A stretch of 52,432 nucleotides of DNA, filler included, from Dimargaris cristalligena (lineage: Eukaryota), in NCBI GenBank assembly GCA_003614675.1. It is 3 parts of 3 records of this genome, joined end to end, with 100 filler letters (N's around TTAATTAATTAA, not from the genome) between each part and the next. Parts side by side here need not be neighbours in the genome. Positions count along the whole stretch, not along the records: positions 17,514 to 34,924 come from ML002802.1; 2 more parts are not named here. One strand, written 5' to 3'. The notes beneath the pieces are model-generated. The model was not told the origin of the DNA. It saw only the letters and a program-made list of their open reading frames with translations, and did not search any database. Both the position numbers and the translations under genes were made by a program. Every line of letters starts with the position of its first letter. Positions within the stretch are counted from its first letter, which is position 1. This document shows, one piece after another, positions 1 through 52,432 of this stretch.

Positions 1-2815
1 ATAATAAATTCGCTTTGTATACTTGGAAACTATGCCATCATTGAATTTGTCTTGGCCTACTTTAGAATCCCCTGGAATATTTCCAGGGTATTGTTGTCGT
101 GCTTAATAATCTATAGGATTAAAGCCGACTAACTATGAAGGACTAGGCACCATCATTGCCTAGTTCTATCAATGAGGCGCGGGAATTGGGCCTTGTTGAA
201 GGATCGGCGTCCTTCAGCCATTCCCGCCACTTGATTCACATATTCCACATATCACCATTATATACCCGTCTATTATTAGTTATCATTTATATTACTATCT
301 AGTAGCATCTTCTATGCTGGTTCGACGCCTTTACCATTAATCTGCTCGGTTATATAAAGCCGAGCCAATTCCTATAGTTATTCTTTGGTTAATTACCATT
401 TATTCTATATCCCCTTTTATAGTTTACTCGATCTATTTGGTATCCCCCTTATCATTATCTATAAAGCGCCCTTTGCATCAACTGCCTGTGTGTTATCTCG
501 TGTAAACTTGTCCGAGGCGTAGCCCTTTAATCATTTCTTATATTATAGGCTACGACAATTGTACGTTGTAAAATAAATATACCGGCAGCTATGTTATTTA
601 TATTTCAAATAATCAAATCATTTGCCAGTAATTGTTGCCCTTTAACTCCGACGGAACATTGTGTAATTGTGCCTCATGAGCGGCAACTTTCTCAGTCGAC
701 TTGGTAAAGTGTTAGGACTTGGCCATAGATTGTATGCATTTCACTCTTTCATAGGGTTACTTGCTTGAGATATAGGAAAGGTAAATGGTGAGATCTAGCA
801 AGCGGAGGCTTAAAGCTCACGTCTGATAAAGTGGACGACTTTACTTGTCTGTCCTTCACTTACTCAAAGCTGCTCAGCCTAAAATATGTCGCTATTATCA
901 GCACTGAATTGTTCTGTATACGTTGATCCTTTTTGCAAAAGTTGATAACTTAACGTTAATGTACTGGAATTGGACTCTGATCTCGAATTATTTTTTTCGG
1001 AGGGTGTAGGACGAGGATGTCGTCACTCCTTCAGTACAGCCCAAAGTAGCTAGGGCTGACTCCCTACTCGCAGATAATGGGATGGTTACTAATTTGGAAT
1101 TGGTTGCTTTGGATGTAGATATGGTCATTGTTTCGGACTGACGAGGTCGGGCAGGCAAGTATCAGAAAACTAAGGGAATATGTGAAAGTGTAGTTCCGTG
1201 TGATAGTCAAGAAGCCGGTTATAGTGTTTATCTATCAGTTTACCGGGTTATTATGAATAATTCAACTCCTTTGGGAGTCTATACGCCGGCCATTTTTTAT
1301 TATAATTGCGCGAACGACCATGCGCTAGGACAGTTGTATGGCGTCCATTTAAAAAGTGGAATGTAATTCGGTATAGTTAAACAATTTCTTTACGATCCCT
1401 ATTCAGGGAGCTCTCTTTGAATTGTATACTGTTACTATGTTTACAGCTTTCTTTTACTTTTACGACTATAATACTGCTGAAATAGTATTTATTTATTTTT
1501 GAAACACGGCACATTTTTCTCTTTGCTTATTGAATATTTCGACAGTTTTAATTGCCACTATGTTCTACAGCATCCTTATCTCTTCTAACGGCACCAACAT
1601 TTATATCTCGGTCGGCTAAGAATTGATACCTTCGATGCCAAGACGCTCTGCAAAGGAGCCCGCAACCCCAAGTCGTATCCCCAAGCCCTACTCTGTAATG
1701 CTCGATCCTGACATAAAAACAGTTTCAGAAAGTGAGAGACATTATACCTGAAGGTTAGGCGCCTATGATCATAACAGGGTGGGGGAAGGGGCTGAAATAT
1801 ATGCCAGTTTGATAGCAGCATTGGTTTCCCAAATAGAGTCCGACTTTGGCTATCCTCGATGTAAATATATAAAATCCGGGGCTGGCCATTTTGATTGATA
1901 TTGGTATTCTTGGAATTAATTTGGACATAACTCTCTATAAGTCCTTATTGTAGGTGAGATTAGAACTTAGGGCTCAATGTGTATCTTTTAGAGTAATATT
2001 GTTGGTGTTCGTAGAGTAGGAATTGGTCCACATAATAGATGAAATTCTCCAGGGAATCGATAAAGAAAGGAGTCTCAAACGCAAGATTGCTGCAGGCGAT
2101 ACGTAAAACCAAAGAGATATTCGCATCCAAAGAGCAAAAGCGCCCTATCTAGAGAATTTAATCTTTTGAGAGGAATGGCGAAAACCCTTGAGCTGCATGG
2201 TATGTTGTGGTGGGAAGGAGTTTATGGAAAACATGAAAGGGCCAAGGAAGGAATACTCGCACTCGGAAAATCAATGGGCGCCTTCAGTCCGCCGTGGGGT
2301 TGCGGCCTAGTCTTATAAAGGCAAAGTGGCCTGATATAGGCTTGCTTCATTCCCTACCGGTCCATTGACGATAGCTGGCAATAAAGGGCCGCTAATTTAT
2401 ATTATTGTATTATAGCTTGGATTATCCTGGGAATACCTTCATTCGCCATTCGGCGACTCAATTTCAAAGGGAGTGGCCACTAAATCACACATATTGCTTA
2501 TCCTGGTAGGGCCATATCCAAACAGGGCTAGGTTGAAGGCGCGTGTCCCAAACTTGAATATACTGCTCGGATCTGGAGTCTTCCGACATGGAAGTACTGT
2601 GTTCTGGAGACCCTAATAAACCGCGGTGACTCGACTCCTTACTCCTGTAAAAAAAACCCTATATAAATCCCGGATATGGTCACCATCTATCCAACATAAA
2701 ACTTGGGATTATTGATTTATAATTTTTCGTATTTTGTTCAAAATGTAAATGGACTTAAAGACTGGTTGGGGACCAGAAGATTTGGGATAACTATCTGGAA
2801 AAAAAAGTAAACCAT

Positions 2816-3166
2816 TTAAATAGGGGAATCCGCATAGTGCTTGCTGAGCTCGTGGAAGGTCGTGAACGTCTGCCTACAACCATGACAAAGCACCACATGC
2901 CGTTTTTGGCACTCGCCCAGATGGGCCTTGAAGCGGATTCTATCCGTATAGGTGTGTTTGCACCTACAGCATAAAATGTCCGCAAAAGTAGGGCATATCC
3001 AATCGTGGCTGTCCACCTCTTCGAGTGAGCTGAGCTTTTTACTGCAGTTGGGGCAGTTCACTGGGCTCTCGTCATTCCTTTCTAATTTACGTGAGGTTTG
3101 GGGGGAAATAAGGGGGACCTGGCCCACTAAGGTGGTGGTAATCGGATGCTGTTGGCAAAAAGACAT
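2816..3166 (-). CDS. Small zinc-finger protein with tandem CxxC-X12-H-X3-C (C2HC/C2H2-like) fingers, 116 aa
   Basis: ATG at 3166. Motifs CPNC-X12-HDWIC, CCRC-X12-HLGEC and CHGC-X12-H. TATA-like element near 3380-3387 on the minus strand. Confidence 0.7.
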   Translation of the reverse strand: MSFCQQHPITTTLVGQVPLISPQTSRKLERNDESPVNCPNCSKKLSSLEEVDSHDWICPTFADILCCRCKHTYTDRIRFKAHLGECQKRHVVLCHGCRQTFTTFHELSKHYADSPI

Positions 3167-5991
3167 TGTTCTTTGTTGTAGTGGCGACGGCGGGGATGTG
3201 TGCTGGTGGGTTGATGTTCTTAGTATTTGGTTAAGTATAGTAGCAGGCTAAGTAAGTATACGATGAGCTGTTGCGAATATAGGGAGAGGAGTTAATAAAT
3301 GAATAGGTGGGATGAATAATCGTAGGTCATTTGCGGAAGAAGTTATTGGTCTGGGCAGGGTAGGCCAAGGGGTTTGGTATTTATATGACATGTCTAGCTG
3401 CGGTTGCCATGCTGGCTATATACGGCCTTAGCACCGTCGACCCATAGTTTTTTCGATTATTGGCTATTGTTGAAATTGTCTATGGTCCACACGAGGTATT
3501 TTGCAGAGTATTGTTTGAACTGGATTGGATGCTACAATACTACGGACCTTGGACTCGGAGTCGAGGTCGAAGATTTGGTATAAGGAGATGTTTCCAGATG
3601 ATTCCTTGTTTCCCGTGGTTTATAATTGAAAGGAGACTACGCATTTCAGATTCTTTAGGCTCTTTTTCCGCTGCGGATCCGTCGTAAAACAGTCGAGCAG
3701 GTTCAGTAAATATTGTATTAGTCCTATTCTGGCTTAGTATTCGCTTTTCCCTAACGCTGGGTCATCCGATACGGAAATGACTCGCCCATCAACTCACACC
3801 TATGCCTGTACCATTCAACCACTTCTAAGGTTGCGTATTGTTCGCACATTCACGTATATTTGATCCACATTCCAAGTATACCATATCATAGACAGGCTCC
3901 CATCATAATGGACCTTCCAGTTTTCACATGGAACGACCCTCTTATTCCTAATGCATCTGTGAAGACAACATTAGTATTGGACCAAGAAAGGCGCCATCAT
4001 AATGATCGGATAAGTAAATATACCCCATAGCCACTGCGCGCTAGACTGGCCGACCTGCTGTGACTGCGAATCTACTTCATACATACTGGGTTATAAATAA
4101 ACTACGCCAACAATTAGCTAGGAAAACTAGGATAAGCCCATGCACCATTGTTAATAATTAGCCTGGTCCAACACCCCAATTGTTTCACCTAATAGAGATG
4201 AGGGTGAAATAGGCAAAGATATGAATGTTACGAACCAATGGTAAGCTGATAAAAGAAGCTCAGGTGCATCCCAAAACGGCAATTATCACTTCCCGCATGA
4301 CCTGGCCTTGGTTGTGATGGGTATATTATGACATGCCCGCAGTAGCAAGGTCAATAAAGTCCATATATAATATACGATATGATAGGAACAACAAAAGGTT
4401 TGAGGTGGACGCGGTTGGAAAATGCCGAATAAAGGACTGGTTTTACAAAATACTCGGCTTTTCTGTAGTGACTGCGAGAATCAGCTGAGAACGAGACGGT
4501 ACTACCACACTGATTAGATAAAATCCAAAATATCAGTAGGATCGGCCAATATTCCGCTTACATCAATTGAGGTAGCTGGAAGTACGCCAAGCCATTAGGA
4601 TCAACGAGGCCTGAGAACTTGTGAGAGCCAAAGCATATTACGTTTTTAAAATCAATAGAGAGAACTATCAATCGGGTTTTGCTGGTAAAAACCGTGACTC
4701 GAATGTCTAATAGATCTTACATTCTCTATTAACAGGTCGGCTAATTTTCCCAAAGCAACGTAATTTTCTTTTGACATTCATCATTAAACATCACCAACCT
4801 TCCTTGGTTATGGTAGAAACATGCGCCTCTATAGGCTGCAGCCGTCAACATGTCTAACTTCACCTGCGAGACATTTCGAAAACTATTAGTCGAAGTTAAG
4901 TCGCATGCTTAGGAATCTTGAGTAAACTATGTTTTTTTTATGCCTATATTCAATTCATTCGCTAATGGCCATTTAGTAGAATATTACTGACTACAAAGTA
5001 GTCCGACTAGATCTTCTTTGGCCCGATCTCCCTAGTTGGTTCAGATAAAATAGGGCCGGCTCCAGTACCTCAAAGGCATATGGCAATCGACGTCCAGTCC
5101 AAGCACTGGAAATTGATTTGGAACACATTAGCAGTCAATGGGTTATTTAAATTGTCAAATAGACTGGATTGCCGAGGAAGGTTGTAATAGCCAAAAAATC
5201 GGCAAATGGTAAATAATACAATATAAGACCTATTATGGTGAGTGTCATTTTTTCACGACAAAGAGAAGACTGTCCCACTTGGCCATACCAAAACACTTCG
5301 AGTTGAAGTGGACCTTTAGGGGGGTAGCAGGTATTACTATGTCAATAAGACCAGGCGGGTAGGTTTAGGCTGTGACGTACCTCAAGCCCATCCTGTCCGT
5401 GGTATTAGGGCTTATCTCCGAATGGACTCAAGATATTATAAACCCCATTGAATGTAATTGTAAATACACTATTTTTAAACGATCTGTGATCAGACTCCAG
5501 CCCTCAACTGCTGGCTAAGCCGCTAAACAGTAGGGTGTAATTGGTGATTGGTGATATTTTGGATGACAACGACTCCTATTTAATCTGCGGCAAGACGAGA
5601 ATAATAAAATTCCTACGCTCTGAGAGTGTTTTCCCCAATTAATAATTCCATTTTTTTTATTTTATGACCCATGGATTATGCCCATTTAATGTCACTTGTT
5701 AAAACATACAATACACAATGTGATATAGGAACTATTTTTTTGGACCCCCCTTTGAAACATTGGGTTGTATTATGTTGGCTTTACTAAAACGTCTCTACTT
5801 AGCCCGAAACGTAACCGCGATATTTATGTATTAATTCGTACTTTTCGTATAACAGTAGCACGCCCTCTCTTTGTAGTGGTTCACCTTGTTGGAGTCATTA
5901 ATAAATAATACCCATCTCTAACGATATTTTCCGATCCGGCTAATGCCCCTATCGCACATTCAGTCGAGACTCTTTAAAAAAGGGGCTAGTG

Positions 5992-6006
5992 CCCCCCCCC
6001 CCCCCC
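5992..6006. repeat. poly-C tract (C15)
   Basis: 15 consecutive C upstream of the ADH gene. Confidence 0.9.
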
Positions 6007-6255
6007 TACATCACTAAACTCGGCGCCGTAAAATTGGAGCCTTGCGGCAACCTATAAAAATGGATACCTATGCAAAGAAAACTCGCCATAGGGCGCTACC
6101 TACGGCGACTTTGCAATAGTAAGACATCGTTGCCTTCATTTTTTTCCAGCATCTTGGTAATAGGCTAAGCATGTCTCACATCCAAGGCATGTTACTGGCT
6201 CGCCATGTATACGCTAGATAGTGCTACTTTACAGCCTTGATGCTCACTAGAGCTT

Positions 6256-6263
6256 TATATAAA
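6256..6263 (+). promoter_or_regulatory. TATA box of the ADH gene
   Basis: TATATAAA about 130 nt upstream of the ATG at 6393. Confidence 0.55.
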
Positions 6264-6392
6264 TGGCACCGGCTATTGTTAAACATTACATCGTAAACAA
6301 CCTTGATTTCACTGCGGTTATACTTTCTGTCATTTACCCTCCTTTTACATTCGAACTCATATAGACGTATATATATCTGAGCTTCCCAAAAG

Positions 6393-7463
6393 ATGACCGC
6401 TTCCGAGTGCCGTTTCCCCGTGGTCCATGGCTATGCCGCCAAGGCCAAAGACCAACCTCTGGTCGCTTGGGAGTACACCCCCCGCCCGCTGGGCCCCAAC
6501 GACATTGAAATCAAGATTGACCACTGCGGCATCTGTGGTTCGGACTTGCACACGATTGACAGTGGCTGGGGCCCGACCAATTATCCCGTGATCGTGGGCC
6601 ACGAGATTATCGGACATGTGGCGACCACGGGTAGCGACGTGCGGGAATTCAAGGTAGGCGACCTGGTAGGTGTGGGGGCCCAGGCTTTTGCTTGCCACCA
6701 GCCCGACTGTCCCGCCTGCAGCCGGGGTCGGGACCCGCAGTGCCCGCATTCGGTATCGACCTACAATTCCCGTTACCCTGACGGCCAAGTCTCCCAGGGA
6801 GGGTACGCCGAAGCGGTTCGCGTGGACCACCACTACGCCTTCCATTTACCTACCCAGATGGACCCCGAGGTGATGGCACCACTCATGTGTGCCGGAACCA
6901 CCGTGTTCACGCCTATGATGACCCACGGGGTTAAAAAGGGGGACCGTTTCGGGGTTATTGGCATCGGAGGCCTCGGTCACTTGGCCGTACAGTTCGCCCG
7001 CGCGCTCAGCACGGAAGTGACGGCCTTTACGACCTCCGAGAACAAGCGCCCGGACTGCGAAAAGCTGGGGGCCCACAAGGTGGTGAACATCAAAAACGAG
7101 GCCCAAGTGAAAGCCGCTCGGAATTCGTTGGACTTCCTCCTGGTATCCACCAATTCACCCCACACCGACTGGAACCAATTAACCGACTTTATGGATGTGC
7201 AGGGCACCATCATTTTGGTAGCCGCACCGGAGGCCGATTTGGTCATTAGTCCATTCAAGTTGCTGCTGAAGGCTCTCTCGGTTTCGGGCTCGCTCATCGG
7301 GGGCGTGAATGATGTCAGACATATGTTGGAATTCGCTGCTAAACACAATATTCGACCCTGGATCGAACGACTGCCAATGGACAAATGCAACGACGGCATC
7401 GATCGCATGCGTTCCGGCAAGATTCGCTACCGTATAGTTCTGTCTAACCCTACTCAGAAATAA
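6393..7463 (+). CDS. Zinc-binding NADP-dependent alcohol dehydrogenase (ADH6/cinnamyl alcohol dehydrogenase-like, MDR superfamily)
   Basis: CGICGSDLH, GHEIIG, structural-Zn Cys cluster, APLMCAG, GIGGLGH Rossmann motif and RYRIVL C-terminus. Intronless, 356 aa. Confidence 0.95.
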   Translation: MTASECRFPVVHGYAAKAKDQPLVAWEYTPRPLGPNDIEIKIDHCGICGSDLHTIDSGWGPTNYPVIVGHEIIGHVATTGSDVREFKVGDLVGVGAQAFACHQPDCPACSRGRDPQCPHSVSTYNSRYPDGQVSQGGYAEAVRVDHHYAFHLPTQMDPEVMAPLMCAGTTVFTPMMTHGVKKGDRFGVIGIGGLGHLAVQFARALSTEVTAFTTSENKRPDCEKLGAHKVVNIKNEAQVKAARNSLDFLLVSTNSPHTDWNQLTDFMDVQGTIILVAAPEADLVISPFKLLLKALSVSGSLIGGVNDVRHMLEFAAKHNIRPWIERLPMDKCNDGIDRMRSGKIRYRIVLSNPTQK

Positions 7464-8271
7464 GGGGTATGGTAAATCCATCCTATCTGAAATCCAGTTT
7501 GCTTCAGATACTTCCCGTATTGTTAACAGGTGGGTCTCTTTGGTTGAAAGTGGTATCATTTCAAAATAAAAAATGAAGAATTAAATAAAACAGTGTCCTT
7601 ACACTATTCTATAATCCGGGGAGGCCTAAATTGGCTATTTGACGACCAAAAATCGGTTGGTGAAACGGGATTTACAGGATAAAAAATTACCTGCAGCCAA
7701 TTTACCCATTTGTATACTGCCTAACGCCCCATACTGGTGGGTTGAAATTACGCGCATACTAAACTATAGCCCGAACGATTAACAGCGGTGGCGTATGGTA
7801 CCGACAAGGGCAGGTACTGGACTATTTTGTAGTTCCGTGCACAAGCGGCATACTTCAGCTACAAAGTGATTGCACAAAACTACACCCTCAAACAATGGGG
7901 TATGTTTTTCGGCTATCCTATTCCGCTTGTAAATACCCCCCCCCCGGCCTAACAGGAAGGGAGGCCTTGCTGTCAACCGGTTAGATTAACCAACTCGCTT
8001 TCCGGTAATGTATTTATGTTGTACACTAAGCGATATCTCGGGCTAGTATGTTCCGCCATTCCGTTCCCTATGCACTAATATACCCGATGCCATTGTAATT
8101 CCCACCCGTATACTATATCCCGACAAATGCCACTCATAGTCACCCGCAAATGAAATGACTAGGTATTTAAATTGCACTTTATACAAACGATACCGTTAAA
8201 AAACAAAAGGATATGCTGTAAATCTATGTTTGACTAAAAGAACGGGAAAAAACATCAACAAAGAGTATGGT

Positions 8272-9770
8272 TTAAGCATTGTCTTTGTTAGAGTTGCTAC
8301 GGTTGTTTTTCTTCTCGAGCAGCACTAGTAAGGCGTAAACGGTCTCAACATGGGGGATGTGGATCTTATATTTACGGGCGAGTTCCAGCGGATTTTTGAG
8401 GATGACCTCATGTTCCATGGGGCGCTTATTCAAGTAATCGTGGAGCATGGAAGGTTTATACGCCGGTAATTTCAGCGTAGCCCGGCACAGTTCCTCGGGG
8501 GACCGCGTTCCCGGAATTAAGGGCAGGGGCTGGCCTGTGACCGCCTCCCCGGTGGCCCACAACTCATGCTGGATGGTACAAAGCAGATCCGCGGTTTCAG
8601 GCTGGGATAACATTTCGACAGTGTCGCAACCCCCCGATACTACCGATACGGGATTAAACGAAGCGTTCCACACGATCTTTAACCACCGGTAGCCCTGGAT
8701 CTGGTCAGTCAACACGGCATCGATCCCCCCGATGTTGAACAATTCCCGAATACGTTCGCAATGCTTTTGGTCCCGTTCGAAACGAAGCTCGTGGTCGTCC
8801 ACCACACCCTTGAGGCGGTTCGCGCCAATGATCAACCGGACCTGGCCGGAACACTCAATCTCACCCGGGGAGAGTTGGGTGCACATGATGTAAATGACCG
8901 CCGGGAAGACGGGATTCTGAGGGAAGTGCTGGATACAGTCGTCCTCGATACCAATACCGTTTTGAATGAGCATGATGGAGGTGTTGGAACTCACCAGGGG
9001 TCGAATCAGATCCACAGTGTTGGTGAGTGCGGGGAGGGCTTTGGTGCATACGATGATATAGTCGAAACTATAGTCCTGGTTGGTGGCATCCTCAACACTG
9101 CTGGCCACTAGTCATTAGGGGAGAGAATAGGAAAGGGGGTTATTTTGACATTGGGAAATGGTTGAAGAGTTGGTATTTAAGAAAAGGAAGGAAACCGGGA
9201 ATAGAGTGACTTGCTTCCGATGTGGCCTCTCTGGATCAGGCGTTTAGGGACCAATGCTGACCATCCAATTCTATCTAAGCATTAATTGCTATTAGTAAAT
9301 GGGTTCTAAACTTACCATAGTCTGGCTTAAATACGGAGTTGCCGAAATGATCAGAGTTGATTTTGAGCCCATTGTGACGAACTGCCTCAAAGTTGGAACG
9401 GCACACAGCGGTAATATGACATTGTCCAGTAGCCTGGAGTCGCGAGCCCAGGATAGTACCCACGGCACCGGTACCGACTGGAATACATGATGGAGGTGGA
9501 CCAGAGTATAAATAGAAAACAGGACGATTAGTAATCGGAACCAGCCATGCAAACGGGGGCATCGTTGTTTATATCCACACATTACGCTGTCCAGAATGGC
9601 CCGAAAGGATTTGATTCTGGTTGACCAATATCAAGGATCGCTTGTGACAGCGGCCCTCTTCGGCCACCGCTAGGAAAGCCAACGAAAGTGATGCGGCTTG
9701 GCGTACATGATATACGCAGGATAGGCTGATAAATGGGGAAACCCCCCGCATTACCTATAACGATATGCAT
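8272..9770 (-). CDS. Ketopantoate reductase (2-dehydropantoate 2-reductase, PanE/ApbA family), 3 exons, ~337 aa
   Basis: Exons 9770-9755, 9477-9316 and 9107-8272, joined by GT-AG introns. The splice gives MHIVIVGTGAVG (Rossmann), DYIIVCTKAL, LIQNGIG, WLKIVWNASFN and KPSMLHDY...PMEHE. Confidence 0.92.
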
Positions 9771-10249
9771 GGTAGATGACGTTTGCCGCAAGCAAAAAGA
9801 GAGGACGGACAAAGGGGATGATTACGACTGTGACGGGTCCACACGGGGCAGCTTCAGTCCACTGCGGTTGTTTCGGGTCAAGGGGGAGGGAGGGTAGCGG
9901 ACGATAGCGCGGAGAGATACACAATCGGCTGGAATCCAAACGCGGAGAGGGAAGGTGAGGAAGGGGGAAGGGGGAGTTGACAGAGGTGATAATTATAGCA
10001 AAACACTCTAAGATATGGTAAATGGCACACCAGTCGGCGAAAATCAGCAACAAACAAAAGAAATATAGATATCTAGAGAATAGGTGTGGACCCGATAAAC
10101 AGAAATAGGAACTAAGCGGGGAAGAACTGTCTCATCCAGCAGTCCTGCTATATAGCTTATGTGGCCTATCTCGAAAATTGACAGGGCCTGTTGCAGGCAG
10201 GGGTAAGAGTGGCGACGTGAAAGCAATGAAACAGGGAGAGGCGGAAAAG

Positions 10250-10273
10250 GAGAGAGAGAGAGAGAAAGAGAGA
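10250..10273. repeat. (GA)n microsatellite
   Basis: Imperfect GA dinucleotide run. Confidence 0.8.
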
Positions 10274-12556
10274 TAGGGCTATTGGTTTCAGCTAAACCCA
10301 CTGAATGGCTTAGGAAAGGGCGTGTGTGAGTCGGAATGACTCGCTTATAGGCATTTAAGTCCTCAAAAGGCCAGCGACTCCACTCACCGCTGGTTGATTA
10401 GAACACGTCATTATGGATTCGACACATGTGGCTGGGAACTCCACTAAACCCTGTGCATTGCAAGGCAGTATAGATGCTTCTTCGGGCCTAGAGACACAAT
10501 CATCAATTCAGCCGGCAGTATGAGATTGCGATAAAGGTGTGTTCCTTCAGCAAAACAACCAGTTGATAGGCCATAAATAGGCCGTATAATAGTCAGCTGA
10601 TTCTGGGGATATTCACAGGCATTTGCAATTGGTGAACCGACTACTTTGATGTACCCCATAGTGGCCCAACTTTCCATACAATACTTTTGAAGTGGGTGGA
10701 TTGATAGACAGCGGGAATAATGATATATTAGTAAAGAGAATAGATATGTGGCTATATTGGCTATTAATATAAACTAAAACCCATCGTGTTCAGTGTCGGA
10801 CACGAAGTTCCCCGTCTCTACGCCATTCCCCAACTACACCAGCACGGGTGATTAAAAGCACATTAAATCAGTACTCACGACTATCGCATATTGCCGATAA
10901 ATACCGCCTAGCAGAGATGCTGTTCATTGTGAAATTCCGCTGCTTATTCCCTTTGGTATTGGGCGGATGGGTGAAATAATATTATGCACATGTATAAATC
11001 CGACAACAGCTCATTCCGATTCTGAGCAGACATCAACTTGAATAGGGTCGGGAAAAATTACCTCGCCTTATGATCAAATATCTAACTACCAGCATATACC
11101 AAGATGACTTTACACTAGCACCGATTTATAGGTAGCCGGGCCGCTCAGTTTAGGAATGGAAGGGCGACTAAATGAATACTCTATTATCCACCGCAAGTCA
11201 GGGAGTGGGTGGAGTTTAATTAACCTATCCCAAGCACTAAAAGCGGCCGATCCTATGTATATCATGCGAGTGTGCGGTAATGCACAATAACGACTTCATA
11301 TATACCCCGCCCCCCGCTGAGTATGCGCTTTTATTTGCCCCTCAAAGTATAGGGAGCTCATTTATTTGTCGCAGGTTTAGACCACAGGAATGGCGGTTTT
11401 TTTAGCATAGTACTGTCCACTCCATTGCAGAGCGAAGCTGGGTAAAAAGGAAACCATGCCTGGGCCGTTAGCAGAACCCCAATCGTGGATGATAAAATGT
11501 CTAACTGGGAGGGTAATTAAGAAGTGAAATACACCACCTCCACAGAATGATTAACCTGCACCAAATCCCTCATGTATCTTCCAAGGAAATGGCCACACTA
11601 GATATTCGTATTTTAGTGGCTGTTTACCAGGACTAGTATGTATTACAATAGTTAATGGGATCTGCATATGAGAGTGTAGAACGGGGCCCCCCGTTCCCAA
11701 TTATAAGCACATGTATGCCAACTAAATCCGTCGAATGACCCTCAACCGAACGCTGAACAGCGCTATTGTATGAAAATCACCGATTGGGACCACAGGGGCG
11801 TTGTCGCTATTTGTCTCTATACAATTCTACACAAACAGGACATTGGGCCATAAGATCCGATCCACTTGCTTAACTAGGGCCGTGATTATTGCCAAAGGTG
11901 TGGTGGGTATACCCCTCATTTGTAAGCACCAATAGGTAGCACTAAGTGACGAAGTATTTTTATAATATCCGATTCTATTGACTGACAGGCCAGTTTTTGT
12001 AAAGGTCTAGTTAATTCTGAATGGGGCCCTCCAGTAGGGCTGTCGGGGCAATTCGTGGCGATTCGGTTAACGTCCCACGCCGCCCGTATCCCAATCGGTG
12101 GGTCCATGGCGACAGCTGAGTATGATCCATTTAAGGGGCTTCAGTGGGATTGGTAAATAGTTGGTGGGTATCAGTTTCCCTCCCCTGAGGGTTTCTCTAT
12201 ACACAGTGGTAAATACGGTTCGTTGAGATTCTAACAATTACCGCGTGACCACTTTGCGCCTAGGGAGCGCAGTAGATAATGATTGGACCTACGCCCCATT
12301 GGGTTGGCATTAGTTGACTGACTTGTTATTCCCATCTATAAAAATTCACTTGGGCAGAATATCCCTTAGGGGCGAGATTTAGCTATAGTCCAAGGGCGAT
12401 TAAAGAATCGGCTAGCCGGAATGACTGTGTAGCATGCTGCATTTCAATCGATGCGTTCGGGAAATTGAAGAGATTGGATCTAGGACAACAGGTAACCATA
12501 AAGTGGACAAAACATAGTGTCCACCAAGTCGAGATTAGATATCTGGACCTCTGTTT

Positions 12557-12564
12557 TATATAAA
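12557..12564 (+). promoter_or_regulatory. TATA box of the small secreted protein gene
   Basis: TATATAAA about 160 nt upstream of the ATG at 12720. Confidence 0.5.
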
Positions 12565-12719
12565 TACCAACCGTGGACGCCTTTATCGTATGAATGTCCA
12601 ATCTTCCCCGATTCAACAATATTGTACACAAAGTTCGCCGCACTAAATACCCGCGTTCGCATTGAACTTGATTAACCTGACCTGTGTTTTATCCCAAACT
12701 CATTTAAATATTCGTCACA

Positions 12720-13013
12720 ATGAAGACCATTGTCGCCGTCATCGCCGCTGCCGCCTTTATCACCCTGGTCGCCTCTCTACCGGCCAACCAGGGATCGTTA
12801 CTCCCAATTCTCAATGGCAACGGTAATGACAATGGTAATGGAAGTCCTAACCTCATCAATCCTGAATCCCTGTCGCTGAACCAGGGTGCAGCCCCCGAGG
12901 GGGGCCAATTGCTCGCCTTACCCGGCGGCGATAACGGCCAAGACGAATCCTCCGATGGCCCCCCACCAACAGCCCAGGAGGCTATGATGGAGGACGATTC
13001 CAACTTATTTTAG
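12720..13013 (+). CDS. Small secreted Asn/Gly/acidic-rich protein, 97 aa
   Basis: Signal peptide MKTIVAVIAAAAFITLVAS|LP, C-ending codon bias, good start context (cacaATG) and an upstream TATA box. Confidence 0.8.
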   Translation: MKTIVAVIAAAAFITLVASLPANQGSLLPILNGNGNDNGNGSPNLINPESLSLNQGAAPEGGQLLALPGGDNGQDESSDGPPPTAQEAMMEDDSNLF

Positions 13014-13295
13014 GACTAGAAAGTTTAAGATTTGAGCCATACTCCGCCGGCCATTCCTCCGACCACAATGTTCGAGAAAGTCCAAGTAAACATACACCAT
13101 CAATAAATTATCATTGTACTTTAATACTTTCGCTGTAACCGGGAAACAGTAGCATTTATTTCGAAAAGGTGTATGGTTAGATCGCATAACCCGTGTGAGT
13201 GGGTGTAGGGGGGTATACAGCGGGACTCGTAAAACTGGGACTATGGTGGAGTATAGTTCAGTGGGATCTTGCTGGCCAGGGGTTGTCCTATTCGC

Positions 13296-14198
13296 TTACA
13301 ATTTTTCCTGGATCTTCGCAAGAGTGGCCTGGAGCTCAGCCTTGTCGGCCGGCTTGGTGGGCCAGCCCACCACCAACCCCTCGCTGTCAGAAGCGGAGGG
13401 CTTAGGGATAATATGGAAATGGACGTGATCCACCTCCTGATGGGCGATGCGGCCGTTGTTTTGCAGGATGTTATAGTTCTCCGCGCCGAGGGCGTTGACA
13501 ATCTTCTTCGCCACGGGAAGCATGTCGGCCAAGTATTCGTCGGGCACTTCATGCAGTTTAGCGGCGTGCACTATTCGGTGGTAACGGCAGGGAGTGATTC
13601 ACGAAGTATGAAAGGTAGTATAGTGAGTGTTTATAGGTCATTATAGAAGTGCAACTAGCCACACTAAATGTGCCCTAATTCCACATTACAGGCTGTAGGT
13701 TACAGGCGTCGGTGAAGATCATAACCAAGTAAAGCACTTACCCTTGGGAATCACCAGCTAGGATGGAGTCAATATGCGGAATGCAACATTTGAATATATA
13801 TCTAGGTTAGCATTGGCGAACGTAGGTCCACAATTATGAGGCTAAGAGCCCGGAGTCCAATGGTATACCGGTTATATGGAAAGGGGCTGTCTGTAGGGGG
13901 TGACTTACCGAGTGACCCTTGGACAGGGGGCCGATATCAAGAAAGGCGTAACTATGTAAAGCATAATGGCAGTGGTGCAGGGCAGGTCAACTAGGTGGGT
14001 CAGATATGAGGTGACTCGGGGAGTTGGCTAGAATAGTTCGACTGCGTGTTCAACTTTAGGCACATCGCCATTTTAGACAACCTGGTCGGGAGTGGGGGTA
14101 ACATATGGGTTTATGCCTTACCTGAACTCGGTTTCAAGTATCTTCATGGACGGGATAGTGCCCTTGACGATCTTGCAGAAGAGGCAATTGGCGGCCAT
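13296..14198 (-). CDS. HNT1: Histidine triad nucleotide-binding protein (Hint/Hnt1), 4 exons, 136 aa
   Basis: Exons 14198-14122, 13951-13909, 13757-13742 and 13570-13296, all with GTAAG..AG introns. The splice gives MAANCLFCKIVKGTIPS...YAFLDIGPLSKGHSLVIPKVH...YNILQNNGRIAHQEVDHVHFHIIPKP (HIT motif). Confidence 0.95.
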
Positions 14199-15096
14199 GG
14201 TTAAGCAGGGGCGTTAAGCGGGGGAAATGGGGTGAAATGAGACGAAGGGATAAGAGTGACGAATGGCGAGAGGTAAAGGCTGAAAGGGCAGGGTGTTGCG
14301 AGTCGTTTGAATTGGAAGGCGCTTTAAAGGACCGCTCAACCAGCTCCCGGTCATAAGCTCATACCAAGAGATTCCCACCAATTACTTTACCCCTGGCGCA
14401 CTATCTTTGTCGTGACGTGGGATATTTCTGGGCCAGCAATTATTAACCCTGCAATATAGCCACCAAGTAGATATATCAACCGAGTAGGGAGGGAGGTAGT
14501 ATTCTATCGAACTATACGCGGTTATGCAAGTATGACTGTCCGTTATGGTATGGTACTGGGCTAGTGTTTGCCCTTGTTCAGCAAGGGGCACCTTAACCCC
14601 CCCTCCTTAGTCGGGACCATATACGCTCATTATGAAACTTGCCCACTCACATTGTAATACTGAAAGTATAATGGAGACACTGGGGGTGTCTGCATATCCC
14701 AGTGTTAGGGATTCGGGGAATTGGTTCTTCATCCCGAAGCCCTTACCCCGATGGCCAAAGCCTCGTCGAAGTGGTCGATTAACCGTGTTTTTAGAGTTTG
14801 GATTACATGTACGCTATAGATCAGCTTAAAGGGTTGCTATTAAGTAAAGCAGTGCAATGATGTACCTCCACTTCACCCAAATACACTTGGAGGGGTATGA
14901 AACGACTCGGCAAGAGGCCAAAATCGAACGGCTATACTAATTGTGTTTTTTGTCTATTTCGGCTATAGGGTGTGCCAAATCAATACTGAAACGTCTAATT
15001 AGCCATATTGCTATCACCCTTAACGATTGGGTGATGGGACAAATAACCTTAATCAGAAAAATAGCACAAGGCTCCTCAGAAAATATACCACGCAAT

Positions 15097-15114
15097 CACA
15101 CACACACACACACA
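15097..15114. repeat. (CA)9 microsatellite
   Basis: Direct reading. Confidence 0.85.
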
Positions 15115-15339
15115 TACTGGGGAGGAGAGATTCGGCGGCCTATTGCTGAATTGCCAAATTCCTTCAGAAGAATCGTGGATTTGACCAGCAGTTTACGATT
15201 GATTGACCTGCCTTCTATTACTTATCCAATTCCCTCCCATTCCACCTTGATCCTCGTTCAAGTTATTTACTTCTTTTTTTTTTACCGACAAAACCTACCT
15301 GGTTGGGTTCCCCCGCCCCGCCTTTTATTACTCTTTTCC

Positions 15340-16698
15340 ATGTCTAAGTTTAAACTACCGTCGCCCAAGACCACCGCCTTCGTGGCTGCGCTGGGTGTGA
15401 TCGTGGGCATTAAGAAGTACGACAATTACCGGTCCGAGCAGGTGCGCAACCAACTGAAGGAGGCGGCCAGCGTCAAGGCCAAGGAGCCCTTGGGCCCCTT
15501 TGAAATGCCCACCAAGGTCATTGTCTATCTATCGCCTCCACCAGGCGACGGCATTCACAAGAGCCGTATCTACTTCCGGGACTACGTCAAGGTGAGAGTT
15601 ATAGGCAATCCCCAAGTATATAATTGGCGCGGCCCACTCGTTTTATATATATTCAGTATCTCTGTTTAATTGGTATCTTCGGAAATGAATGACGGGTACT
15701 TTGCACCCTTAACAATGTACCATTGCCTGCATCTATTATCACTAAACTATGTCACCCATATCTCTAATACTCACCTCTATCACCTACCAAATGTCCGCCT
15801 TCTGTTTTGGTTACTGTTCTACTCTTAGCCCATTTTTGACGCCGGTGCCCTGGACTACGATATTTATGAAGCCCACCAAACCGGTGATATCCACGCCACG
15901 GTATGCACGGAGCTTGTCAACCGGCGGAGGGACTTGATCCCCTCCCCCAAAGACGATCCTCTCACCAGCGAACAACCCCTCGATGCTCCCGCAGCTGCTA
16001 GCCAGGTCCAGAAGGTGGATCCCGCCACCTGCCCCAAAATAGCCATCGGTCGCAACACACTGGTCGAAATCTATAATGGCCTGAGTGAAGGAGCCACTGC
16101 GTCGCTTAACCCGCCTCCCCCACCGCCCCCGACCGATTTTGTGCCCGATGAAATCGATGCTTCTATAACCACCGCTGACGCCACCACCCCCTTAGTTTCC
16201 GAACAAACCGGTGAGATCTCCACCCCAATGGGTAACTCGGAGTTTGTTCCCGACGAGGTTCACCCGACTTCGCTAGTCCCGGAGCTGGCCACCCCTAGTC
16301 CCTCCGATCCCTTATCAGCCTCGGCATCACCATCACCATCACCTGCCGTCCCCGCGGTTGATTACGATTCCCTCGATACCGGTGTTCTACCCCCCATCCC
16401 GCCGATTGGTTTCGTCAACTTCAAAAATCGTATCGGTTGGTCTAGCATTCCGAGTCGTATCCTCCGGTTTTTTTACGATACCCCCCAGGTGGAAAAGATT
16501 GGCCAACAGGCCCTCAATATTGTCCTGGAACGGCGCCGGGTTTTCCAACCCTCGGATCTCGAACTGGGCACCGATGACGACCGAGTCCATGCTCTGACCC
16601 CGGAACAGCAGATTCCCCTGATTGTCGAACCCCGCATTTTGACTGATCTGGTTGTCTACGACTTGCCCAAACCTCCCCCGGGTACCGAGAACTTGTGA
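15340..16698 (+). CDS. TIM54: Mitochondrial inner-membrane import translocase subunit Tim54, 2 exons, ~373 aa
   Basis: Exons 15340-15591 and 15829-16698 (GTGAG..TAG intron). KLPSPK then a short TM segment, then VYLSPPPGDG...FRDYVK|PIFDAGALDY, and later IGW...P.RILRFF, all typical of fungal Tim54. Confidence 0.88.
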
Positions 16699-17413
16699 GG
16701 ACTCAGTTGGACAAGCTAAAATTAGTATTAATGGCCATGCAAAAGGTAGAGGGAGTGGGGTTGTGGCGGTTTTAAAGGAGCAAGCGACTCATTTTGTATC
16801 GCTTATAGTTATATACCGAGCGCCTTTCTTCTCCAAGTCCCTTTCCATTAAGCATCCATAATAAAGTATCCTAACGCTGGTGCGGTATGAATAAGGCCGG
16901 TGTGTGTTATTTTACGCCCTGTAATTAGGAATCATATAAGAATTATGAAGGCCAGAATATATACAATTAGTGTTGAAGCTATGGGCGAACTGCCCGTTCA
17001 GGTGGAGTATAGACTGTATTGCCACCACGGTATGCAAATTAGATGGCCCATCCACAACACGCACTGGTCAAGCGGATAGGGAAACCAGAGCAACGCAGCA
17101 CTTTGAGACAAGCACCCAACTTGTTTGACCTGCAGTAGTCTTAATATTATCGTTGATAGATGCCGTCGACGTTTTGTTATTTATTGGCAATACTTATTAC
17201 GCCAATTGGACAAGTCCACGGTCTGCAATAACCGAAAGTCGTCGTGCACATGTGTAAAGAACACGGCAGAGACAAATTTTGATAGTAAAAATAGAATAAA
17301 CTAATAGGGTCGGATGGTAGGAAGGAATAAAAGAAGGAGAAAGATAGAGAAACAAATTTTCGCATGGAAATTTTTCCTTTCTACTTCGGGGAAAGTAATA
17401 TTTTTACGGAAAA

Positions 17414-17513
17414 NNNNNNNNNNNNNNNNNNNNNNNNNNNNNNNNNNNNNNNNNNNNTTAATTAATTAANNNNNNNNNNNNNNNNNNNNNNNNNNNNNNN
17501 NNNNNNNNNNNNN
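17414..17513. other. Artificial contig-join linker/gap (N44-TTAATTAATTAA-N44)
   Basis: N runs flank a 12-mer with stop codons in all six frames. An identical copy lies at 34925. Confidence 0.97.
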
Positions 17514-17651
17514 TTTAGGCTTCCTCTTTCAAGTATAAATACTCCCCCTTGCTGCCACCTCTTGGAACGGCAAGTCTATCATCATCTTTCCCTTTTTATT
17601 ACCTATCTTTTTGAATAAAGTTCAGTTTTTAAGGATTTGAGTTCAGTTCTT

Positions 17652-18348
17652 TACACCAGGTGTGACTATGGGAAGGCAAATATGGTGCTATAAGGCCTAA
17701 TATAGTTAGATACTAAGCTAGCCAGATTAGGGTAGATTAGAAGGTCTGAAGTATACTTAGGCATTTATAAATATTAATATAACTATAGTATATTAAGCTT
17801 GACCCAAATATAATATAACATTTTTTGTTATAATATTAGTAATATAAATAGTAAAATAGATATACTAGAAAATAAATAATACCCTTGGGTACTCAAAAAT
17901 AACTAAGCCATAATCAAACTTCTGCAGAAGTACTTGCTATGTGAAATCTTTAGCCTTAACTAAAAAGTTATCTTTTATTGATAGGATATTCCACAGAGTA
18001 TTTATTCTAAAACTTGGGAATTATGAATTGATAAATGCTAAAGGACTAAATCAGACTAATGGTAAAGATAATAAAAGGGTTATTCTACTGGGTATAACCA
18101 AAACATCAGCATTGGAAAGATACTTAAACTAATAATTTGGCTAGGGCTAAAATTATACCTATTGGTATAATAAAAATAAAGATGTAAAAGGTATAAATAA
18201 ACTTATAATATGCTAAAAAAATAGCTAATACTTATTAATAGAGTATAGTATCAGACCATCTAATCCTCCTTAATCTGGCTGGCTTAGAGTCCATCCCTAT
18301 TAGGTCTTATAGTACTATATTAACCATCCTAGGGTCATCCCTGGTATG
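17652..18348. mobile_element. Degenerate MITE-like non-autonomous DNA transposon, ~697 bp, with ~100-bp terminal inverted repeats
   Basis: 17652-17749 aligns without gaps to the reverse complement of 18251-18348 (74/98 identical by manual count). The interior is AT-rich and non-coding. The right end is followed by TA. Confidence 0.7.
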
Positions 18349-18908
18349 TAGTGCCATCTGGAGGTTGGCACTTATCCCCAGACTGTGGACAGCCAGTCCT
18401 CATCATCAGAGGGTGGAATATACCACAATATACAATGGTGGTATCATTCCTGTCATTTTTCCACATAAATTACCACCTATACTATGGCATATACTAAAAA
18501 TAACAAAAATATTATTTATTTCTTTACACTTGTGGTTTGCATTAAAAAGTCCACTATTCTTTCTTGCATTTAAAAGTCCAACCTATTTCTCAGTGGATTC
18601 TTTGTCATTCCATCTTATTACATTCTTTACTTATTTTCCACATCCCTTTCTTTGTATCTGGTGGCCCCTAAGGCCCACAGAATGGTTACATAAGTAACCA
18701 GCAAATTCCCACTCATTTTTGGAGGACAATTACCACTCATTTTATTTTGAACTCTTTTGTCTATTCCCTGAACTTGACCACAACTTTTATTGGTTATTTA
18801 TTATTAATACTATTGTTTTTATAATTTCTTATTAAACTTTTGCCCCCCTCATTTATCCCCCTGTCTTCTGTCTGATTTTCTGACCATCTGCCCCTCCAAA
18901 ATCCCACC

Positions 18909-19500
18909 ATGACAACACCCAACCCTGCCCCTATCTCCTCCAACTCCATGAACCTCCCATCTTTTACCACCAGGGAGCTAGCTACTGTGACTTTAGGCCA
19001 TGCTGATAAGGAGGCCACTGCCTCCTTGCCAATTCTAAAGGCCATTAGCAACAGGCCAGACCTCCCAGGTAGTACAGGTACTATGGGATCATCCTATATT
19101 ATATAACCCTTCCCCTTCTGGACCCCACCTCTTTATACTAATCACTTAAGTGCTGATCCAAAGACTCGTCTAGTTACCATCAGAGTCTTCTGGATACTAG
19201 TAGCCATATGGTTGGCTTATTTACCTATCCCCTAGCCTTAGTAGTATTCTTCCCTTGCGACCTCCCTCTAGAGTTGTCCCCATATATATATATATAACTG
19301 GGCCCTGTTAGGACTGGTTAGATTTCTTAGCTTATTCTTACCCCTTAGTTTACCCCTAATAAACTCTATATACACTCACTCCCCTCATATACTAACTAGT
19401 AAGTATACCCACTGCACATCCCTTACCTATACCTGTATTTAGCCTTTATTAGTTAGTATTATACCTGTATCTGATGCTAGTAGCCTGCTTGGCCAAGCCT
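18909..19500 (+). pseudogene. Decayed ORF relic (Pro/Thr/Ser-rich) inside the CpG-depleted island, possibly repeat-derived
   Basis: ATG in good context (cccaccATG). The frame continues past TAA at 19104 with further TAG stops, e.g. CCC TAG CCT TAG TAG. Confidence 0.3.
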
Positions 19501-22500
19501 ACTGTTAGAAGCCTATCCTTGGGACTCTTGATGGACTAAGCATGGTTAATCTGGGTGACACTTTTGTTATGATCTATTTGCTGCCAGATATACTAGCTTG
19601 TTATATCAATGTATTTACATCAATGAATGGGTAGCTTTTTGATCAATGCCAGGGAAAGCATACCACCAGTTCCCAATTATGGTTTTATTACCCCCCCTTT
19701 TTTTAGTACTGAGTTTTTTTCACTCCTACCCACAGGGCCATTAATGGACTAAGAGTGATCTACCTGTATAACACAAATAAATGAGGGTTATATCCAATAA
19801 CCCTGTCCAACAGTTTTCGGTGCCAATGTTACGTCTAGGCTAAAGGGGCATATGTTGCTGAGTTTGCATATATATATTAGATAATTATACCAATGGTATT
19901 TTATTGAAATATACCAATCGTGGGATAATATGTGGTATACTTCGTTTTATATCTCAGGTTCGATTGTGTGGTCGATGTGGCTAGCAATTGCCGACTGCCA
20001 CCTTAGTGGCCCATCCTTATTGGTGGAGTCGGGCGATCATTCGGGTCCATGTCTACTGGCCCCCTCCAGCGGCTGCACTGGGCCTTGCCGAGGCCAAGTC
20101 TGTTATAGCTGAAGGGGAGTATTGTACATCTAAGTAAGTTGGTAAACTAGTTGGTACTGTGTGGCGATTTTTGAAAGAACTTATTCGACACTAGTGGATT
20201 GAAGTATGGTATAACATAAGCACCACCGACATTCAATGGTACCCACTCCGTCAAGTGAGTGGGACAAAAAGGGACTAGTGGCCGTAAATAATCACAAGAT
20301 TTTTTGTTGCCAGACTTTACCAGCAACTCGAGTTGCTTGAGAACTTTAAATCCCAATGAGGATAGAAAGCGAGAACGAGTCTGGAAAAATTAATTAACAA
20401 AATATTGTGCATAATCCGTCCCACGCCTGACTTAAACATGGTTCCTACTTTAGTCATTAGTGAAAAGGGAAATCGACCCACCGACTAATGAATATCCCTG
20501 GAATATTTATGGAAGCACAGCATTCTACAGTTAACCCAGCCAATAATCTGTAAGTCGAGATACTGTTGGTAAATAATAGAGCGAAAACCCTGAGTAATCA
20601 TGGGGTGTAGGTGTTGACACTTAGCAAGGTCTATCCATGTCTATGCAAAGGTTCTTCTTTCAGAACTCGGCGTTGACCGAAGAAATTCCTTTAGTAGAAC
20701 CCTTCGAAAATCGCCCGACCCATTTGAGTAGCGGGCCACAGCAACCTGTGAACGGAACGGGGGCTGGGACTGGGACTGGGAAAGTAGGGGAGGGTCAGCT
20801 GCTGTATGTCGGCCTGAACCACAGACCTAGCGGTAATTATTTGCTGGTTCCATTAAAAATAAACTCGAAATTGCGGAGAAAGTCGTATAGCCTTATATAA
20901 CCAACCTCTCATCCAGAGAAATGTCGACTCTACTCTATCGGCTGCGATCCATCAACAGCGGGTTGGGTATGCGGGTGTGACCTGACCCGTTAAACCTGTT
21001 TGTCTCCCAAACACAGAATCCTGGAAAAATGGACGACTCAGGGAAAAGCATCAGTCAGTCGTTGATATATTCCGGAGTAAGTAGAATGGATTCCAGAGGC
21101 AATAGCACTACCGGACCATAAAATATTCCGAATGGTGATGATAAATCGGAAGAGGTGGCCTATTCGGGTATTTTCAGCGCTCGCACCACATTGTGCCTAT
21201 CAATTTGATCAATTTCTGACTCCTCTATGCACACAAAAAAAAGAGAGGGTAAATTGTAGGCAAGTGCGCCCATGAAATTCGACATTCGGTCCGTATAGGG
21301 CAGCGGGGTCGTTTCCGGTTGGCTGAATTTTAATGATAAATGAAAACTGAATCCCAATATTCTAAGCAATTTACAAAACTAAACGATAATTTGGGGGCTG
21401 ATAAATTAGTTTAACCGGGCGGACACACGGTCGGACATTTTATTCGGGGATGAATCACCGATGGGGGGCTGCAGTAATTCCAGCCGCTGACGGGTTGGTT
21501 AAAGGGACTGGAAGAAGGGAGGGTGGGTATTGTCCCTATTCTGTCTGGGAGTTTCTTAGAGATTGACATGATTTGGGAAACACTCGTTGTTCTATTAAAA
21601 ATAAATCTAGGGAATCGTCTCATTTATCTGTATATAAACAGTTGGGCTTTCCACCCTTATTCAGAATTAATCAATCACGGATTTGTTGGCAACACACTTT
21701 TCATTGCATCATACACCCCCTCCCCTCTCTCCCATTTGAGACTCCCACTACCTAATACACCCTACGTCACCCCATAGCCCAGTCATTGCCAACTACCGCA
21801 CTCATACTCAGAATTTTTTGCATCAATTACCGCCGTGTGGACCCATTCACTATTATTCGTTGACTATGGTTGTACTCCAAACCCGCTTCCAGCCCAATCA
21901 TGGACCCACTCCCCCCATTTCCGACTCCCGGGACTTGGTAGTTATCCCCGTAAAGCGTCGCCCCTAGACGACTCAGGTACCCACCCATCATTGCGGGGCC
22001 CTACACCGGCGTCTCTATATGACGATGATGACGACTATGCATTTCTCTTTCTCTCCCTCTCTCGCCTTCACTTCTCAACCTGGGACCAGCAACACGCGCC
22101 CATATACCAGTACTTTCACCACACCCATGCGACCATTACCTATAAACTAAAATGGTTTCCTTACATCGTGAGAATCATTTGAATTCACAGCGATTACCGC
22201 CCACACCTCCCAATCACTCTGTTCTCAACTAATCAGCGTCCGAGCTATATAGGATTATTGGTTTATGGGGGGTCGGCAATTTACTCCAAAATATGGCCTC
22301 GGTAAACACCAGGGTGGCAAATGCCACTCTAGCATTCTTGACCTTATGTATATATCACTTTATCATTCCTCCTAAAATTCGGTGCGTATAATCTAATTTG
22401 ACAGCTGTTATCTGTGAGCCTTCCACTATGTAGTTATAATCCGTCTTCATATTTTATTATTTTGATAATTTATTAACTATTCACTATTTAGGCGTTATTC

Positions 22501-23691
22501 GTCAGTGACAATTTCTCTGGACGATTCCCCGTAGAATATTCAAATCTAGTTTAAACATAGAACTTTAACCCCATTGCTAGAAGTACAATAAATTTTCCTA
22601 ACGATTAATGAGTGAATTCCACAAGGGCTTTGAATGGCTGAGAGGACTGTATATGAATTGTACCTATCCAATGGGTATCAGCAATCACAGTGTACTGTTA
22701 CTCTTAGTGCGATTGGGTTGTGCAAATGATCCCCGTATTTTTTTATTAATTTGGTGACTCGGGCCGCGATCCTGGCCTTATTGAAGTTGCCTAAAAGGTT
22801 GGCGGTAAAGTAATACGCGACTTCCTTTGCCATGTCAGTGAGAATAACTTCCGCGTTCGTTGCGCGGAAGACTTAAAACGCTTAATATTGGATATGTGGT
22901 TCAGTATGATATAGGTGTGGGCAAGCAATAAATCAAGTGAAGCATTCGGAATAGTAATCTGACTATGCTTGACACCCAATTTCTATTAGTTTAAGGGCAA
23001 GTACCATGTAACCAACACTTTATATAAGGATAGGTATGGAGAATACCTATCTCGGGCTGATATTGTATCGTTATTTATAACCACTGATAGCAACAGGCAG
23101 CTGCTTACAAGTCTATATTGGGAGACTGTGCGGCTAGTCGATATACCTCATTGGATAATATTCCCCAAATGGATCTTTGAAATGCAACATTATGGCTGGT
23201 CTTTGTGGATTTTTTAGTAACAAATATGAAAAATGGCTAGTGACATCTGATTCAACAGTTTTTGTATCTGATTGTTAATTTCGGTGCAAATTACGTGAAA
23301 TACACGCGAATGGCTGCTTACAATGCCAGGTGCTAGATTGGCATATATTGTTCGACAGTTGGTATGAATCAATTTGGCTTTTGTGGAAATTCCTATTCCT
23401 AACGATTGAAGAAAAAACAATGGCAAAATTAGCCTTAATGAGACTGATTTCTAAAGAAAAAAATACAGAATATTTAAACTCACTGCTTCACTACACTCCT
23501 TTCATTTACTCTTTATTTATACCCACTCATGAGATGAACAACCACGACACGGTTGTTGGCTGTATAATAATAGAGCCACCCAAATCAATATATACACGCT
23601 GCATTTCATTACACCATTTTTCACACTACTCATTGATTTGCTGGTTGATTTCATTTATAGACAGGTATCAGACTTGACTCCACCACCTTAT

Positions 23692-23699
23692 TATATAAG
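23692..23699 (+). promoter_or_regulatory. TATA box of the zinc-finger gene
   Basis: TATATAAG about 80 nt upstream of the ATG at 23773. Confidence 0.5.
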
Positions 23700-23772
23700 G
23701 AGTAGCCCGTTTTCAATCCACAATGTATTACTTCACATAATTTTTTTTCGCCGAGATACCTGCAGCTCAACA

Positions 23773-24417
23773 ATGTCCGACACAAACCACAAGATGCGTA
23801 TTGACCATGTACTCAACAGCGCAGATATAGAACCCAGTGCAATTAACGATTACAAGATCGAATACTTGAATTCCCCCAATAGCTCTAAAAGGCATATGAA
23901 AAATCCCGAAGCGACCGAAGATTCACCCCGTATAGAGAATGCCTCTTTTAGCAAAACAGCCAGCAAACAACCCAAATATAGTTGCCCGAGATGTACCCGG
24001 TATTTTGCTAGTCAAGTTCGATTGGATGGCCACACTAGGTATTGTTTTGGTAACCAATCCGCACATTTTTGTAAAGGGTGTAACGGAGCTTTCAGAAGCT
24101 TGCCATTTTTAATTAGACATACTACTAAGTGTTTGAGGGAGGCTGCATGTCCTATTTGTGGAATAGCTGTTCCTTCCAACGCGCTGTTTCATCTATGTAC
24201 GCCACCTCCCGTATCGAACTGCTCTGGGCCAGTTGGACCATTGAAAATTACTGATGGCCCCCCCGTGGCTAACGAAAGCCCGCCAGTTGTAAACGCACCC
24301 CCCACTGGATGTACTGGTACTGGAACACCACTATCCACAAAAATCCGTAATGGGAAACTCCCTACCCCGTCCTCTCCAACTGCGGACGATTGCAGCAATG
24401 ATCAGTGCATAGTCTAA
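23773..24417 (+). CDS. C2HC-type zinc-finger protein, 214 aa (putative transcription factor)
   Basis: First ATG at 23773 (acaATG). N-terminal KMRIDHVLN motif, then CPRC-X12-HTRYC, CKGC-X12-HTTKC and CPIC...HLC, with a Pro-rich tail. Confidence 0.75.
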   Translation: MSDTNHKMRIDHVLNSADIEPSAINDYKIEYLNSPNSSKRHMKNPEATEDSPRIENASFSKTASKQPKYSCPRCTRYFASQVRLDGHTRYCFGNQSAHFCKGCNGAFRSLPFLIRHTTKCLREAACPICGIAVPSNALFHLCTPPPVSNCSGPVGPLKITDGPPVANESPPVVNAPPTGCTGTGTPLSTKIRNGKLPTPSSPTADDCSNDQCIV

Positions 24418-25836
24418 AACCAACTAAACGAATACCCATCTGCATTGAATGGCACTAATGGAAATTCGGAACTGACCCTTTGTGAAGCTGTCAATAAAAG
24501 TAGAAGGGTAGAACAATATGGGCCGGGCGCAATGGGTATCCACCACCACTTAGAATATTTCACAATTACCATTCCTACCTTTACCAGTATGCAGTCAGCA
24601 ACATTGTTTAATTTTTTATTAAAATATAAATTGGATACCTTGACTATGGTGGTTTTGACGGGGTCGTTTTACAGTGCACGTTGCCCTATACATCCTAGCC
24701 CAACAACCATTGATATCATTATTTGAACTAGATTCTACATTAGCAAATTTACCGATTTTAAAAAATATCTTAGGCCCAGTTACTGCTGAGTGGGCTTGCC
24801 GGCGGATATTTATAGGCTTTGCCTGGTTTTCCAATTACCTGTCTATTGATGGTCAAGCTGCAGAAGCTGAATAGCTCTGCAAATCCAGCAATCCACTAGA
24901 GCATGCTAATATTAATCTATATTGAAGAGCGGTACATACTTCGGCTATTTTTTTCAACGAGGAAACACCTTACAAATATTAGGTCAATACTAGAATATGC
25001 ATGACCACCGAACCTTTATTGTCCGCTGGGCCCCAACTCCAGCTTGTTTGAATGTTCCTGGAATAAGTGTATGCAATCCAGCCCTATAATTGTAGCCGCC
25101 AATATGCTATAGCTAAGTAATAATCGTACTATGGGTGTGTTTTAATATAGATATATATAAACAACCGGGAGATAAGAAAATGATAGTATTTGACCACTAT
25201 TCATAAGTAATTTACATTAGCGCTCTACACATAAAGTAGTTTTTAATCAATCCTGCACCCACACCCGTACGATTCACAGTAAAGTGTGAAGGCGAGAAGT
25301 ATACTCTTTTCCAGCTACCTGCGATCACTGAGCTTCCCAGTTACGGATTAAAAGGATTATAGTGCAATTTACAGTTAATATGTGGGATGAATGCTTTGAT
25401 TGTCTACACTAGTTTAGCTAATAGATAGGTTTTTATTATCCAAAGGTGACTTGCTAGTGTAATCCGACAGATAGCTGCCGAGTTGCATAGTCGGAATGGA
25501 GTCCAGAGGGCCACCTGGTATACTCATACAAAGTACAGTTATTTCCTATACAATTTAAAACTGAGTAAGCTGAAGCTTCAATTGAGACCATGGTTTACCC
25601 ATAGGGAACCGTAATAGATATAGAGCACGTAACATAAATAAATTACAACGAAATAAAGCGACCGAAAACACATTTGACTAATTACTAATGCTGACAAGGG
25701 TTTCGAATCCCACCCCTTCCTCCTTTACTGCGACTTCAAATGGTGGGATCCCAAAAGTTAGATTCAGTGATAACTAGGGTAGGTGTGACGGGCCCACTGC
25801 CATCTGGGACCCGGGGTGGGTAACGGTATAAGTTGG

Positions 25837-26205
25837 TTAATTGGCCTGAGTTAGCTTCCGCTCGGCCTCTAGTTGGGCCTCATTCTGGTATTGGACTAAG
25901 TCTTGGTTCGATTGATGAAACTCAGCCAAGAGTCTGGCGTTATTGGCCTGTTCGTCAATCACTTTGGAAGCAAGTGTATTTGTTTTCGTGGTCTCATCCG
26001 ATTCCGTTGAAGTTTCCTTCGCGGCTTCGTCACTCTTGAACCAGTTAAGGGGGTTGAAGGAACTCCACGAAAGGCGACGAACGAGGTTCACGGGGTGACC
26101 CACCGGTTCGGGGCCGGAGGTGGGATGGGCGACGGTCAAGTCCATGGTAGCAGCGGCCAGAACAGCGACAGTGGCCAAGGTGATAGCTGAAGTAGGGAAA
26201 CGCAT
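25837..26205 (-). CDS. Small secreted protein with a pro-region and dibasic (Kex2-type) site, 122 aa
   Basis: Signal peptide MRFPTSAITLATVAVLAAATMDLTVA|HP, then LVRR and a helical Glu/Gln/Ala-rich C-terminus. Coding-like codon usage and a TATA-like run near 26411. Confidence 0.8.
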   Translation of the reverse strand: MRFPTSAITLATVAVLAAATMDLTVAHPTSGPEPVGHPVNLVRRLSWSSFNPLNWFKSDEAAKETSTESDETTKTNTLASKVIDEQANNARLLAEFHQSNQDLVQYQNEAQLEAERKLTQAN

Positions 26206-28522
26206 GATGAATCAATAATTAGAGTAAGTATTAGGGGGGTAAAGGTAAAAGGATAAAGGGGGTGATGGGTATAGGTGAGTATCGGGGAATCGATAAAATG
26301 GCCCGGAAAGAAGAGGTTAGAGGCGGGAGAATAGTGATGGAATAGGGAAGATTGGTTCAAGATGTAAACTGATGAATATTGGCGGGAGGGAAATGAGGAG
26401 GGCTTATATGTATATATATTTGTGTGATAGGGTAAAGGGTATCTTTGACGATGGTCAAAATAAACCTGCTATAGTTGTTTCACTAGTGTGTAGAAAAGGT
26501 ACAAGGCCGGATGCAAGGTCTTGGGCCGACACACCAAGGTCCCGGTCCCAGGCCGCTGGGTCCAATAATAAAGAAGGGAAATGCACGCATTAGGTGCTCG
26601 CTAAATTCGGACTCGTTATAATAGGCAGGGGGAAAAAAGTGCAGCCGAACTCGTCCGTTGACCCTGCCAATTGGGAAAATCTTAAAGGGCGCAATAAATA
26701 TATTATTGGTGGGCTGGCCGATGGTCAACCGTGGACGGCTAAAATAAATTGACCCTATAGTGTCCGGCCAAGCCAAAAGCCTGTTGAACCATAATACCAC
26801 TATCCCACCCTCTATACCATGACTATTATACCAAATTACTTATTCTATACAACGAATTTATAAATAAGTGGATTTAAAGCACAGCTGGAATAGAAGTTCA
26901 ATTAATTTGCGTATTTGTAGCGCCGTCCAACGGTACCAAAATTACACTTAATCCGTGGGCAATCGGTATCCTGATTAACTGCCGGAAACAAGAACCGTAT
27001 CCAATGGCGACCTCGCTCCCAAACCCATAGGTCCTTCCTACGTGCTGCTGCCTTACACAGGAGTTAATTGAAGCTCTGTCCTTCTTAAAGATCCATTCGA
27101 ATGAAAGAATGGGTAACGAGTATCATTCCGTTTAGTAATACTAGTCTACCCGCCGCCGCTAGTTCGAACCAATAATCGCCTACGCCACTGGTGCCGTCTC
27201 CTCCAGCTCGGCTAACACCCCATCCGCTGCGAGTAAAAGGGGCTCCGCTTCGATGAATTTAGGCCGCGCTAAAGAAAAATAAAGTAGCGATGGCCCTCTA
27301 CCCCCGCCGCCAAGTCTAACAACTCGAGACCGGATTCCAACAGCTGTATATATCCACCCTCGGCGGCCTTAACTACCGAGAACTCAGATTGGTCGGAGGA
27401 CGGGAGCGGATATTAGATGAGGCGGAAAGTGGGAAGGCACAGCAAACGGCCTGGGACCCCGCAGTACTTCCCCCTCGCTTTGACCAACCACACCCCCCCC
27501 TTTGGGGGAAAGTGAGAAGCAGGGATTATAAAAAGACCGAACCAAAAGGGGTGGGAGTCCTTCGGAGGGAAGATGTGACCTCTATTCTATTTAGGGGGAC
27601 ACCCTCAGGCTAATTAGGAAACGTAGAAAAGGGAAAGAGCAAGAACATGGCAAGACCAAGAGAAACGAATAGAGTGAGTGGCTAACAGGGGGGGGGGATA
27701 CACTGCCGCATCCGCCACATAACAGAGACCTTCGGCTAAAATTTTTGAGCCCAGAAATTCGGTATTCTTGCATTCCCCCTCCCCCTCCCCTTCACCTAAA
27801 TTATTTTTGACCTGCAAAATATCCGTCAATTCAAAACCAAGGTACCACTTATACTTCCTTAGGCGACCCCAGATATCACTTGAAATATATCCGCCGTTTC
27901 CGGACAAATAGGCATTAGTCATTTTTAGATTGACTGAAATTACGATAAACATTTTTAAAGGGCTAGGAATATTCATAAAGAGGCAAGGAAATGAGAAATA
28001 ACGAGCGGAAAGAGAGAGGACACAGGGGTAGAAAAGCATAAGTCTCTAGTTCATTTAGAGAGGATAGTATCATTAGTTGATAAGTTCGAGTACGAAATGA
28101 AGTGTATAAGAGCATAATACCAGAATGAACATAAAACGGGCATAAGGCCTAGTGGAAGATTAAATCGGAGGTTAACAATACTAGGATAAGTTATTCATCG
28201 CATCAAAATGTACCCAAATCATATATATTTAAATAAATAATCATATTTATAAATGGAGAAGAAGAGTGTCAAAGATGAGAGTACGGAGAACAGGCGGCTA
28301 AACGAAGTCGTCGAAGTACAACCATTATTCAACTTTGCGCATTCTTGAACCGAGATTGGCGAGAGAAAAAATGAGAAATTAAAAAAACGTAAGCGAGGGA
28401 AAGAATAGGAGAACTAAAAAGCAAGCGGGGGAGTATATGGACTTGAGGAATTGAGTGAGAGGAAAGAGAAAGAAAATAGGTGACTTAAACACAGGACATA
28501 CGTATTACTCTCCGTCCAGCAT

Positions 28523-31500
28523 TTAGAACTGAGGCACACCCGATACGATGTCCTGGGGTTTCCGGTCTTCACCGAGCAAAGCCTGGCTGAGGAAGCTCCA
28601 TTCTTCGAGGTAGTGCTGCTTCTTGTGCCCGGTGGCCACGGCGGCGTTGGGATCACGGCCGGCGTAGGTGGGGGTTTTGCCCTGGTGATGGGTGGTTTGG
28701 GTCAAGGAAGTGGCGATACGGGGGGACACGTAAGCCCAGGCCCCGAAGTTCATGGGTTCCTCCTGGCACCACACGATTTCGGCGTTGGGGTACTTGTCGG
28801 CGTGGTCGCGGACCATATCGAAGGGGAAGGGACTGATTTGTTCGACGCGGGAAATGGCCACGTCGCGGAGCTGGTTCTGGTCGCGCGCGCGGAGCAGGGC
28901 GTAGTAGACCTGGCCCGAGCAAAGCACATGGCGCTTGATCTGGTCGGGGGCGGCCAGGGTTTCCGGGTGGGAGTCGGGGATGTACTTTTGGAAGTAAGTG
29001 TTGCCGGTCATTTCCTCCAGGGTGGACCGGGCCATGGGATGCCGCAGCAGCGACTTGGAGTTGAGGCAGATGAGCGGCTTGCGGAAGTCGCGGTACACCT
29101 GGCGCCGGAGTACGTGGAAGTAATTGGCCGGGGTACTGCAGTAGACGATCTGCATGCTGCAGTCCTGGATCTGGCGAGCCAGTTTCTCGGGCGTGGGGAA
29201 CTTGTGGGGGTGGTCGTTGGTCAGCTGGAGGTAGCGTTCCATACGGGCGCTGGAGTGTTCGGGACCCTGGCCGTCGAAGCCGTGGGGTAGGTTCATGATA
29301 ATACCGGACTGCTGCAACCACTTCTTCTCGCCGGCGGCGATGAACTGATCAATAATGACCTGGGCGGTGTTGGCGAAATCACCAAACTGGGCCTCCCAAA
29401 TGACCAGGGAGTTGGGGTTCACCAGGGAGTAACCCAGTTCGAAACCCAGGGCGCCGTATTCGGACAGGGAGGAGTTGGACACGGTGAAGGGCGCCTGGGT
29501 GGGTTTGAGGTTGGCCAGGGGGGTGTACTGCTCCTCGGTATTCTGGTGGTGCAGCACCGAGTGGCGCTGGGAGAACGTACCACGTTCCACATCCTGTCCA
29601 CTCAGACGGACGTGCTTACCTTCGAGCAGGAGGGAGCCAAAGGCCAGGGACTCGGCGGTGGGCCAGTCGATGTTGGCCCCTTCGTCGAGCGACTTGGCCC
29701 GGGCCTTGAGAATCTTGACCAGGACGGGATGGGCGTCGAAGCCCATGGGCACGGTGGTGGTGATCTTGCCCACGTGTTCGAGCACGTCACGGGCGGCACC
29801 GGTGGGGTAAGCGATGGTGGTCTCGACGGCCAGTTCGCTGGGGGACTTGAAGCCGTTCCAGGCACTGGAGAGCCATTCACGGGGGGTGGGCTTGTAGTCC
29901 TTACTCTTCTCGTAATTCTCTTCTAGAATATTCCAGACCCGTTCCTTGTTGGCGCTAATCTCCTTTTGGTCCAAGGTGCCTTCTTCGAGCAGCTGCTTGG
30001 TATAGATATCAATCACCGGGGGCTGCTTCTTGATGGCCCTGTACATGCGGGGCTGGGTGAAGCTGGGCTGGTCGCTTTCGTTGTGACCGTGACGGCGGTA
30101 ACAGATGATATCAATCACCACGTCCTTGTGCCACTTCTGGCGCCATTCGGCGGCGAACTGGCAGGCGTAGACCACAGCCTCGACATCGTCACCGTTCACA
30201 TGGATAATGGGGGCGTTGACGGTCTTGGCGATATCGGAACAGTAGGGGGTAGAGCGGGCGAAACGGGGATCAGTGGTGAACCCAATCTGGTTGTTGGTGA
30301 TAATGTGGATGGTACCACCGGTGGTGTAACGGGGCAGTTCGGAGAAGCCCAGCGTCTCGTAAACGACGCCCTGGGCGGCGAATGCGGCATCGCCGTGCAA
30401 CAGGACGGGCATGGAGTGGATGCGCTCCTCCTCGTCGTTGGTGTAGAACTGCTGCGCGCGGACCTTGCCGAGCACGACGGGGTCGACGGCCTCCAAGTGG
30501 GACGGGTTAGCCACAAGGGACAGATGGACCCGCTTGCCGGACGGCGTCGGCCGGTCGTAGTTCATACCCAAGTGGTACTTGACGTCCCCGGAGCCTTCGC
30601 CCAGGAGTTCCATGGTCCCGCTGAACTCACAGAAGATGGATTCGTTGGGCTTGCGCACCACGTTACTCAGCACGTTCAGACGCCCACGGTGGGCCATACC
30701 CATGGTGATGGACTGAACGCCCAACTCGACGGAGCGGTCGATCAGGGCCTTCATGCCGGGAATGAGGGACTCACACCCTTCCAGACCGAAGCGCTTCTCG
30801 CTGACCCACTTCTTGGCGATGAAACGTTCGAACGAGTCGGACCAAACCAGACGATCCAGGATCACGCGCTTCTCCTCGACACTGTACTTGTAGCGGTGGG
30901 GAATCTCGAAACGCTCCCGGATCCAGTTGCACTGGGTGCGGTCGGGAATGTGGGTGTATTCGATGCCCAATGAGCCGCAGTAGACTTTCTGCAGGCCCTG
31001 GATGATCTCGCGCAGGGTCAACTCGTGCGTTCCGTTCAGACCGAACCCGGGCAGCATACCGGGGCCCAGGCTGAATTTCCGGTCGAGATCCTGCTCGCTG
31101 AAGCCGTAGAACTTGTAGTCCAGCTCGTTGCTAGAGGCGGCGTCGGTCGTGGGTTGCACAATGCCCAGGGGATCCAGCTTGGCCAGATGGTGGCCCCGGA
31201 CCTGGTAGGCCCGCACCAATAGCTGGACCTTCAGGTGGTCCAGAACATTGTTGGAAGCCCCCGAAGACGAAGCGGTAGCGGAAGCAGCGGGCAGGCCAAT
31301 GGTCGACCCGGAGAGCAGGGTAGGCGGGGCCTGGTAGGCCTGGCTGGGCGGGAGCCCGTTGGTGACATTTTTAAAGTAGGACCGCCACGAGGCATGCACC
31401 GATTCGGGGTCCTTTTGCCAAGCGGCGTACATGTCATCCACGTAGTTGGCGGAATTGCCCTGCAAAAAGGCGTCGGCGGCAGCGGGACCAGCAGCGGCTT

Positions 31501-31621
31501 TGGTGCGTAGGGCCGAGGTGGTGAACCGGGCCTGCAGCAGCGGGCGGACCTGCTGCTTACCGGCGGGGGTATAGCGGGAGGCCAGCTGGCGGCCGACTTG
31601 ACCGAAACGTGAAGTCGACAT
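28523..31621 (-). CDS. KGD1: Mitochondrial 2-oxoglutarate dehydrogenase E1 component, 1032 aa
   Basis: Arg-rich presequence, [44 protein letters not shown] (TPP-binding), WEAQFGDF and [10 protein letters not shown]. Intronless CDS. Confidence 0.98.
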
Positions 31622-33429
31622 GGTTATAATAAAAAGGGGGATACGATAAAAAACAGCAGCGCTTCAGGAGGCTGGGGTAGAAAGAAGGGAATAAAACTGG
31701 AGGAGGCAATCACAACCGAAACGGTTTTAGTTGGACTTGGTCAACCATTGAAACAAGGAAAGCAAAAGAAACAATAGCAACACTAAAGAGAGAGAGAGAG
31801 AGACCGAGGTCGAGTGCAGAAGTTATTGGGCAAGAAGGGCTTTGTGAGGCACCTACCTACGCACGCTATCTAATGTGGAAAAAAAGCTAACAGATAACAC
31901 TGTTTCCGGGTCTTTTGTTCAGCGGTTTCCGCCTGCCTAAGAGCAGTGTGACTAGGAGAAGGATTCCGTCGGTTGTGGCTAGAAACTAAGCCAATGGCGG
32001 CGGGTGGGTGGGACACACCCCAGCTGGCCACATCATTCGGAAGGCCTTTCCGCTTCGGCAATTAAAGCTGCCCCAACTAGCCAATTTCATTCAAAAGCGG
32101 CATTGCATCATTCCTGGCTCTAGACGCAATGCCAACAATAGAGAGAGAGCAGCCCGTAAGATTGGGGCAGCGTATCTTCCCTTCTTGGCCCCTGACTGGC
32201 AGCCGTCCCCAATCCTCGCATCAGAAGGCCGCCCCTTAGCATGCCACCAATATCCCCAATAGGCACATAGCAATATTAGACCCAGGGTGGTGGGGCTATT
32301 AATTAACGAATTTGCTTCTGAGACATCCTTTGGGGCTTGATTTGGGAAGGCATAGTAACAGTGTGACTCACACACCTGCTCTACATACACTAGGATGGAT
32401 ACCGCCGCCTCCAATTATGGCCACGTATTTATTAACATGATCTATTCACCTACTTATCTCCCAAATACTAGGCTATACTCACTATTTCAGGTTAGTTTCG
32501 CATTATCTTACGTAACAAAACGTTAAGGCCTCCCGTTATTTAATCGAAATTACGACTTTAATGAGCCCCTCCTAGTGGTGCACAGGCCAGCAACCCCCAG
32601 TCCAACTACCATTGGCTGAACTAACGAATAAAAGGGGGGGGTGGCCATAGGCGGCGGCTAGGCAAATTAAACAACCGCCAATACAAGCGAGTCACCTGCT
32701 GCATGACAGTCATAATGGGCAAATAGATAACTCGATAATATTTAATCTATTCCCCAGCTAAATCGCTTGAACCACGGTTTCCTCCAAAAGGACTGGCTAA
32801 TTTTCGCACTTTCCCTAGAACCGGCGTTCGTCCCCCCTAAAACCACGGTTAGTCGAGTCCCGACTATCTATCGCCGAATAGGCCACACCTACTCCAAAGA
32901 CCGCAGCAACAACCCCACACGCACCGTTAGTATTGTTGCCCCTTAGCACTTATACACCAATGACCCCCCCCTTCGCATTCCCTGTTTAGGGTTTATCACG
33001 GCCACTCTGCTTCATATTTCGAGCGCTCGGCAGTATCGTCACAGTAACTCGATAGATTAGAGGTCGGCTTCAATGTGGCGGGGGGGGGGGATGTCTACTG
33101 CAGGTCCCGGTTTCTGTTACACCAGTGTTTCTGATGCGAACCCTGAGGCAATGAGTAAAACCTTCCCCAAAAGTGACCACCACCAGTCTGCTGCTCTATT
33201 TGGCCATAGGGTATCTAAAACTGTTTAGAAACAATCCAGACCTATCAAATAAAACAATATAAAAGGCGAGTTGGCTATTGGCCTTTTGAATAAGAAAATG
33301 CAGGTGGATTATAAGGGTAGCTGGGGAAAGGGAGGAGAGGTAAGGAGTAGATAACCTGATCCAGCGATGATCCTTTAGGATCGGGTGGAATTTTGAGGGA
33401 TTGAGGCCCAGCACAATCCCTTTCCACCT

Positions 33430-34449
33430 CTAAAATTCACGCCGGTGGATCACTTCACGACATTCATTCAGGGTCAGAAAGAGGTTACGGCAGGGATCAG
33501 CGGGCTGCGAGGGCGGTGGAAATAGCCCCGATGCCAAGAAAGCCGGGCGGTAAAGTTCATATGCGGGCATAAACCGGTCCACGAAATCCTGGACCTGGTC
33601 ATCGCTTAATACCCGGGGCTTAGGAACCGCGGCCCCCTCCTCGGGTATTAATGACTGGGCCAGCGAATGTTCCTGCTCCAGGCGCCAAGTGTAGACCTGA
33701 TCGATATGGGTGGTGGTCAAGGCCACCAGACAATCCAGTAAGGGATACCAGGATTGTTCAATACCGGCTAGGTAACCGTTAATCGTCAACAGCTGACCTA
33801 GCGTGTATTTACCAACGTGCCGGTATTCCGAAAGAGCACTACCCCGTTGGGCCGCCTGGTGGATGTCGGTAAGCTGCTGGGTCGATAGGGGCCGAAAACC
33901 TAGCATCCAGCCCTCGAACAGAACGACGTCGACGGGTCCGTTTACCTGCATCCACTGGTCGGACGGGCATCGGTCCCCTCGACCGCCGTGCTGGGCTTTA
34001 TCATAACGGGGTACCATGACGGGCCGGTGGGTTTGGTTGATCCGGATCAGTTGGGACAGGGTACTCCGGCCGAGGTCTATGTCATGGGTACCGGGGTTGC
34101 CGCGGTATTCCAGCAGTGGATTTAAGGTTGAACCAGCCGAGCCGGTGCAGTGCGACGAAAGTCTTTCGGTTAATTCGCCCGAGGCCAGATAGCGCTGCTG
34201 TTGCTCGGTGTGGGTTAAATAAAAATCGTCGAGGGATACCGCCACCGCCTTTAGGTTAAACGAGGGGCCTTGGAGTGCTTGGCAGACGGCACGGCTAAGG
34301 GTTGTTTTTCCACTACCCTGGGGTCCGTTTAGGGCCACCACCAACGGAGAGCAGGCTGGTAGGGCTCGGTTTTCCTGCTGCTGTCGCTGCCGGTGGTACT
34401 TAAGTTGTCGGCTGATAAACCTGCATACGGACTCTCGCTTATCGGACAT
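33430..34449 (-). CDS. TDA10: P-loop kinase, TDA10/D-glycerate 3-kinase-like, 339 aa
   Basis: GPQGSGKTT Walker A, SLDDFYL, RGNPGTHD, PRYDK...GRGDR, FEGWMLGF, VYTWRLEQEH and FVDRFMPAYELY. Confidence 0.88.
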   Translation of the reverse strand: MSDKRESVCRFISRQLKYHRQRQQQENRALPACSPLVVALNGPQGSGKTTLSRAVCQALQGPSFNLKAVAVSLDDFYLTHTEQQQRYLASGELTERLSSHCTGSAGSTLNPLLEYRGNPGTHDIDLGRSTLSQLIRINQTHRPVMVPRYDKAQHGGRGDRCPSDQWMQVNGPVDVVLFEGWMLGFRPLSTQQLTDIHQAAQRGSALSEYRHVGKYTLGQLLTINGYLAGIEQSWYPLLDCLVALTTTHIDQVYTWRLEQEHSLAQSLIPEEGAAVPKPRVLSDDQVQDFVDRFMPAYELYRPAFLASGLFPPPSQPADPCRNLFLTLNECREVIHRREF

Positions 34450-34867
34450 GAGATGGAGGGAGGGATGGGCGCTGGTGTCGCTTGGTCTTGGTTTGGTAGG
34501 GAAACAGGTAGAATGTCAGGAAAATATGCAAAAAAGGCAGTGTCCTGAAGATAAAGGGGTCAGTAGGGCCGGGAATGGGCTATCAGTAAAGAAGTAAACC
34601 GGGTTTAGTTTTTGTGACCAACTCATACACGTAACGGTAGAGTGGAAGGCCAACTCGAGAGCCCTCCCTCTCCTTGGGTGGTGGTGGTTGGCAGTCGCCC
34701 AGTAGCCAAGCGACCACTTCCCCAGTCAACCACAATACCATGTGGCCTAGTAGGATCGCTCTACTTTAACCAATTAACGGTGAATCTCTAGCCCTTCTTT
34801 TGTGTGTACCCTCCACCTCCTTTCCATTCCCATCCCACTCCTCCCCCGTCGAGTTCCACGCCACACC

Positions 34868-34924
34868 ATGCTACGTCTACCGTCTCGGATCGGATCGCGG
34901 TTGCAGGTCCCCCTCCGCCCCACC
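34868..34924 (+). CDS. Possible 5' end of a gene (mitochondrial presequence-like), truncated by the gap
   Basis: cacaccATG, MLRLPSRIGSRLQVPLRPT (Arg-rich, no acidic residues), open into the N gap and preceded by a pyrimidine-rich leader. Confidence 0.4.
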
Positions 34925-35024
34925 NNNNNNNNNNNNNNNNNNNNNNNNNNNNNNNNNNNNNNNNNNNNTTAATTAATTAANNNNNNNNNNNNNNNNNNNN
35001 NNNNNNNNNNNNNNNNNNNNNNNN
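34925..35024. other. Artificial contig-join linker/gap (N44-TTAATTAATTAA-N44)
   Basis: Same structure as the linker at 17414-17513. Confidence 0.97.
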
Positions 35025-35287
35025 ATAACGGTACACATGTAATTGATATCGGACCGTTACCCCCCACCCTTAGCCTCACCCCCGACGTATCCTCAACCCC
35101 GACTCCCTTTGCACACACTATTAGTACGGAAGGGATGGTCGAGGAGCCCACTCTGGTGGCCAGCTTTATAGAACATATGTCCATGGCCTACGGGGCGGAT
35201 TGGTGCCACGGTTTCGCAGATGATCCCCGCACTGAAACGCTGGTGGCCAGCTGTTCATTCTACGATCATTCGCTATTCCTTTGGTAA
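35025..35287 (+). CDS. DPH7: 3' end of diphthine methyl ester hydrolase DPH7/RRT2 (WD40), 5'-truncated by the gap
   Basis: The frame from 35027 reads NGTHVID...FIEHMSMAYGADW...LVASCSFYDHSLFLW*, matching the characteristic Dph7 C-terminus. Confidence 0.85.
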
Positions 35288-36298
35288 GTTGCCTGAAGCT
35301 GCAAACGTTTGGGGATGTGTTGAACAGGCCCCTGTGTGCTATAAGAGGTATAGCTATGGCACCGAGTCATTCAACGACGTGATCAGATACTAACGCGTTT
35401 TATTGCCATCTACTTACAAACATCCTTCAAATGCATTGCTCAATCTATCATATATCCACTTCGTTATTCTTTCTCCTTAGGAATGCCGAATCATGAGTCT
35501 TGCATTACAACACTATAGGGAATATACAGTATGCTAAGTTGGTTCAATCCGCCTAATTCACCACTAACACATACATAACCTCATCATCGGATCACCATAA
35601 TTGGTTATGAAGCCACACCGATCTATTCGTATATCTTACAAGGCTTGGAAATAAAGCAAATACAAATGAAGGGGGAAAACGAAAGATAATGGGCAATGCA
35701 TCAAAGAAGTCATGATATTACGAATACGAAGACATGAGCTAAATCGATATAAAAAAATGAACTAAATGCAGGTAAAGTTGGACAGGTGGATAAAGAAATA
35801 GAATTGATTGAAGCAGTTTACGAAGGCGGAGAACAGTAGGCATGGAACGAGTAAACGCACTTTGACATTTTCTAGCAGATCTCTAGAGTCGATTCATTTG
35901 CCAAACTATAGTGTTGCGCTACTATTAGTATTGTTAAACGGCAATGAAAGTATACCCATGTCTAGAATAACAGTTGGGAGTGGTTCACGTAATTGAGATA
36001 TGCCAATATAAATGAAGGTCGTGTGGGTGGATATGTTGGAGTTGAGGTAAGTCAGCACTCAATTTCCTCCTGTAGGTAAAATGGCCACTCGCTGATTCAT
36101 GAACCTAAATGTGAGTTTAATTTTTTAGACTCACAATAGCCTGAAAGGGACAAAGTCCAGTATCAGTAACGATAACCTATGCGATAAATACAACCCTGTG
36201 TGGAATAATGTGCTTCACTCAGCCCTACCGTGCTGCTCGGATAAATATCTCAGTAAGAACTTAATAGCTTCTAGAAGTAGGTTAGGTGACGCTTGGAT

Positions 36299-39200
36299 TT
36301 ATGACGGCGGTGGCAGCCCTGGTTTGGGTTCAGGCCAATCGCTTGATTTCACATCTAAAGCACCCTGACCCTCACTACGAAGGCCAAGTAAAAATGCCAC
36401 AGTCGGTGCAGACGATTCAATTTGCTCGCGGCTGACCGGCGGAGCCAATGACGGTAGGGTGCGCCAATGCATCCCAGTCGGGGAATTGTTGGTCAGCTGG
36501 GGCGACCGCTTGAGTTGAGAATCCGAGTCCACCGCCAGTTCTTGGAACGGTGACCCAAAAGCCGTGCGATCGGAGAGATAAGTGTCAGCAATACCGGGGC
36601 CAACTAGAAGGGGGGAGTGAAGGGGTTGGCGATGGGGGGTGGGTGGCTGAGGGTAAGGGTTGTAACGCATATTAGGTGACGCGGAGGGGCGAGTTGGTAA
36701 GCCGGCTGCTTCACCGGAGAACGGCCTAGGACGAACAGCCGAGCCTCCTCCGGAGGTTAGCTGTATCGGAGGCGGTAGAACCAGGGGAAATCGCCGATCG
36801 TCGGCTCGACCAAGAGAGGGAAGAATAGGGGAACTGACCATTCGGTAGGCCTCTAGTTGGGTGACTGGCGTGACTCTAGGGGGTTTGTAGGTATTGGATA
36901 TCTCCGCCAGAGGTGAAGAGCGACGTCGGTCGCGAACACGGACAACCTCGAGAGCATCCCCAAGACGTGCCAGTCCTTCCGAGGGCTCGGGCCTTAATCG
37001 ACCAGGGCCCATACCTGGGATAGGTACTATGCCAGGGCTGCCTACCGTGCCTAGGAGTTGGCCGGGGATAGCCTTGGTCTTATTTTCCATGGATGCTGAG
37101 TGGATAAGATTCGTCAGCGAAGGGGTGTGCGACAATCCGGCAAGAGACCGTAAAGGATCATAGGTCCCTGCCGCCCGTGGGTCAAGCAGAGAGTCAAATT
37201 CAAAGGGTGAAATATGACAGGTTAGGTACAGGCGAGGGTACGTATCCGATCGATTACACTCGGCCCCCAGACCCCCACCCAGATGAAGCCGGACATTAAA
37301 TAAGGAATAGCCCCCACCATCTGGTTTCCGAAAATACATGCGATCCTGCGTACTAGAGGAGCGTTTTGCCATTACCATCAGGGAGGTCAGTGGCATTCGG
37401 TAGAAATCAGCGGTCTGCAGAGTGTGGGCGCTAAGCTGAGAGATCGTGGATCGAAGGCCCTCCTGCGCACGGTATGGGGTATATGGAGAGAAGTATCCCC
37501 CTTCACAGGCCACAGTGCTAGTTGCACTACCCTCTGAAATAGGTGTGGCGTAAAAGCCGGATACCGGGGGGATTGAGACGGCAGAATCACTACGTGGTGA
37601 GCCAGCTGGGGGGCGTCTCACGCCCCCCGGTGGAGCCATGGCAACAAATGCCGACTGAGGAGGTTGCATTGGATAGATAGGCGGTATATGGGCCGAATGA
37701 GGCTGGGTAGCGGGTTCACTGAGAACCAGCTGGTCGAGAAGAATCTGGCGGAGTTTGAGAAAAAGGGGAATATCATCTTGATACAGGAAGTCGGTCAGGG
37801 GTCGCTCGAGAAATTCCGGGGGCGTATGGCCCAGTATGGCGGCACAATTATCTGTTACCCGTAGGGATACGTAATCCATTGACATGATAACCACGACCTC
37901 CTTTGTAACAAAGCTTTCGGGGATGGATTCAGGTAAATCAGAGGGTAAGGCGGTAGGGTGGCCAGTAGATGGGGGAGGGAGTATCCGAGGTAGGGTCGCC
38001 GCCCGTTCATGATGGGGATGACTTTGGACATCACGGTGGCCACCAATAACACCCCGCATTGAATCCTCCACCAGATGAGAAGATAGCGGAGGTAAGGAAC
38101 GATCGGGTCCAGAATTAGGATGAGGAGAGACTGTGGCCACTGGGTAGGGTCGGTGTCCACTGGCTAAGGTTGGAGACGCGTACTTGGGCTGATTGCCTTC
38201 TAAGGGCGGTGAGGGAGCGTAGACCCCGAAGGGTGAAGCCGGCTTAGTGGTGATAGTAGCGGAAGGATTGATAGGCCGAAATCCACTAGAACTACCAGGG
38301 CCAGACGATGAGCGGGTAGAACTGTTATAGGGGAACGCAGGCGCGGAATGCAGAGAAGGTTCTGGGGCACGCGAAGCAAAACCATACAATGGGGGATCAT
38401 TCCGGAACGCAACGGGGGCAAAGGGGGCTGAACCTGGAACCGAGCAGTAGGCCTGTGAGGACCGTGGGCCGGCGGGGGCGATTTCACGAATCGCGGGTAT
38501 GGCATGTGAAGCGACTAGTGGTGAGGTCTGGGATTGGGACGAGTAAACAGGACCTGCCGTTGGAGTATGGGGCTGATAGCGGTAGTGGTGCTCCCGGTTA
38601 CCGGCAAGGCTGAATTGGTTAATGTGGTGGACCATTGGATCGTGGGTTCGCGAAGTAAGTGGGGCAATGGGGGCTACCATAATAGAGGGATTAATACAGC
38701 TGGTCCCGACCGGGCCGTCCATAACGCCCTTGCGGTCCTTCAGCTTCGGCCGACCGCGCTTCTTGTGCTGTACGTCGACACAGGTGGCGGTCTTGCCCAT
38801 GGATACGCAGCGGCGACAAGGACGTGAGACTATAACGGGACACACGGCAGTACATTACGGCCGAGTCCGGAGAGTCGAGTGACAAGGGGGAGTGGCATTG
38901 AGGTAAGGGGTTATCAGCATGGTACATGGTTGAATTGGAGCATGGTCGAGCATAATGGGATATACAAACTAAGCATTAATTAGTGATCAGCATGCAGATA
39001 TTTACACCTTCAATTTGAATAGGGTGCCGGTAACTAAGCCAACCAAAAACTAGGTGAGAAACTAATAAAAGAGTGGCTCCCAGTGATTCAAAATGTTGTT
39101 AAGAAAGGGGGGGACTGTTCGAGACAATGGGTCATCACCCAATGGGGCTAAGCACTCGAATTAAGCAAAGGGCTGGTCTATAAAAAACTATAGTGTGCTA

Positions 39201-40193
39201 ATTATAGTTTACACAATAAAGGAAGGTTTGGAAATGACAACAAACGTGGAATATGGAGGGGCACACCACTCCACCCCCTTAAACAATAGTTCAATATACT
39301 GGTCAGCCGGTGTCTAACATTTTGGATGAACCAGTGTGGGCGAAAAAAAAAAACACCCAAATTTACCCTATATGTCCCATTGAAGGAGCCTGGAGGTGAG
39401 GGCAAATATTTAGCGCACTGGAAATCTTGACAATGATCATCATCCCAAATTTCACAGTAGCACATCACAAAACTTATAGCCAAGGGCAAAACATTTATGG
39501 CAATCACCGCCTTTGTCAGAATTAGGCGCTGCACTTCCTCCAAAGACGGAGCTAAGCCATTAGGGACCTTACACCAAGGATACCACCATGCCCATATGAG
39601 CCACCAGGCTAACCAACGGGGCAATATAAATAAAATAATAGGGGAGGAACGAAACTGGAACGGGGTACGGGTCTTCACACTTAATAACTAAATAGAAGTA
39701 CTTCCTGAATCAATCATATAAAATACGGGTACATCGATTCGGCCGTAGAGCGGAGAAGGGAAAGGGTATGTCACGCTTATTTAAAAATCAGTGTCTGGTG
39801 GTCTGGGTACTTACGGTCGCAAGCCAAATGGGCTTTTTTGCAGTTTGCACAGGCGCTGGGTACATGTGATTTGCCATTTTTGGTTGCAGGCGCAGGGGAA
39901 GGATTGATGGGCTTGTCAGGGCCATCGGGGGCACTAGACGGGGAAAACACAGAACCCACGAGAGGTACTGGCGCCGAGGTGGAAGCCACGGACATTGGTC
40001 GTGATCTTACAGGAGCACTGGAGGACGCCAGAGGCGGAGTTGTGGAACGGCTTGAAACGGCTGGCTCAACGGACGGCCGCCATGGACCTAAATGGGATGT
40101 TGGGGGGCGGTGGTCCATATGCGAGGATGAATGAACGACTCGAAAGTGGTAATTGAGCAAGGGAAACTCGCAAGTAGTGACACTGTCGGTCAT
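36299..40193 (-). CDS. Zn(II)2Cys6 transcription factor with a PAS-like domain, 2 exons, ~969 aa
   Basis: Exons 40193-39815 and 38829-36299 (GTAAGT..ATAG, 985-nt intron). The splice restores SACANCKKAHLACD-L-SRPCRRCVSMGKTATCVDVQHKKRGRPK. PAS-like segment VTDNCAAILGHTPPEFLERPLTDFLYQDD. The start codon is uncertain. Confidence 0.88.
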
Positions 40194-41695
40194 TCCGGCG
40201 AACCCGTGCCTAAATTAGAGGGGTTGAGGGGTAAGGGAGTCGACTGTCGCGTGGTTGTGACCAGGTCAGGCGTAGTTGGATAGGTACGGCGGACGAGGAA
40301 AGAGGACTTGCCCAGTTGATATCCTGAACCCGACGATGGACGGAAATCGAGGGGGGAGCACGGCGACGTGGAGGGTAATACAGAAAATTAATAAATGGCG
40401 GAATGGCTTGAGAGAGAGGAGGGGGAGGTTTGGGGTTGGTAAATGGAGCAGTCCAGTGTCGGCACGACTCAAGACGTGTGGGGTCAAGTGAAGAACCACG
40501 CAAAAACTCACGCTCAGTAAGGGGAGAGTTGATTCAGGAAGTAAAACAATTGAAGCGCGCTGGTCATGGTGAGGCAGCCAACAGCTAGAGCAACTGAGAG
40601 AAAAGACTGGAAAATCAATACCAGCCCTATTGGAAGAGATGGGTGGGCACAACAGTAAGCGTTTGCACGGCGACAGGGGTAAGGCCGACTAGTGCTAGAG
40701 ATAGTTAAAGGGGCACATGAAGCGGAAAGAACAGTAATAAAAGTGATAGGCGGCGTTCTAGAAGGTCCAACCCTTTACAAGTTTGGGACCGAACACGAGC
40801 ACTCAATCAGGGGGTGAGGGGATTTAGGCCACAAGAAAACCAACGGTATGGGAGCAATTGCTAGCGAGGGAGATAGAGGGGGGTAGCTAGGAGGCGGAGG
40901 CGATAAGAGGCAGGAAGTAAGTTTAGGTGGGAGAAAAATCAATATAAGTAAAAATAACAAGGCACGAAAGAGACTAGGGTAGGCGAATGGGTTTAAGGAA
41001 AAGTCTGATTTATGGGAGGGGAGTTCGAGCAATTGAGGAAGTATTGGAAGCGAGGTCTAGAGGGGGGATGAGCAGAAAAGCACAAGTAGGCAGAAAACGT
41101 CAAAAAGGGAATGGGAATGAATAAGGTTGCAGTTAGCAATGTGAAATAAACAGTGGGGTCGGAGGGCAGTCCTAATAAATGGTGCCGCAGGGGTTGTGCG
41201 GTTGTCCAAATACCCGGTCTGGTGTAAGGAACCGGCGATAACAGCCGGAAAAAAAATGGCCTGGTGTGAACTGCCTAATACCCGACGCGGCAGCCAGTTG
41301 GCTAGCGTGTGGGAAAAGTATAGGCCGCGGGCAGCAAATACCGGCGATGGATGAGCACGACTTTGATTGACTATGACACCCAACTCACACACTCGTCGTT
41401 TTCCCGCTCGTTTGGGGGAGAGGCGCAGTGTAAACGGAGCGTATCACAAAGAGTAGTTAGATGACTAGGGTTCTATACCAATGAAGATAATGGCTTAGGG
41501 CTACGGTGTATAGCTTGCTGGGCACATACAGGAAGGTGGGTAATAAACTAGATGAATTACTGGGAGTAGGGTGGACGGTATCGCATACGAAAAACTAGGT
41601 AAGTCAGATTAGTTTCGGGGTATTAAGCCGGATAGTACGATCATTTACACGCATACTCCGATTTGCCAAGTTAATAAGAAATAACTCAGAAAATA

Positions 41696-41714
41696 ATATA
41701 TATATATATATATA
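41696..41714. repeat. (AT)n microsatellite
   Basis: Direct reading. Confidence 0.8.
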
Positions 41715-44700
41715 AGAAGTTCGGAATACGGGTAGGCGTGGAAAGCAAAGGAGAGGCGAGAAACTAGAAGTATCGTAGGACAGGGGAACGCCAAACAGGC
41801 GGGGTTATATATAGAGAGGAGGAAATATCCCGAAGTTAACGGCGAGGGAGACGGGGCGTGGAAAAAAGAGGGCCAAGTCCGAGGGGGAAGGAGGGGGAAT
41901 ATATTGATCGGTGAGGGAGGGGAAAGCAATGATAAGAACATCCCAGATGCGGGGGTTGAGGACTGTGATGTTGAAGGTAGCTTGAATATTAGAATAGTCA
42001 TACCACCAAAGGAGATAAGCCACGCCACAGTTAAGGGAAATGAGCAGCCATCACCACAAAGGAAACAAAGATGAACAGACCCAACGGTGCTGGGGTATAC
42101 GTGAATAGGCCAGACATTAAAGTGGAAGAAGAGGCTCATGATGGCAAGCTTCAGTAAGGCGGAGGGAAGAAAAGGACAGGGCATACCCAGTGTATGGCGG
42201 GAGATTCAACGAATATAAAATGGGTGTGCGAGGGTGTGGTTTGCCAATCGTAAAATCAGTGGGGTTTGACCTCACCAACTGATTCCTAAACTGTCCACCA
42301 GCAGCAATTATGGATAGTTCACAAAAGATACCAGATAACTAAAAGAATCGGGGGACAAAAAAACCGGTTTCGGCGATTTAATCCATGTGGGCATTTCCGT
42401 GGGATATGCGGAGAAAGGGTAACCCCTATTCTGGATATTCCTGATACTTACCCAATAATAGATGGGGCCCACTTTAAGTGGGTCTCCGGCGGTATATGGC
42501 CAAATAGTCGCAGTGAACAAATGTGGTGCCAGGGGGCTGGGTGTGGGATACGGAAGAAAATATAGCCGTATAGTCGAGCAACAGACCGAGCTTATTGGGC
42601 GAGGCGCCCCGCCTTTTAAAAGTAGGGTAGGAAGCACCGTCACAAATCGACGGGTTAGGGTGAGGGTGGTGGAAGAAGGCAAGAGGGGAAATAGGGAATG
42701 CGGTGATTAAAACCATGAAAAGTGAGCAACGCGGATGCCCGCTGGTGAACAACGGACCGGGTAAATCGGCTAATTAGATATGGCGGAGATAGGAGGGCGG
42801 AGTTAGAGGGTCAAGGGAAAGTCCGTGGACGACGGAGGAGTATGTATGGGAGAATGTAGGCAGGCGACGAAGCAGGTGAGTGAGGGTTGGGTTTTCGAGG
42901 TCACACGTCAACACACCCGGAAAAAAAGCGTAGCAGCTAGCCAATGGACCTTTCTGGGCCAATTATTCGGGCCAGTGGGGCAACACGGTTAATTGGAGTG
43001 CGACCAGGCGGATTAAGTACATATGTATACACATACACATACACACGCACACACAAACAAATGGGCTGGCTTAAGTAGAAGGAGGAAAGAACGGTAGGAA
43101 GGGAAATAAGGATGCTAGAGAGGATGCGTGGCCAACGCCCGGATTATATACCCCGATGGCGCAGGCTGGCGACGGTAATGCATCGGATTTATAGACCTGC
43201 CACGGTTACTGCCAAAGTTGGCCATATATTACAGTACTCCTTCATCACTAACCCGGCCAGCTTTATTAAAGTGGTTGAATGCATGTTGTACAGTCCGCAT
43301 ATACCCATGATTGTATGGGTTCCCTCGGGCCTAGCTGGGCGAGATAAGAATGGTCTATACCTCCCAAGCCTCGCTGAATGCTGGCTGTTTCGTTTGATTG
43401 AGACTCTCCTTCTCTGCCTGCCACTTCCGCCTGCTGGTTAAATAGGACCGCTGTAGCGGGTCCATTCCCGGCTCTTGATGGTGAGGCATGTCTCTTCTCT
43501 CCTCTTTCCGTTTCTTTCTTTTCTCCGCCTGGTGAATCCAAGCCATGGCAGACCTCGAGCTGTTCGTATCCACACCTGCAACTATAGTCTTGGTAAGTAG
43601 TCGCGGATAAAGCTATCCGGCAGTGCGGTGGTGGGGGGGGGGAGACTCGATGGTGGGAGGCTAAAGGTCACTCCCCAATAGTGCATACCATAGTATATGT
43701 CCACATTCAAATCCACGTGCCTGCCAACCTAATAATCCAAAGAGAGAGTAGAGGTGCAATATATGGTCATTTGCCGAGACTGGGGTTTCGGAGAAAAGGA
43801 ATAATATAGTGAGGAGGCTGGTCAATAAGCGCGGGAGTGTGGAAGCTCTGATGGACACTATCGCCGGCCAATGTCTGTTCAACAGGTGCATGATTAATCC
43901 ACACCCCCGCCCACATACTCATGGATATTTCGGTACTATTTATTCATCGGCTTGTGTATGATCGGTAGTCGGATTAAGTGCCACACAAACCTTCAAAGAG
44001 CTGGTCAGGCCACCGGCTTCAATCGACAGGGGTACAGCCTATTGATGGTGACCTGGTGTAACTGGAGTTAGGGACCTACCCGGGAGGTGAACGCGGCGAG
44101 TCCCGCTGTGCCGTCCTCAGAATAATATTTGACGAGACCATTTGGTGTGTATGCATGTAGAGGATCCCATGTAATGATCGCCGTTCTGCCTAATTCACTT
44201 CTCGTCAAGAGAATGGTGATGAGATGAGAGTGATGGGACAGAGTAAAGGCCAAAAGGAAAACGGGAGTGTCTCTTTTCACTCTCTCCCAGGCCCATACAG
44301 GGATGATCTCCCCGCCAATTACTATCAATGAACAAGCAGAGGTCTGATTTTCTCCTTTAGGTAACTTTTAGCCAAGGGGCAGAGCGGAGATGGAGACCCG
44401 TGGTTCAACCCAATCATTTCGCACCGCTTGGTAGATTAAATAGTTACATTCTTCCCATGGCGGTTCCCCTATTTTCTGCCTCCATTTCTCCGCCCCGCAT
44501 TTGAATTCGACAATTATGCTAGTCTGCAACAGTGCACTACTCCTCCATGCATAAACTCCTCTGGGTGCACCTTCGTAGGAGGCATGGCTGCGATTCAGGG
44601 CAAAGGGGGGGGGGGTACATCACATACCAATTCTTTGCAATTCCTGTGTCTAGAGTGCTTAAAAGGGTAAAGGGGGAATGTGCTGGTGGGAACCGGATAA

Positions 44701-47700
44701 CCATTCTCCTTCTTTTCCATTCAGGTACAGCTATTCAGCGATTGGGCCAGCTGTACTGCGTTCCTGTGTGGAATCCTCCTCCCCAAGTGATTCCACTCCA
44801 TTGGCTTCATCTACTCAAACCATGCCAATAAATTCCTTTGTACTATACAGATTGAGCTTCGCTATAGGACCACGTAGACTAGCTGTCGATTAGTTGCGGT
44901 TCACTGTTGCCCAGGGCTTGATCGATGGATTCATGGTCTAATCGCCGTCAGTGAAATAGTAATCTTAGCATAGTTGCATTGCTAATTGACCAGGGCCCTT
45001 ACTCCCATAGTGTAGTGGGTGTGCTTAGTGGAAAGCTGGGTTCACAACAGTACACGGTGGCCCAGAACCATCGCACTAAGCTAGGTAGTCCTCATTATTT
45101 ATCATTTTTCTCTTCGTGGCCCGAGGGCCATAGACGCTATATTGACACCATCGCACAAGTCTGAAGGTAATTTACAATATCGCCCCCAGTACACGTCCGT
45201 GGAGAACTATTTTGAAGAGTTTGCAAAACTAGAGAGTCCCACGGCTTACGCAACACTAACTACAGTCACATTTTTGTAACAGGAATAGGAACATATTCTA
45301 TTCTTGGTGTTTTGCATTAAACATCAGCCCTGCCGATACTGCAATTATCAGCAAGTTGGCTGGTGGCTCATAGTTAACGTTGGCAAAATTTTATAAAATA
45401 ACCCCTGGCCAGCAATGGCCTACCATTGAGATTCAATTGATAAACCTTGCTACTATCCACTATCCTCCACACGTGGGCGCAGATAAGAGAGGTGGGACAT
45501 TTGGCGGCTTAGGTTCCCTCCCATTCACTGCCCCAATTACCGCCGGCGCACTATCACTATATTGCCTTGAAACAGCATTGACGCACAGTACTTTAGCATT
45601 GCCCTACCACCGACCCCTCTCGCATTACTGTCACCCAGTCATATCCCCAGCACTACAATACGGAGTGCCGGTGTAAAAGGATATTCTAGGTTGGAGGCCA
45701 AATCGGACCTATGGGTATGCCGAATTTTAACAGCCGCCAATGACCTTGCAGCACCCGCTTTTATTTTCCGAAATACTGAAATACCAACCAGGGTATAATA
45801 CGCCAGTGTATCTATTAAGCCTAAACGTGAAAGGTGAGATACACGAACTGTGGATGACTCAAGCCGTACGCCATGCACCTGCCTGACTTTCAGCTTTACT
45901 TATCCCAGCCCAACCTATATCAAATCGATCCGAATCACTACTAGCTGCGACTTACGATGCCTTTCCACTCACTTGTGCGGTGCAGCTGAACGACCTATAT
46001 TTAGCCACGTCATTTTTTTTTTGCATTGCAGGTTGCTGTACAGCGACCTGGTGAGATAGTCCCATTCCACCGGAGTTCCAACTGTTTGGACTGCAGCATC
46101 CAGGTGCACCATCACCACAATGCATCCAGGTGCCAGAGAGTATCTAGGTATTAAGAATAGGGGGATTCCCTTCTGTGGGTCAAGCCCCGTGATGCCATGC
46201 CGGAGTTATGCATCACAAAGCCCCCAGCCTTCGCAGCCATTCATTGCCTCTAAATGTAGCGTATTACAGCCCCGTCTGGCTTAGAATGGCCTTGACTCAC
46301 AGCTCATTGCCCGTCCCAGTGCCTCTCCGTGATTTAAGGTGAAGGCAATCTCATTTCGGACGGTTTAGCATCACCTGTTTCGTAGGGATATTTTTAGCGA
46401 GTCACGAAGTCTTCGATATCTCCGTGTACTCGACCACATCCATCGTGTAGTATCTTGTATTACTCATATTGCCATCGCTGTGCTATAAATATGCATTTCC
46501 ACATTGGGACGACCTTATGGTGTGAATATACATACACAACAGCGGGAATGTCAAGTGGCTTTCCCTATCAATTAGTGTTTTGGCCACCACGTCTCCAGAA
46601 TACCCAAATCCCCTTATTGAAAAATCTACTATGGTATTTCCCTTCGCCTTCGTCTCCGCCTCCCCCAGCCTCTCCCCTCATATTGCAATTTGCCCATTGC
46701 TGCAGCATGGCGGCTATCAGTCCCATGAGACTTGTCACTTCAATGCTACAATACAGATTAGCTACTGTAAATTATTACTATATGAGTGGCGGTAAATCCA
46801 TGGTACTATATTCACTTACACCATAGCTCCTTATGGAGAATATTTCTCCGCCAGTGCACTGTAGTCTCGAATTTGGCGGTAATCCCGAATGCTAGTATTC
46901 CTCAGATATCCCAATTTTGCATTTACAATAGTCTCGGTCAGCTTGGTTGTCTACCATAGGTCGGACAATCCCTTCAATGTGAAAGGGGTAGAAGGCAATC
47001 AAATGGTCCCATATGGTACCCTTTTCCCCAAGTCATCCATTTTATGCATCTACCATATAGTTGAGAGCCTACGAATAAATTGGAATAAAAACAAGAAAAA
47101 AAATGGGCACAACAGCCATTAAATTTGATTTGGTTGGTTATGATGTATAGGTTTACCCTTACTCATGTAAAATAGGGTTGTTATGCAAGAAGCTGGAAAG
47201 CCAGGCCAGATGGTCACTTGCACCCTCACTGTTAGTTCATCAGCATACGATGGCTAAGACTAGCCAGTTAGTCCTGTTTTCATTATTAAAGCGCAGCATT
47301 AGCACACACCCATCTGCTATCACACCAAACTGGTCATTTATTAAGCTCTATACAAGACTTTGGCGGAAATCTTCGACTGTAGCTCTGGCAACAAATGAAT
47401 AATATTGTCTGTTCAATTTTGGCCGATAGTAGTATTCTAGAATGATTGTTTTTCAGCGATCCAGACTATTCTTTTTACGATTAACAAGACACCCACCTCC
47501 TCTCCCTTCTAGCTAGTTACACTTACCGGAGAAATATCGACCCGGTTAGTTGGCTGGAAACCCCAGCGTTTTAGAGTACCTTCGGCTAAACCTACTCGCA
47601 GGAACCAGACACATCAATTATTATTTTTTGGACGTGAGATGGTTCGCCCCGATGATTGGATTAAGACCATTGGGTGCTTCAGGCGGCCCCGTGCACGAAC

Positions 47701-47889
47701 GTGCAGCGGTCGCAAAAACAATGGATTGTTTGGTGAGTGAGGCATGCGTTCCCAAGTCGATGTCAATCTGTTGAATTGGCTTGAACTACTGAAAAGAAAT
47801 TGTGCGAAACCACACGCCTTTCCGCTGCGAGTATTAACAAATACCGGTTTTGCGTAGTATCGACAGAAAGAACATAGGAGGACCAGCCA

Positions 47890-47910
47890 AATAATAATAA
47901 TAATAATAAT
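47890..47910. repeat. (AAT)7 microsatellite
   Basis: Direct reading. Confidence 0.85.
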
Positions 47911-49156
47911 AAAAAGAGGTCATTTTGTATGTTCATTAATCCTCTCTAGGGGACTTGCAGCCTGCCGAATGTAACATGTATTCATTCGCCCTCCAGACCG
48001 AATGCCCATTTCGATGGGCCATTGTCCTAAACCCGATGGATATAGCCCCGACCGCTAGGGTTGGATGTGAAACTGGCTACAGAGACAATGGGGCAGAGGT
48101 GTGTAAGGACGGGGGTTTTGGGATTGGCCTTGGTATATCACTTCGGACTTGACGACTCGACCAGGATAATCATCTGACTCTTTTTGGACGCTTCTATGTA
48201 TCTACTGTACCCCTGGCAAATCCATGGTGATTTCTCCTATTGGCAAAATCAACCTCTCTTTTCCTTGTTTTCCCCAGGTCCGCCAAATAAACTCAACAAT
48301 ACATAACTATTGACTCCCCGAATTTCCTCTCCCCCACCCATCCTGGGCTATTTTTAATTCATCCACCCATTTTCCCGCCATTGTCATGTTGCCCAAGTAG
48401 GTGATAAGGATGCGAAGAGTAAGACCAAAGTGGGAAATGGGCGGAAGGAGTACGACCTGGCTGACGTGTAAAAGGATGTGTGAGAAAAATGGAGTATTCA
48501 GGTGCCGGCGTCCCACTGATACGCCCAGTTGAACCTACTGAACATAGTCACTGGGTAGTCCAAACCTTGAAGGCAAGTCTGACTGACGAGACTGTTAATG
48601 AGAATGAAGGGTGGAGGGGGGGGGGCTAGTGAGTGAATGGACGATTGAATAAGTCAGAACATGGGCCAGGCCGCCATGTCCGAAGTCGTCCCAGTTTCCG
48701 TGGCTGGCCAATCCTTGTCGATTATCATACTCCACCTATTTTCTCCTCAAAGCATTTGGTTGATCAACCATAATAAGCGAACCCATAATAGATGCCTGTG
48801 GGCCTACCCCCAACCATTTCCACCCGACTATTCTAATGGAAGATGAATAAGAGAGGTCTACGTCTTAGTGGTTAATATACACACACACAGAAAATAAAAA
48901 GACAACGCTAATAAGGTGGCGCACTTTGTGTCCCTTCCCCACACTCAGTTTTTCCCTCATCCCCCACTGCTATTGCTGTGGAGGGCGGGACAAATGGACT
49001 AAACTTGCACTCGCTGCTGGCGATTCGGACTTAGCGACCCTCGTGTGACCAGGTGAGAAAACAAGCTGGTGCAAAATGGCTAATTAAGGATATTGGATGA
49101 CCAATGTGCGTTCCTTCTCCCAATCCTCGCTCTAAGTACTGTATCTCTCTATCCCT

Positions 49157-49184
49157 CACACACACACATATATATATATATATA
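49157..49184. repeat. Compound (CA)6(TA)8 microsatellite
   Basis: Direct reading. Confidence 0.85.
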
Positions 49185-51008
49185 TTACACCCACTACATC
49201 GGTTTAATGATTGGAAGGGTCTCCTAAACTTAGGCTTGGTTTACACCTGTTCATCAGTGGGGAGAAGGGATGGCGCTATTTTGTATGGGCTTATTTGTGT
49301 GAGTTGGTGAACGTATTACACTGTGTATCGATTATCCGCTGATGTATGATTGAGTGAGGAAGTTTCAGACCAAACACTTATGAGTGTTAGGCTGGCGCTG
49401 GTCCACCTTATTACCTTCGGCACCACCATTACCTGGAGTGTGCCACCTATACGTGGGTTCTCACTCCTTTTTTAGGAGATTATCAAGCGGCCCAGATTCC
49501 CCATTTTCCATTTATGTATATCTCTCCTTTCCCTCACCTATATTTTTTCCCAACCGCCGAATGAAATGGTATGGGTGGGGTTTCTGCTTCCCAACCCTGT
49601 TCTTAAAGAATACTTCGCCAGCCGGTTGTATTACAGACAAGAGTAGCTCATACAGATAGCAGCATTGATTATATGGTCTATTTTTAATCAATTTAGGAGG
49701 TCAATAAGGGGCCATTTGCCTTGTTTTTATCACGAGATCACCCCTTTTCGGACCGCTAAAGCCGAGTATTCAAGTTGACCCAATTTGATTAATGGGTATT
49801 TTAGTCTCAGTCGTAAATTGAGAGATTGACCAACAACCAGGGTGTTGAGAAACGCCGAAGTACTGCGGGGAAAGTATTTCTATTTGATTTTGGTGGAGGC
49901 CATGGGTAAATGAAGCAGCATTCTCATGTTCCATGATCCCAAATGGCATTATTAGATTTGGCCTATTCTGATCAAAGTTGTTGATACCCTGTCGTTGTTG
50001 CGAAATTTATTGCAATATTTCCATCAATACGGTTAATCACAATATCCATAGGAGCAAGTCACAATCTTTGTTTGTACCATTGGTTGAGTGAATTAAGAAC
50101 TTACTCTATCAACTTCCAAATAACAGTCCCAGTTATAAATATTAAATCGGGATTCTTAATTAGATTATTGGTTATAAGGATAGACTTAGTCTAGATCTTA
50201 ATAATAGATGGATTTGCCAGCTTAACCAATGGCTTCTGGGCCTGGCATAGTTGAGGGGCATTTATAATAATATTATAGGCAATAATAACGACATTAACTC
50301 TGGAGATTGATTTGGTCTTAAAAAATTAGTAAGGTTGCTTCCTCTTTACGTAGTTACGCTTAGGTAGCCAAAAAACGATTACTGTTCGGACTCGCTACCC
50401 AAAATTCCTATATATCAGGATAACTTAAAAAAACCAGAAACAGGTTGAATCGTATTTGGGGATAGATACGAGGGGTTTTCAGCTTTCTTATTTATTATAA
50501 CAATATAAACCAGTAATTTTATTCACATGAATCTAAAGTCAAGCTACTCCGTTGGTCTAGCAGATGTACACATTGAATAGGAGGATTTGTAGTGCCATGA
50601 GAGCGTCGGCTATCAGCCTTCAGCATCCGGCTATCAATTCACCCGGCGATTCTATAACAAAACTAATTTTGGCTGACTATTCGACCTTTATGACTGTTTT
50701 TACTGATATGACGAATTGTTTGAGAAAATTTATTCGCCTTTCGGGAAGTTACTGCCCGATTAATGACTTTGATTACTTGATAACGGCCATGTGTTATGAC
50801 GGTTTAATGATGGCATTATTGATACAGATAGTAAGATATCCAATATTTAAAACGATTTCTGCACGTCCTCAATTTGGGGAGTCTTCTTCCACCGAGGAAA
50901 ACAATTATTGTTTTGTTTATAATTATTTTGCTCTACTGAAACACTCATTTTTAATAAAATAATACCATTTTTCTCTATATCATCAACACTTGACCATTCA
51001 CATTAAAT

Positions 51009-51200
51009 ATGTTTCGTCTACACATTGGTTCCTCCGGGCCTAGCGTCCCACCTTATACCGGCCCGGAGGCGCCCCCGACCACACCCCTACGCTCTGCACC
51101 GTATCAAGGGATGCCCATCCGCATCCTGCGGCCCAGCGGTGGATTGGCGAACCCCGACGCCAGTACAGTTTCATGGTTGGTTTTAAAACGACAAAAGTAA
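51009..51200 (+). CDS. Possible small Pro-rich ORF or first exon of an unknown gene
   Basis: GC-rich island in AT-rich DNA, aaatATG context and a GTAAGT donor at 51197 overlapping the stop. No recognisable domain. Confidence 0.3.
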   Translation: MFRLHIGSSGPSVPPYTGPEAPPTTPLRSAPYQGMPIRILRPSGGLANPDASTVSWLVLKRQK

Positions 51201-52354
51201 GTGTTTTAACGAGTAAAAAGCAATTTCGGTGAAATACCAAATATTCGCGGAACAGTTTAAATTATATAAATACGGTACTCAACTGTCCATCTTATCATCA
51301 AGAAATGTATGATGTCCAACATATCAACTTCAGCCTGCATGATTTTGGCCGAGGGAATCGTCTCAGCTAACATATTTGTTGATAATGGGATACTTTGTGA
51401 CGACCAGCAGCCGTTGATTAGAATACAATAGTAAGCACACTTTGGCATTAGAATTACACCGAATGAGGGTGTCGTTTAAAAAGACTCGTTACTATGAAGG
51501 ACTGTATTAAATTTACCTAAGCCACGTTTTCATCGAGCTCTTTTATACTTATATATAGTTAAGCATATGTCGGTCTGGGGGAAATAAATTGTGCAACTAC
51601 GACAGCTAAATTATAGCGGAAAGAATTCTTAACCACAATTCCAGGGGTGCAGTTACGTCAAGTACTTGATATTCACAGAAGCGAGCGATTTCAAGAGGGT
51701 GTGGCCACCAGCGTATTACGCCCACTAGTACAAGATCAATGCCTTACCTTAAAAAATCATCGTATTGCACACATATTTGTACTGTTTCCCGAGCCAGATA
51801 TGGAAAGGAAAAGACACGACAGGGCGAGGGTGGAAACATTTACACTTGGGGTGTTGAGGAAATGGCCGCGGTGTCTAGGGAAGGGAACTGCGCCCGTAAT
51901 TTAATAGAGGCAAAGCATACGGTCAGAGGTCAGGAGGCAGTTGGTATAGTTGGGGAAGTTGGAGTAAAAATTGATACTAGTATCGTGCCGAAGCATGATG
52001 GACCGGTTGGGCCGGGCATTATGTCACTGAGGTTTGAAGCCGGAGATCTCGACGGGAGGTTCGGGTCGCTCGCAGGGACCTCAGGAGTGCCAGACTGGGC
52101 TGGGACTTGCGGTGGGGGTACTGGGGATACCGTAGCTGGGATGAGACACTGCGTTTTTTACGAATTTATTTATAATAGGGTTCAGCGATTTAGCGAGAAT
52201 AAACGATAGTGTTGTGGCCGGGCCTGCTTAATCTCTAACAGCATATCCTGGCCAAACTATTTTTAGTTTAGAAAAGATGAAGAACATCACCAAATATCAG
52301 TCTTCATCTTTTCCCACCCAGTTATAAGCCATTCAATGGCTAGGCCGTTTTTCC

Positions 52355-52396
52355 AATATTCAACATTCAATATTCAGTATTCAGTATTCAGTATTC
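52355..52396. repeat. 7-bp tandem repeat (ARYATTC) x6
   Basis: AATATTC AACATTC AATATTC AGTATTC AGTATTC AGTATTC. Confidence 0.85.
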
Positions 52397-52432
52397 ATAG
52401 TTCTTACTTATAACTCGAGGATCATTTAGTTA

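Follow-up and report, generated by a model that had tools for sequence, protein, structure and literature searches.

A nearly CpG-free nest of high-copy, non-coding repeats in the genome of a Dimargaritales fungus

The window analyzed here, a 52,432-nucleotide stretch of DNA from Dimargaris cristalligena, consists of three pieces (17413, 17411, and 17408 nt) connected by two identical artificial joints, the second of which lies at 34925-35024. At the start of the second piece there is an island almost devoid of CpG (17514-19817), followed by ordinary host DNA (Table 1). It forms a nest: at least four repeat segments, all non-coding and of very high copy number, plus a tail. Apart from the internal arms of segment B, no further copies of the island were found within the window, and the Rfam gathering scan and the tRNA scan of the whole window gave 0 matches each. 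In three public runs (X1, X2, and X3), 3297, 2687, and 2170 contig pieces, respectively, matched the stretch. The 2-oxoglutarate dehydrogenase of the host is 86% identical to that of Tieghemiomyces parasiticus and 83% identical to those of Dimargaris xerosporica and Dispira simplex, with at most 69% identity to 117 other proteins among the matches listed. The host is a member of the Dimargaritales (Kickxellomycotina, Zoopagomycota), and these identities confirm that it is an early-diverging fungus and not one of the Pezizomycotina, which was a condition of the original prediction. Dimargaritales are described as the earliest-diverging order of Kickxellomycotina (PMC9866270).

Table 1. Segments of the CpG-poor island and the adjoining features, with CpG counts
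Feature	Position	CpG found	CpG expected	P	Description
Artificial joint N44-TTAATTAATTAA-N44	17414-17513				Between two window pieces; not genomic
Segment A	17514-17654	1 (17568)	3.6		Fragment of the most abundant repeat, left side cut by the joint
Segment B	17655-18345	0	12.2	5e-6	691-nt foldback (MITE-like) element
Terminal inverted arms of segment B, imperfect	17655-17795 and 18206-18345				Flank an AT-rich loop
Segment C	18346-19077	0	22.1	2.5e-10	C/T-rich repeat between the right arm of segment B and segment D
Segment D	19078-19560	2 (19167, 19258)	16.2	1.3e-5	High-copy, TpA-rich repeat
Segment E	19561-19817	0	7.2	8e-4	257-nt CpG-free tail
Ordinary single-copy host DNA, start	19818-20400				CpG density back to normal

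Because the first artificial joint directly adjoins position 17514, the island is cut off there, and its apparent left boundary was made by the joint. The right boundary is real. The change at 19817/19818 is abrupt and is crossed by contigs of all three runs, which come from two studies; contigs without any difference cover 19511-24500 (X1, X3) and 19512-20855 (X2). Of the sharp bounds that had been proposed for the island, the right one stands and the left one falls. Beyond the right edge, CpGs occur at 19818, 19832, 19919, 19943 and onward, and the next 257 nt contain 11 CpG compared to 10.8 expected, followed by 9 compared to 11.8. The start of the island at an artificial joint, and the lack of a zero-difference contig over 19018-19510 among the 32 of 8672 contig pieces listed, could point to a mis-assembled or contaminant stretch attached to host DNA. 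However, stretches of the latter kind are not evidence, because only these 32 pieces were listed, and zero-difference contigs also span 17627-18374, 18355-18710, and 18681-19019. Moreover, the same contigs contain both the final ~300 nt of the CpG-free DNA and the flank with normal CpG. Such an artefact is very improbable.

The island contains 3 CpG, compared to 73.0 expected from base composition and 57.7 expected when the observed-to-expected ratio (o/e) of low-GC host DNA (0.79) is used (Poisson P = 3e-21). Its CpG o/e is 0.04, and the loss is CpG-specific because the GpC o/e is normal (0.93). Both of the longest CpG-free gaps in the window (1599 and 560 nt) are inside the island, whereas the longest elsewhere is 176 nt, and none of the 49,159 other 257-nt windows was without CpG. 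The remainder of the same piece has a CpG o/e of 0.85, low-GC parts included. Depletion was individually significant in the four longest of the five segments. The island had been described as lacking CpG from ~17570 to ~19166, with two up to ~19817, and as TpA-rich, with a loss beyond what base composition alone explains; all of this was confirmed. The TpA o/e is 1.22 in the island (1.73 in 19001-19500), compared to 0.99 in the window outside it. Further dinucleotides also deviate, with island o/e values of 1.62 (CC), 1.87 (GG), 0.74 (TC), and 0.78 (GA), compared to 1.27, 1.27, 0.90, and 0.92 in the host, where TA is at 0.99. The matching excess of TpG and CpA expected from methylation-driven CpG decay was not found among the dinucleotide ratios of the island (CpA 0.87 and TpG 1.04, compared to 1.02 and 0.99 in the host). 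Therefore, either the loss dates far back and later changes have masked it, or the elements never had much CpG. The lack of this excess was counted against methylation-driven decay, as was the island o/e, which is lower than corresponds to the human depletion; for the human genome, a roughly five-fold CpG depletion is given (PMC13297926).

The summed contig depth of the island was 10 to >1000 times that of the flank (186.6, 114.5, and 510.6 in X1, X2, and X3), which is a rough guide and not a copy number. In the bin 17514-17746, which includes segment A, it reached 260,848, 497,575, and 447,277 in the three runs. The right end of segment A is marked by many joints and loose contig ends at 17655-17668. 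Metagenome matches to an 18-base word of this segment, at 11 loci, were rejected as chance; BLAST at E ≤ 1e-3 gave two matches, of 23-24 nt, at the word. Segment B is repeated in the genome, as judged by contig depth in X1-X3, and the summed depth of segment C also exceeds that of the flank. In other copies, an arm of segment B adjoins 19077/19078 directly: contig joints lead from 18325 to 19077 ('skips 751') in all three runs, further joints connect 17655-17668 with 19077-19084 on opposite strands, and the loose-end consensus before 19078 is similar to the arm of segment B. Segment D, with a summed depth of 26,000-207,000, contains an (AT)7.5 run at 19282-19296, and its right end is indicated by loose ends of 37-38 contigs behind 19540 and 19560. 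For segment E, no further copy at ≥80% likeness was found in the runs compared, and the bin 19611-19843 is at flank level (186.6, 144.9, and 510.6 in X1, X2, and X3). Segment E is either the end of the same element in an older and further decayed state, or unique DNA reached by spreading methylation. That it is CpG-free without another copy at least 80% alike was counted against methylation-driven decay.

The arms of segment B share a 95-nt core with 77% complementarity, within a 143-nt match at 73%. The DNA fold of the segment has an energy of -84.7 kcal/mol, compared to an average of -53.9 for shuffled sequences (z = -6.6; none of the 20 was as stable), and its ends are mutually paired. Like foldback or MITE-type non-autonomous DNA elements, segment B is short and non-coding, has long imperfect terminal inverted repeats and many copies, and folds strongly on itself. 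Neither a target-site duplication nor a transposase relative was identified, and a superfamily label was therefore withheld. No clear target-site duplication was seen by eye at 17655 and 18345, where the element adjoins other repeats on both sides. The inverted arms had been correctly recognized, although their mismatches had been counted as 24 with 15 transitions; the core contains 22, of which 13 are transitions. Across all 144 alignment columns, transitions (16) and transversions (15) are nearly equal in number, with gaps in another 7 columns, and the arms thus do not favor transitions. Of these 16, about 6-7 pair TpG or CpA with TpA, which is near the ~35% share predicted from composition. 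The absence of a transition bias in the arms was counted against methylation-driven decay.

Each reading frame of 17514-20400 contains 56-70 stops per ~962 codons. When the six read-through frames of 17514-19819 were searched against Pfam at E ≤ 1, no match reached its cut-off; the sole row was Fibrinogen_C, with 12.7 bits compared to a cut-off of 22. The string CCCTAGCCTTAGTAG, which had been taken for an open reading frame relic, is present at 19230, but its interpretation as a former PQPQQ is unsupported by these results.

The copies of the repeats differ mainly by transitions, with transition-to-transversion counts of 313:67 (X1), 235:58 (X2), and 263:54 (X3), that is, 4.1-4.9:1. The sequence context was tallied for 30 transitions, from 40 of the 470 difference rows. 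In this sample, 11 of 30 were CpA-type, compared to 35.4% expected (P = 0.51), and 6 were CpG-type, compared to 3.3 expected (P = 0.11). It takes a post hoc re-pairing of 18659/18660 and 19417/19418 to bring the CpG-type count to 8 of 30 (P = 0.014). Other copies have CpG where the island has CpA or TpG at 18580 (79% of depth), 18948 (70%), 19418 (17%), and 19520 (39%). At 18659/18660, this copy has TG and at least 86% of depth has CA, the mirror outcome expected of one former CpG. The three CpGs of the island were either gained or retained by this copy alone, since almost the entire depth of the other copies shows another letter there: position 17569 is A instead of G in nearly all depth of X1-X3 (all of X1 and X2), and positions 19168 and 19258 have another letter in 98% of X1 depth. 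The family consensus itself already shows most of the CpG depletion, which leaves hardly any decay after insertion to be observed; this, too, was counted against methylation-driven decay.

The island had also been suggested to carry a RIP-like CpA-to-TpA signature. Classical RIP as in Neurospora converts C to T in duplicated DNA, mainly CpA to TpA, and depends on RID. As in RIP of Neurospora and other Pezizomycotina, the affected DNA is repeated, AT-shifted, and TpA-enriched, and the product index TpA/ApT is 1.20-1.28 in three of the four 1-kb island blocks. However, the dinucleotide that is missing is CpG and not CpA, the substrate index is 0.97-1.25 in the island and never ≤0.75, and none of the 103 windows fell within all three RIPper thresholds (taken from PMC6714961). 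The share of CpA-type transitions in the tally above also shows no bias among copies, and the host is not an ascomycete. Within this window, the signature was thus not found, and classical RIP is hardly credible as the origin of the island.

The explanation that we favor, with moderate confidence, is that the lack of CpG in the island is a mutational scar left over a long time by repeat-directed cytosine methylation in the CG context. CpG depletion coincides with repeated DNA and the adjoining unique DNA is normal; the exception is the tail. We infer methylation as the cause and a DNMT1-type enzyme as its writer. The nest comprises a truncated ultra-high-copy fragment, the foldback element, an insertion of a C/T-rich repeat, and a repeat rich in TpA whose tail has decayed. 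CG methylation would target repeats in the nuclear genome of this fungus, and deamination turns methylated CpG into TpG or CpA far faster than mutation proceeds at other sites. Since non-coding elements have no need to retain CpG, their lineages could run down to near CpG-free, while the surrounding unmethylated genes and spacers would keep normal CpG. The island resembles methylation-driven CpG decay in vertebrate repeats and in the CG-methylated transposable elements of Basidiomycota and Tuber melanosporum in that the loss is CpG-specific and confined to repeats beside CpG-normal unique DNA. The predominance of transitions among copies is a further likeness (PMC4352252, PMC13297926). Unlike known cases, the depletion is near total, comes without TpG/CpA excess, and is fixed in the family consensus; the host lineage also differs, and methylation is here proposed from sequence. 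The process would be of a known kind in an unstudied lineage. Of the earlier proposal of RIP-like or 5mC-driven mutation, the repeat-linked 5mC deamination is kept as the best, if not a secure, explanation, and the RIP half is dropped.

Early-diverging fungi are usually described as 6mA-dominated, and the history of 5mC in them is debated. We take DNMT4 to be the RID class. In the literature searched (methylation, RIP, and Zoopagomycota/Kickxellomycotina), no report on 5mC or DNMT in Dimargaritales was found. In the table of PMC10538959, which omits Dimargaritales, DNMT1 and UHRF1 are listed for both Kickxellales covered (Coemansia reversa and Linderina pennispora), with no DNMT3, DNMT4, or DNMT5 listed for either. 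Linderina is marked there as 5mC-positive, and DNMT1 is lacking there for Smittium, another member of Kickxellomycotina. For early-branching fungi, a restriction of 5mC to transposons is described (PMC12695648).

CpG could also have been removed actively, by a repeat-triggered hypermutation that strips all copies, masters included. This process would be RIP-like, or MIP-like with methylation followed by enzymatic deamination, and would be comparable to the TpCpG process of Pucciniomycotina, with every NCG as its target. A Zoopagomycota fungus would then possess a homology- or repeat-triggered defence outside Dikarya that works without a RID enzyme, and the CpG-free non-coding elements would be survivors that are no longer targets and hence multiplied, a scenario that we consider unlikely. 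Removal is near total over at least four different repeat segments, the family consensus is without CpG, as expected if all copies were struck at the same sites, and transitions dominate among copies. Precedents are the RIP-like TpCpG hypermutation of Pucciniomycotina (PMC3318451) and a CpG signature tied to a Masc2-like Dnmt1 (PMC4352252). In the former, too, C changes to T at CpG within repeats of a fungus that does not belong to the Pezizomycotina and shows no RID-type signature. It is defined by TpCpG (PMC3318451), whereas the island lacks every NCG class and no hypermutation burst is demonstrable. A TpCpG-specific process was ruled out because all NCG are missing, the CpGs left in the 2304 nt being one each of ACG, TCG, and GCG. 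Against active stripping in general, there is no TpG/CpA excess, the CpG-context enrichment is not significant, and copies 80-99% alike coexist, so the families kept spreading. In addition, a kingdom-wide screen describes RIP-like signatures as enriched only in ascomycetes (PMC12543289), and DNMT4 is unlisted for all five Zoopagomycota in the table of PMC10538959. The present data do not distinguish rapid active mutation from gradual passive loss. The new repeat-targeted mutagenesis system envisaged in the original prediction was not borne out, as passive decay of methylated CpG suffices for what is seen.

Alternatively, the elements could be CpG-free independently of present methylation, either by horizontal transfer from a strongly CpG-depleted donor or by an evolved and retained avoidance of CpG. 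The depletion in the consensus and not only in this copy, the whole dinucleotide signature, which differs from that of the host, and the absent TpG/CpA excess are consistent with such an origin. In addition, a run labelled as another organism has copies of segments A and D that are ~80-92% alike. However, the single-copy flank is also present in that run, identical over 1737 nt; the run could merely include DNA of this fungus and is thus no evidence of transfer. The lack of CpG is shared by several segments of different structure and by the tail, for which no other copy at ≥80% likeness was found, and this argues for a process at this place in this genome and not for one donor. Sites that are CpG in some copies and TG or CA in others indicate that CpGs were once present and were lost within the family. 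Transfer or avoidance is thus a doubtful explanation, and methylation-driven decay remains the preferred one.

If the removal of CpG were active after all, it would contradict the recent conclusion that only ascomycetes carry RIP-like signatures (PMC12543289). If the methylation reading is true, the island provides evidence, at the level of sequence, for transposon silencing by CG methylation in Dimargaritales, of sufficient strength and age to have cleared entire repeat families of CpG. In that case it would also contribute one more observation to the debate on the history of 5mC among early-diverging fungi. The Dimargaritales are unculturable or co-cultured mycoparasites, and CpG-free tracts in an otherwise CpG-normal genome are a cheap marker of the repeat compartment in their draft genomes.

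Three CpG dinucleotides were found in the CpG-poor island at 17514–19817, at positions 17568, 19167 and 19258, and the next one is located at 19818. Base composition predicts 73.0 CpGs for this tract, and the host low-GC CpG o/e of 0.79 predicts 57.7 (Poisson P = 3e-21 for 3 observed). The core CpG observation behind the original prediction of a RIP-like or 5mC-driven genome defence is thus borne out. Across the 52-kb window, the two most extended runs lacking CpG (1599 nt and 560 nt) both lie in the island; elsewhere the maximum is 176 nt, and over the whole window none of the 49,159 windows of 257 nt outside the island is CpG-free. Because GpC o/e in the island stays at a normal 0.93, the loss of CpG is not a composition effect, and composition alone, one of the explanations named beforehand as counting against the prediction, is ruled out. 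TpA o/e is moderately raised (1.22 vs 0.99 elsewhere), and the remaining dinucleotide signature consists of high CC and GG, low TC and GA, and high TA. Neither CpA (o/e 0.87) nor TpG (o/e 1.04) is in excess; the decay products of the lost CpGs can no longer be seen, a point against CpG decay. The rest of the island's piece (17514–34924, record ML002802.1) has a CpG o/e of 0.85, low-GC parts included, and the host genome at large is without CpG depletion. Mild CpG-poor patches were observed at 39001–39500 and 46751–47500 (o/e 0.33 and 0.42–0.45 in single 500-nt windows); the depletion there falls well short of that in the island, and the patches may be remnants of small, old repeats.

The description of the island as sharply bounded was correct for its right edge but not for its left. 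Positions 17414–17513 consist of 44 N, TTAATTAATTAA and 44 N, and the identical linker occurs again at 34925–35024; the joined stretches measure 17413, 17411 and 17408 nt. The island is therefore merely cut at 17514, and its left edge is not biological. Any feature that appears to end at either linker is likewise cut and not bounded. The right edge is genuine and sharp, with 0 CpG in 19561–19817 and 11 in the following 257 nt. Contigs from three public sequencing runs (X1–X3, two studies) cross 19817/19818 with zero differences, spanning 19511–24500 in X1 and X3 and 19512–20855 in X2. Most of the island is covered by further zero-difference contigs, which argues against an assembly artefact; we consider an artefactual origin very improbable.

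The island consists of very abundant repeated DNA. Contig pieces that matched the stretch at 80–100% likeness numbered 3297, 2687 and 2170 in the three runs, all of the same organism. The summed contig depth of the island bins was ~10 to >1000 times that of the flank, a rough guide only and not a copy number. The island was divided into five segments, drawn from depth steps, joints and loose ends of contigs.

Segments of the CpG-poor island, with observed and expected CpG counts
Segment	Positions	Character	CpG observed	CpG expected
A	17514–17654	most abundant; truncated by the cut		
B	17655–18345	foldback element	0	12.2
C	18346–19077	C/T-rich repeat	0	22.1
D	19078–19560	TpA-rich repeat	2	16.2
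E	19561–19817	tail; no other copy matching at ≥80% likeness	0	7.2

Taken singly, each of segments B to E shows significant CpG depletion. A trait common to several distinct repeats points to a process that operates on repeats and not to the peculiarity of one element. The ends of segment B (17655–17795 and 18206–18345) are imperfect inverted repeats, and as single-stranded DNA this segment folds end to end (−84.7 kcal/mol vs a shuffle mean of −53.9, z = −6.6). In many other copies, an arm of the foldback adjoins 19077/19078 directly (joints 18325 to 19077, and 17655–17668 with 19077–19084 on opposite strands), which suggests that segment C was inserted into a longer element. For segment E we favour an end of element D that is older and has diverged further, because the loose-end consensus of other copies past 19540 is still similar to the sequence of this copy; methylation spread into flanking DNA would look alike. 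Segment D also contains an (AT)7.5 microsatellite (19282–19296), where other copies carry a 4-nt deletion. Coding content was not recognisable, with 56–70 stops in about 962 codons in each of the six frames of 17514–20400. No read-through frame of 17514–19819 reached the Pfam cut-off, and no Rfam family or tRNA was found in the window. The string underlying the proposed "PQPQQ relic" is present at 19230, but a former ORF is without support. In run X6, labelled as a different organism, matches span window positions 17514–17596, 19354–19560 and 21514–24500. The single-copy flank 22528–24264 appeared there with 0 differences at a low depth of 5.5, and segments A and D were represented by copies about 80–92% alike, in contigs of depth 18–33. 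Either X6 includes this fungus at low abundance, or the repeats also occur in another organism.

The possibility of RIP was not upheld. None of the 103 windows passed the RIPper criteria (RIP index thresholds, with a substrate index of at most 0.75; passages of PMC6714961), and the substrate index in the island was 0.97–1.25. Among the 40 differences shown, of 470 listed between this copy and others, 30 were transitions. By 3′ neighbour, 11 of these 30 were CpA-type (35.4% expected, P = 0.51), 7 CpT-type, 6 CpC-type and 6 CpG-type (11.0% expected, P = 0.11). The transition figures given earlier for the inverted arms were roughly right for their 95-nt core (13 of 22 mismatches), but over the full length there were 16 transitions vs 15 transversions, and TpG/TpA pairs between the arms were no more frequent than composition predicts. 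Classical RIP thus fails on indices, CpA bias and host lineage, and we give it the lowest probability of all readings. A RIP-like process actively directed at CpG would account for so complete a loss, and Pucciniomycotina offer a precedent at TpCpG (PMC3318451); however, RIP-like signal is described as ascomycete-restricted in PMC12543289, and we regard such a process as unlikely. A TpCpG-specific process as in Pucciniomycotina does not fit, as all NCG classes are missing from the island.

Several features of the copy comparison speak for CpG decay. None of the island's three CpGs is generally shared by the other copies, since almost their entire depth has a different letter at 17569, 19168 and 19258; these CpGs are private to this copy. 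Some or most other copies would have CpG where this copy has CpA or TpG at 18580 (79% of depth), 18948 (70%), 19418 (17%) and 19520 (39%). At 18659/18660, this copy has TG and at least 86% of depth has CA, the mirror pair expected if a single CpG decayed on the two strands independently. When 18659/18660 and 19417/19418 are counted, CpG-derived transitions amount to 8 of 30 (P = 0.014), a post hoc regrouping. Over all listed differences, transitions:transversions were 313:67, 235:58 and 263:54 in the three runs. A hand count gave 1 CpG in the 18 loose-end consensus strings listed for X1–X3, which total 510 nt (22 listed of 1187 in all, 4 of the 22 from X6); this count is anecdotal, and the strings in part repeat the island itself. 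The depletion is mostly present already in the family consensus, and decay after insertion is therefore hardly measurable. This would also suit a CpG-free composition that was intrinsic to the elements or imported with them, an origin we hold to be improbable.

The island's own piece encodes an intron-free 2-oxoglutarate dehydrogenase ORF (28523–31621, minus strand). Its identity is 86% to Tieghemiomyces parasiticus, 83% to Dimargaris xerosporica and Dispira simplex, and at most 69% to the other 117 proteins listed. These identities place the host in Dimargaritales (Kickxellomycotina, Zoopagomycota), and hence among the early-diverging fungi, the condition set for the original inference, and outside Pezizomycotina. 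Opposite this 1046-aa ORF, the plus strand has three long open frames of 268, 211 and 348 aa (28484–30973), and a 231-aa frame lies at 28653–29348 (minus strand) in a different frame from it. These frames are Gly/Val/Arg/Pro-rich and look like by-products of the 60% GC of the dehydrogenase gene, not genes. The neighbouring ORFs are ordinary housekeeping ones (alcohol dehydrogenase, ketopantoate reductase, Tim54 and a P-loop protein). Two long ORFs, 23533–24417 (plus strand) and 36299–38854 (minus strand), have cysteine/histidine patterns that we take to be reminiscent of zinc-finger regulators (C2H2-like, Zn2Cys6-like); neither had a Pfam match at E ≤ 0.001.

Methylation-driven CpG decay of the repeats is our preferred reading, at somewhat better than even probability. 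The mark on the repeats would be 5-methylcytosine in CG context, which a DNMT1-type enzyme, together with UHRF1, would write or maintain. Deamination converts 5mC to T, and repair of the resulting mismatch is poor (passages of PMC13297926), so that CpG in repeats would be lost far faster than recreated. The elements, being non-coding, would be under no selection to keep CpG, and their lineages would have come to an equilibrium almost devoid of CpG, while adjoining unmethylated DNA would retain its o/e of 0.85. In the tabulated part of PMC10538959, which is without Dimargaritales, DNMT1 and UHRF1 are listed for Coemansia reversa and Linderina pennispora, with no DNMT3, DNMT4 or DNMT5; Linderina is marked 5mC-positive, and for Smittium none is listed. 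5mC in early-branching fungi is reported as restricted to transposons in passages of PMC12695648. By analogy, DNMT1-type CG methylation is a plausible fit to the host lineage.

In kind, the island would be an instance of the well-known methylation scar of transposons. Our literature searches yielded nothing on 5mC, DNMTs or CpG-depleted repeats for Dimargaritales; the principal survey of fungal DNMTs (Bewick et al. 2019) may cover this order. The novelty lies in the lineage and perhaps in how far the depletion goes, and the finding is of moderate-to-low interest unless the active-mutagenesis reading is true.
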